Shown: piece after piece, positions 1 to 64,000 of the stretch | Numbering within the stretch: position 1 is the first letter of the stretch | How the letters are laid out: each line of letters starts with the position of its first letter | Assembly (NCBI GenBank): GCA_023136775.1 | Contig: JAGLQO010000018.1 | Coordinates: forward strand, 20,452-84,451 | DNA: 64,000 nt | From: Candidatus Pacearchaeota archaeon | GTDB lineage: Archaea > Nanobdellota > Nanobdellia > Pacearchaeales > GW2011-AR1 | Direction: 5' to 3' | The notes under the pieces: generated by a model | The model's database searches: none | What the model was told of the DNA's origin: nothing | The model's input: only the letters and a program-made list of their open reading frames with translations | Program-made: the position numbers and the translations under genes

Positions 1-3000
1 CTACTGGGGCTGTTGTATCAACATAAAATGTTTGATTTATTGTAGATGTAACTAAATTTGCATTATCAATACATGACACCGACCAATTATATTCTCCGTC
101 TAAAACACCTACTATACTAAAATCGAGTGATGCTCCTTGAATTATTGGTGTCGAATTTGTCTGATTGTATATCCCATTTATGTAAAGTGAACAATTTTCT
201 ATTTGATCATTGTCTGTGACATTGTATTCTAAATCTACACTACTAGAATCAAACCATGTTAAATCCGCAGTCAAAAGCTCTACTGTTGGTGGGGTGTCAG
301 ATACCGTGAAATTTCTTGTCTCACTAAAATTTAAATTTCCTGCATTGTCTTGACATGATATATTCCATAAGTGGTCTCCTAATCCCACTGTTTTTGTTAA
401 GTTTGTATAGCTTGAATTTATTGCCGAAAATCCTGTTTCGATTATTGCACCGTCCAATATTAAATCGCAAGTTAAATTTGAATCTAAGTTGTCTAGTGCT
501 GTGAAGTTAAAATTGACCGAAACCGAACCTAAAGATTCGTCAACTATTGGGTTATGTAAAATCATTTGTGGTAATATTGTGTCTATTGTGAATGTCCTTG
601 CTGTGGCGTCAGTTGCTGTTTCTCCTAATGTATCCGTTGTATTAACGGTCCAATTATAATTTCCGTCTAGTAGGGAAATTGTAAAATTATTTATTTGATT
701 ATTTATAATTATTGAAGCATTGGTCATGTTTTCTTGACCATTTAAAATTAATGTTGTATTGGCTATGTTATTATTTTCGTCGGACGCATTGTAAAATAAA
801 GTTACTTGACTCGTGTTGAATATATATGTGTCAACTGGATTTGTTAAATATATGTTCGGTGGCATATTTGAATCTTCAACTTCGATGTTTTGGGTGGTTG
901 TCCCTGTTGCACTCGAATACGTTGAAGTTGCGATACATCTTATGTCATTGAACGATGCGGCATTTCCCCTAAGTGTAAAATTTGTCTGGACTGCCGAGGA
1001 CACAGAACCGAGCGAATGCGGATTTGTTTCTCCTGTATTTAAAATCAAACTGCCTGATGAACCTATGTTTAGCCAATCGGTTCCGTTGTACCTTTGTATA
1101 TATGCGTTTGTATTTGGGCAATTTCCGACTGAACATGAAGCTTCACAGGTTACGTTTGTTGTGGATTCACGCGCAATACTAACGTTAGATGTTGGATAAA
1201 CTAGGTCTGTACTTAACGCACCTAAAACCGTGAAGGTCATAAGATTTACGTAAGCCCATCTGTCATCGTCCCATGTATGTGTAAAATCCAATGTAGATGT
1301 ATCTGAATTATAAACATTCAAAACCATTTTAATTCGGTCAGACTTTTTTAGAACTAAATCATATGCTGGGGAATTGCAAGTTCCGTCCCAATTTGCCGAG
1401 AGAGAACTCATTCTTGTTCCCGATGTAAAATCGTCACCTGATTGACAAATTAAGAAATTTCCTGAACTGTTTTCCACATAAAGTTTCCACGTTAAATATC
1501 CCACATTGCTTGTTGATACCGTTGTGGGTGCACTAAAATCTATAATTGTTGAACTTGGTATTATTGCTCCACCATTTCCTAGATATGGAGTTTTTGCGAT
1601 CGTGACTGTTGTAACCGCCGAAGCTGGTAACGTCATTGACACTGTATTTTCTGTTGCATCCCTAGAGTTTGCCAAACCTATATTTGCTGCAGATGTGAAG
1701 TCAATTGTTGAAGTTTCATAAAATCTATTTCCCCAGTTATATGTTTGCGGTCCTGACACATTGAGTTGTCTGGATTCTGAACTTGAGGTTAATCCTCCGT
1801 CGTCGCTACAATTTATGTACCATATATAAATTCCGTTGTCCAAATAAACTTCAAAAAATTGCAAAGTTCCCATTGCTATTGATGTATCTGTCCAGATTAT
1901 TTCTTCGTTTGCTATTAAAGAACATGAATCCACTCCTGAATTGTCTGTTGCATTATAGGAAAAATATAATGTGTTTGTCGTGTTTGTCGTTTGGTTCGCG
2001 GGACTAATGGAAGTTACTGTTGGAGGACTTGTGTCTATATCAAATACTACGTTATTTGATTCGTACATTGTCCCTAGCGTGTCGTTGCAATAAAATGTCA
2101 TATTGTGGGTCGTTGAAGAAAGTCCTATTTGAGTATAATAAAAGTAAGTTGAATTAAGGCTCGTCATTGTTACATTAGCTGCTCCATCTAAAGAATATGC
2201 ACACCAGCTTCCAGCGTCAGTTAGTGTTACATTGAAGTCAATTGTTGTTGTTGAATATGTTTGAGCTTTTGGGGAAATAATTGATAAAAAATCTACTGGA
2301 GCTTCACCTAATGCTATTACAAACCAATTTGTATTTTGAGTCTGACTACCTGTTCCCTTTTGAAATTGAATTGTAGTTGTATTCAATATTTTATTTGTTG
2401 TAAATGCATTAGCAAATGTTGTTCCTCCACCTGTACTTGTATGAGACTCTAAGGAAAATGATTTATTCAATTCTATTTGATTTATGTTAGCGTTAACTGC
2501 GGTTGCTCCCGCTACTGATGTTAATCCACTTTGAGTTGTAAATCTATTATTTTCTACAACAAACCATGATATTCCATGAGTTGCTGAACCCGTATTTTTG
2601 TAAAACTCTATGTTATCTGAGTCTGTAAAGTACCCTCGGATAAATGTTTCTTGAAGACTTGTTTGTCCTGCAATTTGACTAGAAAATGTCAGAAAACTTC
2701 TTGAAGTGTTAACCGTGTTTGTCAATGCTTGAGGAGAGGTCACTCCTGTACCAGATAAAAATCCCGACTGAATTTTAGAATCGTCCCACTCTATTGCTTG
2801 CCAATGAAATTCTCCAGTAGTTCCAGTTGTCCCTCTTGACATAGCAATCTGCGTTGCACTATTAAATTTACTCGACCAAAATCCCTGGACATTTTGACTA
2901 GTAGTTCCAGAATTTAATCTATTTGATATTGTTGCAAAACTTTCTGTTAAATTAATTTGTCTTATTGATGTCGTATCTGAAGAATCACCCGTTGAATATT

Positions 3001-6000
3001 CATTGCTTCCTCTTTGAACATATAAGTCTTGGCTTTCCACTACCGTCCATTCTATGTAGACATCTCCAGTGGATGAATACCTCCTGAAATTTATTTTATC
3101 TTCCATTAATTCTCCTAAAATTTGAATTTGATTAGGTCCACTTGATGCACTTCTAAAAGAGAAAAGTAAAAATGCTTTTGACAAATCTTGTGTTGGAAAT
3201 GTTATATTTACTTCACTGCTTCCGTCGGGCAAAATAGTCGTTCCCCTACTTACGTTTTCTGTTGTTCCTATATCAATTGAAAAAGAAACTGAATCAGAAC
3301 TAGCGGGTCCCACAATTCCTCCACAATAATAATCCACGTCATAATCTCCTTCTCTGAGGTATTTTTTATATGCGCTAAAATAAGTTGAATTAATTTGGGT
3401 CATTGATACGTTAGTTGCGCCATTAAGAGAATAACTACACCACGAAACTGGCTTGCTAGTATTAACTATAAAATTTAAATTACTGGTGTTGTATGTTTGT
3501 GCGAGTGGTTGGATTGCATTAATAATTAGAGGGGCTGAATCCACTGAGAAAAAATATTGTTCACTTGAATATTCTCCACCGTAAGTATTGTTACAATAAA
3601 ATGTCACATTGTGAGTTGTGTCAGATAATCCTGACTGACTATAATCAAAATTCTTACTGGTTACTTCATCCATTGTCGTATTGGCTGCTCCGTCCAAAGA
3701 AAACCAACAAGAATCTGAATCTATTAACGTCGAGACTTCAAAATTTACCGTTGAGCTACCATAAATTGTATTATTGATTGGGGCATCTACCTCCATCATA
3801 TTTAATATTTTTTCAGAATATAAAAAACCCGTACTTGAATTGAAAAATAAAAGCTCATAAGGTTCTGGTGTATGTTGCTGCTCTTCATCTCCGAATTGAT
3901 CTTCGTCAGAAAGTAAATATACAATATTAGAAGGAGCTGAATAATGGACTGTTGGAAAAACTCCATTAGTTCCGTCTACCCTTATTCCTGAGCCTAATGC
4001 GATACCCCCCTCATAGGACTGTGATAATGTTACAAAATAATTACTCATTGGATATGGGTCATTTTGTGAACCCGCAACATTATCATTTTCCCAGTAGGCC
4101 TCCCATGAATATCCCGTTACCCCATCTCCTGATGTCCCCGTATTGTCTCTGGTTTCTGAATTTGACCAGTCTGAATCCATCTCCCATGCGATATAACCAC
4201 CTTCCTCATTTTGAGTATGCAACTCACATGGTCTAATTTCTTCATCATTTTCCATCCCATTAAGACCAATTTCAATACAAGTCGTGTTCCATGTGTCTGA
4301 GTTTGTATTGGTACAGCCTCGAAGATATTGTGAAATTGGGTCTACGTCATTTGCTGTTTGAACTGCTGCTAAAACTAGAGGTTGAAAATCCCATGAATTT
4401 TGAAAAGGTCTGTGGTTGGCTGCATAAGTCCAATCAACTGGATTTGCACCACTACCACAGGCATCAACGTCCATTGTGAAATTTACAACCTCTACTTCCC
4501 TAACTGGAGTTCCTGCGTTGGAAACATTGTGAATTCCTTTTTCCATTGCTAACCAATATCCATTTATTCCTGTTGATGGGCAAGATGCGGCTTCGCTCCA
4601 CGAATCTGTTCTAATTTGAAACCCGTCTTTTGTTATTGCTCTAACTCTTGTGGTACAGGGGTTATCATCGTAATCATAACCATAATCTATTTGATGAACT
4701 ACCACTGGAACTTCTCTGAAAGAATGCTGAAAAGATACTGTGTTCCATGTAGCTGTTGGAATATCTTCTACAACTCCCCATTCCCCTATTGATTCATATT
4801 GAGTGGTGTCGACCAAAAATGTTGTATTTGAAGAATTGTATAGTCCAAATGTATCGTTGCAATAAATTTCTAAGCTGTACTCTCCTCCGCTTAATGATTT
4901 TATGTCTGAAAAAAATGTATCGTTAATTTTTGTCATTGTTACGTTTGCCGCACCGTCTAAAGAATATCCACACCAATCTGTTATTTTGTTTGTTGTTACG
5001 TTTATATAGATATTTGAAGTAGAATATGATTGCGGTGTTGGGGACACTATGTTTACCTCAATTGGAATTCCTGGATCAATAACCGATAGGCTAGAACTGT
5101 TCACCCATGTGCTATAATCTATTCCGTCATATCCTCTCATTGAACATGTCCAGTTGTCGCCATTAGTTGTGTTGGAACTTAGTAGTATCGCATTAAAGAA
5201 TGTGCCGTTTAAATATGAATTGTTGTAATCTATCGATAAATTTAGTACTTCATTTTTATACCACCTAATGGAGACGTTTATCGAATCTCCGTCTGGGTCG
5301 TGAAGTGTATCAAAGCAGTTTAAATCTTGTGTCTCTTTATTCGTCCCATCTGTTGAATTTATTTGAGGAGTTGGAATTGGAGGCATGTTAATAAAAATTT
5401 CTTTCTTAATTTCAAAACAATCTATATAGAAATCCTCTTGATTTGAATTTGCTTCTGTTGCGAAACGAACTGCAAAGTCTGATTGTAGTTCTGCTCCTGA
5501 AATTATACGTTCATAGTAAGTCCAATCACTTCCTGTACAAGCTCCTAAATCATAGGAGAATACGTCGTTGTGCCATGCTCCAGAATAATATTCATCATAA
5601 GAGAAATAGTCGTTTGCATCAAAACTTGAATCACATCTCCAGTAAAAACTTATATTCGCAGATTTTGCTCCGCTTAAATTAACTAATCCTGCATCCATTG
5701 TTATGTATTGTGTGGCGGATGCTGTACCATCTACGTGTGCAGCTGCACTGCCACAAATTTCTGCAGACTGAGTATTTCTATCCCATGCGTTTGTGTCTCT
5801 TGACCAATTTCCTGCAGCGTCATAATAATAAGGGCTTGTGCTTTCAAAACTATCGTAAAAAATCGAGCTATTAAACCAGGGATCTATTATTAAATCAAAC
5901 ATTATTGTCCCTCCTAAAATTAGTAGGTCGAAAGTATCTTGCATCGATTGTAAATTTGTTAGGAATATTTGATATTTCTTGTTTTCGTTAATTATGCCGA

Positions 6001-7189
6001 AGTCTGCTATTTTTTCAGTTCCATTTTTCTCATAGACTTCCACTGTTGCATTTGGGTCGCTACTTTTTGCGTAGATTGTAATATCATTTTTAGAAGTAAG
6101 GAGTTTTTCAAATGTTACTCTCGCATAATGTCCAGCTGTAATTTCTTGCCATATATCATCTTTCTTCGATACTGCTTCGTAAATGTCTTCTATGACTTGC
6201 CTATTTTCATCGAGATGTTGTGCGTGTGTTATTTCAATTATTATTTCAAAAGTCTGAGTTGAAAGATGGGGGACTGTCCATTCTATTTTATCCAGTAAGG
6301 AATTGTTGTTTGTGTCGTAGGCTTTGAATGGTAAAAATTTCTTTTCTTCTTTCCAATAAACATTTATTGAAGACTCTTTTTCGAAAGGTAATTCTTCTGT
6401 AAGATTTGTAAATGCTAAAACATTTTTATAATGTAAATCTGAAGAAATTTCTACTTCCTTTATTTTCTTTGAAATTATTTTTTCTTTTTTTATTGGGGCT
6501 GGAGTAATATATTCTATATTTGTATTTTCTGGGACCTGCAAAATTGCAATAGTTTTTTTCTTTTCTTCTATAACTAAATTTGCTAAGTTATCGGCTAAAG
6601 AATTTTTTATTTTGAAGTCTATTGAGGAGTTTTTTGAAGATATTAAAATATTTGTTGATATTTCTGGGATTTTTATTTGGATATTGTTTCCTGAGGCTAT
6701 TTCTTCTTTCCATTTTACATCTTCTCCTACTTTAATTTGATTTAATATTGAATTGGTTGGTGGTGGACAGTTAGATACATTGCTTTGTGATTCGTCTACA
6801 CTTTCGTCTGGTACTTGAATTTCAATTTCTTCTAGTGGAATTTCTACTGTTTTATATTTTGGAATATCTGCTTTATCTAAAACTTTGAATTCTATTTGCT
6901 TTGACGATTCATCGCCTTTGATATCCATTATATAATCGCCAATATAATCTGGCTTGAAAATGAAATAAGTTTTATTTGATTCGTAGAGAAATGTTTGCTC
7001 TGGAGTTTGGATTGTCATTATGTAATTGCCAATTTCTCCTATATCGACTTTTACTTTTTCACCTAAGGTATAGATGTCTTCTGGTGTTGCCGAAGTCAAA
7101 AGGATGAAGAAAAGTGACGTTGTTAAAACGAGAGCTAGCACTAGTCCCAACTTCGCTGCTCCCACTTTTAACATACATCTCTTGTTCAT
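1..7189 (-). CDS. Giant secreted adhesin-like surface protein, N-terminal 2396 codons only (C-terminus beyond the left window edge)
   Basis: Absent from the ORF track because no stop lies in the window. My reverse-strand read from ATG 7189-7187 (MNKRCMLKVGAAKLGLVLALVLTTSLFF, signal/anchor helix) stays open to position 1, and no other minus-strand ORF of 60 aa or more is reported in 1..7245. The N-terminal ~450 aa align with the 3608-aa protein (YWKEEKKFLPFKAYDTNNNSLLDKIEWTVPHLSTQTFEI vs YWKEESKYLDFQAYDTNNDTFLDQIEWIVPHLSNQTFEI). Repeated (W/C)xYSLDGAANVT modules and dense N-x-S/T sequons. Confidence 0.8.
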   Translation of the reverse strand, partial: MNKRCMLKVGAAKLGLVLALVLTTSLFFILLTSATPEDIYTLGEKVKVDIGEIGNYIMTIQTPEQTFLYESNKTYFIFKPDYIGDYIMDIKGDESSKQIEFKVLDKADIPKYKTVEIPLEEIEIQVPDESVDESQSNVSNCPPPTNSILNQIKVGEDVKWKEEIASGNNIQIKIPEISTNILISSKNSSIDFKIKNSLADNLANLVIEEKKKTIAILQVPENTNIEYITPAPIKKEKIISKKIKEVEISSDLHYKNVLAFTNLTEELPFEKESSINVYWKEEKKFLPFKAYDTNNNSLLDKIEWTVPHLSTQTFEIIIEITHAQHLDENRQVIEDIYEAVSKKDDIWQEITAGHYARVTFEKLLTSKNDITIYAKSSDPNATVEVYEKNGTEKIADFGIINENKKYQIFLTNLQSMQDTFDLLILGGTIMFDLIIDPWFNSSIFYDSFESTSPYYYDAAGNWSRDTNAWDRNTQSAEICGSAAAHVDGTASATQYITMDAGLVNLSGAKSANISFYWRCDSSFDANDYFSYDEYYSGAWHNDVFSYDLGACTGSDWTYYERIISGAELQSDFAVRFATEANSNQEDFYIDCFEIKKEIFINMPPIPTPQINSTDGTNKETQDLNCFDTLHDPDGDSINVSIRWYKNEVLNLSIDYNNSYLNGTFFNAILLSSNTTNGDNWTCSMRGYDGIDYSTWVNSSSLSVIDPGIPIEVNIVSPTPQSYSTSNIYINVTTNKITDWCGYSLDGAANVTMTKINDTFFSDIKSLSGGEYSLEIYCNDTFGLYNSSNTTFLVDTTQYESIGEWGVVEDIPTATWNTVSFQHSFREVPVVVHQIDYGYDYDDNPCTTRVRAITKDGFQIRTDSWSEAASCPSTGINGYWLAMEKGIHNVSNAGTPVREVEVVNFTMDVDACGSGANPVDWTYAANHRPFQNSWDFQPLVLAAVQTANDVDPISQYLRGCTNTNSDTWNTTCIEIGLNGMENDEEIRPCELHTQNEEGGYIAWEMDSDWSNSETRDNTGTSGDGVTGYSWEAYWENDNVAGSQNDPYPMSNYFVTLSQSYEGGIALGSGIRVDGTNGVFPTVHYSAPSNIVYLLSDEDQFGDEEQQHTPEPYELLFFNSSTGFLYSEKILNMMEVDAPINNTIYGSSTVNFEVSTLIDSDSCWFSLDGAANTTMDEVTSKNFDYSQSGLSDTTHNVTFYCNNTYGGEYSSEQYFFSVDSAPLIINAIQPLAQTYNTSNLNFIVNTSKPVSWCSYSLNGATNVSMTQINSTYFSAYKKYLREGDYDVDYYCGGIVGPASSDSVSFSIDIGTTENVSRGTTILPDGSSEVNITFPTQDLSKAFLLFSFRSASSGPNQIQILGELMEDKINFRRYSSTGDVYIEWTVVESQDLYVQRGSNEYSTGDSSDTTSIRQINLTESFATISNRLNSGTTSQNVQGFWSSKFNSATQIAMSRGTTGTTGEFHWQAIEWDDSKIQSGFLSGTGVTSPQALTNTVNTSRSFLTFSSQIAGQTSLQETFIRGYFTDSDNIEFYKNTGSATHGISWFVVENNRFTTQSGLTSVAGATAVNANINQIELNKSFSLESHTSTGGGTTFANAFTTNKILNTTTIQFQKGTGSQTQNTNWFVIALGEAPVDFLSIISPKAQTYSTTTIDFNVTLTDAGSWCAYSLDGAANVTMTSLNSTYFYYTQIGLSSTTHNMTFYCNDTLGTMYESNNVVFDIDTSPPTVTSISPANQTTNTTNTLYFSYNATDNSGVDSCSLIANEEIIWTDTSIAMGTLQFFEVYLDNGIYIWYINCSDDGGLTSSSESRQLNVSGPQTYNWGNRFYETSTIDFTSAANIGLANSRDATENTVSMTLPASAVTTVTIAKTPYLGNGGAIIPSSTIIDFSAPTTVSTSNVGYLTWKLYVENSSGNFLICQSGDDFTSGTRMSSLSANWDGTCNSPAYDLVLKKSDRIKMVLNVYNSDTSTLDFTHTWDDDRWAYVNLMTFTVLGALSTDLVYPTSNVSIARESTTNVTCEASCSVGNCPNTNAYIQRYNGTDWLNIGSSGSLILNTGETNPHSLGSVSSAVQTNFTLRGNAASFNDIRCIATSTYSSATGTTTQNIEVEDSNMPPNIYLTNPVDTYIFNTSQVTLFYNASDENNNIANTTLILNGQENMTNASIIINNQINNFTISLLDGNYNWTVNTTDTLGETATDATARTFTIDTILPQMILHNPIVDESLGSVSVNFNFTALDNLDSNLTCDLILDGAIIETGFSAINSSYTNLTKTVGLGDHLWNISCQDNAGNLNFSETRNFTVSDTPPTVELLTADLTWFDSSSVDLEYNVTDNDQIENCSLYINGIYNQTNSTPIIQGASLDFSIVGVLDGEYNWSVSCIDNANLVTSTINQTFYVDTTAPV

Positions 7190-7245
7190 TTTCCCCCAAC
7201 TCTCCCGATGAATTTTTCAAGTTGATTCTGCCTAACTTGATTTTA

Positions 7246-7452
7246 TTATTTTATTTGCCAGAGGTTGATTCTGCCAACCCTGAAGCCTAATATTTTATCA
7301 TCGATTTGTAATTTTAGGCATCTTGTTTGTATTGAGTGCCAGGGTTTTTCTAGTTTTAAGGATATATCTTGTGTGGAAATAGGGTTTTGTTTTGTTTTGA
7401 TAAAAGTTAAAATTTCTTTTTTTAGCGGGTCTGTTTGTTGATTTATCACCAT
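7246..7452 (-). CDS. Small winged-helix DNA-binding protein (68 aa), upstream of and co-oriented with the giant gene
   Basis: ISTQDISLKLEKPWHSIQTRCLKLQIDDKILGFRVGRINLW fits a helix-turn-helix plus beta-wing pattern. Only 56 nt separate its stop from the ATG at 7189. Confidence 0.55.
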   Translation of the reverse strand: MVINQQTDPLKKEILTFIKTKQNPISTQDISLKLEKPWHSIQTRCLKLQIDDKILGFRVGRINLWQIK

Positions 7453-7588
7453 CTTGTTAATGTAATTTTGTGGGGATTTTTGTTTATAAATATTGTGATG
7501 TTTCGTATGATTTATGGTACGATAGATAGTGCGATTGGTCGCAGAATTTGTTGATGGATAAATGAAGATTCAAGATAGGGGAAGGAAT

Positions 7589-7824
7589 GCAAATTGGTCT
7601 CAAACGACATGATTCTGGTGAACCCGCTCGCGGATTTATAGAATTTGGTGGATTTAAGACAGGAGAAGGAAGACAATTTTTAGCTCACGGATTTACACGG
7701 ATACCTTCGGTATTCACGGATTCAAGGCAATGATTTTGGGAGTGGTTTTGAGTTTATTTGTTGGGGTGTTCTTCCATAAAAAATTGCGCCATCTTCGGAC
7801 GGCGCATTTCTTATGGAGTTTTTT
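7589..7824 (+). repeat. Composite intergenic element (modules C, B, A, then a T-run)
   Basis: C module 7589-7637 (GGTCTCAAACGACATG..CCGCTCGCGGATTT). B module 7683-7722 (GCTCACGGATTTACACGG-ATACCttcGGTAT-TCACGGATT). GGATTCAAGGCAATGATTTTGGGAGTGG linker. A hairpin 7771-7818, then T6 at 7819-7824. Confidence 0.9.
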
Positions 7825-7884
7825 ATTTGTTTGTAAAATGAATCCTATAGTTAGCTTTATTAATTTTGAAAGCTGTTTTTTATT

Positions 7885-8247
7885 ATGGCTATTGGCGGAA
7901 TTGGGCTTTTTGAAGATGTAATGCCAGAAGATTATTTGGAATTATCTAATGGGGTTATTGTGAAGAATTTGTCGGAGCTAGTGGATGCTTTGGGAAAAAT
8001 GGACAAAAATGACTTTGAACTTCATGTTACTAAATCTCGAAATGATTTTGCGGAATGGATATTAGAGGCGTATAATGACGAGAAGCTTACGAGGAAATTA
8101 TTGGGAGCTATTGATAAAGAAAAGAATTTAAGAATTTTGAAAGATGTTGTTAAGAATACTGAAAGTAAAAAAGTTAATAGGATTAATATGCCAAAAAACA
8201 AGAAAAGTATTTTGAAAAATTTGGAGGGTATTGATGGCGGGATGTAG
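7885..8247 (+). CDS. Small cytoplasmic protein made of the ~60-aa module also found at the C-termini of both HerA-like ATPases
   Basis: LELSNGVIVKNLSELVDALGKMDKNDFELHVTKSRNDFAEWILEA aligns with LTFDNGAMISSLAEIKDMLPTLDEDIFKLHVNEEKNEISDWLKEL (ATPase 1). AT-rich TATA-like stretch ~25 nt upstream. Alternative ATG at 7921. Confidence 0.6.
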   Translation: MAIGGIGLFEDVMPEDYLELSNGVIVKNLSELVDALGKMDKNDFELHVTKSRNDFAEWILEAYNDEKLTRKLLGAIDKEKNLRILKDVVKNTESKKVNRINMPKNKKSILKNLEGIDGGM

Positions 8248-8391
8248 GGTTATTGGGATAATGTCATATACGCTTCGCGGGGTAACTGGTAACAGGACGG
8301 AGGTAGCAGGTGAAACACATTGTTGCGCGATTCTTTCGCGCCTGCGCATGGAGGGCTGTTATGAGATGTAGGGTTATTGGAGTAATGTCAT
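8241..8391 (+). repeat. 27-bp direct duplication of the minD 5-prime end flanking a 97-nt GC-rich insert
   Basis: GATGTAGGGTTATTGGGATAATGTCAT (8241-8267) vs GATGTAGGGTTATTGGAGTAATGTCAT (8365-8391), 25/27 identical. The insert 8268-8364 is ~55% G+C by my count and contains the hairpin GCGCGAttcttTCGCGC. Confidence 0.85.
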
Positions 8392-9095
8392 TTAAGGGAG
8401 GGGTTGGAAAGACTGTTTCTGCGATTAATTTGGCTACTGGGTTGAGCTTGAAGGGTAAAAAAGTTTTGGTAATTGATGGGAATTTTCTTAGTCCTACTCT
8501 TCATTTTTATCTTGGACTTTTGAGGCCGAAGACAACTTTAAAGGAAGTTATTAGAAATAATCTAGCACCTGAGAATGCAATTTATGAACATAAATCGGGG
8601 ATTCATTTATTACCTTGTAATTTTTATAAGGGAATTGATTTGAATAAATTGAAAAAAATTGTTGATGAGTTAAAAGAAAAGTACGATTATATTATTGTGG
8701 ATTCTGGGCCTAGTTATACTGACGAGATAATTGCTATTTTGATGATTAGTGATGAGTTGATATTTATTACGACTGCTGACTACCCTACTCTTGCTTCTAC
8801 TGTTAAGGCGGCTAAATTTGCGAAGTATAAAAACGTTAAAATTCTTGGAATTGTTGTTAATCGAAAACGGAATAAAAAATATGAGCTTAGTAAAAAAGAT
8901 ATTGAGGCTACTGTAAAATTGCCTGTCATTTGCACAATTCTCGAAGACCATAAAATGATGAGTTCTGTTTTAGAATTTGTTCCTGTTGTTTGGAAATATA
9001 GACGAAGCAAAAGTGCCAAGGCATATTTAGAATTGGCGGATAAAGTTTGCAAGTCCGATAATTCATGGTCTTTAATTGGCAGTTCTCTTCGTTGA
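8361..9095 (+). CDS. minD: MinD/ParA-family deviant Walker A ATPase
   Basis: MRCRVIGVMSFKGGVGKTVSAINLA carries the KGGxGKT signature, followed by VLVIDGN and IIVDSGP. I place the start at ATG 8361. The track start at 8310 lies inside a GC-rich insert and adds a non-conserved leader. Confidence 0.85.
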   Translation: MRCRVIGVMSFKGGVGKTVSAINLATGLSLKGKKVLVIDGNFLSPTLHFYLGLLRPKTTLKEVIRNNLAPENAIYEHKSGIHLLPCNFYKGIDLNKLKKIVDELKEKYDYIIVDSGPSYTDEIIAILMISDELIFITTADYPTLASTVKAAKFAKYKNVKILGIVVNRKRNKKYELSKKDIEATVKLPVICTILEDHKMMSSVLEFVPVVWKYRRSKSAKAYLELADKVCKSDNSWSLIGSSLR

Positions 9096-9135
9096 TGTCA
9101 AATCAGTTAACCGTCTTTATTATCTTATAAAAAGT

Positions 9136-10185
9136 TTATTTTGTTCTTGATTTTGCCAACAATACTAGCCCTAAAATTGATAAAGAAATTCCGAATATCG
9201 TTACTATTATTGCAATTGATTTTGGGATTCCTAATGCTTGGATATCTAGATAAGCTATTGCTAGGCTGAATCCTATTATTTCTAGGGCGATTTCTTTTAT
9301 CGAAGTTCCTCCGCTAAACATTAAGAGTAATGCTATTGCTATTGGAAGTAGGATTCCTGATAATATCCATATTTGTTTTTGGGATTCGTCTTCGCAATTA
9401 ATTTCAGTATGGGGAAAGCCATTCATTTCGTAAACTATTTTTGTTCCTTCACAATCTGAAATCTGAGCCGACACAGCGTGTCCTAATTCGTGAACTGCGA
9501 CTGTCCCTATAAAAACGAAGTTAGTTATTATTATTATAAAAATTAGATGTTTTAGAAATGGGATGATTGGAGAACTTTGTAGATGAGCGGGATAATGTTT
9601 TGGTTTTTTATTGACAAATAATGTTTTTAAAAATTCTGCAAAGAATAAAAGAAAAATTGTTGTCGAGATTAAAGTTAGGATTAAGGTTGGTTTTGTCGAA
9701 ATGAATGCTGATAGATAAAACATTAGGGAAATTGAGGCGTATGCTATTAGGATTGTAATATGATGTTTGTGTTCATCGATGAAAGTTAGGAATGTCATAA
9801 TTGTAATTAGGAATGCTACTGGGATTGTAATATGGAGATAAGATTTGTTGATTAGGGCTGGAATTATTGAAAGTAATAGTAAGGGGATTTGATATGTTAT
9901 TTTTTTGTTCTTTTGGATTTTTGACAAGATTAAAATTAGGGAAATTGTTTGGATTATTATTAGTGATGCTAGTAATGTTGTTAATTTTTCTAATGTGAAT
10001 TGCTGTAAACCCATTGACCAAAAAAATGTTATAATTGCGAAAATTAGATATGTTATTGAGATTGGTAGGGTTAGGAGGTCGTGGGGTTTTAGGGTTTTTG
10101 CTTTGTGTTTTTTTAGGAGGTAGATGCTTGATATGACTGGAATGAAAAATGCTGTTATCGCTATTAGTAAAAGTAATACTCCCAT
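9136..10185 (-). CDS. Polytopic membrane protein with an HExxH motif (putative membrane metalloprotease)
   Basis: 349 aa, at least 8 hydrophobic helices. The motif VAVHELGHAVSAQ follows a TM helix. Family assignment was not verified. Confidence 0.55.
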   Translation of the reverse strand: MGVLLLLIAITAFFIPVISSIYLLKKHKAKTLKPHDLLTLPISITYLIFAIITFFWSMGLQQFTLEKLTTLLASLIIIQTISLILILSKIQKNKKITYQIPLLLLSIIPALINKSYLHITIPVAFLITIMTFLTFIDEHKHHITILIAYASISLMFYLSAFISTKPTLILTLISTTIFLLFFAEFLKTLFVNKKPKHYPAHLQSSPIIPFLKHLIFIIIITNFVFIGTVAVHELGHAVSAQISDCEGTKIVYEMNGFPHTEINCEDESQKQIWILSGILLPIAIALLLMFSGGTSIKEIALEIIGFSLAIAYLDIQALGIPKSIAIIVTIFGISLSILGLVLLAKSRTK

Positions 10186-10230
10186 ATTTTATAAAAGGAA
10201 ATATTGGTTTTAAAGTTTGGGGAATGGAGG

Positions 10231-10527
10231 AAATTTGCTCACGGCACCCTCACTAATTTATTTGATTAATTTTGTTTGTGATTATATATCTAATTTTGGG
10301 GATTATGCTGATTCAATGCAGGAAGACAAATTTGCTCGCAGATTTACACGGATACCTTCGGTATTCACGGATTTTGTTTTGGGAATTTTTCTTCCATGAA
10401 AAATCGTAGCATCTGCGGACGCCACGATGTTCTCATGGAGTTTATTGCTGAAGCGAGGCTAATGAGCGATTGTGTTGCTAAGCATATGGGAGCGAGAGTA
10501 AGGAGCGAGTGGGTAACTGAGCGACTC
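10231..10527 (+). repeat. Composite intergenic element (modules G, B, A, F)
   Basis: G 10231-10253 (AAATTTGCTCACGGCACCCTCAC, also at 30901). B 10334-10373. A hairpin 10391-10440 with a TGCG loop. Purine-rich GAGCGAG module F 10451-10527. Confidence 0.9.
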
Positions 10528-10561
10528 ATTAAATAATCGAACGCTAGTTCTAGAAAAAAAT

Positions 10562-10620
10562 AAAACAAAAGAAAGAATAACTCCCAAGAGGAGTAGGGTA
10601 GTTATTCTTTCTTTTGTTTG
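10562..10620 (-). terminator. Long perfect stem-loop ~75 nt downstream of 10694..11419
   Basis: AAACAAAAGAAAGAATAAC (left arm) and GTTATTCTTTCTTTTGTTT (right arm) form 19 contiguous base pairs around a 19-nt loop. Function as a terminator is inferred from position only. Confidence 0.4.
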
Positions 10621-10693
10621 TGATTTTGCCAGTTCAACGTGGCGTGTTTTTTGTAATAATAAAAATAATAATTTGTTTGGTTTGAAACCGTAT

Positions 10694-11419
10694 TTATTCT
10701 AGTTCAACGTAGAAGAAATAATCGGTTGTTTCTGTGTTGCCGTGTCCGTCTTCTAAAACTAACATTTGGAAGTCGTGAGTTATGGAATTGAAGCCATCTA
10801 CATCCTGCTCCAAAAGAGCTGCGAAAATTGGATTTCCACTTGCATCTGATAATAATACTTCTTCAAATACTCCTGGATTCTTATCTCCAGAACTATCAAA
10901 AACTTCTGTGCTCATACATGCAGTTGTCTCATTGAATTCTGTAGATCCTACTATAAAATCGGCATGGGCATTTAATATATATGTCTCAAATGTCTCATTG
11001 ATACCGTCTGCAGCATCATCAATATTCATTGTTGATTCTAGATCTGTACCATTTTCTGTCCAATTGAAACACTTAACACCTGTCCAATCTAGATTAAGCC
11101 CATTTGTTGAGGCAAAAACTTCTCCTTGAGGTGAAGCTAGTGACCAGTTGTACATTGGATTTCCTGCTGAATCTGATAATGTAATTGAACCAGAAACGTT
11201 ACCGTAGTAACCTTGCCAAGATTGTGTGATTGTTCGTCCTGTAATATCCAACTCTGTAACATTACCCGCTATTGCGGTATAATTTTTTGGACTGTCAGCA
11301 GCGAGTCTTGTTGAATTCTTATACGACACTTCATTAGCACCGTTTGGAATAGCAAGAGTCACTCCCAACGTGAATACAAGCATTAATGCAACCATTGCGA
11401 TTGTAAAAATTTTGTTCAT
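10694..11419 (-). CDS. Secreted protein, family shared with 13198..13962
   Basis: Signal peptide MNKIFTIAMVALMLVFTLGVTLA. Shared blocks are AGNVTE, TQSWQGYYGN, MYNWSLASPQGE, CFNWT and HDFQMLVLEDGHG...YFFYVELE at the C-terminus. Its start lies 1 nt after the stop of the ArsR-like gene. Confidence 0.8.
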   Translation of the reverse strand: MNKIFTIAMVALMLVFTLGVTLAIPNGANEVSYKNSTRLAADSPKNYTAIAGNVTELDITGRTITQSWQGYYGNVSGSITLSDSAGNPMYNWSLASPQGEVFASTNGLNLDWTGVKCFNWTENGTDLESTMNIDDAADGINETFETYILNAHADFIVGSTEFNETTACMSTEVFDSSGDKNPGVFEEVLLSDASGNPIFAALLEQDVDGFNSITHDFQMLVLEDGHGNTETTDYFFYVELE

Positions 11420-11420
11420 C

Positions 11421-12038
11421 TTACTTTAGTCCTCCTTTCAGTTGTTCTCCCAAAAGTAAGCCTTTTGGATCATAAATTGGAACAAGATACTCTTGTTCAA
11501 GTTTCGACAAAGAGGAGGTAGTCGTTACTTGAAACAGAGGTTTCTCGTCCGAATTTTTTTGAATCTCATTTATTTTATGAGTTAAATCTGCATCTTTTGA
11601 CAGAAGGTAAATTTTGAGTTTCTTGCTATTTGTATATACGACTATTGCCTCAATAACATCAAAATATTTATGAACTCTCCAAAAGAATTTTTCTATTGTT
11701 GATTGGATACTTGCATCGTCAAGTCCCCAAATTTGTATTATTACTTTATGCTCGGTTGACAGTGGGATTAATTTTTTTTCACCCAAGCCTTTTGCTAAGG
11801 GTACCATGTAAAATGATTCTTCAGATATTGAGAACAAGGTTCTTGGCTTGCCTTTAGAAACTTCTCCTGTACGTTGTCGCTTTACGATGTCTGCTGCTTC
11901 TAAGAGTTTTAATTGTTGAGAAACAAAAGAAACTGTTGTGTTCACTGTTGATGCTATTTCCGTCGGAGATGACGGTTTCTCTATTATCACCCTAAGAATA
12001 TCCCACCTTGGACTGGCAAGGAATGAATCTAGTTCCAT
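11421..12038 (-). CDS. ArsR-like winged-helix regulator with an uncharacterised C-terminal domain
   Basis: SPRWDILRVIIEKPSSPTEIASTVNTTVSFVSQQLKLLEAADIVKRQR is a typical ArsR/SmtB HTH. 205 aa. Confidence 0.7.
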   Translation of the reverse strand: MELDSFLASPRWDILRVIIEKPSSPTEIASTVNTTVSFVSQQLKLLEAADIVKRQRTGEVSKGKPRTLFSISEESFYMVPLAKGLGEKKLIPLSTEHKVIIQIWGLDDASIQSTIEKFFWRVHKYFDVIEAIVVYTNSKKLKIYLLSKDADLTHKINEIQKNSDEKPLFQVTTTSSLSKLEQEYLVPIYDPKGLLLGEQLKGGLK

Positions 12039-12074
12039 GTTAATTTTAACTACTGAGACTATTTAAATGTTTAC

Positions 12075-12203
12075 TTAAGTTAATTACTTAAAGTGGATAA
12101 CAAATTAGAATAATTTATTTATTAGTTATTTTTGTTAAGTTAAGTAATTACTAAAGTAATGTGTAAAAAGAGGGGATTTGTTATAGATTAAGTAATTGGT
12201 AGT
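12075..12203. promoter_or_regulatory. Three TTAAGT..TAATTAC..AAAGT repeats upstream of the ArsR-like gene (candidate operators)
   Basis: TTAAGTTAATTACTTAAAGT at 12075-12094, TTAAGTTAAGTAATTACTAAAGT at 12135-12157, TTAAGTAATTGGTAGT at 12188-12203. All lie in the 187-nt region 5-prime of ATG 12038. Confidence 0.4.
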
Positions 12204-12225
12204 GATAATTATTGTCAGGATAATT

Positions 12226-12633
12226 TTATTCTATAAAGGATTTTATTTCTATCAAAAATTCGTTGATGTCCATAACTAGCTCTTTTGTTATTGTTTCGAA
12301 GACAATCAAATTATCTATTTCTCCATACTTGTGAGCTATTATATTTCTCATTCCTTTTGCATCTTTTAATTTTACTAAAAGATCTTTTGAAATGATTTTG
12401 TTTTCTTGCAATATCGTAAAAGATTTTAATTTATCATCTATTTCTAGACTTTCCTTTCTACAGATTAGATAAGAAATAGACACTACAAATTCTACGATTT
12501 TTTCAAAATACCGTTCACATGCTGCTCGTTTTTCAAAATTTTCTTGATACTCGCTATAATGGTTAGGAATTATAGAAGTCAACTCTTTTAGGTAATTTTC
12601 TAAATTAATTATTTCGTCATTTAATCTAGTCAT
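12226..12633 (-). CDS. hepT: HEPN-domain toxin (HepT/DUF86)
   Basis: R-x4-H-x-Y motif in GMRNIIAHKYGEID. 135 aa. 4-nt ATGA overlap with the upstream nucleotidyltransferase gene. Confidence 0.85.
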   Translation of the reverse strand: MTRLNDEIINLENYLKELTSIIPNHYSEYQENFEKRAACERYFEKIVEFVVSISYLICRKESLEIDDKLKSFTILQENKIISKDLLVKLKDAKGMRNIIAHKYGEIDNLIVFETITKELVMDINEFLIEIKSFIE

Positions 12634-13121
12634 TTTTTAAAAATTATTTTTCCTTCTTTATCTATTTCGTTTTGAATTTTTTTTGGAAGTGATGAGAAAA
12701 TTTGAATATCAACGCCTTCCCTGGTTTCTCCTAATAGTCTTGCTCTGATTTTAGTTGGATTGAGTTTTGTTTTTTTTAATTTTATACAAATATCTATATC
12801 TGAAGAATTTATGTTTGTTTTCCGCGCATGACTCCCAAATAAAATAATTTCACTTACTTCTGATTCAAAATTTTCTAGAATTATCTTTTTGGTTTCCTCT
12901 ATTATCTTTTTTATTTCTTGGTTTTTTTTAAGACTAAATTCATTTTTATATTTTGAGATATTTTCAATTGCTTTCAACTTTTTTCGTATATCCCTAGATA
13001 ATCTTGTTGTTTCAGATGGAATTAATTTTCTTCCTAGAAGTTGCTTCTCAATTATTTCCAATTCCCTCTTGCCAAATAAAAGTCGTGCTTCTTGCAATTT
13101 AATAAACTTTAACAATGTCAT
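12630..13121 (-). CDS. mntA: Minimal nucleotidyltransferase antitoxin (MntA-like) with an N-terminal extension
   Basis: The G-S-x(9-13)-D-x-D signature is in ILFGSHARKTNINSSDIDICI. Paired with the HEPN gene. Confidence 0.8.
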   Translation of the reverse strand: MTLLKFIKLQEARLLFGKRELEIIEKQLLGRKLIPSETTRLSRDIRKKLKAIENISKYKNEFSLKKNQEIKKIIEETKKIILENFESEVSEIILFGSHARKTNINSSDIDICIKLKKTKLNPTKIRARLLGETREGVDIQIFSSLPKKIQNEIDKEGKIIFKK

Positions 13122-13130
13122 TTTAATTTA

Positions 13131-13169
13131 TTATCACTATTGTGATATTTATTATCATAATAGTGATAA
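13131..13169. promoter_or_regulatory. Two palindromes upstream of the MntA-HepT operon (candidate autoregulatory operators)
   Basis: TTATCACtattGTGATAT at 13131-13148 and TTATCAtaatagTGATAA at 13152-13169, 10-50 nt 5-prime of ATG 13121. Confidence 0.45.
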
Positions 13170-13197
13170 GTATTTAAGTTTTACTATTGTATTAGAA

Positions 13198-13962
13198 TTA
13201 TTCTAGTTCTACATAAAAATAGTAAGTTGATTCTTCAGTGTCTGTTCCGTGTCCATCTTCTAATACTAGCATTTGGAAGTCGTGGGATCTGTTGTCAAAT
13301 CCCATTACGTCTTCGTCAATTATTGAAGCAAATACTACAGATCTGGTTGTTGGCTCATACATTAAAACTTCTTCAAATTCTCCGTCTGTTCCATTACCTG
13401 CGTCTCCGAAAAGCCTTGTGCTTCTGCATTCATTTTCGGAGAATTCTAAGTTATTTGTATAAAATTTATCATGGTCGAACAAATTAAATGTTTCATTTAC
13501 TCCATCTACGTCGTCCCAATCAATATTAAATAACTCTTCTAATTGCGTAAGGTTTGTTCCATACATACTTGTGTTTCCCTCATTTCCTGTTTCAGGGTTA
13601 TAGTTTCCTTCAGCTGTAAAATTAAAGCATTGAATATTCGCCCAGTTGATTGAATCGTTAGTTGATGCATAGATTTCACCTTGAGGGGAAGCTAAGGACC
13701 AGTTGTACATTACATTGTCGCCTGCGTCGGCCAGCTGGATTGTTCCTGTGATATTACCGAAGTAACCTTGCCAAGTTTGCGTTGGTGAATATCCAAAAAT
13801 ATTAATTTCGGTTACGTTTCCAGCTTGTGCTTGAATTGACTGAGCCTCATCTATTGGGGCTCTTGTAGAATTAATGAAAGTTGTCTCGGCTCCGAATGGC
13901 TGGACAGCTAAGACTAGAGAAATTTGGAATAAAATCAAAGCTGCTAGAATTAATTTTTTCAT
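13198..13962 (-). CDS. Secreted protein, paralog of 10694..11419
   Basis: Signal peptide MKKLILAALILFQISLVLA. Same conserved blocks as its paralog (AGNVTE, TQTWQGYFGN, MYNWSLASPQGE, CFNFT, HDFQMLVLEDGHG, YYFYVELE). ATGA overlap with the upstream gene. Confidence 0.8.
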   Translation of the reverse strand: MKKLILAALILFQISLVLAVQPFGAETTFINSTRAPIDEAQSIQAQAGNVTEINIFGYSPTQTWQGYFGNITGTIQLADAGDNVMYNWSLASPQGEIYASTNDSINWANIQCFNFTAEGNYNPETGNEGNTSMYGTNLTQLEELFNIDWDDVDGVNETFNLFDHDKFYTNNLEFSENECRSTRLFGDAGNGTDGEFEEVLMYEPTTRSVVFASIIDEDVMGFDNRSHDFQMLVLEDGHGTDTEESTYYFYVELE

Positions 13963-14798
13963 TTAAGTCCGTCCATTATTACTTTTAGTTGATCAATGTC
14001 TTTTGAGAATGATGTTTTCTTCTGCAACTCGTTAAGAGAATTAATGTATCCTTGTAATTTTGTTACCAATTTGTCTAACTCTTGTTTTTCTACCAAATTA
14101 GAAATTTTGTTCTTAGCAAACTCTATATCTTTTGTATTTTGTTCTATAGAAGCTTTAAAATCTTGAGTCTCTGCTTTGAACCCGTCGAGATCTTGGATTC
14201 TTGTTCTCATTTCCGCATAAATACTTTGAACCTTATCTGTTTGAATATTAATTAATCCTTCAACTTTTTTTATTTCGATTAATTCTTTTTTTACTTCTTC
14301 GGATAACTTAATAATTTCTTCCACTCCTCTAAAGAATTTTATTTTCTTTCTAGTCTCACTAACTTCCTCCATAACTCTATTCATTACTGATTCATTGCCT
14401 TCCAGATTGGCTTTAATTGCTTCGATTTTTACTTCTTGCTTTTGAACTTCTGTCATTAATTTTTCCGGCTGAACTGAAGCTACCATATCTGCTGACTTCA
14501 CAGCTTTTAATTCGACTTCTTGTAAAGCTCTACTTTGCTCTAGAATCATTGAACGAAGTTCTCCTATTTGTTCACTAGCTTGTGTAAATCTTTCACTAAA
14601 AGAATTTCTAATTTCTTTGGACGCTTCGCCCCCAGCTTTTAGTTTTTCAATTTCAGTTTTCAGTTTTATGATTTCGGTGTTTGGGATTCCTGTTGGTGGG
14701 GCAACGACTAGCTTTTTTTCTTTACTTTCCTTAGGGCTCTCGCCCTCGGCTGCATCTGCTGCATCTTCTCCCTTTTTCTTTTTCAAAAAATTAAACAT
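13959..14798 (-). CDS. Coiled-coil protein (279 aa), cytoplasmic
   Basis: Heptad-rich E/K/L/I sequence throughout, with no TM or signal peptide. 8-nt overlap upstream and 4-nt overlap downstream indicate an operon. Confidence 0.7.
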   Translation of the reverse strand: MFNFLKKKKGEDAADAAEGESPKESKEKKLVVAPPTGIPNTEIIKLKTEIEKLKAGGEASKEIRNSFSERFTQASEQIGELRSMILEQSRALQEVELKAVKSADMVASVQPEKLMTEVQKQEVKIEAIKANLEGNESVMNRVMEEVSETRKKIKFFRGVEEIIKLSEEVKKELIEIKKVEGLINIQTDKVQSIYAEMRTRIQDLDGFKAETQDFKASIEQNTKDIEFAKNKISNLVEKQELDKLVTKLQGYINSLNELQKKTSFSKDIDQLKVIMDGLK

Positions 14799-15114
14799 TT
14801 CCCAACTCGCCCTCGATTTCTTTTATTAATTTTTGAACTACCGTGTAATCCCTTTTGCTAAATGTTGACTTAAAGATTTTAATTTTAGAAGGCAATAAAA
14901 TTAATTTTATTTCTATAAGTTTAGCTCTTTTATATTCAAGCCCCCTTAGTTTTATTTCTAACTCCAAGTGTCTCAACTCTAATTTAGAAGCTGTTAGATA
15001 TTTTAAACCTTCTGTTCTTTCCTTGTAACTATTTAACTTCTTTATTTTTTTATAATGCTCTTTACCTACAATCTTTTTTGAAACTTTTTTTATTCTATTA
15101 AATTCTTTTTTCAT
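14791..15114 (-). CDS. Small basic helical protein, conserved partner of the HerA-like ATPase
   Basis: Start corrected to ATG 15114, 1 nt after the ATPase TAA. The track start at 15195 overlaps the ATPase by 80 nt. KLILLPSKIKIFKSTFSKRDYTVVQKLIKEIE aligns with KLLQIPLKTKIWKSSIVKKDLESIYKIFTEVE in 49258..50064. Confidence 0.6.
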   Translation of the reverse strand: MKKEFNRIKKVSKKIVGKEHYKKIKKLNSYKERTEGLKYLTASKLELRHLELEIKLRGLEYKRAKLIEIKLILLPSKIKIFKSTFSKRDYTVVQKLIKEIEGELGNV

Positions 15115-15115
15115 G

Positions 15116-18100
15116 TTATTTTTTAGATGGAGATTTTTTCTTAGTCGTAGATTTAGTTGATGCTTTTGGTTTTGACGGAGAGGATTTTCCATCAAATGCT
15201 TCTAATATTTTTATCATATCTGCTTTGTTTATTGCTGGTTTTAATTTCGTAGCTAAACTTGGAGATAATTCTTTTAACCAATCTGATATTTCATTTTTTT
15301 CTTCGTTTACATGAAGTTTGAAAATATCTTCGTCCAATGTTGGAAGCATATCTTTAATTTCTGCAAGACTAGAAATCATCGCTCCATTGTCGAAAGTTAA
15401 TGAATTAAGTTGTTTATTATTTAGCAATTCCATTGGATCTTTTGCGTCTTCTTTTTCTTCACTTGCCTGTGCCTTTTCTTTTGATTCTGCTTTTGAATGC
15501 TCTTTTTTTGCTTCCGTAACTGACGCTTCAATATCTTCTAAGTCTGCTAATTCTATTTCTAACTTCTTTGGTTTTTTGCCCAACTTTTCCCATTGCTTAG
15601 TAATCCGCGGAACCAGTCCTTCAAGATAAATATCAACAACAGAAAAATTTCCGACCATCACTTTATCTTTTACTAATTTTAATTCCATTTTCAAATCGAA
15701 TACATCAATCTTCAAATTTTCTAGCTGCTTAATTTGATAGTCTAATTCATCTACTTGATCATTATATTTATTATACTTTTCTAATTCCTCGTCGGAAAGT
15801 CTTCTTGTATTATGGAGAATTGGTCTGAACTGAATAAAATAAGGAAGCCCTTTGTTGTACTCTGCATTTTGAAACATGGCAACTCCAACTTCTGATTTCA
15901 CTAAAGATTTCAAAAAACTTTCTCCGAATTTTGTTTTGATTCTTTCTAGGTCGCCTTCTTCTACCGTACGGGTCTGAACTTCAGTATTAATATTCGCTTT
16001 AATTTCTCCAACAAAATCGTTCATAACCTGTGAAATTAAAATTTGCCCTATTCCCCATTTACGAAATTCTCTGCAACCTCTTTCAATTTGCAAGAATCCT
16101 GCCCCCGTTCCACCAAACTTTGGAAGAAGTCGATGAACTTCATCGAATACCAAAAGGATTTTTAATTCTTGAGCTTCTTGAGGGTCGCTCTTAAAAACTT
16201 GTCTAATTGTATTTGCTACGAAGATGTCCATGTCTTTTGGTTGAAGTTTGTTTAATGTAAAAATTTGTATATGCCCTGGATCAAAGAATTTATTGATATT
16301 AATTATTTGACGAGCATCTTTTACGGCTCTAATGTTTCCAGGAAAACCCCTAGCCTCTGTTGTCTTCATTCCAAATTTTGAATAAAATGAAAACATTTTT
16401 TTGTCTTCACATTTTCTAAGCATCCCAGACCACTGGGCTGTTGGGTCGAATACAATTACACAAACTCCCTTTAGCAAGGCTTCTTCAATTATGACTTGTG
16501 CCGAAATGGATTTACCCATACCTGTTGCACCCGCGACAATCGTATGAACTTTTAATCTTTCTAGTTCAAGATACGCGGGCTTTTTTGATTCTGCAATTAA
16601 TCCTAACTTTGCTGTTTTTTCCCCTGGACCTGGAAGTGAATTAAAATCTACTCTAACGCTGTAACGTTCTTTCTTCGCCATATGCCGCTTATAGACAAAT
16701 ATGTTTAAAGCAATAAAACTAAGGAAAGAAATACCGACAAGATAAATCCAAACTTGAATTCCCAAGAAAGCATAAAGATAAATTGGTTGGACAACCTTAA
16801 ATGCCGTCGACGTTTTTGAAACTAGATTAAGATAAGTTGTCCTTACTTCTAAAGTGTATTCACCAATTGGGATTTCTTCTGGAAGTTGTATAGCTTCTAA
16901 AAGTGTTAAAGATGATGCGATTTCTGACTGCGTGTTTGTTTCTGAATAGACAATTGAATTATTTATTCCTTTTATTTTAGAATTAATATAAACTATATAG
17001 CCTTGATCACTTAGTAAATTTTGCAATGTTAATTTGTATTTTAATTCTTCGGATTTTTTAATTGAGTCTTCAAATAAATCCACTCTAATTAACATCGTTT
17101 CAATTGGCATTCTTCGCTCTACGATATCTATTGTTACTGGGATTTTTTGATTCAGCGAACCTGAAATTGTAATATTTCCTACATATCTCCCTATGTTTTC
17201 TGTCCCATAAAATGTCAATCCTATTTCTCCAAAAGAGTTTGATGGAATTGTTATTGAAGTTTGATCTACTGTTAAAATGTTAGTTAACTCTTGAGGCAAT
17301 GCAATATTGAGCGTCATTGTTCCACCAAAATTATAGATTCCAATTGACTCTTCGACAAATGTATTTTTTCTTACTTCCTTTTTTATTTCTTTTGTACTTA
17401 TCCAATAATCGTCCCCGTTCTTGACTGCTTGTTCTTTTATGTTTGAAATTTTTTTATCAGTGAAAGGTCCTGTTTCAAAATTCATGTCCGACTCTGAAAT
17501 CGCGGCTGCTAGTAAGGTAAAATTTACATCTAGATGGGCTGGCTTGTCTGAAAAATCTATTGTTTTTATTCCATTATCATAGCCTTGTTTAATTGCAAAA
17601 ATTGTCTGATTATTTGGAATCACCGAAGGGAAAATAGTGTAATAACCTTGAAGATTTGTTTGTGTTGAAATTCCTCCTATTGAAATTTTTACGTTGCTTA
17701 TTGGAACGCCTACCTCATCAGTTACGTAACCTTCAATATTTGTTATGATTATATCATCTACTCCTGGAGTCTCTGGTGGCAAAGTTATGTTTCTTTGTAT
17801 CATACTTTCATTTAGCGTTATATTCGCACTTGAAAATCTACTGTCGTAACCTGATTTTTCTGCTATAATGCTGTAATCTCCTTCTAGTAATTCCATTGTG
17901 AAATTATAAAGTCCTGTAGCGGTTGTATTTTGAATTGAGCCTACAAAAGTAACTACTGCATCTTCTATCGGATTTCCCATAATGTCTTTAATGTATCCAA
18001 ATATCGTTGCTGATACCGTATTTCCTATTCCGCCGCCCTCGGGGCATATGTCATTTGGGTCTGTGAAGAAATAATATGTTAGAGTTGTTGCCTCTGGGGT

Positions 18101-18799
18101 TGGAATTAACATTTGATAATTTACCGTCACGTCTTGGCTGTAACCTTTTTGCATCGATGAAACATGTGTTACGTAAACGTAATTTCCAAGGTCATCTTTT
18201 AAAATTCCTATGTCAAAAATTTCGTTATCTCCGTCCCATTTATGCGTATGTGTCGACGGAATGTTGGTTATATTTTGTGCTCCAAGCATTATGCTCATGT
18301 TATTTGTAAATGTATTTGATGAACAATAAATTTCTCCGCCGCAACCCATATATGCATCTAATTCAGAAGGTGTTAGTGGTTCTAATGTATCGAAATCTAT
18401 GGCGTCTGATGTTGATGCGTAAATTTCGTTTCCGTTTGGGTCTGATGTGTCCATGCAATCGAAAAATAAGTCTTGTCTTTTTATTTCATTTTCTAAATCT
18501 CCAGAAAGTTGTTCTGTGAATCCTGGGACTCTTAATGCTAGTCCATATATTCCGTTCCAATTGGGTGTTGGGAATCTTCTGAAAAGTGTCATGCTTGTTA
18601 TACTTCCGGCTTCGGCGTTGATATAGGTTGCATAGCCTGTTATTAGGTAGTGGGATGTTAGGAGAATTAATAAGATCGAGGTTGACAAAAGCGTTAAAAA
18701 AAGAAGAAAAAGTTCTATCTTTGTTGCTTCTTTTTCTTTCCATAATTCCCGTTTTGCAATCCTAGTCGCGGCTAGTCTAGATCTCCCAATCCTCTTCAT
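15116..18799 (-). CDS. Fusion protein: N-terminal anchor, ~650-aa ectodomain (two carboxypeptidase-regulatory-like repeats plus beta-sandwiches), TM helix, HerA/FtsK-superfamily P-loop ATPase, conserved C-terminal module, Lys/Ser/Pro tail
   Basis: Walker A VAGATGMGKS (DNA 16508-16537), FDPTAQW, Walker B LLVFDEVHRLLP and ILISQ. TM IYLYAFLGIQVWIYLVGISFLSFIALNIFVY. Ectodomain repeats GYIKDIMGNPIEDAVVTF..GLYNF..GDYSIIAEKSGYD and GYVTDEVGVPISNVKISI..GYYTI. Tail KSSPSKPKASTKSTTKKKSPSKK. Confidence 0.85.
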   Translation of the reverse strand: MKRIGRSRLAATRIAKRELWKEKEATKIELFLLFLTLLSTSILLILLTSHYLITGYATYINAEAGSITSMTLFRRFPTPNWNGIYGLALRVPGFTEQLSGDLENEIKRQDLFFDCMDTSDPNGNEIYASTSDAIDFDTLEPLTPSELDAYMGCGGEIYCSSNTFTNNMSIMLGAQNITNIPSTHTHKWDGDNEIFDIGILKDDLGNYVYVTHVSSMQKGYSQDVTVNYQMLIPTPEATTLTYYFFTDPNDICPEGGGIGNTVSATIFGYIKDIMGNPIEDAVVTFVGSIQNTTATGLYNFTMELLEGDYSIIAEKSGYDSRFSSANITLNESMIQRNITLPPETPGVDDIIITNIEGYVTDEVGVPISNVKISIGGISTQTNLQGYYTIFPSVIPNNQTIFAIKQGYDNGIKTIDFSDKPAHLDVNFTLLAAAISESDMNFETGPFTDKKISNIKEQAVKNGDDYWISTKEIKKEVRKNTFVEESIGIYNFGGTMTLNIALPQELTNILTVDQTSITIPSNSFGEIGLTFYGTENIGRYVGNITISGSLNQKIPVTIDIVERRMPIETMLIRVDLFEDSIKKSEELKYKLTLQNLLSDQGYIVYINSKIKGINNSIVYSETNTQSEIASSLTLLEAIQLPEEIPIGEYTLEVRTTYLNLVSKTSTAFKVVQPIYLYAFLGIQVWIYLVGISFLSFIALNIFVYKRHMAKKERYSVRVDFNSLPGPGEKTAKLGLIAESKKPAYLELERLKVHTIVAGATGMGKSISAQVIIEEALLKGVCVIVFDPTAQWSGMLRKCEDKKMFSFYSKFGMKTTEARGFPGNIRAVKDARQIININKFFDPGHIQIFTLNKLQPKDMDIFVANTIRQVFKSDPQEAQELKILLVFDEVHRLLPKFGGTGAGFLQIERGCREFRKWGIGQILISQVMNDFVGEIKANINTEVQTRTVEEGDLERIKTKFGESFLKSLVKSEVGVAMFQNAEYNKGLPYFIQFRPILHNTRRLSDEELEKYNKYNDQVDELDYQIKQLENLKIDVFDLKMELKLVKDKVMVGNFSVVDIYLEGLVPRITKQWEKLGKKPKKLEIELADLEDIEASVTEAKKEHSKAESKEKAQASEEKEDAKDPMELLNNKQLNSLTFDNGAMISSLAEIKDMLPTLDEDIFKLHVNEEKNEISDWLKELSPSLATKLKPAINKADMIKILEAFDGKSSPSKPKASTKSTTKKKSPSKK

Positions 18800-18892
18800 T
18801 ATATTAGGTAAGGAATGTAATTAATAAAGATTATGTTGATACTTTTATCGTTGGTGGATTAATGATATTTGGAGTGTTAGGATTGGAACATG

Positions 18893-19160
18893 GGGGCAAA
18901 TTTTGCTCACGGATTTTGGGGATTCAAGACAAAAGGCGATTTTGCTCACGGATTACACGGACGCCTTTGGCGTTCACGGATTTAAGGCAATGATTTTTGG
19001 AGTGGGTTTTTTATTTTTGGGAAGTTCCTTCCATAAGAAATTATGACAATTTTTCCTTCGGAAAAAACGCCACAATTTCTTATGGAGTTTTTTGCTTGTT
19101 GGAGCGTGGTGAGGGGCGGGGGCGGCGCGTGAGTGAGAGAGTGTTAGCGAGTGAAGGAAC
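18893..19160 (+). repeat. Composite intergenic element (core, B, A, T-run, F)
   Basis: GCTCACGGATT core 18905-18915. B 18944-18982 (stem ACGCC/GGCGT). Long-form A hairpin 19028-19087 (TTTTCCTTCGGAAAAA centre), then T6 at 19088-19093. GC-rich F module 19101-19160. Confidence 0.9.
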
Positions 19161-19292
19161 TATATTATATTAACGAAACGAAGTTTCGACTATTGAGCGA
19201 TTTGAATGAATGAAATTTTAGAATGAATAAATAGGGAAATTAATTTTGTCGTCGAAGTTACCGAAAGGTATATAAAATATTTTTGGATTTTA

Positions 19293-20105
19293 ATGATGGG
19301 AGATTATATGGGATTTTTAAAAAAGGAGAGAGCGCCTAGCGAATTACCTGGTTTGGCATTAGAGAGTTCTAATAATTCAAATGTGAATAAAATCTCTGCC
19401 CCTGAAATTGCGCCCGTGACAAGTAAAAATGTTGTTGCTCATATTGCACCTATTAATAATGAGCCAGAACCTATTAATTATTCTAGACCAACTTTCCCGA
19501 GCCTTCCTCGCGATGAGCCAGTAATTGCCGAGCCTGCTAGAGCAGTACATGTTGAACATAAAAACATACATCATGAAACAAAACAAGAACATACTCACCA
19601 CAGGGAACATAAAGTTAAACATAGGGAAGAAATCGCTGGAGAGGATTATTTGGAATTTTCGCATAAGGATCATGAGAGAATTGATGCGGAAGAAATCAAG
19701 GCAAAAATTTCTGAACATATTGATGGCGATGAACATAATAAATTGAAATATTTTGATAAGGTTCTTGATGATATTAATGACGGAATTCAAGATCTTGGAA
19801 AGTTAGAAGATTGGTATGAAAATAAATTTTCTTCTGAAGATATTGTTTCTAATATGAAAGGATACTGGGAAGGAAACAAGGCTGATATTATTATTCAAAG
19901 TTTTGGATCTGAATATAAAAGAAAAATTAATGAGAATGTAAAAAACTTGCAAAAATTAGAAGAAGACTGGCGAGCTATTTATTTTCAATTGATTAAAAAA
20001 GAAGAGGAAATGAAAAAAGTTGAACAGGGATTAAAGGGTACGTTATCGGAATTTGTTGATTTATGCAAGCGGAGAAATAATGGGAAAGAAAGAGAGAAAA
20101 AGTAA
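19293..20105 (+). CDS. Hypothetical protein with a His/Glu-rich middle and a helical C-terminus
   Basis: 270-aa ORF. TATA-like GTATATAAAAT at 19268-19278. In-frame ATGs at 19293, 19296 and 19308. No recognisable domain. Confidence 0.55.
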   Translation: MMGDYMGFLKKERAPSELPGLALESSNNSNVNKISAPEIAPVTSKNVVAHIAPINNEPEPINYSRPTFPSLPRDEPVIAEPARAVHVEHKNIHHETKQEHTHHREHKVKHREEIAGEDYLEFSHKDHERIDAEEIKAKISEHIDGDEHNKLKYFDKVLDDINDGIQDLGKLEDWYENKFSSEDIVSNMKGYWEGNKADIIIQSFGSEYKRKINENVKNLQKLEEDWRAIYFQLIKKEEEMKKVEQGLKGTLSEFVDLCKRRNNGKEREKK

Positions 20106-20415
20106 AAAAAATAGCAAACATAACAGTAACGTAACAAAATTATATTTTGGAGTTGGCGGAATTCTTGTTGCGATTCTTGTTGGATTAATTTTATTTAATA
20201 GTGGAATATTTGAGGAAGCTCATGATATTTCTAAATTTAGTATTGATGATGAATGTTCAATTATAATGGGCAACCTTATTCATAATATTCGGGACGGTGG
20301 TGATTGCAAAATTAAGTGTGTGAATAATTGTGAGATTCGAGAATTAGATTTTTATGACTCGGAATTTACATTTGAAAATAGTTCTTGTCATACTTGCGAC
20401 TGTTATTGCAAATAA
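20080..20415 (+). CDS. Small N-terminally anchored Cys-rich protein
   Basis: From ATG 20080: MGKKERKSKKNSKHNSNVTKLYFGVGGILVAILVGLILF (TM), then 8 Cys including CKIKCVNNC and CHTCDCYCK. The track start at 20053 overlaps the previous gene further. Confidence 0.45.
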   Translation: MGKKERKSKKNSKHNSNVTKLYFGVGGILVAILVGLILFNSGIFEEAHDISKFSIDDECSIIMGNLIHNIRDGGDCKIKCVNNCEIRELDFYDSEFTFENSSCHTCDCYCK

Positions 20416-20477
20416 ACACCGTGGGAATAATTGATGATATTTACAAACAAGAATCTGAGGATATTGATAATAATTTT

Positions 20478-21122
20478 ATGAAAAATCTTGAAGACGGAAA
20501 AAAGAAAAAAGCTGTTATAAGAAAATATTTAAGAAATCTTCATAAATCTAAAAGAAAGTATGGTAAAAAATACCATAGACATCTTGTTGTGAAAAAATGG
20601 AAAATTTGGCACACTAAAAAAAAGAAAACTAAAAAATCAAAGTATAAACATTTGGAAGTTAAGCATTTTGATTTTAGACTTAATTTTAATGAAAGGTTAA
20701 AAATAAGTCTAAGTATTTTTTTCTTCAATTTGAAAAGGTTTTTTCTTAGAATCTGGTTAAAGATTACTCCTAAATTAATTTTATATGCTTATTATAAAAT
20801 AACAAAGATGACTATTTCTGCATATAAAAACACTCGAGACAGTATCGAAAATAAAAAAAATAATACAAAAACTAACTTGGCTAAATTTTTTATTGCGACT
20901 TGGGTCAGAATAAAAAAAGCCCATGCCGAAAACGTAGAGAGAATTAAAGAAATTAAAGAGAGCATTATGTTTTGGAAAAAATTAAAGAAGGGCGGAGAGA
21001 CTGAGGATAGTGAAAGTGGCGAGGGAAATGAAAATGAAGAAGAAGGTTTAGGGAGTGATGAAGGAGATGAAGATGAATCCAAAGAAGATGGTGGTGCAGA
21101 TGATAAAAAAGAAATTGTTTAA
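20478..21122 (+). CDS. Hypothetical Lys-rich protein with a hydrophobic segment and an acidic tail
   Basis: ORF 20385..21122. The first ATG is at 20478 (GTG at 20421 is possible). Low-complexity K-rich N-terminus and a D/E/G-rich C-terminus. Coding status uncertain. Confidence 0.4.
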   Translation: MKNLEDGKKKKAVIRKYLRNLHKSKRKYGKKYHRHLVVKKWKIWHTKKKKTKKSKYKHLEVKHFDFRLNFNERLKISLSIFFFNLKRFFLRIWLKITPKLILYAYYKITKMTISAYKNTRDSIENKKNNTKTNLAKFFIATWVRIKKAHAENVERIKEIKESIMFWKKLKKGGETEDSESGEGNENEEEGLGSDEGDEDESKEDGGADDKKEIV

Positions 21123-21224
21123 TTTTTTAGATAAATTATAATGTTTTGATTGACGATTTGGTCAATAACTTTTTGTTGTTGGAAAAACAAATTGCTCGCG
21201 GATTGTGAGAATTTCGAAAATTCA

Positions 21225-22457
21225 TCAGCACAGAACTTTATTGATAATCCAAAAAACATTCAAATAATGGGTAAAAATTACTTCGCAACCGTTGTATTTT
21301 TTCTTTACATCTGAATTTTCACAGAAAACATAAATTCTTTTTACTTTATTCAAATCAATAAATTTTTTCATAGAAGAGCTAATTTCTGCATTTCCTATTC
21401 TAGATTTTATTTCAAACCCAAAAACTCCTTTTTCTCCCTCGATAACAAAATCCATTTCATGAGAACTTTTATAATTCCAGAAATTGACATTCAATCCAGC
21501 TTTAACAAAAGAATTCAATATAAAATTTTCGTAGACTTCTCCCTTATCTTGTTTCAAATCAACATCGTTAAAATTGTTTATAATAGAATTCTTAAATCCC
21601 AAATCAAACAAATATGTTTTAGGGGATTTAATTAACTCCTTAGATTTATTTGACAAATAAGGTCTAACAATATTCAAAATGGTTGTCTTTTCTAAAACAT
21701 CAATTATTTCCCTAATTTTATTATTATGAATTCCCAAGTCTTGGGCAACAGAACTTTTATTTAAAATTTTACCATCCTGTAATGCAAGTTTTCTCAACAT
21801 ATTTTCAAATTCACTCAAATCTCTATAATTTAAAACCCCGCGAATTTCTTTCAATAAATAAGTATTTTTAATATTTCTTAATATTTCTCTTTTTATGCCC
21901 TTCCCCCGATCTAAAACAACTTCTGGATACCCTCCGAACTTTAAATATTCTGAGAATTCTTTTTTTAATATATTAAAATCTTCAAACTTTCTCATACTAG
22001 AGAATAAAAAAGAATTTTCCTTCGAAAAAAAATCTATAAAATTCTTGAAACTTAGCGGATAACATTCAAAGATAAAAACTCTTCCAACAAGATATTGTAA
22101 AGAATGTATTGCAACTTCTGATCTCGAAGAACCAGAAATAAAAATTTTAATTTTATATTTATCATAAATCAACTTCAAATATTTGCCACTATTTTTTGAA
22201 TATTGTATTTCATCAATAAAAAGAAAATCATTACTTTCCACATACTTCTCAATAAAAAGATTTATATTATTTTCAAATAAATTTAAAATATCTAAATCAT
22301 CAAATGTAATGAAATTAGATTTATTCGTCTTTACTTTATTATAAAAATAATTCATAATAGTTGTTTTCCCAATTTGCCTAGCACCAACTATTGCAACAAT
22401 TTCTTTTCGATTCAACGCATTTGTTATATTTTTTACTATATCTCTTTGAATAAACAT
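21225..22457 (-). CDS. AAA+ ATPase of the COG1373 type (P-loop N-domain plus DUF4143-like PD-(D/E)xK-like C-domain)
   Basis: Walker A VGARQIGKTT, Walker B LFIDEIQY, and a C-terminal MDFVIEGEKGVFGFEIKS block. Confidence 0.8.
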   Translation of the reverse strand: MFIQRDIVKNITNALNRKEIVAIVGARQIGKTTIMNYFYNKVKTNKSNFITFDDLDILNLFENNINLFIEKYVESNDFLFIDEIQYSKNSGKYLKLIYDKYKIKIFISGSSRSEVAIHSLQYLVGRVFIFECYPLSFKNFIDFFSKENSFLFSSMRKFEDFNILKKEFSEYLKFGGYPEVVLDRGKGIKREILRNIKNTYLLKEIRGVLNYRDLSEFENMLRKLALQDGKILNKSSVAQDLGIHNNKIREIIDVLEKTTILNIVRPYLSNKSKELIKSPKTYLFDLGFKNSIINNFNDVDLKQDKGEVYENFILNSFVKAGLNVNFWNYKSSHEMDFVIEGEKGVFGFEIKSRIGNAEISSSMKKFIDLNKVKRIYVFCENSDVKKKYNGCEVIFTHYLNVFWIINKVLC

Positions 22458-22563
22458 ATAAAAACATATTTTCTATATTTATAAGCTTTTTGTAAATATC
22501 CTGGATATTCTTACAATTAATTTTTCAATAAATATAATAATAAATATACAGTTTTATCATTGT

Positions 22564-22872
22564 TTAATTTTTTAGATAAATTATAATGCTTTGATTGGTA
22601 TAAATTTCATAATCTTTATTTGATTCTATTAATATATTTGTTCCAATTCCGCCTAGTGCATTTATGTATCCAAATGTTGAGCCATATTCTACAACAGAAA
22701 CTGATTGCACTTGTGGGTATTTTTCCATTAATTCACTTGCATAAATTGATGGAAAGTATTCGGAAATTGTGAAATTATTTTTTCCTTCAATCAAGCTTAT
22801 ACTTAATGGATTATCTGCTATTATTGAAGTCATTGATAATGCTAGAATTATGAATATTAACTGAATTTTCAT
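22564..22872 (-). CDS. Small secreted protein (102 aa), last gene of a four-gene surface operon
   Basis: Signal peptide MKIQLIFIILALSMTSIIA. 4-nt overlap with the upstream gene. Confidence 0.65.
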   Translation of the reverse strand: MKIQLIFIILALSMTSIIADNPLSISLIEGKNNFTISEYFPSIYASELMEKYPQVQSVSVVEYGSTFGYINALGGIGTNILIESNKDYEIYTNQSIIIYLKN

Positions 22873-24938
22873 TTTTTATGTAAATGTGAAATTTTATTGA
22901 ATACTTTTGATTTTTCGTCTTCTGTTAAACTCGCATAGTCCAGCTGAAGAGAATTGTATAGGGAGTTTGCCTCGTCATGACTTCCTTTGCTTTGAAGACC
23001 CTTAACTTTTCTGGCTTTTTGAAGGAATGATGCTATTGAATATTGTTGTTGCTTTTTTTTCATTACTGTTAAATAAATTACTAGCGAACAAACCATTAAG
23101 ACTAGGAGTGTCATCCCGAGAGATCCTGAATTTGGAATTTCTGATAAAAAATAACCTGTTAACATGTTAGAATCTTGTGAGATTTTTACGGGAGATAATA
23201 TTATTTGATTCAAAACCTGAACATCTGTTTTGTCATCCAAAATATAAGTTATAACTTTTACATCTGTTCCAAAACTGAAAAGTCCATATTTCTCCTCGGT
23301 GTAATCTAGGTTTTTAATTTTTATATAATCCGAAGATATTGCTGAGGGAAGTTTTAGGAGTAAATATTTATCTGAACCTCTTTCTAAAACTGAATTTATG
23401 AAATGTTTTATTATTGTTTTACTCGACTTTGACCCATCAAGATAAACTGTTTCAAAAACCGTAATCTCGCTTACTATTTCTAAATTATTCTCTTCCATCA
23501 TTTTGAAAGACTGTTTAATACTTTTGTCAATCTGTGACGGTGTTAATTCTGTAGAATATTCTATTAAGGCTGTCCTTAAATCGTCGTCTGTAATTTTTAT
23601 TTCTTTTCTTGAAGAATCTATCGTTAAGATTTGTGATGGAACTTTCTTTTTTATTATGTTTAATTTTATTCTAGAACTACTGAGCCTCGAATTTAATACA
23701 TCTGAATTAAGATTTTGTAATTTGTAATTTGTAATTTCTCGCTCCAGTGCATTTAGTTCTGACAAAGAACTTGATATACTACCAGATATTCCAAGCGTCC
23801 TTAGTAATTCTTTTTCTGAATCTGATTTATCATCCAGTATAGATTGTGCATTATTTATATCATCGTCCAATAGCTTTAATTCTGTTAACATGGCATCTAC
23901 TAATGAAACCAACTCTGAAGACAATCCTGTTGCGACTGTATTATTATCTCGTCTTGTCATTGCGCTTACTTCTGGAGATAAATCCGCCACGTTAGACGCT
24001 TCATCTACTGGAGAGATTCTATAATAATATGTTTTTAATTTTGAAACATCATTGTCTGAATAATATTGATTGTCTGCATCAATTGTTTTATACAAATCTG
24101 CTCTACTAACTCCTGGAGTAATTGACCTGTAAATATTTATTGATTTGATATCGTCTTCGGGAGAAAACCATTCTAATCTTATTCGTTTATATTCCCCTAT
24201 TGCTTCTACATTTGAAATTGATGTTGGCGCAGTTGTATCTATTGAGAATATACTCCCTGATCTTATTTTTGTTCCTCCTCCTCCTTCTAGTGCCGTTGCT
24301 TCGAATTTAAATGTTCCAATTTTTTCTCCTGCTGATTTTGGAATTACTAAGTATCCTTTCCAAAAATTTCCCGAGCTATCTCCCGAGCTATCTATAATTA
24401 TTGGCTTATACGAAATTCCGTCATATGAATATGATAAGCTTGGTGTTGCTGATGGTCTCTTCGTGGTTATAAGTGAAACTTTATATTTTCCTGCTTTCAA
24501 TACATCGTTTCCCATTATATCCTGCGCTGCGTCTTCTATTATTATATCTGCTGCGATTGGGGCATTTATCCTGAAAACTATTTCTAATTCTGCTATGTCA
24601 GTTAAGGGAAGAACTTCATCTGGCGACCATTCAGTACATCTAACAAAATACCTGTGGATTCCGTCAGTTAATTCAGTTAATGGTTTCTTGTGTATTATTT
24701 CGAAATTATCCTCAAAATTTGTCATATCATGAAATGGCGCCCACGGAGTTTTACTATATCTACATAACTTGCTTACACTTGTGCTTACCTGAAGAACCAA
24801 AGAATCTGAAGGTATTACTTCAATGTGTGTGTCCGATATATTAGTAGATGCGTCTCCAAAGTTAGGAGATATAACTATTGCAGAAATAAAAGAACAAGAC
24901 ATTGAAATTAATATTAATATTATATAAACTACTTTCAT
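22869..24938 (-). CDS. Type I membrane surface protein with an FN3-like domain and a short helical cytoplasmic tail
   Basis: Signal peptide, then the FN3-like YKRIRLEWFSPEDDIKSINIYRS...YYYRISPVDEASN. TM LGMTLLVLMVCSLVIYLTVM. Tail ANSLYNSLQLDYASLTEDEKSKVFNKI. Confidence 0.75.
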   Translation of the reverse strand: MKVVYIILILISMSCSFISAIVISPNFGDASTNISDTHIEVIPSDSLVLQVSTSVSKLCRYSKTPWAPFHDMTNFEDNFEIIHKKPLTELTDGIHRYFVRCTEWSPDEVLPLTDIAELEIVFRINAPIAADIIIEDAAQDIMGNDVLKAGKYKVSLITTKRPSATPSLSYSYDGISYKPIIIDSSGDSSGNFWKGYLVIPKSAGEKIGTFKFEATALEGGGGTKIRSGSIFSIDTTAPTSISNVEAIGEYKRIRLEWFSPEDDIKSINIYRSITPGVSRADLYKTIDADNQYYSDNDVSKLKTYYYRISPVDEASNVADLSPEVSAMTRRDNNTVATGLSSELVSLVDAMLTELKLLDDDINNAQSILDDKSDSEKELLRTLGISGSISSSLSELNALEREITNYKLQNLNSDVLNSRLSSSRIKLNIIKKKVPSQILTIDSSRKEIKITDDDLRTALIEYSTELTPSQIDKSIKQSFKMMEENNLEIVSEITVFETVYLDGSKSSKTIIKHFINSVLERGSDKYLLLKLPSAISSDYIKIKNLDYTEEKYGLFSFGTDVKVITYILDDKTDVQVLNQIILSPVKISQDSNMLTGYFLSEIPNSGSLGMTLLVLMVCSLVIYLTVMKKKQQQYSIASFLQKARKVKGLQSKGSHDEANSLYNSLQLDYASLTEDEKSKVFNKISHLHKK

Positions 24939-26149
24939 CTCATAAATCCTCTTGATTTAGATATATACGATTTTCTTTCTTTATGAATTTTGAAAATTAA
25001 AGTTGCGATTATTAGTATGAGAATAAAATACGCTGACGTCCTCGTGACTGAACCTATTGTTACCCCTTTTGATTTTACGTTTAATATTGTGGACTGCTCG
25101 TAAGTTCTTTTATTATCATAAAATACTCTTCCTGAAATTACATACTTTCCCGCTTTTCTTGGCGTAAAATAAAATTGGAAATTTGACTGTTCATTTATTG
25201 GGACAAAAAGTGATTCTTCAGATTCGATGAGTTGAATTATTTTATTCTTGAAAGTTATTTTTCCAACAAACTTTGCATCGAGTGGTTTTTCTCCCGCATT
25301 TTTGAAACTTGCAGCTATCGGAACTATTTCATCAATGTCTGCCCATGGTGCTACAATTATTCTGTCTAAACTCCCAAAAGCTCGAAGAGCACCAACTTCT
25401 AAAATATCAAAAGTCAAAGTTTGTGATGCGTAACAATCTATAGCTGACATATCTACCCAATATTGTCCAACCTCTAAACCGTCTGAGGGAATTTTTATTA
25501 AGAGTGATTCTCTTTTTGTTGGTATTATTTCTACGTCCGAAAACTCTACTTGCTTAACTAAGTTAATAGAATCTTGGTCCCAAATATCAAAAGTAATTTG
25601 CGGGGATATCCTAATGTTTCCTGTGTTTAAAACGTCAAGAGAGAAAATTATGTCATCGCCTTGTTCCGCACTTGTCACCTTAAAGGAAGTTGCTTGACAT
25701 GAAATTGATTCTTGGTCCGTAATCTGTACCGTTACATACACATCTAAAGTTGGAATCACTAATCCCGTTGCAAAACCCTCTACCCCCTCTCCTAGCTCTG
25801 AAATTTTTACGGTTACGAATCCTGAATATATCCCATTTGGAGTATCTCGTGGGGGGTTGGTTGAAACCATAAGTTGCATAGGAGCTCCTTTTGATACTGA
25901 AAAATTTTCCTCAGAAAAAGCCAACCATGATGCGATTTCTCCTCTGGTTGATACAGTTACGTCTACTGGACTTTCTGCATCAATCGTTACAATAATTGGA
26001 CGCTCGGCATATCCTCCTCTTAATACGTCCTTGAAATTAATATTGGCTGGACTAACTCCGACATTTGCGGCAGACACAGTTGAACAAATTAAAACTAGCA
26101 TCGCTAACGCTATTACAAAAACTCTCTCTCCCATTTTATTATCTCCCAT
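24935..26149 (-). CDS. Type I membrane surface protein (tandem beta-sandwich domains, C-terminal TM)
   Basis: Signal peptide VFVIALAMLVLICSTVSA. C-terminal TM AYFILILIIATLIFKI. 4-nt overlap downstream. Confidence 0.75.
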   Translation of the reverse strand: MGDNKMGERVFVIALAMLVLICSTVSAANVGVSPANINFKDVLRGGYAERPIIVTIDAESPVDVTVSTRGEIASWLAFSEENFSVSKGAPMQLMVSTNPPRDTPNGIYSGFVTVKISELGEGVEGFATGLVIPTLDVYVTVQITDQESISCQATSFKVTSAEQGDDIIFSLDVLNTGNIRISPQITFDIWDQDSINLVKQVEFSDVEIIPTKRESLLIKIPSDGLEVGQYWVDMSAIDCYASQTLTFDILEVGALRAFGSLDRIIVAPWADIDEIVPIAASFKNAGEKPLDAKFVGKITFKNKIIQLIESEESLFVPINEQSNFQFYFTPRKAGKYVISGRVFYDNKRTYEQSTILNVKSKGVTIGSVTRTSAYFILILIIATLIFKIHKERKSYISKSRGFMR

Positions 26150-26203
26150 TTGTTATTTTGTTTTACAAAAAGATCTTTAGACCTTCATGCCATTTTATAC
26201 TTA

Positions 26204-27385
26204 TTAAACTTGTGTTGCTCCGACGACGATGCTTCCTTGACAAGATTCTCTTACGTCTCGCGGAACATGAACTCTCCAATATGTTTCATTTATTGCATCG
26301 TTGATTAAATCATCTTGTCTTGCGTCTAATCCATAGGGTTCTACGACTGGTACCGAAGACAAATTTGTATAATATAGGTGTGCATCTTCTGGAGCTACTT
26401 CTCCGAGTGTTGATAAAGATACACTGTATTTCATATTTTCTATTGAAATATTATTTTCGGTACAAATCATGGATTCTCCGTCGCCCTGTGAATTCCCATA
26501 TCCACTCAAGCTTAAATTGATTTTTACATTTCCGTAATTTACTATTTGAATTATTTTTTCTGAACTTAATTTTGTAGAGTCTACTGTGGTAAAATTAATC
26601 GTGGAATTTACACCGATTGCGAGAAGTGAATTCATGAAGGTGGTATCTGTTCTTAGTGCTATCATTGACATATTATTTGTTACATTTGCTAAACAATTCC
26701 ATGTTTCTGAATTTGCATAATATTCTACTTCAAACGAGCAGAAAAATTGTCCCTCTTTTGATGTTCCGTACGATTTGTTTAGATAACATGAATTATTTGT
26801 ATAATGAAAGTTATTGTCATCTGAAGCCGAGGCTGAAGATGAATCGGCATATAATACTGAGGTTAAATTTTCTATTGAGTCTATATGGCTGTAAGTTTCT
26901 ACTACTCCTATGCAAGTTACTAGCGTTGTCGAGTTTGGGGTTAAATCTAATTCGTTTACGGGAGAAGAAAAATTGTCATCTACTTCTAAAGATGTAATCA
27001 TAAATGGTGTTGTCATTGTCATATTATCTGCCATGTCAAATCCCGCTCCTGAGACTGTGACTTGAATTGTTTCTTCTGTATTATGGAAAGTTCCGTCGTC
27101 CACTAACGTTATATTTAGAACATCTCCGACTATACAGGGGATTGCCATTAATTCACAGTCTACCATGTAAACATTATCTGTTCCTGACATTCCAAGAGGT
27201 CCTACTATCCCGAATACTTCATTTAGGTCTGAAGTTTTCAAAATAGAGACTGTTCTTCCATTTGGCGAGGTTGCATCAAGTGCGTCTTCGATATAACCGA
27301 CAATCCAATGTGCAGCTGAAGCTTGAGGGATTATTAATAATGTTGCTAGCAATAGGATTGTAAAAAAAATGTTTTTATTCTGCAT
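26204..27385 (-). CDS. Secreted protein sharing a ~100-aa N-terminal domain with 44107..45954
   Basis: Signal peptide, then AAHWIVGYIEDALDATSPNGRTV...NVYMVDCELM...VGDVLNITL..VTVSGAGFD. The paralog reads AAHYISGYVNDALDGESANGKIV...NVYLIDCEML...VGDILSLKI..VTVSSAGYD. Confidence 0.8.
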   Translation of the reverse strand: MQNKNIFFTILLLATLLIIPQASAAHWIVGYIEDALDATSPNGRTVSILKTSDLNEVFGIVGPLGMSGTDNVYMVDCELMAIPCIVGDVLNITLVDDGTFHNTEETIQVTVSGAGFDMADNMTMTTPFMITSLEVDDNFSSPVNELDLTPNSTTLVTCIGVVETYSHIDSIENLTSVLYADSSSASASDDNNFHYTNNSCYLNKSYGTSKEGQFFCSFEVEYYANSETWNCLANVTNNMSMIALRTDTTFMNSLLAIGVNSTINFTTVDSTKLSSEKIIQIVNYGNVKINLSLSGYGNSQGDGESMICTENNISIENMKYSVSLSTLGEVAPEDAHLYYTNLSSVPVVEPYGLDARQDDLINDAINETYWRVHVPRDVRESCQGSIVVGATQV

Positions 27386-27539
27386 CTTTTATCTCCAATG
27401 TTAATTTATTTTTTGCTAGATCAAATTTGATTTCTACGCCTTGTCCTTCTTTTAATCCTAGGGTGTCCACTATAGCTTTTGGAATTTTCACACGGTAGCC
27501 TTTTTGGATTTTCCCGTCTTTGAATATCATCTCTTTCAT
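27375..27539 (-). CDS. AbrB/SpoVT-type small DNA-binding protein (54 aa), missed by the ORF track
   Basis: My translation is MKEMIFKDGKIQKGYRVKIPKAIVDTLGLKEGQGVEIKFDLAKNKLTLEIKDAE. The RVxIPKxIxxxLGLKxGxxVEI signature is present. Its stop overlaps the ATG (27385) of the downstream 393-aa gene. Confidence 0.6.
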   Translation of the reverse strand: MKEMIFKDGKIQKGYRVKIPKAIVDTLGLKEGQGVEIKFDLAKNKLTLEIKDAE

Positions 27540-27619
27540 GGGTTCTTTTGAAAGACTTTTTCAGTCCTAGTAAAAGACTATTCAAAGGACTTTAAATATG
27601 TTGACATTTTCGCGAATTT

Positions 27620-27856
27620 GATGGATTTAGGGCAGGAAGACAAAAGACAAATTGGCTCACGGATTATGGGGATTTTGGGGATTCAATACAGGGGAAGAAA
27701 GACAATTTTTGCTCACGGATTTTCACAGATGTCTTCGACATTCACGGATAGGGGCAATGATTTTGGAAATGATTTGATTTTGGCGACTTTCTTCCATGAG
27801 AAATTATAGCAATTTTTCCTTCGGAAAAAACGCTATAATTTCTCATTGAGTTTTTT
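27620..27856 (+). repeat. Composite intergenic element (core, B, A, T-run)
   Basis: Core 27655-27665. B 27711-27749 (stem ATGTC/GACAT). Long-form A hairpin 27791-27850, then T6 at 27851-27856. Confidence 0.9.
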
Positions 27857-27908
27857 ATTTGTGGTAATTAAGAGAATCAGATTAGGAATAATTGTATTTT
27901 ATAAAAAA

Positions 27909-28712
27909 TTAAATCAAAGCTGAAATGTAAACTTCTAGGATTGCGGCTATGAGTAATAGTAGTACTGAAATTCCAAGTAGGACTATTGTGTCTATTGTTA
28001 TTCTTTTTACTTTTTCTTTCTTTGTTAGGTCACCTTTTATGAACGCGAAATAAACTATTCCTCCGGCTAAAGCGGCTGTTATGTATGCTAGTATTTCTGG
28101 AATTCCGTGAATGAAATATTTTACGAATGCTATTGGGAGTGCTATTAATCCTAATGATTCTCTGGTTACTGTTCCGATGACGAGTCCCATTACACTTGCG
28201 TTCCATGCTAAAATGTAAATCACGCCCGCTCCGTAGAATAATGCGAAGACTAATGAAACTAAAACTATGTTTAGATTATTCCTAAGTATTGTTGAAATTG
28301 AACCTGTTATATTTGTGGCGTTTCCAGTTATCATTTTTATTTGTTCAATTGAACTGCCTTGCATTGCAAAAACATTTGCTGAAACTTGCGGGGGCAAAAC
28401 AAGCGACCATATAGAAAAAGAAATTGTGAATCCTATAAATAAACAAAGTATCATAACTATAATTGGCTTGTGATGTTTGAGCGTCCATTTTTCGGAATTC
28501 CAATTATTTTCTCTTCTCTCTTCCATTTTCATTGCACCTTGCACAACGTAAAGACAGGAAAGGACTGTTAGAAAAACTATAGCCAGGGAGGAATTCGATT
28601 TGAAAAGCCAAAGCCCTAAAAAAATTGAAAGTGAAGAATAAAAAATTCCGATTAGAACTATTTCTATTGGATGCCTTTCTGCCTTTTGCGGATTGAGTAA
28701 TAAATCTAGCAT
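27909..28712 (-). CDS. SpoIIM/DUF95-like polytopic membrane protein
   Basis: 267 aa, ~6 TM helices, with the FIHGIPEILAYITAALAGG block typical of this family. Confidence 0.55.
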   Translation of the reverse strand: MLDLLLNPQKAERHPIEIVLIGIFYSSLSIFLGLWLFKSNSSLAIVFLTVLSCLYVVQGAMKMEERRENNWNSEKWTLKHHKPIIVMILCLFIGFTISFSIWSLVLPPQVSANVFAMQGSSIEQIKMITGNATNITGSISTILRNNLNIVLVSLVFALFYGAGVIYILAWNASVMGLVIGTVTRESLGLIALPIAFVKYFIHGIPEILAYITAALAGGIVYFAFIKGDLTKKEKVKRITIDTIVLLGISVLLLLIAAILEVYISALI

Positions 28713-28743
28713 TTTATTTTATTGTGTATGTTGTTTATATTTG

Positions 28744-30741
28744 TTATGCAGAATTTTTTAAATTTAATATATTCTTGATTATGTTATAGGTTTTTGGATA
28801 CTCTTCAACTTTGAGTATTTTATTGTGTAAAAGTGTAGCTCCGTTGCATGTTCCGTTCACATAATAATTGTCTGCCCAAGAAAGATATGCACTGCTGTTT
28901 TTTACTACTCCGTCGGCGACTTCATCGTCTAGATCGCAACCGATTCCAATTATAACGCTCGTATTAATTTTTGGCTTATTTCCAAAATTTAATTTATTCA
29001 AAAATAAACTATTTTTATCCATAGATTGACAATGAATATCAGAGCCCAAAATAGAACACCCGCTTAAGATATAACCATCAATGCCATGGTTTGGAGTTGC
29101 TATCATTATTAATTTTTCCACACTGTTTTCTCCGAAAAGTTGCAAATATCGACGAGAAACAAGTCCTCCCATGCTGTGGGATATGATAATAACTTTATCT
29201 TTTTGTGTCATAATTTTTACGTTTTCTATTATATCTTTGAGACGAATTGCATAAGTTTCCAAACTGTCTCCTTTGGTTTGTAAAACTAAATCTTTTTCCG
29301 TGGTCTGATAAATATCAAAATAGTAGCTAGTTGCAAAGACTATTGGCTTAGAAGTTCTTTTGAATGTTCCAGTATTCTTTAAACTTCTTATCAAAACATA
29401 ACCTCCGTCTATATAATTTTCGTCGCTCAGAGTTTGTTGAATACTATCTAAATCTCCGAGACTACTTTCTGCGGAGATTGCATTATTGAAGGAATGTCCA
29501 TGAACTAAAATAATTGGATATTTGGATGGGTCACTTTGGCAACTTGCATCGCAACAGGCTTCGCATTCTCCGTTGTAGCAACATATTGGTTTTGGGATTT
29601 GCATTGATTTTACAAAAGAATAATTTGAGGAATTGAAGGATTGAATTCTGCTGACGTTTAATTGCGCCAAAGCTGTATAATTAGAGGGAAATTTGGAAGT
29701 CCTGTTTAAGTTTGCGGTGATATTAAAAATTCTTTTGGAAGTTTTAATTATTTTATTATCTATTGAGCCTATGCTAAAAATATTATTTACAATGTAGATT
29801 ATTTTATTATAATCTGTTATTAGAGAAGATATATTATTGTAGTTTTCGAGGCTTATGTTTTCCTCGGCTGTTAATTTAATTACGGACAACTTTAATGATT
29901 CTATTCTGGATATTATGTCGTTATGTAAGTTTATTTTTGATAATAAATCTTCATTAGTATTATTTATTATTTTGTAACTTTCTGTAATGTTTTGTTTATG
30001 GTTTTGCTTTAGTATAATATCGTAGTTATACTTTTCCCAATTGTCCAAAGAAATTTCTAGATTTTTTTCTATTGAATCTAATTGGATTATTGATATATTC
30101 GAAAGAATTATTCGCTTTGATAAATTATTAAAATTATTAAAAATTTCCAGATTTGCTTTTTTTAATTTATCAAAATCGGAAATAAATTCTTTTAATAAAA
30201 GCTCTGATCTCTTTTTCTTTGCTTTTTCTTCGTCGCTTAGCTCGTAATTAAGTGCAACTAAATAGCTTCTACGTTTTGGGCTTTCTTTTGTTTTACAAAA
30301 GGAAGATTTTTTGCTACTACAAGTTATTTCAAAAGAATATAAGTTTTGACCCTCTCCTTTGTTTGGGGCTGTAAGGGGATATTTGAAGCGACCGGGGTTA
30401 GATATCTTTGTGTCGAAAATATTCTCATCTAATATTTCTCCTGAACTTAAATCTTGGAAAGAATATTCGCAAGTTGCTTTACAAAAAACATTAACTGAAA
30501 CATATGCTTCGAAATTCACTTCGCCTACTTCGGAATTTACCATGAAAAAATCTTGCTTGTCTGCGGTTAATTTGACTAAGGTGTCGTTCCCTAAGATAAA
30601 ATTAAAAAATAAATAAAGTTTGGTTCCAAAGAAGAAGAAGAAAAGAAGAAGAAGTGCTATGGCTGAAAAAAGTAGCCATTTGTTTTCTTTAATTTTAATA
30701 ATTACTTTTTTTATAAAATTGTTTTTTGTCTTTTTCCTCAT
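28744..30741 (-). CDS. N-terminally anchored protein with a C-terminal alpha/beta-hydrolase (lipase/PGAP1-like) domain
   Basis: TM WLLFSAIALLLLFFFFF. Cys cluster CCYNGECEACCDASCQSD. ILVHGH oxyanion-type block and the nucleophile elbow IISHSMGGLVSR. Confidence 0.7.
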   Translation of the reverse strand: MRKKTKNNFIKKVIIKIKENKWLLFSAIALLLLFFFFFGTKLYLFFNFILGNDTLVKLTADKQDFFMVNSEVGEVNFEAYVSVNVFCKATCEYSFQDLSSGEILDENIFDTKISNPGRFKYPLTAPNKGEGQNLYSFEITCSSKKSSFCKTKESPKRRSYLVALNYELSDEEKAKKKRSELLLKEFISDFDKLKKANLEIFNNFNNLSKRIILSNISIIQLDSIEKNLEISLDNWEKYNYDIILKQNHKQNITESYKIINNTNEDLLSKINLHNDIISRIESLKLSVIKLTAEENISLENYNNISSLITDYNKIIYIVNNIFSIGSIDNKIIKTSKRIFNITANLNRTSKFPSNYTALAQLNVSRIQSFNSSNYSFVKSMQIPKPICCYNGECEACCDASCQSDPSKYPIILVHGHSFNNAISAESSLGDLDSIQQTLSDENYIDGGYVLIRSLKNTGTFKRTSKPIVFATSYYFDIYQTTEKDLVLQTKGDSLETYAIRLKDIIENVKIMTQKDKVIIISHSMGGLVSRRYLQLFGENSVEKLIMIATPNHGIDGYILSGCSILGSDIHCQSMDKNSLFLNKLNFGNKPKINTSVIIGIGCDLDDEVADGVVKNSSAYLSWADNYYVNGTCNGATLLHNKILKVEEYPKTYNIIKNILNLKNSA

Positions 30742-30816
30742 TGTGATTATAGGGTTATTGCATTTAATAGTTTTTTCAATTTTGATTGTGGGTTATGAAG
30801 TTTAGGGGAGGGAGGA

Positions 30817-31015
30817 AAATTGGTCTCAAACGACATGGCTTTGGTGACCCCGCTCGCGTATTATGGGGATTTGATGAATTCAAGACAGAGGGAGGAGGGC
30901 AAATTGCTCGCGGCACCCTCACCATTTAAATTTTAATTTGGTTGGGGCATGCTAATCTGCACAGATGCTTCGCATTCACGAATTCAAGACGGGGGAAACA
31001 ATGATTTTTGGAGTG
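30817..31015 (+). repeat. Composite intergenic element (C, G, truncated B, linker; no A hairpin)
   Basis: C 30817-30862. G 30901-30922. B-like 30957-30984 (stem ATGC/GCAT). CAATGATTTTTGGAGTG 30999-31015. Confidence 0.85.
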
Positions 31016-31055
31016 TGGTTTTAAATTTGAAGTGAATGTAGTGCTATTCTGTTTA

Positions 31056-32963
31056 TTATTTGTATGAGGAATTTATTCTTAAAATGTAGAACCGGGCTTT
31101 ATCGAAAAACATTTGAAGTTCTTCTCTAAAATTTAATTTGCTTTTTTCTGCGAATATAAAAAATTCCGATAATGCCTCTGGGGATTCAAATCCGTAAGTT
31201 ATTGTACTTTCGTCTGAAGAAATTACTCCTCCTGTTATTGTGAAGAAATTGCCCTTCTTCTTTCCTTTGAATTTTATATCTTTGTAATTATTTTCTTTTA
31301 GAAAACTTTTATTTATTTTGTATTCAAATTTCATGTTTCCTTTTTCTTCTTCGCCCATATTTGTTTCTACCGAATATGATTTTATGTAGTCTAAGGTTCT
31401 ATCAGAATTTCCATTGTAGGTAAATTTAAATAAATCAAATGCTGCTTTTTCTTTGAATAATTTTGAGTAAAATGCAACCCTTACGTCGCCATCCTCTTTA
31501 ATTATTGGAAAAGTTTCAGTTACTTTTGAAAATTCTTTTGGAGTATATTTATAGATAATTTCCGTTAGATTTTCTTCATGTTTTTTTCTTTTTCTTCTCC
31601 GAAAAAAATTAGAAACTTGAACTGATTTTTCTTCTAATACGCTATCTCCTAATTCACTTACAAATATAAAATCGCCTGTAGCCTGTGGGATAATTGTGAA
31701 ATTGAAATTGAAATTATCTCCTGAGAAATTCCACACTATTACATTGTGAGTTGATGTTGATGATTCTAATTTTCCGCCATTTGAAATATTAAAAACTTCG
31801 AAATTTTTTGGAATGTATTCCTTGAATTTTATATTAAAAACATTGTGTGATAAATTTCCATTTAGACTAATCTCTAAGGCTTTATTTTTTTTAATTATTG
31901 AATGTAAATTAGAATCGAAATTTACGAATTCTATCATTTGAAATGAAACTTGATTTGAAAAATTGCATTCAGAATAAAAATCGTTAATCTTTAAATCTAC
32001 CACTTCTCCTTTTTTCCATGTTTTATATCCTAAGTCTTTTGTTCCGTAGCCTATTTCACAATTTTTGAGTTTGTCTTTGGGTCTAATATAATAAGAATAA
32101 TTAAATGGACTTCTATAGGCATTCTTCCATTCGATTGCGTAATATCCGTCTTCTTTGAAAACTTTTCCATTGTTGCTGACATTAAAAACCTCATATTCAT
32201 CTGGGATAAAATCTGTTATGGGGAAAATACCTTTGCTCTTTGTTCCGTAAAAATTAATTAAAATTTCGTTGTTGTTTGTGGGGTTGATGATTAGTGTTTT
32301 TTCGTATGTGGCAGTTCTGTTGCTATCTTCTGGAAAAATCATTTCGCGACTTCCTCCTTTGATTCTTTTTTTTGTGTGACAATTGGCAATAAAATTAATT
32401 GCATTAAATCCAAATTCTCCTTCAAGTGAATTATTATATTCTCCACAATTATTACATAATAAATTAAGGGAATTCTTTTCTTTGATAAAAAAATCACACC
32501 CAGTATGGATATCTGCTTTTATATTAAAGCTATTATTTTTTGAGATTACTAATTTTTTATTTGGCTGTTTTATCTGAACGACTTCTCTAAATTCCATCTT
32601 TGGAAAAATGTCATAATTTTCTCCGGTTAAAATCATTTCTGTGGGTCCTGCCATAAATCCATTTTCGAAATCTAATATTTCTGCACGAACAACTGCACCA
32701 TCATCAAAAAGTTTATGGTCTGTTCCGGGCTCTACGTTGGAAAACATATATTTGTTGTCACTCGGACTAACCATTACTTTGACATAATCATTAACATCTT
32801 CAATGGCGTAAACGAAAACATTTTGCCAATAAGGATTGATTCCTTTTGTATTGTTTGTGAAAACTTCTCCTCCAATAATTTGCGAAGAAGCTAATGGAAA
32901 TGAAATTAAGCAAAGCAGTAAGACTAATTTTATTACCATATTTATTTTTATTTTATTTTTCAT
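31056..32963 (-). CDS. Secreted protein co-transcribed with the 3608-aa giant gene
   Basis: Start corrected to ATG 32963 (MKNKIKINMVIKLVLLLCLISFPLASS), 1 nt after the giant gene's TAA at 32965-32967. The track start at 33008 overlaps the giant gene. Confidence 0.7.
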   Translation of the reverse strand: MKNKIKINMVIKLVLLLCLISFPLASSQIIGGEVFTNNTKGINPYWQNVFVYAIEDVNDYVKVMVSPSDNKYMFSNVEPGTDHKLFDDGAVVRAEILDFENGFMAGPTEMILTGENYDIFPKMEFREVVQIKQPNKKLVISKNNSFNIKADIHTGCDFFIKEKNSLNLLCNNCGEYNNSLEGEFGFNAINFIANCHTKKRIKGGSREMIFPEDSNRTATYEKTLIINPTNNNEILINFYGTKSKGIFPITDFIPDEYEVFNVSNNGKVFKEDGYYAIEWKNAYRSPFNYSYYIRPKDKLKNCEIGYGTKDLGYKTWKKGEVVDLKINDFYSECNFSNQVSFQMIEFVNFDSNLHSIIKKNKALEISLNGNLSHNVFNIKFKEYIPKNFEVFNISNGGKLESSTSTHNVIVWNFSGDNFNFNFTIIPQATGDFIFVSELGDSVLEEKSVQVSNFFRRRKRKKHEENLTEIIYKYTPKEFSKVTETFPIIKEDGDVRVAFYSKLFKEKAAFDLFKFTYNGNSDRTLDYIKSYSVETNMGEEEKGNMKFEYKINKSFLKENNYKDIKFKGKKKGNFFTITGGVISSDESTITYGFESPEALSEFFIFAEKSKLNFREELQMFFDKARFYILRINSSYK

Positions 32964-32964
32964 T

Positions 32965-35900
32965 TTATTGCTGTGTCCACTCGGAATTTTGAGTAACTGA
33001 AATTTCATAACCTTCTTCCATTATTATATCTGCTCCGCCAAGATAATCTAAAGGTATCCAAGAGAATGGATTGGGGATTAATCCTTCGGAATTTTGCTCT
33101 TCGGAATTCCAACGAGTAATCGCATCTTCGTTTAAGATGCCCCCATTATCATCATCGGCTAATTCAATAGTTGTTGAAAATGTGGTTATGGCTGTCATGC
33201 TAATCCAATTTTTATTAAATCTCGCTCCAATTTCATGGACAAGATTTATTGTAACAGGGGTACTAACTATTCCAACTCCTGACCAATTAATATTTGCTGT
33301 TTCGCTTAAGTTTAGGAGGACTTCGTAACCTTCTCCAACTTTCAAATCGAAATTACAGGCTGTATTTGTACATGCAAAACTTTCTGGACAGCTAAAATTA
33401 TTACAACTAACTTGCTTTTGTGAAGTTGCGTTCAAACGACTAATGGAAGTAATGCCTGTCATCTCATTTAGCGTTTCGTTAGCATTTTTAATATAACTAA
33501 AATTTGTTGGGAATCCTATCCAATTTCTATTCGTAATGCTTCCTGCTGGAGTAACATTATTGTGTTTTAATTCATACACATGAACTCCAAAAGTTTTAGT
33601 GCTTAAATTGGTTAAAGTTGGATTCCATGCCTCAACCTTGTAAAATCTTCTTTTGTTTCCTGAAAATGTATTGTCTGTATAATTTGTATTGGCAGTTTCT
33701 GCTAAAAATTCAAAGCTGCTCGCGTTTGATGAATAATAAATATTATATTTAGATGTGTCATTTGTTTCGTTCCAACTAAAGAAAATATCGCCTGTCCCGT
33801 CATTTGTGGTTTGAGTTATGTTTGTAAAGATGGGTTCTGTTGGCGACAGATAAGAACTAAAACTTCTATTTGTCGTCATAAAACCATTTCCATAAATATC
33901 AAAACATTCAACTGACCAATTATAAAATCCACTTGTTCCTATGTCTACAGAAGAAAAACTGGTTGGATTTTCTGTATCAATATTATATAATGTTTGGTTT
34001 TTGTGCCAGCCTCCGTTCCATGTTCCAAAGAGAGAGCAGTTGCTCATGTTGCTTTCATCAGTTATTGTATAGCTAAATGGTCCTACTGTATGCGCTGTAT
34101 AATTATTTGTATCCAAGGGTGTAGTTAAATTTACAATTGGATTATTCAAGTCTTTAATTTCGATAGCGAACCAAGAAGTTGTTCCAGCTCCACTTGCAAG
34201 ACCTTTTTGTAAATCGATGGTGTTATTGTCATGTATAGAACTTGTGACATATGCGAAACCAAAATTATTAGGTAATCCGTTATTCTCATTAGAATGAATA
34301 TTAAATGACCTCTTAACATTAATTAAATCATAGTCCAAATCGATAGGCTGAGTATCTGTTGTTAATGAATGAGCATAATCACCTCTTTGTGTGTCAAACA
34401 TATCAGAGCTTACAACGAAATAATTAATGACTATATCTCCTGTGCTGCCCGTTCTAGAAAACTCTAAGTTAGAGGAGTTAGAGAAATTTCCTTTAACCAT
34501 TAGGTCATTAACATTTTCACCTCCGTATAACGAATGAGAAAAAATCAAAAATGAATTATTCAAATCTACTGCGTTAATTCCTTCACTAACGCTGCTGGAT
34601 GAATCACTAATATTAACACTTCCATTTTGAACATTGACTCCTTCCCAGCTCACGATTTGATAACTTAAAACTCCTGAAGCACTTCCACTTTCACGAATGA
34701 ATTCTATACTTGAGTTACTAGAAAACCTTCCAGTAAAAAATCCTTCGACATTTTTAGATGAATCACTGGAATTTAATTTAGTATTAACTATGATAAAACT
34801 GCTGCTTAAATTAACAGCTCCAATATTTGTACTTAAGTTTGTCTCGGTAGTAAAAGCAATGTCGCTTCTTTGAGTTTTGATTTTTGGACCACTAATTAAA
34901 GACCATTCAACCATTGCACCGCTAACGCTGTTATAATTTTCGAATCTTATATTCTCGCTTGTAGTAAAATCGCTAATGACTTGTAAAGTATCTGGTCTGT
35001 GATTCCCTGCCCTAGTTGAGTGCAAAATGAAGGACTTACTCATGTCTGTGATTCCAATTTCAACACCGTTTCCTCCATTCGTAAAGATGTCCCCGTGTAA
35101 AACTTTGTAGGTTGGAGTTTGGATGGAGCTTGAATTAACGGAGAATGTAACACTGCTACTATTCATATATCCAAGAGTATCGTTAACATACAAATCAAAA
35201 GTATGAGTCGTCTCGTCGACAAAATTAAAAACTTTTGCTCCACATCCTGGCAAGGTCACATTTGTAGCTCCGTCTAAACTATACCAGCAAGTGTCTAGAT
35301 GAACATCTTTTGCTATGTATTCTAATCTAATTCCATCATTATATGGATAAGTTACATTCTCTGGAGAAGTCAAAACCAAACTTGGATTTGTTGTATCAAT
35401 TAAAGTTATATTTCTTGTGGATGTTGTTCCAAAATTATTTGCCCAATCCCAAACTATTATGTCATAGAAGTATGTTTTGTTTTCTCCAGATGCTGTGAAA
35501 TTGATATTATATGTTCTAGAAAAATAAGTTGTCTCGTTAATTAATTGGCTATTGTTATTATATAATCTGTAGCTCATGTTTCTGAAGTTTGTTTCTATTA
35601 TGTCGGCAGAAGAATCAACATAGATCCAATCTCTTTCAAATTCTGCCCCATCGTCTTCGGTTGAATCTCCAAATCCAAGGGATGGCTTTGTTATATCTAG
35701 TGTTATTTTTCTTGTTGGCAAATTTGTACATTGCTTTGCTTTGTCACAGGTAGTTACATTGTAGAAATATTCTTCTTCGTTTAAATCTGTCCAATTAATT
35801 TGTCTTGTAGAGTTTGTAAAAAATGTGGAGTCAACTAATCCTGCGTTGTTGTACAATTTAAAAGTGATGTTTTGGAAATTGGTTTCTGTGACCGTTGTAT

Positions 35901-38900
35901 TTACGAAAATCCAATCTTGACTTTTATTTGCAAAATTAATTTCAGTTGGATATACGTAATTTACGACAGGGAAAATATTATCTAAAGTTATGTTTCTTGT
36001 TTCACTTGAGTTGACGTTTCCTGCCTTGTCGTAGACTGTGACATTGTATTCGTAAAATCCATTTTCTGGTAAATTTGTCCAGTTAATGTCGAACTTGTTG
36101 TCTGTACTGTCAAAAGTATTTGACTTGCTTTCTGGACCAAATAAGTAAAGGGTAATATTATCAAAATTCTCATCTGTAACTGAAGTATTCAAATAAATAT
36201 AATCTTGGGAAATATAAGTATCTGTTTGTTTTGTGGCTGGGATAAAATCAACTAGGGGCAGGGTTGTATCGATAATTAATGAATGATTTGTTGCGTTGTA
36301 TAGATTTCCGACTGTATCTTCTACTTGGTAAAACCATTGATAAATTCCGTCAGTTAAAAATTCGTACACAACTCCGAAGGTTGCAGTTAAAACTCCTCCT
36401 AAATCTACAACTTGACTATAAACAAATCCTGTTTGATTAAAGATATACAGGATTGCTTCCTTTAATCCGTTTTCATCACTAAATGTTCCAGTTAAATTTT
36501 GTGTTGCGTTATTGACATGGCTATTGTGGTTTGGGCTAATTAAATTTCCTGTTGGTGCTTTTGTGTCTAACATAATTTTTCTGGTTCCACTTGAGTTGTG
36601 ACGATTTGCGGAATCGAATACTGTTATATTATAATAATAAATTCCGTCGTCTAGGCTTGAGAATGTGTGGTCAAAAGTTGAATCGTTATAAAATTGACTG
36701 GATATGAAATCTGTGTCATTGTAAAGATAAAATGTTATATTCTTATAATTGGTTTCCGTGATTGATGAATTTACGTAAATAAAATTTTGACTTACGTTTG
36801 AATTATTAGGAAGAGTGTTTTCTCCGAAATCTACTATTGGATTTGTTACGTCGAAAGTGATTGAGTAATTTGCGACTGCCCAAGTCTCATAAGATTTCGT
36901 GTCATTACATTTTACATTCCATTTATGGGTCCCTTCTTCGGAAAGGTTGAGTGTGAAATTACCTGAGGGTTTATTATAATCCTCTTCATAGTTTACTTTA
37001 ATTTCATCCATCCAATAATTTTCGTTGTTCTCTGGATCTGCAAAAAACCTTATTGAAAAACCTGGGTGTTGATATTGAACACCTATTGATGAAACAGTAT
37101 ATGTATTCCACACATCGTCTGATGTCCCTAATGTTCCAGCGTCTATGTTTCCCATATTATCCCAGTTCCCCAGACTATTATTGAAATATAATATTATGTC
37201 CCCAGCATCACAATCATCGTCCCTGTATCTGAAAGTTACATTTATCAAAGTTGCAGATGAAGCATATGTATCATTTTTTGAATTCATATCACAGTTTGAT
37301 ATCTCTGTACATTTTGCGCTGTATGTCCCTATGGCTTGATCGGAATCTATCGCCCAGTTGACGTTTGTCCAATTATCAAAAGTAGAACTCTCAAAGTCCT
37401 CTGTCTTGCTAGAATCCTCTGTAAAAATCCAATCATAATCTGTTTGATTTAAGTGCCAACCTCCGTTCCATGTTCCAAAAAGAGAACAGGATTCAGTTAA
37501 ATCTGGATCTTCTGCAGTATAGTTGAAAAATACTTCTGTTGCTTGGGAATAAAAAACATTATCTTCTGGGTTCAATAATAAAATTGTTGGACCCGTCACA
37601 GAGATTAAGAATGTTATATTTTTATAACCTAAATTTCCTAGTGTGTCGTTTGCGAAGTAATGTAATGTATGTCCTCCATCGGAAGCATTAAATGTTGATG
37701 AGCCAAAACAGTCTACCGTTGTGTTGTCTCCATTATCAAGATTGTACCAACAGGTGTTAGGTTCAGTTATTATATCTGATATTATATATGTCAATGGTAT
37801 ACTTTCGTTGTAATTATATGAAGTTGCTTCTGGGGAAGTAATTTGAATTGAGGGTCCTATATAATCTATTCCTATTTTTCTTGTTTCTGTGATATTTACA
37901 TTTGAAGCTTTATCTGAAGTTGTTATATTGTACCAATAAACTTTTGACTGAAGATTCGTCCAGTTGATTTGTCTAGTTGTGTCTGTAAATGTTGTTTGGT
38001 TGATTAGCGAAATTTCGTCATACAGAGAGAATGTTATATTTTGAAAATTTGTATCTAATATGGTTGTATTTACATATATCCAATTTTGTGTGGTATTGAA
38101 ATTATCTATTTTTGTTGGGGATGTGAAATCTATCGCTGGAAAGATTGAATCTAATGTTGCATATCTTGATTGAGTTGTGTCTGAGTTTCCTGCCTTGTCG
38201 TATGTAGTTATATTATACCAATAAGTTGCGTCTATTAATTCCGTAAAGTTAATTTCTCTAGTCGTGTCTGTAAATGTTGTTTGGTTGATTAGCCCTGAAG
38301 AATTATGCAATGTAAATGTTATATTTTGAAAGTTGTCTTCTAACAATGTTGCTTTAATAAAAATCCAATTTTGATTCACATAACTATTATTATCTAAGGT
38401 TTCACTTCCATAGCTAACTTGTGGTGGAGTGTCATCTATTATTATTGAACGGGTTGCTGTAGATGTGGAAAAACCGACTTTGTCTATTACTGTGACGTTG
38501 TAATAATATATTCCTTCATCGTATAAATTAGTCCATGTAATTAATCTACCCTGCTCTGTATTTGTGTTTTCTCTAATTTTTGAACCTGTCGAATTATATA
38601 GGAAAAATGTTATATTTTCCTCATTTGCTTCAGTTACTGATACTTCTAACGATATGCTGTCTCCTGACACAAAGGCTCCATTGGGTTTTGTTATTCCAGA
38701 AAAATCGACCACTGGAGCCAAATTATCTAGTGTCATATTTTGTGTTTGAGTCGTGTTTGAATTTCCTGCTTTGTCGTAAGCCGTGACATTATAAAAATAT
38801 ATTTCGTCTGGAAGATTCGTCCAGTTGATTTGTCTAGTTATGTCGGTGAATGTGTTACTATATATGTGTTCATCGGAATCGTATAAATCAAAAGTTATGT

Positions 38901-41900
38901 TTTCCCAATATTCGTCTGACGATGTTGAATTTATGAAAATATTCTTTTGCTTTAGAATTAATCCTGACTCTTGCATTCCATCTCCATATGCAATTAATGG
39001 GTGGGTTGTATCTATTGTTAAAGTATTTGATGTTGTATTAATTTTGTTTCCGACTATGTCTTCTATTGAATAGAACCATTGATAGATTCCTTCTTGAATA
39101 AAATTATAAACTACTCCTATTGTCGCTGTCAATGCTCCGCCTAGTTCTACGACTTCTGAGTATATTGTGTGACCTGTTGCGTTTAAAATATAAAGTGTTG
39201 CGTTCAATAATCCAGTTGCATCTGTAAAATTTACCGTTAAATTTTTAGATGTGCTACTTGAATAACTATTGTTTGTAGGTGTTAGTAATTCTCCCGTTGG
39301 TGCAATTAAATCCAAATTGATTATTCTTGTCTCTGAATATCCTGCATTGGATGCTTTGTCATAGGCTGTTATGTTATAACTATAAAATCCACTTTCTAGA
39401 CCTGTCCAGTTAATTTGTCTAGTTGTGTCGGTGAATGTATTTTCATTTACTAATGTTGTCGAATTATACAAACTGAATGTTATATTTTGAAAATTGGTTT
39501 CTATTAAATTTGCGTCGAGGTAAATCCAATTTCTTCCTACATTCGTATCGTTGACTTCAGTTCCTGAACCAAAAAATACTTGCGGGTCCGTAACATCTAT
39601 TGTGAATGTATAATTTTCTAATGCGAACGAACTGTAGCCTACTGTATCATTACATTCTATGTTCCAAAAATATGTTCCCTCATCTGACATTTGAGCCGAA
39701 AAGACTGAAGAGTTTTCTTCTTCTTGGAGTACCACATAAGAATCATTTTTATGCCAACCTCCGCTCCATGTTCCGTATAATGAACATGTGTCTACTGTAT
39801 CTGGATCTGAAGCTGTAAAATTAAAATTAACTAAAATTGCTATCCCATAGAATGTATTGTTTTCTGGTACTTCTAACTCTATTGCCGGACCCGTTACTGA
39901 CACTGAAAACGAAACTGAATCCGTGCCTAAATTCCCAAAGGTGTCGTTTGCGAAAAAATAAATTGTATGTGAATCTACTGTTGTATTAAATGTTGTTGCG
40001 GAGTTACAAGTGATTGATTGATTCTCGCCACCGTCGATATTCCACCAACATGAATCAACATCGGAAACAGTGTCGGAAACTGTATGGTTAAGTGGCAGGC
40101 TTTCATCATATCCATATGTTTTTGTAATTGGTTTTATTATTGTTACAATTGGACCTTCGCTATCTAACCCTATTCGGCGAGTTTCGGTTGAATTTTGATT
40201 CTGGGAGTAATCTGCAACTGTTACGTTGTATTCGTAGTTTCCGTCGGGGAGTGAGGTGAAGTTGATTTGTCTGGTTGTGTCGGTGAATGTTGTTTGGTTG
40301 ATTAGCCCTGAAGAATCATATATAGAAAATTTTATTTCTTTAAAATTATCTTCTATAACTGAAACATTTATGAACGTCCAATCTCTGCCTACATTTGTGT
40401 CATTGTTTTCAGTTGAGGGAATAAATGTTACAATTGGTAATGTTGTATCTAGGGCTATTGACCTTGTTGGAGTTGTTGAATTTTGAGAAGCTTTGTCAAA
40501 AATTGTTACATTGTATTCGTAGTTTCCGTCGGGGAGTGAAGTGAAGTTGATTTGTCTGGTTATGTCGGTGAATGTTGTTTGGTTGATTAGCCCTGAAGAG
40601 TTGTAGAGGTGGAAAGTTATGTTTTTGAAGTTTTCTTCTGTTATTGATGTATTTATGAAGATGAAGGTTTGGGATTTGTTTGCGTTATCAATTTCTGTTA
40701 AGGGGATGAAATTTACTGCTGGTGGAGTATTATCTATGATTATTTTTCGGGTTGATGTTGAATTTAAAAGTGATACCTTATCTGCCATTGTTACATTATA
40801 AGAATAGACTGCGTTTGGGGCTAAGTTGTCCCATGTTAGTGTTCTACGTCCATCTGTAAAAGTGCTTAATGGTTTTGCCAATACTCCATCTTCATCGTAT
40901 AACGCAAAGGTTATATTTTTCTCATTAAGTTCTATTGCTGTCACCTCTGCTGTTATTTCTGTTCCCGTTATTACAGAATTGTTTGGCAATGTTTCACCTG
41001 AGAAATAAAGAGTCGGGGCGGTTGTATCGAGGGTTATTAATCTTGTTTCTGAATATCCTTTATTGTTGGCCAAGTCATAAGAACTTACGTTGTATTCGTA
41101 GTTTCCGTCGGGGAGTGAGGTGAAGTTGATTTGTCTGGTTGTGTCGGTGAATGTTGTTTGGTTGATTAGCCCTGAAGAGTTGTAGAGGTGGAAAGTTATG
41201 TTTTTGAAGTTTTCTTCTGTTATTGATGTATTTATTAAAATCCAATCTCGCAAAAATATTTCCTCGCTTGCTTCTGTTGGAGAAATGAATGTTATTTCTG
41301 GGGCTGTTGTGTCTATTTCTATTATGTTTGAAGTTGTGTTATACTCATTGTCTACGGAATCTCTAGCGCGATAAGCCCAGGTAAATACTCCATCGTAAGG
41401 AAATTCGTAAACCGTTCCAACTATCGCGGAAGTTAATCCTGTTAATGTAGTTAGATTTGAATAAATAATATGTCCTGTCGAATTATAAACAAAAAGTGTC
41501 GCATCTTTTAATTCGATAACATCTTCAACGGTCGCTGTTAGATTTTGAGTATTGTTATTAGAGTAGCTGTCCGATAATGGTAAAAGGTTATTTCCTGTTG
41601 GGGCGGATGTATCTAGGGCTATTAATCTTGTTTGAGTTGAATTTGAATTGTTTGCTATATCGAATATAGTGACGTTATAATAATAAGTTTCGTCTGGAAG
41701 ATTTGTCCAATTAATATTTATTGTCTGTGATAAGAATGTTGTTTGGTTGACTAAATCTGTTGAATTGTAGAGGTGAAAAGTTATGTTCTTGAAGTTTGTT
41801 TCGGTTAGAGAAACTTCTGCGTAAATCCAATCTCTGGAAAATATTGTGTCGTTATTTTCAGTTGGTGAGGTGAAACTAATTAATGGATAAGTTCTGTCTG

Positions 41901-43791
41901 ACAAAACAGATCTATTTGAATCTCCCCAATCGTTTTGACCTGATGTATCTAAGCATTGAATATTCCAAATGAAATAATTATCCGTTGGTAAATTTAACTC
42001 GAAGGATGTGGTATTTGTCGTCCCTGTTACTGTTTTTGTTTGGTTTAGATGCCAGGTCTCGGTATGATTGGTCCATAATGAACAGTTTATTAATTCTGAT
42101 TCGGCTACTACTGTTGCATTCAATATTAATGGAGATGTGGATGAGTGGATATAATTTGTGACAGGATATTCTAAGGTTACGTTTGGGGGTCCGGGTATTA
42201 ATGGAATAATATTTATATTATCTGTCCAATAATTTTCGTTGTTTCCTAAAACCGAATAAAATCTTACTGAAAAACCTGAGTGCCGATACTGGATATCTGT
42301 TGTTGAGATTGTATAAGTATTCCATATATCGTCTGATGTTCCTAATGTTCCAGCGTCTATGTTTCCCATGTTGTCCCAGTTCCCCAAGCTATTATTAAAA
42401 TACAATATTACATCCCCGGCATCACAATCATCGTCCCTGTATTCAAAAGATACGTTCACCCTCAGGGCAGAGGATACGTCTGCATCGTTGGTATTTATAT
42501 CACAACTCTGCCATTCTGCACATTTTGCACTATATACGTCTCGGGCCTGATCTGAGGCAATTGCCCAATTGGTGTTTGTCCAATTATCAAAAAGTTGAGC
42601 TTCCCAATTTTCATAAAACAAGGAAATATAAGATGGGTCTACAATATAATCAAATTCTAGCGAACCATCGAGTATTTTTAAATCGAATGTATCTTGGAGT
42701 TTTGTAAGTTTCGTCAGATAAACTTTATTTCCCCCTTCTTTTAGATTAGTAAATTCTGCTATTATTTCGCTGCCATTTTGCTCATAAATTTCAATCCTTG
42801 GATTGCCTGAAATAATTCTTGGATAAACTGTTATGTCTTTTGTGTTGTCTAATTTTTTTTCAAAAGTTACTCTTACATACTCTCTATCAAATATAGTTGG
42901 AGACCAGACATCGTCTAATTCTTTAACTTCGTTGTAAATGTTTTCTAAAAATATTTTGTTTGCGTCTAGGTGTTGTGCATCTGTGATTAGAATAATTTCA
43001 AAAGTTTGATTGCTTAGGTGGGGGACTATCCATTCTATTTGGTCTAAGAAGGTATCATTATTTGTATCATAGGCTTGAAAATCTAAATATTTACTTTCTT
43101 CTTTCCAATAAATCTTTAATTGATTTTTATTTTGAGGGATTAGTTTAAAATTTATTTTTGTTGTGACTGTGACATTTTCATAATGCTCTTCAGAATAAAC
43201 TAAGACTTGTTTTCCATGAGAAAGATTAGTTTCTATTTTTTTTGGGGCTTGGGTAACGTATTCTATTTCAATATAGTCTTTTGATTCAGATGTAGAGAAA
43301 GTGCTTAGTAAAATTGGAGATTTTATTTTTTCAGCGTTTTTTGGGATTTGTATTTTATAATTTGAATCATTTGTATAAACTCGTTTTGTCCATTTTACTT
43401 TTTCCCCAACTTTTGCCGGATTTTGAATTAGTTCTATTCTTAGTTGTGTTGTATTTTCTTGGGTAGAATTTTCTTGGGAGATTATTTTTTGGTCTTCTAT
43501 AAAAAATTGAGAAGTCTTCGACTCCTCATTTCTTATAGAAGAATTATCTGTAGTTTGATTATTTGAAGAATTGCCTTGAGACATATCAATTGTTTTATTT
43601 TCTGAATTATTTTCTTGTGAAACTTCTATAGTTTCTTCAGAAATATTTTGTGAGATAGTTTGGTTAATAACTTGTGTTTTATTTGGAACAAATGATATAT
43701 TTGCGGACGAAGAAACTATTGTAATCATCAAAGTATAGACGACAAAAAGTGTAAAAATGTCTCGCAGTCCCACGTCTCCCTTATTATTCAT
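32965..43791 (-). CDS. Giant (3608 aa) repeat-rich adhesin-like surface protein
   Basis: N-terminal hydrophobic helix IFTLFVVYTLMITIVSS. About 14 canonical ~95-aa repeats (NF.NITF.LYNSSGLINQTTFTDTTRQINFTSLPDGNYEYNVT) plus 3 TAPTG variants. Two copies of an FDNWTN..YRDDDCDAGD..LYFNNSLGNWDNMGNIDAGTLGTSDD domain. CSL(Y/F)GTW.GGWH modules and a C-terminal FN3-like domain. No C-terminal TM. Confidence 0.9.
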   Translation of the reverse strand: MNNKGDVGLRDIFTLFVVYTLMITIVSSSANISFVPNKTQVINQTISQNISEETIEVSQENNSENKTIDMSQGNSSNNQTTDNSSIRNEESKTSQFFIEDQKIISQENSTQENTTQLRIELIQNPAKVGEKVKWTKRVYTNDSNYKIQIPKNAEKIKSPILLSTFSTSESKDYIEIEYVTQAPKKIETNLSHGKQVLVYSEEHYENVTVTTKINFKLIPQNKNQLKIYWKEESKYLDFQAYDTNNDTFLDQIEWIVPHLSNQTFEIILITDAQHLDANKIFLENIYNEVKELDDVWSPTIFDREYVRVTFEKKLDNTKDITVYPRIISGNPRIEIYEQNGSEIIAEFTNLKEGGNKVYLTKLTKLQDTFDLKILDGSLEFDYIVDPSYISLFYENWEAQLFDNWTNTNWAIASDQARDVYSAKCAEWQSCDINTNDADVSSALRVNVSFEYRDDDCDAGDVILYFNNSLGNWDNMGNIDAGTLGTSDDIWNTYTISTTDIQYRHSGFSVRFYSVLGNNENYWTDNINIIPLIPGPPNVTLEYPVTNYIHSSTSPLILNATVVAESELINCSLWTNHTETWHLNQTKTVTGTTNTTSFELNLPTDNYFIWNIQCLDTSGQNDWGDSNRSVLSDRTYPLISFTSPTENNDTIFSRDWIYAEVSLTETNFKNITFHLYNSTDLVNQTTFLSQTININWTNLPDETYYYNVTIFDIANNSNSTQTRLIALDTSAPTGNNLLPLSDSYSNNNTQNLTATVEDVIELKDATLFVYNSTGHIIYSNLTTLTGLTSAIVGTVYEFPYDGVFTWAYRARDSVDNEYNTTSNIIEIDTTAPEITFISPTEASEEIFLRDWILINTSITEENFKNITFHLYNSSGLINQTTFTDTTRQINFTSLPDGNYEYNVSSYDLANNKGYSETRLITLDTTAPTLYFSGETLPNNSVITGTEITAEVTAIELNEKNITFALYDEDGVLAKPLSTFTDGRRTLTWDNLAPNAVYSYNVTMADKVSLLNSTSTRKIIIDNTPPAVNFIPLTEIDNANKSQTFIFINTSITEENFKNITFHLYNSSGLINQTTFTDITRQINFTSLPDGNYEYNVTIFDKASQNSTTPTRSIALDTTLPIVTFIPSTENNDTNVGRDWTFINVSVIEDNFKEIKFSIYDSSGLINQTTFTDTTRQINFTSLPDGNYEYNVTVADYSQNQNSTETRRIGLDSEGPIVTIIKPITKTYGYDESLPLNHTVSDTVSDVDSCWWNIDGGENQSITCNSATTFNTTVDSHTIYFFANDTFGNLGTDSVSFSVSVTGPAIELEVPENNTFYGIAILVNFNFTASDPDTVDTCSLYGTWSGGWHKNDSYVVLQEEENSSVFSAQMSDEGTYFWNIECNDTVGYSSFALENYTFTIDVTDPQVFFGSGTEVNDTNVGRNWIYLDANLIETNFQNITFSLYNSTTLVNENTFTDTTRQINWTGLESGFYSYNITAYDKASNAGYSETRIINLDLIAPTGELLTPTNNSYSSSTSKNLTVNFTDATGLLNATLYILNATGHTIYSEVVELGGALTATIGVVYNFIQEGIYQWFYSIEDIVGNKINTTSNTLTIDTTHPLIAYGDGMQESGLILKQKNIFINSTSSDEYWENITFDLYDSDEHIYSNTFTDITRQINWTNLPDEIYFYNVTAYDKAGNSNTTQTQNMTLDNLAPVVDFSGITKPNGAFVSGDSISLEVSVTEANEENITFFLYNSTGSKIRENTNTEQGRLITWTNLYDEGIYYYNVTVIDKVGFSTSTATRSIIIDDTPPQVSYGSETLDNNSYVNQNWIFIKATLLEDNFQNITFTLHNSSGLINQTTFTDTTREINFTELIDATYWYNITTYDKAGNSDTTQSRYATLDSIFPAIDFTSPTKIDNFNTTQNWIYVNTTILDTNFQNITFSLYDEISLINQTTFTDTTRQINWTNLQSKVYWYNITTSDKASNVNITETRKIGIDYIGPSIQITSPEATSYNYNESIPLTYIISDIITEPNTCWYNLDNGDNTTVDCFGSSTFNASDGGHTLHYFANDTLGNLGYKNITFLISVTGPTILLLNPEDNVFYSQATEVFFNYTAEDPDLTESCSLFGTWNGGWHLNQTDYDWIFTEDSSKTEDFESSTFDNWTNVNWAIDSDQAIGTYSAKCTEISNCDMNSKNDTYASSATLINVTFRYRDDDCDAGDIILYFNNSLGNWDNMGNIDAGTLGTSDDVWNTYTVSSIGVQYQHPGFSIRFFADPENNENYWMDEIKVNYEEDYNKPSGNFTLNLSEEGTHKWNVKCNDTKSYETWAVANYSITFDVTNPIVDFGENTLPNNSNVSQNFIYVNSSITETNYKNITFYLYNDTDFISSQFYNDSTFDHTFSSLDDGIYYYNITVFDSANRHNSSGTRKIMLDTKAPTGNLISPNHNSHVNNATQNLTGTFSDENGLKEAILYIFNQTGFVYSQVVDLGGVLTATFGVVYEFLTDGIYQWFYQVEDTVGNLYNATNHSLIIDTTLPLVDFIPATKQTDTYISQDYIYLNTSVTDENFDNITLYLFGPESKSNTFDSTDNKFDINWTNLPENGFYEYNVTVYDKAGNVNSSETRNITLDNIFPVVNYVYPTEINFANKSQDWIFVNTTVTETNFQNITFKLYNNAGLVDSTFFTNSTRQINWTDLNEEEYFYNVTTCDKAKQCTNLPTRKITLDITKPSLGFGDSTEDDGAEFERDWIYVDSSADIIETNFRNMSYRLYNNNSQLINETTYFSRTYNINFTASGENKTYFYDIIVWDWANNFGTTSTRNITLIDTTNPSLVLTSPENVTYPYNDGIRLEYIAKDVHLDTCWYSLDGATNVTLPGCGAKVFNFVDETTHTFDLYVNDTLGYMNSSSVTFSVNSSSIQTPTYKVLHGDIFTNGGNGVEIGITDMSKSFILHSTRAGNHRPDTLQVISDFTTSENIRFENYNSVSGAMVEWSLISGPKIKTQRSDIAFTTETNLSTNIGAVNLSSSFIIVNTKLNSSDSSKNVEGFFTGRFSSNSSIEFIRESGSASGVLSYQIVSWEGVNVQNGSVNISDSSSSVSEGINAVDLNNSFLIFSHSLYGGENVNDLMVKGNFSNSSNLEFSRTGSTGDIVINYFVVSSDMFDTQRGDYAHSLTTDTQPIDLDYDLINVKRSFNIHSNENNGLPNNFGFAYVTSSIHDNNTIDLQKGLASGAGTTSWFAIEIKDLNNPIVNLTTPLDTNNYTAHTVGPFSYTITDESNMSNCSLFGTWNGGWHKNQTLYNIDTENPTSFSSVDIGTSGFYNWSVECFDIYGNGFMTTNRSFSSYLSPTEPIFTNITQTTNDGTGDIFFSWNETNDTSKYNIYYSSNASSFEFLAETANTNYTDNTFSGNKRRFYKVEAWNPTLTNLSTKTFGVHVYELKHNNVTPAGSITNRNWIGFPTNFSYIKNANETLNEMTGITSISRLNATSQKQVSCNNFSCPESFACTNTACNFDLKVGEGYEVLLNLSETANINWSGVGIVSTPVTINLVHEIGARFNKNWISMTAITTFSTTIELADDDNGGILNEDAITRWNSEEQNSEGLIPNPFSWIPLDYLGGADIIMEEGYEISVTQNSEWTQQ
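40511..40656 (-). repeat. Intragenic near-identical DNA repeat (copy Y)
   Basis: 146 bp, identical at 144 positions to 41090-41235. An 89-bp stretch at 40226-40314 is identical to the start of the 41090 copy. Confidence 0.95.
41090..41235 (-). repeat. Intragenic near-identical DNA repeat (copy Z)
   Basis: See 40511-40656. Encodes part of the NFKNITFHLYNSSGLINQTTFTD.TRQINFTSLPDGNYEYN unit. Confidence 0.95.
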
Positions 43792-43828
43792 CTCCCATAT
43801 CTCCCAATGATATGAAAAGCTAAAAATT

Positions 43829-43849
43829 GTTTATATAGTTTTATATACC
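43829..43849 (-). promoter_or_regulatory. Tandem TATA-like boxes upstream of the 3608-aa gene
   Basis: The minus strand reads GGTATATAAAACTATATAAAC, 40-55 nt upstream of ATG 43791. GGGAG-type purine tracts sit next to the ATG. Confidence 0.3.
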
Positions 43850-43860
43850 GAGGAGAGAAT

Positions 43861-44032
43861 ATGGATTTTGGGGTTTTGGGGGCTTAAGATGAAAGACAAA
43901 TTTAGCTCGCGGATTTTAGGGACTTTAGGGATTCAAGATAATGATTTTTGGAGTTTTGATTTGGTTTTGGGAGTACTCTTCCATAAAAAATTACGGCATC
44001 TGCGGACACCGCATTTCTTATGGAAGATTTTT
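43861..44032 (+). repeat. Composite intergenic element (core, linker, A)
   Basis: GCTCGCGGATT 43905-43915. GGATTCAAGATAATGATTTTTGGAGT linker. A hairpin 43978-44026 (TGCG loop), then ATTTTT. Confidence 0.85.
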
Positions 44033-44106
44033 ATTTTGGATTTGTCGTCTATTAGTATAGACACCTTTATTAAATTTGGAATAGATTAAATATTGGGAGA
44101 TTAAAT

Positions 44107-45954
44107 ATGAAAAGAGAAATTGTTGTTGTATTATTCTTAGTATTTTTTGTGCAATTTTCTAGTGCTGCTCATTATATTTCTGGGTATGTTAATGATGCTC
44201 TTGATGGGGAAAGTGCGAATGGAAAAATTGTGACACTTTGGAATTATACTGCTGGGCAGTCTGACAATTTGACTGATATTGTTGGGGTTACTGGAAATTC
44301 TGGGGTTTCAAATGTTTACTTAATTGATTGTGAAATGTTAAATGGTGGATGTAGCGTTGGAGATATTTTGAGTTTGAAAATTTTTGGAACAAACTATATT
44401 ACAGAAATTGTAAATGTTACTGTAAGTAGTGCAGGATATGATGCTGTCCCAAATTTAACACTTAATTCTCCGCCAACTGCAATTCTTAATTATCCCGTTA
44501 ATTTTGGAAATGTTTCTGAGAATGTTGATTTTAATTGTTCTTATAATGATCATGATGAAAATATTGTAAGAGTAGCTCTTTGGGGAGATTGGCTTGGTGG
44601 ATGGCAGGAAATTGAAAGTCGAAACTTGGGCCCGAATAGTGGCTCAGTTATTTTTAGTAAAATTTTAACTCAGGATAATTATAAATGGAATTGTCAGGTT
44701 GAAGATGAACTCGGGGTAATGGATTTTTCGTTTAGCAATAATAGTTTTTTTGTTGATACTACCGCACCTGTAATTAATTTTGTTACTCCAGAATCTTTGG
44801 ATGTTTGTGGATATGGATCAATCGAAGTTAACTGTAGTGCTTATGACGAGAATTTAACTATTGGCTCAGTTATTATTGAATCTATTTCTCCGACAAATGA
44901 CAAGGTAAATTATTCTGCTAGTTTTGTTTCTGGAAATATATATAGGTCCAATGTTTTAGTTAATTCTATTGGGGATTGGAATTTTACCTGCTTTACAAAT
45001 GACAGCGTCGGGAATATGAATAGTTTGACTAGTGATTCTGTTGAGGTATTGTCTGGGAATGCTGAACTTTTGTTTACTAGTGGCATTGTTAATTTTGATA
45101 AAACTCCTACGGCGGAAAACGAAGTAATTAATGTTTCTGTAACTCTAGAAAATATTGGATGTGGAGTTGCCAACAATTTAATTGTTGGATTTTTTGATGG
45201 AGAAAAATTTAGCGGATTTAATTTTGACAACAAAACTGTTTCTATTGGGGCGAAGTCTACGATAAATGTTAGTGCTTTGTTTTCTACTAAAATTGGAATT
45301 AGCAATATTTTTGTTTATGCGGATTTAGAAGATTCTATTACAGAAGATAATGAAAGTAATAATGAAGCTAATAATTCGCTTTATTTGAAATCTTGGCAGA
45401 AGGTTTTTGGGAATTTGTCTGTTGATAAAATTTTGATGGGTGACGGAATTAATATGAATTTTTGGAGCGGAGAAACTAGTTTTAATGGAAATGTATTTAT
45501 TGCGGACACTGAAAGTCAAATTGAGTGGACTCAACTGCAAGCGATTGGTCGAACAAAAACTGATGCTGTTAGTTCTGACGACTTTAGTGAACTGGATAAT
45601 TTTCTTGGGATGAATCAATATAACGATTCGATTTATGATTTATTCACTGACGCTGGAAGTCCAAAAACTCTTAGTAATTTGAATGTTTTCAAGCGTGACA
45701 TAAATAATGTTGCTATTGTGAATACTTCTGTATCTGGGAATTTTGCTACTGGAATTTTATGGGATATGTCAGACTCTGCTAACGCGGAATATGATTCTGT
45801 TGAGGGTGAGGATGTTGTTTTTGTTACTCAAATAAATCGTGGGGCTGTTGGAGAGTTTGGAGTTTATGATTATGAGTTGGAGGTTCCTGCTAAGCTTCGG
45901 TCTTATGATGATGGGGAAGAAAGTGAAATATACCTTTACTACGATTTAAATTAG
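44107..45954 (+). CDS. Secreted multi-domain beta-sandwich protein (615 aa)
   Basis: Signal peptide IVVVLFLVFFVQFSSA. Shares its N-terminal domain with 26204..27385. CARDB-like block VINVSVTLENIGCGVANNLIVGFFDG. GGGAG 8 nt upstream of the ATG. Confidence 0.8.
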   Translation: MKREIVVVLFLVFFVQFSSAAHYISGYVNDALDGESANGKIVTLWNYTAGQSDNLTDIVGVTGNSGVSNVYLIDCEMLNGGCSVGDILSLKIFGTNYITEIVNVTVSSAGYDAVPNLTLNSPPTAILNYPVNFGNVSENVDFNCSYNDHDENIVRVALWGDWLGGWQEIESRNLGPNSGSVIFSKILTQDNYKWNCQVEDELGVMDFSFSNNSFFVDTTAPVINFVTPESLDVCGYGSIEVNCSAYDENLTIGSVIIESISPTNDKVNYSASFVSGNIYRSNVLVNSIGDWNFTCFTNDSVGNMNSLTSDSVEVLSGNAELLFTSGIVNFDKTPTAENEVINVSVTLENIGCGVANNLIVGFFDGEKFSGFNFDNKTVSIGAKSTINVSALFSTKIGISNIFVYADLEDSITEDNESNNEANNSLYLKSWQKVFGNLSVDKILMGDGINMNFWSGETSFNGNVFIADTESQIEWTQLQAIGRTKTDAVSSDDFSELDNFLGMNQYNDSIYDLFTDAGSPKTLSNLNVFKRDINNVAIVNTSVSGNFATGILWDMSDSANAEYDSVEGEDVVFVTQINRGAVGEFGVYDYELEVPAKLRSYDDGEESEIYLYYDLN

Positions 45955-46126
45955 TCTTTCGTTGAGAAGTATTCGCTGACAGAAAATCTACATTTTATTA
46001 TTAGCATTTTGAACGTTTGTTATTTTTTGAAGAATTAAATGTGGATTATTTTTTAAGTATCTAGAAAGGCAATTTTGGCCGTGGATTACTCAAGACTTTG
46101 CAGGATTCAAGACAGGAAAGCAATTA

Positions 46127-46165
46127 GCTCACGGATTTACACGGACGCTATCGCGTTCACGGATT
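46127..46165 (+). repeat. B module (CACGGAT-flanked variable hairpin)
   Basis: GCTCACGGATTTACACGG-ACGCtatcGCGT-TCACGGATT. Identical to the copy at 60743-60781. Confidence 0.9.
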
Positions 46166-46211
46166 CAAGACACTAGTCTGTATATTATTTTGTCTATTAA
46201 GTCATTGCCTT

Positions 46212-46251
46212 AATCTGTGAATGACGAAGTCATCCGTGAAAATCCGTGAGC
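46212..46251 (-). repeat. B module, the only minus-strand copy
   Basis: The reverse complement reads GCTCACGGATTTTCACGG-ATGACttcGTCAT-TCACAGATT. Its stem matches the copy at 59332. Confidence 0.9.
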
Positions 46252-46351
46252 AATTTTGTCTTGGAAATTTAGCAACAAGCATTTATTTTCGATAATTAAT
46301 AAATTAAATGTCGAAGACAAGATTTATATAATACTTTTTTTATGTTTTGAT

Positions 46352-48034
46352 ATGGGGAGAAGTGCAGTTGGGAGATTTGTATTATTTGCTTTAATCGGGA
46401 TGCTGATAACCAGTGGGGCTTTGGCTTTTGAGGCTGACCATATTGTTTCTAATTCGGAAAACTGGGAAGATGTTTATTCTACTATGCTTTATTCTAGTTT
46501 GAATGGGATTGGTGGGGATTTTTTAACGAGTACTAAACATGGTCCAATTTTACTTAGTTCTATTTCTACGGGTAAAGAAGTTTTGGTAGTAACTAGTAAG
46601 GATGAGCCCTTTGTTTTTAATTACGATTCTCAAATTAAAGCTCGGGGATTTGAAGACGCCGAGGAAATAAAAGTAGATTCTGCGAATTTAGAATTAGTTA
46701 AGGAGATGAAGGATACAAATAATTTTATTGTAGTTGGAAATTCATATGGATATAATGCTGTGGCAGTTACTCCTTATGCAATCCAAACTGATTCTTGGGT
46801 TTTTTTAGCGAATAGGGTTAATATTGCGGAAATTGAATCTATACTTAATAGAAGAGATATTGGACAATTGCTTGTTTATGGATATATGGATAGGGAAGTT
46901 AAGGAGGCTTTGGAAAAATTTAATCCTGTTGTAATTGATAACGGTAATCGATTTGAAGATAATGTTGAAATTGTTGAAAAATTTAAAGCTACTGATAATG
47001 CAAAACAAGTTTTGCTTAGCAATGGGGAATTTATTGAGCGAGAGATTATGCATGGGAAGCATCCTATTTTGTTTACTGGAAAAGAAAATGTTCCTGAACA
47101 GATTGCTGACTATTTGAAAACTAGTGATATTGAGGTTGGTGTTTTGATCGGGAATGAATTGATTAATGCTGCTACAAATATTCGAAGATCTACGGGAATT
47201 AGCGTTATGGTAAAATTCGCTCAAGGAGCTCGGGCTCAGACCGCTGGGATTTCTGCTGTTGAGGGTCTTGATTTATTTTACTTGCCAACACCAACGCTGA
47301 AATTAGATATTTATTCTGTTAAATATAATAAGGCTAGTTCTCAAATTGAGGTTACTTATCAAAGTAAATCCAATGTTCCTATTTATGTTAAGGGTACTTT
47401 GACTGCTAGTAGCGATGATGATGATATAAAAATGGGGGACACTGAACCTGTTTTTATTGCTCCAAGCGATTATAAAACTCTAGTTTATCCTGATGTCAAG
47501 TTAGAGGGGACTGGACTTAAGGCTAATATTTTTGTTTTATTTGGTGAGGTTAGTGACTCTTTAGATAGGATGATTGAGGGTGAATTTGATATGGGAATTA
47601 TTAATGTTATTGACAAATGTGAAGTTGAAATTAATTCTGTTCATTATAATAAACAAGCTAAAAAGTTTTATGTGACTGTTAAAGACAAAAGTAAGGTTGA
47701 TTGTTTTGTAGATATTGAACTTACTGATGTTTCTATTAATGGAATTGAACAAACTATTGGAACGGAGGGTTCGGTTTTAGTTAAGGGTGGAAAGAAAACC
47801 AAAATTGAAATTAAGCAAAGAATGAATAACGACGATTTATATGATAATCAATTTGTGAATGCTGTTGCTTATTTTGGAGAGAGAGAAGAAACTTTGATAA
47901 AAGTATTTAGAGGAAAGTTTGAACTTAATGTTGATAATTTGACTGGAACTACTTGGGCTATAATTTTAGTTTTGATTTTGATTATTGTGATTGGGCTTGT
48001 TTTATGGAAAAGAAAACGGGATGATGAATGGTAA
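46352..48034 (+). CDS. Secreted, C-terminally TM-anchored envelope protein
   Basis: Start moved to ATG 46352 (MGRSAVGRFVLFALIGMLITSGALA). The track's upstream extension translates a repeat module. C-terminal TM WAIILVLILIIVIGLVLW, then KRKRDDEW. Confidence 0.75.
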   Translation: MGRSAVGRFVLFALIGMLITSGALAFEADHIVSNSENWEDVYSTMLYSSLNGIGGDFLTSTKHGPILLSSISTGKEVLVVTSKDEPFVFNYDSQIKARGFEDAEEIKVDSANLELVKEMKDTNNFIVVGNSYGYNAVAVTPYAIQTDSWVFLANRVNIAEIESILNRRDIGQLLVYGYMDREVKEALEKFNPVVIDNGNRFEDNVEIVEKFKATDNAKQVLLSNGEFIEREIMHGKHPILFTGKENVPEQIADYLKTSDIEVGVLIGNELINAATNIRRSTGISVMVKFAQGARAQTAGISAVEGLDLFYLPTPTLKLDIYSVKYNKASSQIEVTYQSKSNVPIYVKGTLTASSDDDDIKMGDTEPVFIAPSDYKTLVYPDVKLEGTGLKANIFVLFGEVSDSLDRMIEGEFDMGIINVIDKCEVEINSVHYNKQAKKFYVTVKDKSKVDCFVDIELTDVSINGIEQTIGTEGSVLVKGGKKTKIEIKQRMNNDDLYDNQFVNAVAYFGEREETLIKVFRGKFELNVDNLTGTTWAIILVLILIIVIGLVLWKRKRDDEW

Positions 48035-48100
48035 ATCGAAAAAATTTCTGGTGGTCATTTGACACTCCCAGATACAAATCTTCGGGTCGAAATTTTCTTC

Positions 48101-48299
48101 GTAAAAATCCACACGCGGCTGCGGCACACCTCTAATTTGTAAATTATGAGGCGATTTTAGATTCCAAATCCCTTACCGACTTCGTCGCAGATGATTTGAT
48201 ATATTGAGGGAATTTCTTTGAAATTCCCGACTTGTTCAACTTTCTTCCATAAGAAATTACGGCATCTTCGGACGCCGCATTTCTCATGGAGTGTTTTTT
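48101..48299 (+). repeat. 3-prime element: multi-stem module E plus an A hairpin and T-run (candidate structured RNA or terminator)
   Basis: GTAAAAATCCACAC..ATTTTAGATTCC, P1 CAAATC/GATTTG, hairpin GGGAATTTCtttGAAATTCCC (48208-48228). A hairpin 48244-48291 (TTCG loop), T-run 48294-48299. Starts 67 nt after the stop of 46352..48034. Confidence 0.85.
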
Positions 48300-48309
48300 G
48301 ATTCTATAA

Positions 48310-48319
48310 TTTTATATAT
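48310..48319 (+). promoter_or_regulatory. TATA-like box for the phosphoesterase gene
   Basis: TTTTATATAT is centred ~28 nt upstream of ATG 48343, consistent with a leaderless archaeal transcript. Confidence 0.35.
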
Positions 48320-48342
48320 CGTGATTTATTATATTTGTTAAG

Positions 48343-49146
48343 ATGAAAATTTGTGCTATTGGCGACCCTCATGGGGATGTAAAAAAAATAAGAAAGATTC
48401 CTTTGAGGGGTGTTGATTTAATTTTAATCACTGGAGATGTCGGTAAAGCTGATTTTGCTCGAAATAGATTTTTTGAAAATAAGAAGAGAGAAATTGATGG
48501 GCTGGAAAAATTAAAATATACTAATAAAGATAGTATGACTGCTACTTTGGAAATATTTAATTCATCTATTAATGTATGGGAATACACTTCCAAAATTGCA
48601 CCCACCTATTCAATTCTTGGAAATGTCGGAATGTATATGATTTATGATTCAAACATAAAAAAAGAAGAGAAGAAATATGGATTAAAACTTCCTTCACTTA
48701 GACAAGGTATGAACAAGGTAAATGATTTTTATTTTGTCAGAAATCGAACAAGAATTATCGATGGACTCCGAGTTGGATTCTTAGAATATTTCGTTGACGA
48801 TTGTTGGAATAAAGAATATAGGGTAAAAGATAAAAAGAAAATTGCTGCGGCAAAAAAAGAAACCATAAAGGCAAAACGTATTTTAAATAATTTTAAAGAT
48901 TTAGACATTCTTGTTTGCCATCAGCCGCCTTATGGATATCTTGATAAGACAAATAACCCTTCGGCTCTAAAAGAATGGCAGGGGAAACATGCTGGAAGCA
49001 AGGTTATTCTAGATTATATAAAAAAGAATCAACCGAAGTATGTCTTTTGTGGACATATCCATGAGGCTGAAGGTCATGTGAAAATTGGAAAAACTGAAGT
49101 TTATAATTTAGGTGTAGCTGGGCACAAAATTATCGATTTAAAATAA
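48343..49146 (+). CDS. Calcineurin-like metallophosphoesterase
   Basis: Motifs ICAIGDPHGD, LITGDVGK, GNVG, HQPPYG and GHIHE appear in the canonical order. Confidence 0.85.
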   Translation: MKICAIGDPHGDVKKIRKIPLRGVDLILITGDVGKADFARNRFFENKKREIDGLEKLKYTNKDSMTATLEIFNSSINVWEYTSKIAPTYSILGNVGMYMIYDSNIKKEEKKYGLKLPSLRQGMNKVNDFYFVRNRTRIIDGLRVGFLEYFVDDCWNKEYRVKDKKKIAAAKKETIKAKRILNNFKDLDILVCHQPPYGYLDKTNNPSALKEWQGKHAGSKVILDYIKKNQPKYVFCGHIHEAEGHVKIGKTEVYNLGVAGHKIIDLK

Positions 49147-49179
49147 CCTTTCTTGACCAATGGCAGATTTAATAATTTT

Positions 49180-49240
49180 CTTCCATAAAAAATCATAGCG
49201 ATTTTTCCTTTGGAAAAAACGCCAATGATTTCTCATGGAG
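49180..49240 (+). terminator. Long-form A hairpin between convergent genes (possible terminator)
   Basis: CTTCCATAAAAAATCATAGCGATTTTTCCTTTGGAAAAAACGCCAATGATTTCTCATGGAG. Lies 34 nt after the stop of 48343..49146 and 18 nt from the stop of 49258..50064. The following T-run is weak (TGTTTTGG). Confidence 0.4.
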
Positions 49241-49257
49241 TGTTTTGGTTTAGAATA

Positions 49258-50064
49258 TTATTTTTTGGGTTTTTTTGGAGAGGTGGGTTTTTTTGGAGTA
49301 ATTTTTGTTGGTTTTGGTTTTGTTGTGGGTGATTTCATCTTAGCTTTGGGTGTGCTTTTTGTTGGTAGTGGTTCTAATAGTTTCTCATTAGCTTCCTCTG
49401 CGGCTTGTTTTTCTTGTGTTAATTCTATTTCTTTTCTGTTTAAGTTTTTTTCATGCTCTTCGTCAATTTTTATTTGCAATCCTTTCATTGGAATTATTAC
49501 TGATTCTACTTCTGTAAAAATTTTATAGATTGATTCTAAATCTTTTTTTACAATAGAAGATTTCCATATTTTTGTTTTTAATGGAATTTGCAATAATTTC
49601 AAACCTTGGAGTGATAAATTATTTCCTTTTTTTTGTAAATCCGATTTGTCTTGTTTTAGTAAATTTGTCTTGTCTATTATTGCTGCAACTATATCCTCTT
49701 TAGCGATGTCTTCGGCTTCTTTTACTGTATCGAATTTTATTGTTGATTTTGACTTTTGCATAAATTTGTTTGTTTTCATGTAAAGCATTGATTCGATTAA
49801 TTTTTTGTCTTCGACGGTCTGTGGTTTTGGTTTTGGCTCTGGGGGCAATGTGGGACAAGGTGGTAATTTTAAAGACTCTCCAAGCTTTGGTATTGGAAAT
49901 TTTTTACCGTCTTTAGTTATACCTTCTGTTTTAGTTGTAGCTCTCGAATTTTTTGAGCTTGACTTAGAGCTAGCTTTGGGTTTTTTTGAGGGTTTGACTG
50001 GTTTTGGTTTACGTTTAACATTTGAGGTTTTTTTAGGTTTTTTAGAAGTTGTTTTTCGTGCCAT
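49258..50064 (-). CDS. Lys/Pro-rich protein with a helical core homologous to 14791..15114
   Basis: Both termini are K/P/S/T-rich (KKPKKTSNVKRKPKPVKPSKKPK and KSPTTKPKPTKITPKKPTSPKKPKK). The core is KLLQIPLKTKIWKSSIVKKDLESIYKIF. Its ATG overlaps the ATPase stop by 1 nt (TAATG). Confidence 0.7.
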   Translation of the reverse strand: MARKTTSKKPKKTSNVKRKPKPVKPSKKPKASSKSSSKNSRATTKTEGITKDGKKFPIPKLGESLKLPPCPTLPPEPKPKPQTVEDKKLIESMLYMKTNKFMQKSKSTIKFDTVKEAEDIAKEDIVAAIIDKTNLLKQDKSDLQKKGNNLSLQGLKLLQIPLKTKIWKSSIVKKDLESIYKIFTEVESVIIPMKGLQIKIDEEHEKNLNRKEIELTQEKQAAEEANEKLLEPLPTKSTPKAKMKSPTTKPKPTKITPKKPTSPKKPKK

Positions 50065-52508
50065 TATTTTTTAGAGGATTTAGTCTTTGGTTTTGCTGGT
50101 TTTGGTTTTGCCTTAGGTTTTGGGCTTGCTGGTTTTTTAGAGGTTGGTTTTGGCTTGGTAGTTTTTTTTGTTGGGATAACTGATTTTTCTTTTCCGTCCC
50201 ATGCATTTATTTGTTTTATTAATTCTTTTTTGTCTTTTACTGATGACATCCTTGCTCCGAACGATTTTGAAATTTGCTCTAACCATTTTGCTATTTCATT
50301 TTTTTCTTCGTTTACATGAATCGCAAAAGTTTCGTCGTCTAATATTGGCATATATTGTTTTAATTCTTTCAAGCAGGAAATCATTGCTCCATTGTCAAAA
50401 GTTAATGGACTTACTATTTTTTCATTAAGTTCTTCCATCGGGTCAAAGTTTTTGTCGGCTATTGCCTTTTCTTCTGCTGCGGCAACCTCCTTTGCTTTAT
50501 CACTTTCTGCTTTTGCTTCTGCAACTGAAGCTTTAATTTTCTCCAAATCTACTAATTTAACTTCCCTCTTCTTTGGTTTTTTTCCAAGCTTGCTCCACTG
50601 TTTTGCCATTCTGGGTTCAATACCTTCAAGATAAATATCTACAACTGAAAAATTACCTGTCATGATTTTATCTTTGACTAATTTTATTTCCATTTTCAAA
50701 TCAAAAACATCCACTTTCAAGACTTCCAGTTGCTCTAATTGATTTTCAAATTCATCTACTTTGTCGTTGTATTTATTGTATTTTTGCAATTCCTCGTCGC
50801 TAAGACGTCTTGTATTATGAAGTATTGGACGAAATTGCACAAAGTATGGGTTTGCGTGATTATATGCTGGATTAACTACCATTCCAACTCCAACTGAAGC
50901 TTTAACTAAAGACTGCAAAAATTCATCTCCATATTTTGTTTTAATACGATTTAAATCTCCTTCATCCCTCGTTCTCATCTGAACTTCTGTTGAAATATTT
51001 GCTTTAATTTGTCCTGCGAAGTCGGACAAGACCTGAGAAATTAAAGCTACTCCATATCCCCACTTTCGAAATTCTCGGCAAGCTCTTTCGATTTGCACAA
51101 ATCCTTCGCCTGTGCCTCCAAACTTTGGTAAAATTCTATGAATCTCGTCAAAAACTAAAAGTGTTCTAAGTGTTGGATATTCTTTTGGGTCACTTTTAAA
51201 AATTTGTCTAATAATATTTGCAATGAAAATGTCCATATCTTTTGGCTGAAGTTTATTTAATGTAAAAATTTGAATATGTCCTGGTTCGAAATATTTTTCT
51301 ATATCTATAACTTGTCTTGCGTCTTGAACCGCTCTTATATTTCCTGGAAATCCTCTAGCATCTGTTTTTTTCATTCCAAATTCTGGATAAAGTGCAAACA
51401 TTTTTTTATCATCACATTTTCTAAGCATTCCAGACCACTGAGCTGTTGGGTCAAAAACAATTACGCAAACATTTTGTTTCAAAGCTTCTTCGATTATATC
51501 TTGAGCGGCAATTGATTTTCCACCTCCAGTTGCTCCAGCCACAATACAATGTGTCGTTAATTTATGTGGGTCAATATATGCCATTTTTTTTCTTTCCGCA
51601 ATTTTACCTAGCCATAAAAACTTTTTATTTGGTTTTTCTAATGTCTTCATATCTAAAGTCATTTTATATTTCTTAGAATTTTTTATATGCCTAAGAATTA
51701 ATAATATTATGATTATGATTGTTAAAATTGAGCTTATAAAAACAAAAATTGTCCAAACAGGAAATACCCCAAAAAGCTTTCTTTTCATAAATGGAATTTC
51801 TGCTAGAAATAAAGATTCTGAATAAATTAATTTATCGCCGTAATTTGTGGTTACTGTTAAAGTATAATACCCTGAAGTTAGATTATCTGGGAAATCAAAA
51901 TCTTTTAGGATTTGCGTGGAACTTGTTATGTTTAAAATTTCTTTTCCGAGAAAAATTGTGTCATTGGATATTCCGACCATTTTGTATTCAAAAAAAACGT
52001 CGTTGACATCTTCTGGTTTTAATTTTGTGATATCTATTCTTGCTTCGATTTCTTTTGTTAATAAAAATTTATTTTTTATTAAATGTAAATCTACTAGTAA
52101 TAACGGGTCGAGTGAATAATCTACTATTGATAAATTAATTGGAATAATTTCAGAAACTCCTCCTGACAATTTTACTTTCCCTTGATAGTTTCCTATTTCA
52201 ATTCCTTTAATATAAAAACTTAATTCTGAAATATTTTTTGGTTCAATTGTTAATTGAGATTTTTCTAGTGTAATAAATTCTGAGGCGTCGCCTTCGATAG
52301 AAAATTCAATTTTTAATGGTAAATTTAATTTGTTTTCAACTCTTATTGAATCTTCTAAAATGTTTCCTTCTTTTACAATTCTATGAATCTTGTCTCTGGA
52401 AATTTCATAGTTTTCTGAAATAATTGCTTCTCCATATTGTGCCCCTGCAGAAACAAACGAGGAAAATATTATGAATGATAAAAATAAGATTATTAATTTA
52501 TTTTTCAT
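50064..52508 (-). CDS. Second ectodomain-TM-HerA/FtsK-type ATPase fusion (814 aa), paralog of 15116..18799
   Basis: Signal peptide LIILFLSFIIFSSFVSA and a ~240-aa ectodomain. TM FPVWTIFVFISSILTIIIIILLIL. Walker A VAGATGGGKS (DNA ~51514-51543) and Walker B LLVFDEIHRILP. Long near-identical stretches with ATPase 1 (FDPTAQWSGMLRKC, GFPGNIRAV, HIQIFTLNKLQPKDMDIF, FRPILHNTRRLSDEEL). Tail KPKPTSKKPASPKPKAKPKPAKPKTKSSKK. Confidence 0.9.
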   Translation of the reverse strand: MKNKLIILFLSFIIFSSFVSAGAQYGEAIISENYEISRDKIHRIVKEGNILEDSIRVENKLNLPLKIEFSIEGDASEFITLEKSQLTIEPKNISELSFYIKGIEIGNYQGKVKLSGGVSEIIPINLSIVDYSLDPLLLVDLHLIKNKFLLTKEIEARIDITKLKPEDVNDVFFEYKMVGISNDTIFLGKEILNITSSTQILKDFDFPDNLTSGYYTLTVTTNYGDKLIYSESLFLAEIPFMKRKLFGVFPVWTIFVFISSILTIIIIILLILRHIKNSKKYKMTLDMKTLEKPNKKFLWLGKIAERKKMAYIDPHKLTTHCIVAGATGGGKSIAAQDIIEEALKQNVCVIVFDPTAQWSGMLRKCDDKKMFALYPEFGMKKTDARGFPGNIRAVQDARQVIDIEKYFEPGHIQIFTLNKLQPKDMDIFIANIIRQIFKSDPKEYPTLRTLLVFDEIHRILPKFGGTGEGFVQIERACREFRKWGYGVALISQVLSDFAGQIKANISTEVQMRTRDEGDLNRIKTKYGDEFLQSLVKASVGVGMVVNPAYNHANPYFVQFRPILHNTRRLSDEELQKYNKYNDKVDEFENQLEQLEVLKVDVFDLKMEIKLVKDKIMTGNFSVVDIYLEGIEPRMAKQWSKLGKKPKKREVKLVDLEKIKASVAEAKAESDKAKEVAAAEEKAIADKNFDPMEELNEKIVSPLTFDNGAMISCLKELKQYMPILDDETFAIHVNEEKNEIAKWLEQISKSFGARMSSVKDKKELIKQINAWDGKEKSVIPTKKTTKPKPTSKKPASPKPKAKPKPAKPKTKSSKK

Positions 52509-54496
52509 TTTTTCTTCACCTTCGATTTTTTAGATTTTTTTACTGAAGAATGTTTTTTTGACTTTGGAGCGACAGCTTTAGCTGGAGCGATTGGCTTCTT
52601 TGATTTATTAGTAGTTGGTTTTTTTGGAGCGACGACTTTTGTCGAAGCGATTGTCTCTTCTTCCGTCGTTGTTGTTTCTGGAGCGTCGGAAGTTTCTGAA
52701 GTTGAATTTTCCGAGGTTGGAGCATCAGGCTTTATTGGATTTTGTTCTAACAACTTAGAAAATTTATTTAATTCTATTTTAAATTTTTCTTGATTTTGTT
52801 TAAAATCTTTAGATATATGTTGCCCATATGTTACTTTAATTCTTTTATAAATTACTGCTGCTTCCGAAGTTTTTCCTTCTTTTACTAAACCCCTTAATTC
52901 ATTTAGCATGACATATAACTCTAAAGCCTTTTGTCTTTTCTTATTTTTCTTAAAAATGGTAATTAATATTATTATAATTAGAAATAAAATTAGAAATAAA
53001 AACGGGTATAGGAATTTTTCTAAAAGTCTCGCTATTTGAAATCTTGATCCAACGAAGAAAACGTCAGAACCTATGTCTACTATATCTTCACCCGTCGCCC
53101 TTACATAAAATAAATATTCTCCGTCTTCTGTACTTTTTGGAACTGTCAAATTTAAAGATTCTTCTGTGGAGGAAAACATTGTTGTGTCAACACTCCCTGA
53201 TTCTAATATGTTTCCTTTGAAATCTTTTATTGAATAAACTAAACTCAAATCTGTTTCTCTAACATCTCTTATACTAGAAATTGCAACTATCGCTTTTACT
53301 TCTCTACCCGGTTTTACGGCTTTGTATTTTTCTGGGATCATTACGTTAATAGATATTTCCGATTCAAATTTCCTAACATCTAACACTATTGGAATCTCAA
53401 TTTCTTCACCTGCTTCTATAACTAAATATCCAAAATACTGATCTGGCATTGTGTCTTTTGAAACATTAAAATCAATTAAAAGTTCATGAGTTTCTCCTGA
53501 CTCTAATGAAAAAGTACTATCGCTAAGCATCGCAAAATTATTTAAGTTTCCGAGTCTAGTTGTAAAATCTAATAAAATTCCACCGGTATTTGTAACTTTT
53601 ACTATTTTTGTTAAAACGTCTCCTTGACGCATTGAAAGTTTTATGTTACTCACATCTGTCTTAAAATTTGCAGTTGCAAATTCTCCGATAGTTGCCGCTG
53701 GGACTTGTGTTGCAACGCTTGAATCTCCAGAATCATCAGCTGCGTCATTGTCTGTGTCTTCTGAAACTTCTCCTCCAGTATAATCAAACTCTTTTATTGT
53801 GAAACTTTGCACTGTTGTCTCATTTGTGTTTCCATAAATATCTGTTGCTGAAAATTTCCAAGAAACTGTTGTTAGGGGCGAGGCACTCATTTTTACTGTT
53901 ATTTTTGATGTGTTTATAAGTCCTGAAAATAAGGTCGTTGGATGCTGAACCCAGCCCGCACCCTGATTTATAAAAAATATAAAATTTGCCAACCCCATAT
54001 TATCTGTCCAATCGGTTGCAAACTCTACATTATAATTTTGATATACCGATGCCCTATTTTTTCTAACATTAAACCATTTTGGAGCTAGCGTATCTTGCCC
54101 TACCGTTAGGTTAAACCAGTTTCCGTCAATTTTTGTTTTATTATCTGCAACTGAGAAACGTAACTCTTGGGTTCCCATATATAATGGATCTGGATAAAAA
54201 GAAACTCTGTGTTCTGAATCTATCGTTATTGTTATATTTGATATTGACGAAAATGTTATATTCAATTCTTCGCCATTATCTTCTCCGAAATAATCATCTA
54301 AATCTAAAAAATTTGTTGAGTTTTCTCCACCAATTAAAAAAATATCTGGAATATTTTGGATAATGTATGGTGGTGAATCTTCTACAAAAACAGAGGTTGG
54401 AACGTCGCCTGAACCTGTTGAAATGTTTTCTGCGGATGCAAAGCTCAGGCTAAGCAATATACAAGATGCAAGTAAAACTAATGACAATCTCCCCAT
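52505..54496 (-). CDS. Type I membrane surface protein with a Lys-rich cytoplasmic tail, first gene of the second ATPase operon
   Basis: Signal peptide LSLVLLASCILLSLSFASA. TM FLYPFLFLILFLIIIILITIF. Tail with AAVIYKRIKVTYGQHI, then APKKPTTNKSKKPIAPAKAVAPKSKK. ATGA overlap with the ATPase gene. Confidence 0.8.
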   Translation of the reverse strand: MGRLSLVLLASCILLSLSFASAENISTGSGDVPTSVFVEDSPPYIIQNIPDIFLIGGENSTNFLDLDDYFGEDNGEELNITFSSISNITITIDSEHRVSFYPDPLYMGTQELRFSVADNKTKIDGNWFNLTVGQDTLAPKWFNVRKNRASVYQNYNVEFATDWTDNMGLANFIFFINQGAGWVQHPTTLFSGLINTSKITVKMSASPLTTVSWKFSATDIYGNTNETTVQSFTIKEFDYTGGEVSEDTDNDAADDSGDSSVATQVPAATIGEFATANFKTDVSNIKLSMRQGDVLTKIVKVTNTGGILLDFTTRLGNLNNFAMLSDSTFSLESGETHELLIDFNVSKDTMPDQYFGYLVIEAGEEIEIPIVLDVRKFESEISINVMIPEKYKAVKPGREVKAIVAISSIRDVRETDLSLVYSIKDFKGNILESGSVDTTMFSSTEESLNLTVPKSTEDGEYLFYVRATGEDIVDIGSDVFFVGSRFQIARLLEKFLYPFLFLILFLIIIILITIFKKNKKRQKALELYVMLNELRGLVKEGKTSEAAVIYKRIKVTYGQHISKDFKQNQEKFKIELNKFSKLLEQNPIKPDAPTSENSTSETSDAPETTTTEEETIASTKVVAPKKPTTNKSKKPIAPAKAVAPKSKKHSSVKKSKKSKVKKK

Positions 54497-54585
54497 TTCT
54501 CCTCTATGAGTTTAAGTTTTGGATTTATTTAAGTCTTTTTGAGGTCCTGCAAAAGCCTTATAAAGTATCTTTTAGTACTTATTTT

Positions 54586-54786
54586 ATGCCTAAGAAAGAC
54601 CTAAATAAGGTTCGTGCAGAAACGGCTGTTGTGAAGGGGACGATAACTGCGAATCAGAAAGAAGCGATTGCTAATTTAGTTGGAATACTTGGAAGTAACG
54701 AGCAAGATGTTGTCGGAAAAATATTAACTCTTTGGTTATACAATGAGGGATTTTTAAAGGCGAAAATTTCGGAGGGAACTTCTTAG
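54586..54786 (+). CDS. Small hypothetical protein (66 aa)
   Basis: ATG 54586 (MPKKDLNKVRAETAVVKGTITANQKEAIANLVGILG). The track start at 54466 overlaps the divergent gene's 5-prime end. TATA-like CTTATAAAG lies ~25 nt upstream. Confidence 0.45.
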   Translation: MPKKDLNKVRAETAVVKGTITANQKEAIANLVGILGSNEQDVVGKILTLWLYNEGFLKAKISEGTS

Positions 54787-54804
54787 TAGTTTTATAGAAT
54801 AAAA

Positions 54805-57348
54805 ATGGGGAGAGTTGGGAGACTAAATATAATTGTATTAATTTTGATGATAATTGGAGTTGGACTTGTTTCAGGTTCTAGTCAATTTTATAATCTTAAT
54901 ATTGATGTAGAAAAAATAGAAAATTTAAATTCTGAAGAAATAATATTAACTGTTAATTCGCCAAATGATGGATCAATTATTCTAAGTCCGATTGAGTTTG
55001 ACTTAAGTTTGAATTATTCTGACATGTCTCAGGTTGATTGTAAATTATATATTGATGGATTAAGTTATGACTTTGGAGCTAACGGAGATTCTTTTTACAA
55101 TATTGAATTATCTAGTGGTCAAAAAAACTGGGAAATAACATGTCGTGATTTTGAAGATTCTAATATTAACACTTCTGTTGATGGAAACTTTAATGTTTTT
55201 GATTTTTCTATTAATTCTTTAGATGAATTTTATTTTAACGATAGTACTATTTCTGGAACTGTTAATAGTCAAGGGGATTTTGAACTAAAACTTAAATGCG
55301 GTTCTGATGTCCAAACAATTAATACTAGTGGCGGAAATTTTAATGTTGAAAGTCCTGCAATTTCTGCTCCTGGGAAATATGAATTAATTGCTACGACTAA
55401 TTATTATAGTGAAGAATTGTCTGTTTCTAGAAATTTTTCGGTTGGTTATGCTAGTGTTAAATTTGTTGAAGAAAATTCAAATGTTGAAGAAAATGTTGGA
55501 GTTAAATTATATATTGATTCTCAGGGATTTTCTGGGAATTATTATATTAGAGTTGGAAGCGAATTGATTGCGGGGGATGGGTTTACTGGAGCGACTGTTA
55601 TTAATATTGACGCTGGGAATTTTAAATCTAGCAGTGACGGAAGTTATTCTTTAGCACTTACTGGTCAGGTTAATAATAAAAATTATAATTTTGCTGGACT
55701 AAATACTTTGACTGTTGCTAAGGCTGGGAATTCTGATATTGATAGTCCAGATATTGATTTGAAATATCCTGCGTGGGAAGAAACTGTAACAGGTTCTGAA
55801 ATAGAATTTGTGTACACGGTTGAGGACGATTATAATATTAGTGAATGTAAATTAAAAATATATAATGCTTCAAAAAATTCTGCCGGGGTTTATGAAACGG
55901 ATGGGTTGATTTTTCCTTTAAGTAATAGTGATAAAACTTTAGCGAATGAAGACGGTTTAGATAAAAGTGATGAGGTTAAATTGAAGTTAATTGATTTTGA
56001 TGCGGGAGACTTTATTTGGGAAGTTAAATGTAAGGATGGGTCTGGGAATACTGAATGGGATTTTAATTATTTTAAGGTTGATTTTTCAAGTACGAGCTAT
56101 GCTAAAAAAATAACAGATGCAACTAATAATTATACTCGAGAAGATGAGGTTAATGATTTAATTGGTAAAATTAATACATTTTTGGAGGCGGAGTCTAACT
56201 TAGGTATTGAGGAAAGGAATGCTTTGGAGATTTTAGGGATTGATGGCGATATGAGTTTTTATAAAAAGCAACTTATTCAGATGGATCAGGACTTAAAGTT
56301 TAATTTGAAATTTATGGAAGAGGCAAAACGAGAAAAGAGAATTTTGGAGATAGATGAGGAGATAGATGAGATAAGGGATGGAGTTGTTGTGAAAATAGAG
56401 GTGACGGATAGTTATGAATATTCTAAAAATAGCATTGATGTTGATGTCTTTGAGATAATTTCTAGATATTTTGTGGCGACTAATCACAATATAAAATCTA
56501 GTGCGCTTAAGGGGATTTCTAGATATAACGAAGGATTGCAAAGCAAGCTTGGTTCTCGAGTTGAAGCTTTGAGGTTGACTATTGATTATGTTGATGAATC
56601 TCGGGAAATGATTCTTGTTAGTAAAAAACTTACGTTTGATGCCGAGGGAGAAGAAAAACTTTTGGAGATTATTGATGAAGATATTACCAAGGAAATTATT
56701 TTTGTTAATGATGCTAGGGGTATTGGGGAATGTATTTGGGAAATTGAGGTTGATAATTTGATTAATGATAAACTTGTTTATTATTTTTATGATGATTTGT
56801 CTTTACAAAAGATTGAAAAAACCGAAAGTCTTCTGTTTGATGAGGAAGGACGCTTGGAAACCAATATGATAACGGGATTTGTTGTAGGAATTAGTGATGG
56901 ACTTAGTTTTTCGTTTTACTCATTCTTGATTGGATTCTTGTTTATGGGATATGTTGGATTCTTTTTGTTTGGGAAAGCTCGTCTTGAGGTTTGGAAAAAA
57001 GATGTGGCGGTTTCTAATTTGTTGAATTTAATTGAGAAGACTAAATTATTGCTTCGTCAAAATGATGTTGAAAATGCACGAGAGAATTATCATAAGATGG
57101 GGGAGGCGTATAAACTTCTTCCGAATAAATGTAAATTGTTTTTCTTTAATGAGATAAAGATGGTTCGGTTGGCGATTGATAAAAAGGATGTTTTGAATTT
57201 GGTTAAGGAATACGAAAAGGCTAAGATTGAAAATCGGAATGAGGATACTATTCGGCTTCATGCTCGGATTAGCGAGATTTACAAGAAGTTGCCTAAGAAA
57301 TTTCAGGATAAGGTTTATCAAAGATTGGTGAAGAATGAGGTTCGTTGA
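54805..57348 (+). CDS. Type I membrane surface protein (847 aa) with a ~150-aa helical cytoplasmic tail
   Basis: Signal peptide LNIIVLILMIIGVGLVSG. TM FSFYSFLIGFLFMGYVGFFLF. Tail with ARENYHKMGEAYKLLPNKCKLFFFNEI. Confidence 0.8.
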   Translation: MGRVGRLNIIVLILMIIGVGLVSGSSQFYNLNIDVEKIENLNSEEIILTVNSPNDGSIILSPIEFDLSLNYSDMSQVDCKLYIDGLSYDFGANGDSFYNIELSSGQKNWEITCRDFEDSNINTSVDGNFNVFDFSINSLDEFYFNDSTISGTVNSQGDFELKLKCGSDVQTINTSGGNFNVESPAISAPGKYELIATTNYYSEELSVSRNFSVGYASVKFVEENSNVEENVGVKLYIDSQGFSGNYYIRVGSELIAGDGFTGATVINIDAGNFKSSSDGSYSLALTGQVNNKNYNFAGLNTLTVAKAGNSDIDSPDIDLKYPAWEETVTGSEIEFVYTVEDDYNISECKLKIYNASKNSAGVYETDGLIFPLSNSDKTLANEDGLDKSDEVKLKLIDFDAGDFIWEVKCKDGSGNTEWDFNYFKVDFSSTSYAKKITDATNNYTREDEVNDLIGKINTFLEAESNLGIEERNALEILGIDGDMSFYKKQLIQMDQDLKFNLKFMEEAKREKRILEIDEEIDEIRDGVVVKIEVTDSYEYSKNSIDVDVFEIISRYFVATNHNIKSSALKGISRYNEGLQSKLGSRVEALRLTIDYVDESREMILVSKKLTFDAEGEEKLLEIIDEDITKEIIFVNDARGIGECIWEIEVDNLINDKLVYYFYDDLSLQKIEKTESLLFDEEGRLETNMITGFVVGISDGLSFSFYSFLIGFLFMGYVGFFLFGKARLEVWKKDVAVSNLLNLIEKTKLLLRQNDVENARENYHKMGEAYKLLPNKCKLFFFNEIKMVRLAIDKKDVLNLVKEYEKAKIENRNEDTIRLHARISEIYKKLPKKFQDKVYQRLVKNEVR

Positions 57349-57376
57349 CATTTTTTTCTGGTGAAAAAAATCGTCA

Positions 57377-57530
57377 GTAAAAATCCACACAGGATTTTAG
57401 ATTCCGAACCGCTTACCGCACAGGTCGCAGACGGTTCGATACACGAAGGGAATTTGTTTCAAATTCCCGTGATTCGGAATGTTCTTCCATAAGAAATCAC
57501 GACATCTTCGACGCCGCATTTCTCATGGAG
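57377..57530 (+). repeat. Second copy of 3-prime element E plus an A hairpin
   Basis: GTAAAAATCCACAC-AGGATTTTAGATTCC, P1 GAACCG/CGGTTC, hairpin GGGAATTTGtttCAAATTCCC (57448-57468), outer ATTCCGAA/TTCGGAAT. A hairpin 57484-57530. Starts 29 nt after the stop of 54805..57348. Confidence 0.85.
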
Positions 57531-57595
57531 TTATAAATTTTTTAACGGATGTTTTTTTATTTTGAAAATGATTATTATTTTTACTTCGAGACTTT

Positions 57596-57644
57596 CTTCC
57601 ATAGAAAATCGTAGCATCTGCGGACGCTACATTTCCCATGGAAG
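57596..57644 (+). repeat. Stand-alone A hairpin
   Basis: CTTCCATAGAAAAT-CGTAGC-atcTGCGgac-GCTAC-ATTTCCCATGGAAG. Confidence 0.9.
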
Positions 57645-57774
57645 ATTTAAATTATTTTATTTGAAGTCATGGGAAAGACGGACGATTTTGTTTATATTTT
57701 CTCTCCACGAGAAGTCGCGACTTTTTGTGGCCTCAACGGGCATTGCTCTACTGACCCCGATTTGGTTTTAATTT

Positions 57775-57819
57775 GTTGGAACGAGTGAATGGAGCTTTAG
57801 CGAAATGAGGGAGTGAATC
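57775..57819 (+). repeat. Purine-rich F-like module
   Basis: TTGTTGGAACGAGTGAATGGAGCTTTAGCGAAATGAGGGAGTGAATC resembles 10451-10527 and 19101-19160 (TTGTTGGAGCG..GAGTGA). Confidence 0.6.
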
Positions 57820-57826
57820 TTTATTA

Positions 57827-58381
57827 TTAACTATCTAACATATCCCACTCTTCTTTTAGAACCCATCGTAATGCTGAAAGTTTTCCATTTAGCATACCCC
57901 ATTCAAAATCACTCCATGGACCTAATTCTCTTTTCCCATATTTTTTTAAAATATTTTTTTCTGTATTAAGAGCCTCTTTCCATATCTCTTGATTAATCTT
58001 TTTTTTGTTTTTTTTAATGTTACTTTTTACTACTTGATGTCTATCATACCATATCTTATCAAACAAAATTTCTAAAGCATCTAATATTTCTTTTTCGTTT
58101 CTAAATATCTTTTTGTTTTTTTTGATTTTGTTTTTTACTTCTTCTTTGAGCTTATGAAATGCAGCAATTTCTTTAACATCTTTAGACATTTGATCAATGG
58201 TTGAATAAATATTTTTAATCTTGTCGTCCCTTTCATATTGTTCTGCCTGACGCTCTGTTTCCTCCATGGCTTTTATTGTACTTGATAATAGGGGTATTTT
58301 TTTAGCAATATCTTTTGGTATTTGCTTTGCAAGATTTTTATGAAATCTTTTTGTTTTCATTTTTATGGTCATTGTTTTCAT
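57827..58381 (-). CDS. Hypothetical Lys-rich helical protein
   Basis: 184-aa ORF immediately downstream of, and co-oriented with, the recombinase gene. No recognised motif. Confidence 0.5.
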   Translation of the reverse strand: MKTMTIKMKTKRFHKNLAKQIPKDIAKKIPLLSSTIKAMEETERQAEQYERDDKIKNIYSTIDQMSKDVKEIAAFHKLKEEVKNKIKKNKKIFRNEKEILDALEILFDKIWYDRHQVVKSNIKKNKKKINQEIWKEALNTEKNILKKYGKRELGPWSDFEWGMLNGKLSALRWVLKEEWDMLDS

Positions 58382-58401
58382 TTTTATTAAAAAATAACTA
58401 A

Positions 58402-59226
58402 TTATATTAGACTATCTATTGGGGATTTGATTTTTTTAAGCTGCATTGCTGAAATATGGGTGTATAATTCTGTCGTGGAGATGGTGCTGTGCCCTAATAA
58501 CTTTTGTATTTTTCTTATGTCTACGTTATCTTCTAATAAATGGGTTGCGAAAGAATGGCGAAGTGTGTGGCAGTGGGTTCCGTTTAATTCTGCTCGTTTT
58601 GCGGCTGATGCGATTATTTTTTGAATATTTCTTGTGGATAATTTTCCTGATCTTCCTGTGAATAGGTAAATTTGTCCTTCTTGATTTTTTGCTTGATTTT
58701 GTAAGTCATCAGTTAGAAATTCTGGAATGTTAAAAATTCTGTCTTTGTTTCCTTTTGATTGTCTTACATGTCCGATTTTTTCTGGGAAATTTAAGTCTTG
58801 GATTTTTAGATTGACTAATTCAGAAACTCTGAATCCGCAGGCGTACATTAGACTTGCCATTAATTTTGATTTTTGATTTTTAAGTTCTTCAAATAATTTT
58901 TTTACTTCGGTTTTTGATAATGTTATTGGTAATTTCTTTTCTTTTTTTGGTCTTCTTATTCCTGTTGTGATGTCATCATTGAATGCTGTTACGTATGCAT
59001 ATTTTATTGCAGCTAGAAATAGGATTGTTGACATTGCGGCTTTGTCTTGTAGTTTTTCTGCCATGAAAAGTTTTACGTCATCTGGGGTTACTTCTTTTGG
59101 ATATTTGTCTAAGAAATTTAGTAAGTCTTTATTTGAGGAAATATAATTACGAATAGTATAATGCGAGTTTTTTGATATTTTCAACTCTATTTCAATTTTT
59201 TTAAGAAAGTCTACTGATTCCATCAC
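58402..59226 (-). CDS. xerA: XerC/XerD/XerA-family tyrosine recombinase
   Basis: Catalytic-signature blocks ACGFRVSEL (Arg), HTLRHSFATHLL (H-x-x-R) and LLGHSTISTTELYTH (His/Tyr). The 274-aa length fits archaeal XerA. GTG at 59226, first ATG at 59223. Confidence 0.8.
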   Translation of the reverse strand: MMESVDFLKKIEIELKISKNSHYTIRNYISSNKDLLNFLDKYPKEVTPDDVKLFMAEKLQDKAAMSTILFLAAIKYAYVTAFNDDITTGIRRPKKEKKLPITLSKTEVKKLFEELKNQKSKLMASLMYACGFRVSELVNLKIQDLNFPEKIGHVRQSKGNKDRIFNIPEFLTDDLQNQAKNQEGQIYLFTGRSGKLSTRNIQKIIASAAKRAELNGTHCHTLRHSFATHLLEDNVDIRKIQKLLGHSTISTTELYTHISAMQLKKIKSPIDSLI

Positions 59227-59331
59227 CTATTGAATTGTACGAACCTTAGGTTTATAGAATTTTTGATGGAATAGTTATGGATAGGTATTTTGATTATGAG
59301 TTAAGAATATTTTTTATTTCAGTGCAAAATA

Positions 59332-59371
59332 GCTCACGGATTTACACGGATGACTTCGTCATTCACGGATT
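59332..59371 (+). repeat. B module
   Basis: GCTCACGGATTTACACGG-ATGACttcGTCAT-TCACGGATT. Confidence 0.9.
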
Positions 59372-59463
59372 TTTTGTTTTTGGGAATGGATTAGTTTTGT
59401 TGGATATAAATGGGAAATGGATATTAATATTATATTGACTTTGTAGGGCAAATCGATTTTCGT

Positions 59464-59477
59464 TTAACCGAATAACT
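59464..59477 (+). repeat. Left copy of a 14-bp direct repeat, TTAACCGAATAACT
   Basis: Exact 14-mer also at 62902-62915. Identity extends to 19 of 20 positions (TTAACCGAATAACTtTTATT vs TTAACCGAATAACTaTTATT). Confidence 0.9.
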
Positions 59478-59594
59478 TTTATTCTCTTTGATTCATGTGT
59501 AATTTTAACGTATTCTTAACATATTAAACTAACTTATGTGGATTTAATTTTTTATTTTATCTTATGGATTGTGCGAACTATTTTAAAGTGACAA

Positions 59595-59778
59595 CTCACT
59601 TATTTATCTAAACAGCGTCGCTGTTGGTGATTTTATGATACTCACTTTTTCACTAAACTTTTTTTATTTGTTAAAAAATATCTAGATATTTTGATCAAAA
59701 TTTTACTCACATTTTTACCCGATTTAAGAGTCTCACTTTTCGCCCAAAAACGCTGTTTTCTAACTCTCACTTTTTCAC
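59595..59778 (+). repeat. Array of five CTCAC(T/A)TTTT motifs
   Basis: Copies at 59595, 59641 (CTCACTTTTTCAC), 59706, 59732 and 59766 (CTCACTTTTTCAC). Confidence 0.85.
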
Positions 59779-60082
59779 TTTAGAAATGTGATAATTAACG
59801 GATTGTGCGAACCCTTTTGTCTCTGGGCGATGCTATTTTAAAAAAAATGGCTTATTTTAGTGTTTTTGGCTGATTTTTGAATTTTGGTGAAAAATATTTT
59901 TGAAAATAATTGGTGAAAAATGACTCTAAAGCGATTTTGGGTATTCTTAGAGACTTTTGTCTAAAAGTTAAGGGAATTATTGACTAAATGCGTTAAAATT
60001 CTGTAAAGATGGTTTAAAATTCGAAAAAAGGTTATCTGAAGTCAGACCTCTAGGCCTGTTTGGTCCCTCGGCACACCCTGGC

Positions 60083-60601
60083 TTATTTGAATTCTGGGGC
60101 GTGGAAATCTAATTTTTCATCAAATGGTAAATCGAAGCCCTTTTCTTTTAAGATTTGGAAGATTTCGTTTCTGAATTTGAAATTATGGATCATCCTGTGG
60201 TGGTTTGGGCAAAGTCCTACGAGATTCTTGGAAGAGTTGTTGGACTTGTTTGTGTCGATGTGATGAATATCTACGATCTCGTCAAATCCGCAAATTGCAC
60301 AGGATTCGGTTGTTTTTCTGAAAGTCTTGAGATCTACTTTGTTTTGTTTTCGTTGGTGGTAGGCTTTGTTTGATTCTAGGTGGAAGACGTAGTTGTAGCA
60401 TCCGGGACAAAGTCCTTTTGCGTGAATTTGCATTTTTCGTTTGCATCGTTTGCAGGTTGCCAGCTTTGGTTGCCATTTTAGTTTCTTGTAGCAACTGTAG
60501 CAAAGCCCTTTGGCATGATGCTCTTTTTCTTCGCAGCAGTTTATACAAATTTTTACAACGATGTAAATTAAATCCGTTCGTACATTAAATATTTTGTGCA
60601 A
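60083..60601 (-). CDS. HNH endonuclease with a duplicated N-terminal Cys4 motif
   Basis: DIHHIDTNKSNNSSKNLVGLCPNHHRMIH is an H-N-H core. Two HAKGLC(Y/P)xCY zinc-ribbon-like repeats lie upstream. The only in-frame start is TTG, so the 5-prime end is uncertain. Confidence 0.7.
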   Translation of the reverse strand: MHKIFNVRTDLIYIVVKICINCCEEKEHHAKGLCYSCYKKLKWQPKLATCKRCKRKMQIHAKGLCPGCYNYVFHLESNKAYHQRKQNKVDLKTFRKTTESCAICGFDEIVDIHHIDTNKSNNSSKNLVGLCPNHHRMIHNFKFRNEIFQILKEKGFDLPFDEKLDFHAPEFK

Positions 60602-60742
60602 ACGGGCTATTTCCGTTCGTTTTGTAATGGAAGAACATCATACAATCTGTATTATGCGAACTTTTGCGGATATTCGAGAGAAATAAGGATTGTGCGAACT
60701 TTTGGATTTTGGATTTGAGGAAGAGGAGAGGAAATAATTTTT

Positions 60743-60882
60743 GCTCACGGATTTACACGGACGCTATCGCGTTCACGGATTCAAGACAAGGAAACAAATT
60801 GGTCTCAAACGACATGAACTTGGTGGCTCCGCTCGCGGATTTTGGGGATTTGATGGATTTAAGGCAATGATTTTGGAAGTGG
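60743..60882 (+). repeat. Composite element with swapped module order (B, C, linker)
   Basis: B 60743-60781. C 60794-60843 (GGTCTCAAACGACATGAACTTGGTGGCTCCGCTCGCGGATTT). GGATTTAAGGCAATGATTTTGGAAGTGG 60855-60882. Confidence 0.9.
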
Positions 60883-61338
60883 TTTTATGAGTTTTGGGTT
60901 GTTAAATCTTTGAAAATTTTGTGAAAAATATTGAGTTGTTAATTTTGGTTTGCTTAGTTTAAATGTTATTTATGTTAATTAAATTTTTGTTGTAAACTAA
61001 ATCTTGAAGTTTGGGAATTTTGGGGGAAATTATTTTTGGATTTGTTGAAATGTCTGTGATTTCTGAAAATGTTTTTGTTGTAAATTTTGATTTTGAATCT
61101 GATTATTTTTGAAATAAAAATGTTTATTTGATAAATTTGAACAAAGGTTAGCTAAGTTGTAATTGATGATTTTATTTTTAGATATTCTACGAAAAATTGA
61201 GATGAAAATGTTTAGAATTTCTAAAAATATTTAGAGGGGAAATTTGAAAATTTGTTGGGGAAATATTGATTATCTTGAAACATTTCCCCTTAATATTAGA
61301 AATAATTTATGATAGAAATTAGGATGGGAATTGAATTA

Positions 61339-61626
61339 TCATCTTCTTTTTCCCATGAAGAAATGGAAAAATCCAAGAGAAATTATGAAAGAAATTAGAA
61401 TTGTTAAAATGTAAGTTTCGCTTAGAGAAGTTGTATATCCAAGATATTCTGTGATGGTTCCAAGAGTGTGAATCTTGTCTGGATTAAGAGAACAAAGCGT
61501 CCAAGAATATATTGGATTTGGAACTCCTGGTGCTGTTCTACATGGAATAATTGGAATAAAAATTGATGTAATTAATGTGGCTGCGGATATAACCCCTGAG
61601 TACATAACCTTCTTTTTTAATTGCAT
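61339..61626 (-). CDS. Small two-TM membrane protein (95 aa)
   Basis: Hydrophobic helices GVISAATLITSIFIPII and YILTILISFIISLGFFHFF. No homolog recognised. Confidence 0.4.
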   Translation of the reverse strand: MQLKKKVMYSGVISAATLITSIFIPIIPCRTAPGVPNPIYSWTLCSLNPDKIHTLGTITEYLGYTTSLSETYILTILISFIISLGFFHFFMGKRR

Positions 61627-61730
61627 GATTCTATTGAATATTCAAAGTTTATAACTTTTTTGTCAAAGCTTAGAATATAATATCAGTAAAATTAAACTTT
61701 TTTATTGATATTTTGACATAAATTTAAACA

Positions 61731-61948
61731 AGTGTTTGGACACTATCCACGTGTTAACTGGTGTTAAAACAGTCTAAAACGGGTGTTTGGACGGGTGTTT
61801 GAATATTAGTTTGTTAAATATAATAATTTACGGTGTTTATCGACGATAAAAAGTGGTGTTTAATGATTAAACAGTGGGTGTTTAGACGGGTGTTTTCTGT
61901 TAATTTTTAGGTGTTTTTGGTGTTTGGACGGGTGTGGCTGTCCAAACA
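61731..61948 (+). repeat. Iteron-like array: 12 GTGTT-core motifs (mostly GGTGTTT), all on one strand, ending in an inverted repeat
   Basis: Motif starts at 61732, 61750, 61760, 61783, 61794, 61832, 61855, 61877, 61888, 61910, 61919 and 61931. TGTTTGGAC-N9-GTCCAAACA spans 61921-61948. Confidence 0.85.
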
Positions 61949-62587
61949 GTGCGAAAGTTTTATAAAGAAAATAGATTAGATATTACTAAGATGTTAGGAT
62001 TGTTTGGACACAAAAAGAGGCTTAATGCACTTAAATCTGAAGTACATGATTCATTTGGAAATGTAAAAAGAGACTTCAATAAAGTTGGAGAATGGATTAA
62101 ACATCTCGACGATAAACACGCTTCTCATAAGGATGAAATTAGCAATATTAAAGATCAACTTTTGACTATCCAAGATGATTTAATGGAGATAAAAGATTTC
62201 ATAACTTTCTTTGGTCCACAGATATCCAAGAACTTGTCCAAACAAACTCAAACAAACACTATTAAACAAACACCTCATGGCTTTGTCCAAACAGGTGTTC
62301 AAACGGCTGTTCAAACAGACATTTTAAGTAATCTTACTGTGATGGAGAGAGCTATTGTATGGGCATTATTAAATTCAGAGATGAAACTTAGCTATGAGGA
62401 TTTGGCTGCTTTGCTTGGTAAAGATAAAAGTACCATTAGGGGTCAAATCAATACTATAAAACAAAAAAATGAATTAATTATAATGGAAGCTATAGAGGCA
62501 ACTGGCAAGAAAAGATTGTATATACCTGCAGATATTAGAGCAAGGATAGTAAAAAGCGTAAAGGTTAAGGTAAAAGGTCAAAAATAG
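61934..62587 (+). CDS. Coiled-coil / Gln-Thr linker / C-terminal winged-helix protein (candidate iteron-binding protein)
   Basis: C-terminal LTVMERAIVWALLNSEMKLSYEDLAALLGKDKSTIRGQINTIKQK is MarR/wHTH-like. GTG start at 61934, first ATG at 61991. The upstream GGTGTTT array overlaps the 5-prime end. Confidence 0.6.
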   Translation: MAVQTVRKFYKENRLDITKMLGLFGHKKRLNALKSEVHDSFGNVKRDFNKVGEWIKHLDDKHASHKDEISNIKDQLLTIQDDLMEIKDFITFFGPQISKNLSKQTQTNTIKQTPHGFVQTGVQTAVQTDILSNLTVMERAIVWALLNSEMKLSYEDLAALLGKDKSTIRGQINTIKQKNELIIMEAIEATGKKRLYIPADIRARIVKSVKVKVKGQK

Positions 62588-62600
62588 ATAAAAATACCTA

Positions 62601-62877
62601 AAAAGTGAGAGCTAAGTGTATAAATTTGCCTAAAAAAGCAGTAAAATTTTGGCAAAAATTGCTATAATATAATAAAAGAGAAAAAGTGAGAGCTAAAATT
62701 GGGTCCATTTTGGAGAAAAGTGAGACCAATTATATATTACATTCAAAAAAAACTAGCCTAAATAAAAAAAGATTTAGGGTTTTAAGAGAAATTAAAATCT
62801 TACCAAAAAAGGTGAGAAATACATACTTAGCATGTTTCAATGGATGAAAATCTAAAGATTTCCTGGAAAAGTGATAG
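62601..62877 (-). repeat. Array of five AAAAGTGAGA motifs, the reverse complement of the 59595-59778 array
   Basis: Copies at 62601 (AAAAGTGAGAG), 62682, 62717, 62807 (AAAAGGTGAGAA) and 62867 (AAAAGTGATAG). Confidence 0.85.
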
Positions 62878-62901
62878 TAATAAGTGGTAATCAATAATCG
62901 G

Positions 62902-62915
62902 TTAACCGAATAACT
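62902..62915 (+). repeat. Right copy of the 14-bp direct repeat TTAACCGAATAACT
   Basis: See 59464-59477. Confidence 0.9.
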
Positions 62916-63300
62916 ATTATTTCTGTAATATTCCGTGTAAAAAAACGATTAGATATATCTGTAAATTTTTATTTTATCGTCGATAAAACTTAATTTTCTT
63001 TAATTTTTATGTTTTTAACCTTGGTTAATATTTTTGAAAAAACTCCTTCACTTTACCTAATGTGTGTGACTTTGTTTGAAAAATAATAAGTCTTAATGAT
63101 TATTTTGGATTGATTTTATAGAACTTTATTGGGAAAATTTGTATATTATTGTAGCTTTGCTAGTAAATTAGCTCATAAATTAATTTTGGGTTAAGGATGA
63201 TTAAAAATTGAAAAAAATGCCGTGAAATGCCGTGAAAATCATCTAGAATATGGTTTTTGAAGTGAGCTACGGTATTAAAATGAGTTAATAATTACTCTAA

Positions 63301-63436
63301 ATTGTAGCTAAAGTAACTTTAAAGTAAAGTTTCATCGAGCTATAATCCTCTTAATGTTTGAATTGTAGCTAAAGTAGCATTTTTAAATGTTTCAAATATC
63401 TACAAACTTCGCAGACTCTGAATTGTAGCTAAAGTA
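63301..63436. repeat. Three copies of ATTGTAGCTAAAGTA spaced 60-61 bp apart
   Basis: Copies at 63301-63315, 63362-63376 and 63422-63436. The last lies inside the 3-prime end of CDS 63400..64000. A tandem TGCCGTGAAA x2 sits at 63218-63237. Confidence 0.9.
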
Positions 63437-64000
63437 GCTATTTTTTTTAGATCTGTTGACACTTTTAGTAGGATTGTTTTGTTATTCTGTCTTATTTTGT
63501 CTATTGGTATTCCTTTGTTTATTAATTTATTAATATAATCTCTAATTGAAGATTCACTTAATTTAATTTTATTTGCTAATGTTTTATATGTAATTTCTTC
63601 AAATTTTTGTTCCTCTAATGTATAAAGATGGCTAAATACTAGCATTTCTTGTGGGGTCAATCGTTTAAACTTTAATCTTATTCCTTTTTTGATATTATCA
63701 AGGGATTCTAATATGTTATTTGCTTGTTTAAAGTCTGATTCTAATGCATAATCTACCAAATCCTGTGTCTGTTGATGTGTTTGTTTGTCTGTATGTTTGT
63801 CTGTTGGAACCCCCCTATTTCCTATGGAACTATTAGAATTTACATGGTATGGGTTCTGTACGCTATGATTATGTGTTGGAGTTGTCTGATTATGTGTCTG
63901 AATGTCTGTTTGTTGGCGTATATTTGAAATATTATGTGTTGGAGTTGTCTGATTATGTGTTGATATATCTTTAATTTGTAATCTAAGACTAGAAATTTCT
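63400..64000 (-). CDS. Paralog of 61934..62587, 5-prime end outside the window (coiled-coil / Gln-Thr-His linker / wHTH)
   Basis: The track starts at TTG 63759, but my read shows the frame open to the window edge (EISSLRLQIKDISTHNQTTPTHN...QTHQQTQDLVDYALE). C-terminal LTPQEMLVFSHLYTLEEQKFEEITYKTLANKIKLSESSIRDYINKLINKG is a wHTH. Confidence 0.6.
   Translation of the reverse strand, partial: EISSLRLQIKDISTHNQTTPTHNISNIRQQTDIQTHNQTTPTHNHSVQNPYHVNSNSSIGNRGVPTDKHTDKQTHQQTQDLVDYALESDFKQANNILESLDNIKKGIRLKFKRLTPQEMLVFSHLYTLEEQKFEEITYKTLANKIKLSESSIRDYINKLINKGIPIDKIRQNNKTILLKVSTDLKKIATLATIQSLRSL

What the first reader, a model, noticed from the sequence alone, without database searches (positions are those of the whole stretch)
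48101..48299. Module E: a multi-stem element with compensatory changes at the 3-prime ends of two surface-protein genes (candidate structured RNA)
Seen:
- Two copies (48101-48229 and 57377-57469) begin 67 and 29 nt after the stops of 46352..48034 and 54805..57348.
- Both are followed by an A hairpin.
- The conserved single-stranded parts are GTAAAAATCCACAC, ATTTTAGATTCC, CTTACCG and GTCGCAGA.
- Stem P1 covaries completely (CAAATC/GATTTG vs GAACCG/CGGTTC).
- Hairpin P2 swaps its closing pair (GGGAATTTC-ttt-GAAATTCCC vs GGGAATTTG-ttt-CAAATTCCC).
- The 48-kb copy carries a ~40-nt insertion after CCACAC.

Inference: double covariation in only two copies is strong for selection on RNA structure. 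Candidates are a 3-prime-UTR stability, localisation or regulatory element for envelope-protein mRNAs, or a separate sRNA gene.
Basis: partly seen in the sequence, partly recalled or inferred. Interest (0 to 1): 0.65.

Follow-up and report, generated by a model that had tools for sequence, protein, structure and literature searches.

The report
Multi-hairpin intergenic repeat of a Pacearchaeote
Module E is a real four-hairpin element whose stems are kept by compensatory changes. It is one of roughly 30-45 copies of a repeat confined to one narrow lineage of a cold-seep DPANN archaeon, not a signal specific to surface-protein genes.

Summary
The two copies exist as described and cannot be chance.

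- The element starts at or 2 nt after the upstream stop codon, with an unnoticed 12-bp A/T stem (Pa) carrying a bulged C.
- Two of the "single-stranded" blocks, AAAATCC and GGATTTT, pair with each other (stem P0). The 48-kb "insertion" sits in the P0 loop.

**Structure**
- With a third copy from another metagenome (L001), four helices are 97% paired, and 9 pairs change on both sides.
- Fragments of further copies show P2 stems with entirely different sequence.
- The basal P0 pair runs A-U / G·U / G-C on the + strand, which argues for sense-strand RNA.

**Distribution**
- The host is a Pacearchaeote.
- Contig depth implies about 30-45 copies in that genome.
- Orthologous loci in related Pacearchaeota lack the element.
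- The L001 copy lies beside a transporter gene in a divergent promoter region.
- E is one module of a mosaic repeat system (with the "A hairpin" and CACGGAT modules), all co-oriented.
- There is no Rfam match, and no TIR, target duplication, attC core or C/D boxes.

**Reading**
Best reading: a REP/BIME/BOX-like structured intergenic repeat, probably acting in cis on transcripts for termination or 3' end protection. No transcription data could be found.

The parts
48036..48230 (+). Module E, copy 1 (195 nt; about 120-nt core plus two loop insertions)
   Evidence: Covariance model R1 scores 102 bits, E 2.5e-24. Sequence read.
48037..48101 (+). Copy 1, stem Pa. Outer pairs CGAA/TTCG, bulged C at 48097, inner pairs AAAATTTC (48041-48048) with GAAATTTT (48089-48096). 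About 40 nt of extra hairpin in its loop (48049-48088).
   Evidence: The minimum-free-energy fold pairs these bases. Four T:A to A:T flips relative to the 57k copy, read directly from the sequence.
48104..48158 (+). Copy 1, stem P0: AAAATC (48104-48109) with GATTTT (48153-48158). The loop holds the 38-nt insertion 48115-48152.
   Evidence: structural alignment. L001 carries the compensatory variant AAAATTC/GAATTTT.
48165..48198 (+). Copy 1, stem P1: CAAATC (48165-48170) with GATTTG (48193-48198). It encloses invariant CTTACCG (48172-48178), a 5-nt variable stretch, and invariant GTCGCAGA (48184-48191). The invariant linker AGATTC lies just 5' (48159-48164).
48208..48228 (+). Copy 1, hairpin P2: GGGAATTTC-TTT-GAAATTCCC
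48245..48299 (+). A hairpin (48245-48291) plus T6 run (48294-48299). A separate, more abundant module that follows E.
57346..57470 (+). Module E, copy 2 (compact form, 125 nt). Its first bases overlap the TGA stop of ORF 54805-57348.
   Evidence: Covariance model R1 scores 153 bits. Sequence read.
57347..57375 (+). Copy 2, stem Pa. GAC + ATTTTTTTC, loop TGGT, GAAAAAAAT, bulged C at 57372, GTC. It carries a T7 run on the + strand and, through the A7 run, a T7 run on the - strand.
   Evidence: Fold. Covariation with L001 (CAAC/GTTG) and with the 48k copy.
57380..57398 (+). Copy 2, stem P0: AAAATCC-ACACA-GGATTTT
   Evidence: Variants in other copies.
57405..57438 (+). Copy 2, stem P1: CGAACCG/CGGTTCG enclosing CTTACCG-CACAG-GTCGCAGA
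57448..57468 (+). Copy 2, hairpin P2: GGGAATTTG-TTT-CAAATTCCC
57485..57643 (+). Two A hairpins downstream of copy 2 (57485-57530 and 57597-57643). The stretch 57533-57728 is absent from some strains.
   Evidence: The joint that skips 196 nt is seen in runs X2 and X6.

Best explanation
Module E is one family of a lineage-specific, modular, high-copy intergenic repeat system in a cold-seep Pacearchaeote (DPANN archaeon). In kind it resembles the bacterial REP/BIME and BOX elements.

**Anatomy**
- Each copy is a row of four hairpins, Pa-P0-P1-P2.
- The stems are free to change as long as they stay paired.
- The linkers and the P1 internal loop are invariant: AGAUUC, CUUACCG, GUCGCAGA.
- Hairpin loops accept 35-40-nt insertions.
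- Copies are usually followed by the separate A hairpin and a T run.

**Shown**
- The anatomy above.
- Covariation in all four helices.
- Tens of copies in one genome.
- Absence from syntenic loci of relatives, so the copies spread recently.
- Placement in any kind of intergenic space.
- Co-orientation with the other modules.

**Inferred**
- The hairpins are selected in the + (sense) strand RNA, because the basal P0 pair runs A-U, G·U, G-C on that strand.
- The element acts in cis on whatever transcript runs into it. The oligo-T tracts in Pa and after the A hairpin would be archaeal termination signals. The hairpin array would block 3' end decay or insulate neighbouring genes in a compact genome.
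- The invariant unpaired motifs are the likely contact site for a protein, either an RNA-binding factor or the enzyme that spreads the element.
For: **Real repeat**
-.
- A third copy in another metagenome, Ga0233410.

**Structure**
- 35 pairs, 96.9% paired; 9 pairs with a change on both sides; slid controls 29-67%.
- Pa outer pairs GAC/GTC, CAAC/GTTG, CGAA/TTCG, with a conserved bulged C.
- Unrelated P2 stems in other copies, and P0 variants GGAAATCC/GGATTTC (G-C) and GGGAAATCC/GGATTTT (G·U).

**Copy number**
- In run X1, 31-59 contigs were laid. The contigs individually listed (8 per call) all had 36-54x depth, the window's own depth.
- Summed depth is 1200-2200 over Pa-P0 and up to 1530 over the 48k-type 3' half.

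**Host**
- Pacearchaeota, from the names that sources give to close homologues.

**Recent spread**
- No E or other module in L014-L023, which include syntenic clusters L022 and L023.
- 0 true hits in 185,579 species genomes and in IMG/VR.

**Not tied to gene class**
-.

**Modularity**
- E+A, CACGGAT+A, A alone, and Pa joined directly to A.
- A 196-nt module-containing indel varies between strains.

**Termination signals**
- T7/T6 runs in Pa of two of the three copies, and T6 after the A hairpin of the 48k copy; the other two have an AT-rich tail with a T6 run a few bases on (57k) or T4 (L001). That oligo-T is an archaeal terminator rests on my own knowledge.

**Analogy**
- REPs act as 3'UTR terminators and mRNA stabilisers (bioRxiv 10.64898/2026.03.23.713779).
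Against: - No transcript evidence at all: no RNA run holds the locus.
- A T7 run in the 5' arm of Pa could stop sense transcription before most of E is made. The 48k copy has only T3-T4 there, so a terminator role is not uniform.
- The L001 copy has no same-strand gene upstream.
- The three full copies have no G·U pairs in about 96 cells, which would also fit DNA hairpins.
- The adjoining A hairpin carries 2-4 A·C mismatches on the + strand (G·U on the - strand). The 57k unit therefore folds better as - strand (z -6.8 against -2.9). The strand argument is not clean for the composite unit.
- All modules point the same way whatever the gene strand. A purely transcript-level function does not predict this.
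- The mobilising mechanism is unknown.
- Only three full-length copies could be read. The other variants come from 30-nt loose ends of contigs.
Confidence: 0.5

Rival explanations
1. E is a functional structured RNA motif in its own right: a high-copy cis-regulatory or protein-binding RNA, an sRNA gene family, or a new small ribozyme. The invariant internal-loop nucleotides form the active or binding core. The copy number reflects need, not selfish spread.
For: - The pattern of invariant loops, covarying stems and loops that tolerate insertions is typical of aptamers, ribozymes and protein-binding RNAs.
- The A-U / G·U / G-C series lies on one strand.
- P2 and A hairpin loops are of the UUCG/UGCG type.
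- A small inner hairpin in the P1 loop is kept by two different registers: CGAC/GUCG in 48k and L001, ACC/GGU in 57k (sequence).
Against: - No Rfam family at gathering score or at E<=10 over E.
- No promoter at a fixed distance was seen by eye; the 48k insertions shift any upstream signal by about 40 nt.
- Contexts are heterogeneous: after a gene, before a gene, in a divergent promoter region.
- Absent from relatives that share 70-84% protein identity, so it is not an old regulatory device.
- Mosaic shuffling with other modules.
- No C/D or K-turn signature: no C box or CUGA, and CUUAC in place of the N3-GA bulge strand (read from the sequence).
Confidence: 0.25
2. E is a DNA-level element. 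Its hairpins form in single-stranded DNA and are the recognition ends of a transposase-free derivative of an IS200/IS605-type transposon (a PATE) or of a REP/RAYT-like system. It is mobilised during replication, which would explain the uniform orientation.
For: - No terminal inverted repeats and no target duplication, but hairpins at both ends of the E+A unit. These are the stated PATE features (PMC3119063).
- All modules are co-oriented in the window (+ strand) and in L001 (- strand), independent of gene strand.
- The stems of the three full copies are purely Watson-Crick.
- Extra hairpins are inserted into palindrome loops, as described for Haloquadratum PATEs.
- Module presence or absence varies between strains.
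Against: - No transposase or HUH nuclease among the window's ORFs of 120 aa or more that were scanned (about 29; several were not scanned, among them the giant proteins and the 1227-aa ORF), nor in the Pfam marks of the gene tables of L002/L021.
- No conserved GTAG/CGTC tag.
- No conserved flanking target.
- Modules recombine in several orders, so a single element with fixed ends is not evident.
- G·T at the base of P0 in most copies is less expected for a nuclease-recognised DNA hairpin, though tolerated.
- The direction of replication could not be established.
Confidence: 0.2
3. E is a recombination site (integron attC-like or Xer/dif-like) used by the tyrosine recombinase at 58402-59226.
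For: - A tyrosine recombinase gene lies 1 kb from the 57k copy.
- The two copies are direct repeats 9.3 kb apart.
- attC sites are folded, covarying hairpins at the 3' ends of genes (own knowledge).
Against: - The recombinase and its neighbours are syntenic in relatives that lack E.
- It is 274 aa; that this is Xer-sized and short for an IntI is my own knowledge, and no IntI-specific domain was looked for.
- No RYYYAAC/GTTRRRY core sites.
- The copies are 78% identical, not exact att repeats.
- There are tens of copies next to large unrelated genes.
Confidence: 0.03
4. E plus the A hairpin encodes a small protein on the - strand. ORFs of about 40 codons are open in both window copies.
For: The - strand frames ...RRCR(D/N)FLWK...IP..Y...CD..GK.FGI* are open in both window copies.
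Against: - The L001 copy has a 10-nt shorter P2, which breaks the frame.
- The changes are paired stem flips, not third-codon changes.
- No gene was called there in the public assemblies.
- A six-frame peptide search of 5.8 billion proteins found nothing.
Confidence: 0.01

Closest known systems
REP / BIME elements of Escherichia coli and other bacteria
   Same: - High-copy, extragenic, hairpin-forming repeats.
- Mosaic combinations of a few modules.
- Often placed right after genes or between convergent genes.
- Locations vary between strains.
- Reported roles as terminator and mRNA 3' end stabiliser (PMC3116915 and PMC3733652 listed).
   Different: - No sequence similarity.
- E is a 125-nt array of four different hairpins with invariant unpaired motifs, not a 20-40-nt palindrome.
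- No GTAG/CGTC tag.
- Archaeal (DPANN) host.
- No RAYT gene known.
BOX elements of Streptococcus pneumoniae (boxA-boxB-boxC modules)
   Same: Modular intergenic repeats of 100-200 nt with predicted stable folds, variable module number and no transposase (own knowledge, not checked here).
   Different: Unrelated sequence and host. E carries loop insertions and strict co-orientation, which I do not know to be described for BOX.
PATEs (palindrome-associated transposable elements) of Haloquadratum walsbyi, derived from IS200/IS605-type transposons
   Same: - Archaeal.
[quoted passage not shown]
- No inverted terminal repeats and no target duplication.
- Palindromes near the ends.
- Heterogeneous copies.
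- Other small repeats inserted into the palindromes (PMC3119063).
   Different: - No related IS605-type transposon or TnpA/TnpB gene could be looked for, because the genome is not held.
- E has four internal hairpins with covariation and invariant linkers, which points to more than an end-recognition signal.
Archaeal oligo-T intrinsic terminators
   Same: T6-T7 runs directly after the stop codon (Pa of the 57k copy and of L001) and after the A hairpin. The T-run/A-run palindrome gives a T run on both strands.
   Different: - As far as I know, archaeal termination needs no hairpin.
- The 48k copy has only T3-T4 in Pa.
- The P0-P1-P2 core has no T run.
Integron attC sites
   Same: Folded, covarying imperfect palindromes at the 3' ends of genes, all in one orientation.
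   Different: - No R''/R' core sites.
- No cassette array.
- No IntI-type integrase.
- Flanking genes are large and conserved.

Membership tests
Any Rfam 15 family | Score at or above the family's gathering threshold | tested here: not met
   0 hits in the whole window at gathering score. At E<=10 only sub-threshold chance hits appear, none over the E core.
REP / BIME | High copy number, extragenic location, hairpin potential | tested here: met
   31-59 contigs laid; those listed individually are at single-copy depth. All three full copies are intergenic. Four helices are supported.
REP / BIME | Conserved GTAG or CGTC tetranucleotide at one end of the palindrome | tested here: not met
   GTAG is absent. 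CGTC is present but at different, non-homologous positions in the three copies.
REP / BIME | Cognate RAYT (Y1 HUH transposase) gene in the genome | not testable with these tools
   Only about 73 kb of the genome is held. No such domain was found in the ORFs that were scanned.
MITE | Terminal inverted repeats and a target-site duplication | tested here: not met
   Best local match between the two ends scores 5-6 in 40 nt. The longest word shared by the flanks is 3-4 nt.
PATE (IS200/IS605-derived) | No TIR, no target duplication, near-terminal palindromes, non-coding | tested here: met
   Pa lies at the 5' end, and P2 or the A hairpin at the 3' end. Coding is excluded by the frameshift in L001.
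PATE (IS200/IS605-derived) | Ends related to those of an IS605-type transposon of the same or a related genome | not testable with these tools
   No genome of this lineage is in the searchable collections.
Integron attC | R'' RYYYAAC and R' GTTRRRY core sites flanking the palindrome | tested here: not met
   no GTTRRRY in any copy, and one RYYYAAC in one copy only.
Archaeal C/D box sRNA | C box RUGAUGA and D box CUGA | tested here: not met
   Neither motif occurs in any copy.
Archaeal H/ACA sRNA | ACA box 3' of the hairpin; guide pocket that varies between members | tested here: not met
   ACA follows P1 only in the 57k copy; the others read AUAUAU and AUUUAA. The internal-loop strands are invariant while the stems vary.
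Structured RNA (generic) | Base pairs kept by compensatory and wobble changes on one strand | tested here: met
   (9 pairs changed on both sides in 3 sequences). (the A-U / G·U / G-C series at the base of P0, and unrelated P2 stems). Caveats: only three full copies, and the alignment was fitted to the model.
Structured RNA (generic) | Evidence of transcription | not testable with these tools
   No RNA run holds the locus.

The most novel reading that the evidence does not exclude
E is a previously undescribed class of structured RNA in DPANN archaea. Its invariant core (AGAUUC, CUUACCG, GUCGCAGA) is held by four covarying helices. It would work as a protein-binding or catalytic motif, for example a 3' end processing or stability signal or a small self-cleaving ribozyme, carried around the genome by a mobile repeat.
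Probability: 0.2. Interest if true: 0.7.

Novelty: new member of a known kind. Interest (0 to 1): 0.42.

Why it matters
- DPANN archaea have small, compact genomes. I found no description of their non-coding repeats in a three-term full-text search.
- A repeat system that fills a large share of the intergenic space of a Pacearchaeote, with clear covariation, would be a first handle on how these organisms end or protect transcripts.
- It would also show how selfish elements persist in reduced genomes.
- The family is also a practical strain marker, and a cause of assembly breaks in these metagenomes.
- If the invariant loops turn out to bind a protein or to be catalytic, this would be a new RNA motif class.

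Tried and rejected
1. **Collection scans for more copies.** Two patterns on genome contigs gave 0 hits and then 7 chance hits in unrelated bacteria. Four scans of viral contigs gave only chance matches in coding DNA. The single metagenome scan gave one true hit, L001.
2. **Orthologous loci.** Homologues of the metallophosphoesterase and of the HerA-like ATPase led to loci L014-L023. None holds E or any other module, by blastn or by the covariance model.
3. **Walking along the source scaffold.** Only 8.6 kb could be added (L021), with no new copy.
4. **Spurious-ORF trick.** Six-frame peptides of the three copies, concatenated and searched against 5.8 billion proteins, gave no hit.
5. **RNA evidence.** No RNA run was listed.
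7. **Short references.** In read laying these suppress the table of other letters. Linked 5'/3' arm states of P1 in further copies could therefore not be read. The pairs CAAACCC/GGGTTTG and CAAATTC/GAATTTG are only consistent with the counts, and two G·U pairs in P1 of one contig remain tentative.
8. **Readings rejected.** Small-protein gene, attC or att site, C/D or H/ACA sRNA, K-turn, tRNA-like element (no ARAGORN hit). A long-range helix ATTCCGAA/TTCGGAAT is seen only in the 57k copy.
9. **Bacterial-type promoter and terminator scan.** Uninformative for an archaeon.

Full report
**1. The observation**

- They align at 78% identity over the core.
- The block GATTTTAGATTCC-N6-CTTACCG occurs exactly twice in 64 kb, against 0 expected in shuffles.
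- The stated stop-codon distances, the P1 and P2 differences and the insertion (38 nt, 48115-48152) are all correct.
- Each copy is followed by an A hairpin.

**2.

*Stem P0.* AAAATCC and GGATTTT, listed as single-stranded, are complementary and form a stem. The 48k insertion lies in its loop.

*Stem Pa.* The element extends to the stop codon through another stem.
- In the 57k copy: GAC-ATTTTTTTC-TGGT-GAAAAAAAT-C-GTC (57347-57375). It overlaps the TGA stop.
- In the 48k copy: CGAA-AAAATTTC ... GAAATTTT-C-TTCG (48037-48101). It has about 40 extra nt in the loop and four T:A to A:T flips.
- In a third copy: CAAC-ATTTTTTC-TAGT-GAAAAAAT-C-GTTG.
- The bulged C is conserved in all three.

- It has P0 as AAAATTC/GAATTTT.
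- It has P1 as CAAATCA/TGATTTG.
- It has a short P2, GGGC-TTC-GCCC.

**3. Structure test**

A covariance model built from the window copies (35 pairs) finds the three copies at 153, 102 and 75 bits. It finds nothing else in 205 kb of held sequence.

On the resulting alignment:
- 96.9% of 96 cells are standard pairs.
- 9 pairs change on both sides.
- Sliding the partner by 1-3 columns gives 29-67% paired.

The caveats are that only three sequences are involved and that the alignment was fitted to the model.

Independent support comes from 30-nt loose ends of Logan contigs that carry other copies.
- P2 occurs as GGGCGAAAT-TTT-ATTTCGCCC, with six inner pairs changed on both sides, and as GAGAGC-TTC-GCTCTC.
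- P0 occurs as GGAAATCC...GGATTTC, with a new G-C pair.
- In the majority of contigs P0 occurs as (G)GAAATCC...GGATTTT, a G·U at the base on the + strand.
- An A-U / G·U / G-C series on one strand is the usual signature of RNA-level selection. On the minus strand the same copies would carry A·C.

The minus-strand ORF of about 40 codons that spans E and the A hairpin is not a gene. The 10-nt shorter P2 of L001 breaks the frame.

**4. Where it lives**

*Host and source.*
- Close homologues of the neighbouring metallophosphoesterase are named Pacearchaeota or Nanoarchaeota.
- The window is part of a 198-kb scaffold from a cold-seep metagenome.

*Copy number in the source sample.*
- 31-59 contigs match E at 80% or more.
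- Those individually listed all sit at 36-54x, the window's own coverage.
- Summed depth is 1200-2200 over Pa-P0 and up to 1530 over the 48k-type 3' half.
- That is roughly 30-45 copies in this genome, or in populations equally abundant with it. It fits two copies per 64 kb.

*Absence elsewhere.*
- Loci of related Pacearchaeota have neither E nor any other module of the window.
- Two of these, L022 and L023, keep the same gene order: integrase / HAD / 847-like / 66 / 663-like / HerA-like / 268-like / 560-like / CARDB / giant protein.
- GTDB species genomes and IMG/VR have none.
- The copies are therefore recent, lineage-specific additions, not conserved UTR elements.

*No link to a gene class.*
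- The two upstream proteins are unrelated to each other.
- The L001 copy lies between a divergently transcribed AI-2E-family transporter gene and a 234-aa ORF, on a contig that also carries ribosomal protein genes (L1, L10), a TYW1-like wyosine gene and a nucleoside-phosphorylase-family gene.

**5. A modular system**

- The intergenic regions of the window are built from a few repeated modules:
  - the A hairpin (9 copies);
  - a CACGGAT-repeat module (7 copies plus one inverted);
  - a GGTCTCAAACGACATG module;
  - E.
- The combinations vary: E+A, CACGGAT+A, A alone, A+A. In other contigs Pa is joined directly to A, and E occurs without an A hairpin within the next 30 nt.
- All modules in the window lie on the + strand whatever the gene strand. 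All in L001 lie on the - strand.
- A 196-nt stretch containing an A hairpin is missing in some strains.

**6. Known families**

- No Rfam family matches.
- There are no terminal inverted repeats, target duplications, attC cores, GTAG/CGTC tags or C/D boxes.
- The internal-loop strands are invariant while the stems vary. This is the opposite of a guide RNA.
- In kind, the closest things are the REP/BIME and BOX repeats of bacteria and the PATEs of haloarchaea. There is no sequence relation to any of them.

**7. Mechanism**

*Best reading (0.5).* E is a selfish-origin, structured intergenic repeat that acts in cis at the RNA level.
- The oligo-T tracts in Pa and after the A hairpin would act as termination signals.
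- The hairpin array would act as a 3' end protector or insulator.
- The invariant loops would be a protein contact.

*Weak points.*
- There are no transcription data.
- T runs are not uniform: the 48k copy has only T3-T4 in Pa.
- The L001 copy has no same-strand gene upstream.
- The A hairpin favours the - strand.
- The uniform orientation is unexplained.

*Rivals.*
- An autonomous functional RNA motif (0.25).
- An ssDNA-level PATE or REP-like element (0.2).
- A recombination site (0.03).
- A coding ORF (0.01).

**8. Verdict**

The inference of selection on structure holds. The link to envelope-protein mRNAs does not. This is a new family of a known kind of element, in a poorly studied archaeal lineage, and of moderate interest.

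Noticed in passing
window 7772, 10392, 19029, 27792, 43979, 48245, 49181, 57485, 57597 (all + strand); L001 590, ~837, 1894, 6182, 9967, ~10201, 11415 (all - strand): The A hairpin family (CTTCCATRAGAAAT...ATTTCTYATGGAG, in most copies followed within a few bases by a T run or T-rich stretch). It has two loop variants. Each copy has 2-4 A·C mismatches on the + strand, at positions that differ between copies; these are G·U on the - strand. The 57k unit that contains one folds much better as - strand (z -6.8 against -2.9). The loops nevertheless read UUCG/UGCG on the + strand. Its functional strand is unresolved and seems to differ from that of E.
   Followed up: partly
window 7678, 10329, 18938, 27706, 46122, 59327, 60738; inverted copy 46215-46255: A module GCTCACGGATTTACACGGA-hairpin-TTCACGGAT with three CACGGAT direct repeats: 7 co-oriented copies. 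At 46122-46255 two copies face each other as an inverted pair around about 50 nt, which looks like a MITE.
   Followed up: no
window ~7598-7680, 30825-30907, 60800-60886: A third repeated module, TTGGTCTCAAACGACATG...GGTGA.CCCGCTCGCGGATT...GGGGATT..AAGACA, in three copies. It is usually upstream of the CACGGAT module.
   Followed up: no
window 61770-61935 and 59565-60700: At least 8 short direct repeats containing GGTGTTT lie directly upstream of ORF 61934-62587 and resemble iterons. GGATTGTGCGAAC occurs about 4 times in the long non-coding stretches 59.2-60.1 kb and 60.6-61.9 kb. orc1/cdc6 and the PolD genes lie 4-8 kb beyond the window end (L021). This could be a replication-origin or plasmid-like region.
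   Followed up: no
window 57533-57728: Contigs from runs X2 and X6 join 57532 directly to 57729. A 196-nt stretch with the second A hairpin is therefore present in some strains and absent in others.
   Followed up: partly
window 44107-59226; L022, L023: A gene cluster conserved in Pacearchaeota: giant surface protein, CARDB protein, 560-aa membrane-anchored protein, 268-aa protein, HerA/DUF87-like ATPase, 663-aa protein, 66-aa protein, 847-aa membrane protein, Xer-like recombinase. A second, paralogous HerA-like gene is at 15116-18799. In the window, the metallophosphoesterase gene 48343-49146 with E and the A hairpin is extra relative to L022 and L023.
   Followed up: partly
window 48049-48088 and 48115-48152; other copies at the position of 57362/57366: The loops of Pa and P0 accept 34-40-nt insertions that are themselves small hairpins. 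A different 34-nt insert (TCCGCCTAACTGGCATGCTCCTCTGCGGAGGCAC) sits in the Pa loop of copies seen in runs X1, X2, X5 and partly X6.
   Followed up: partly
window 12226-13121: A HepT-like RNase and a nucleotidyltransferase (MNT) gene pair: a toxin-antitoxin-type module.
   Followed up: no
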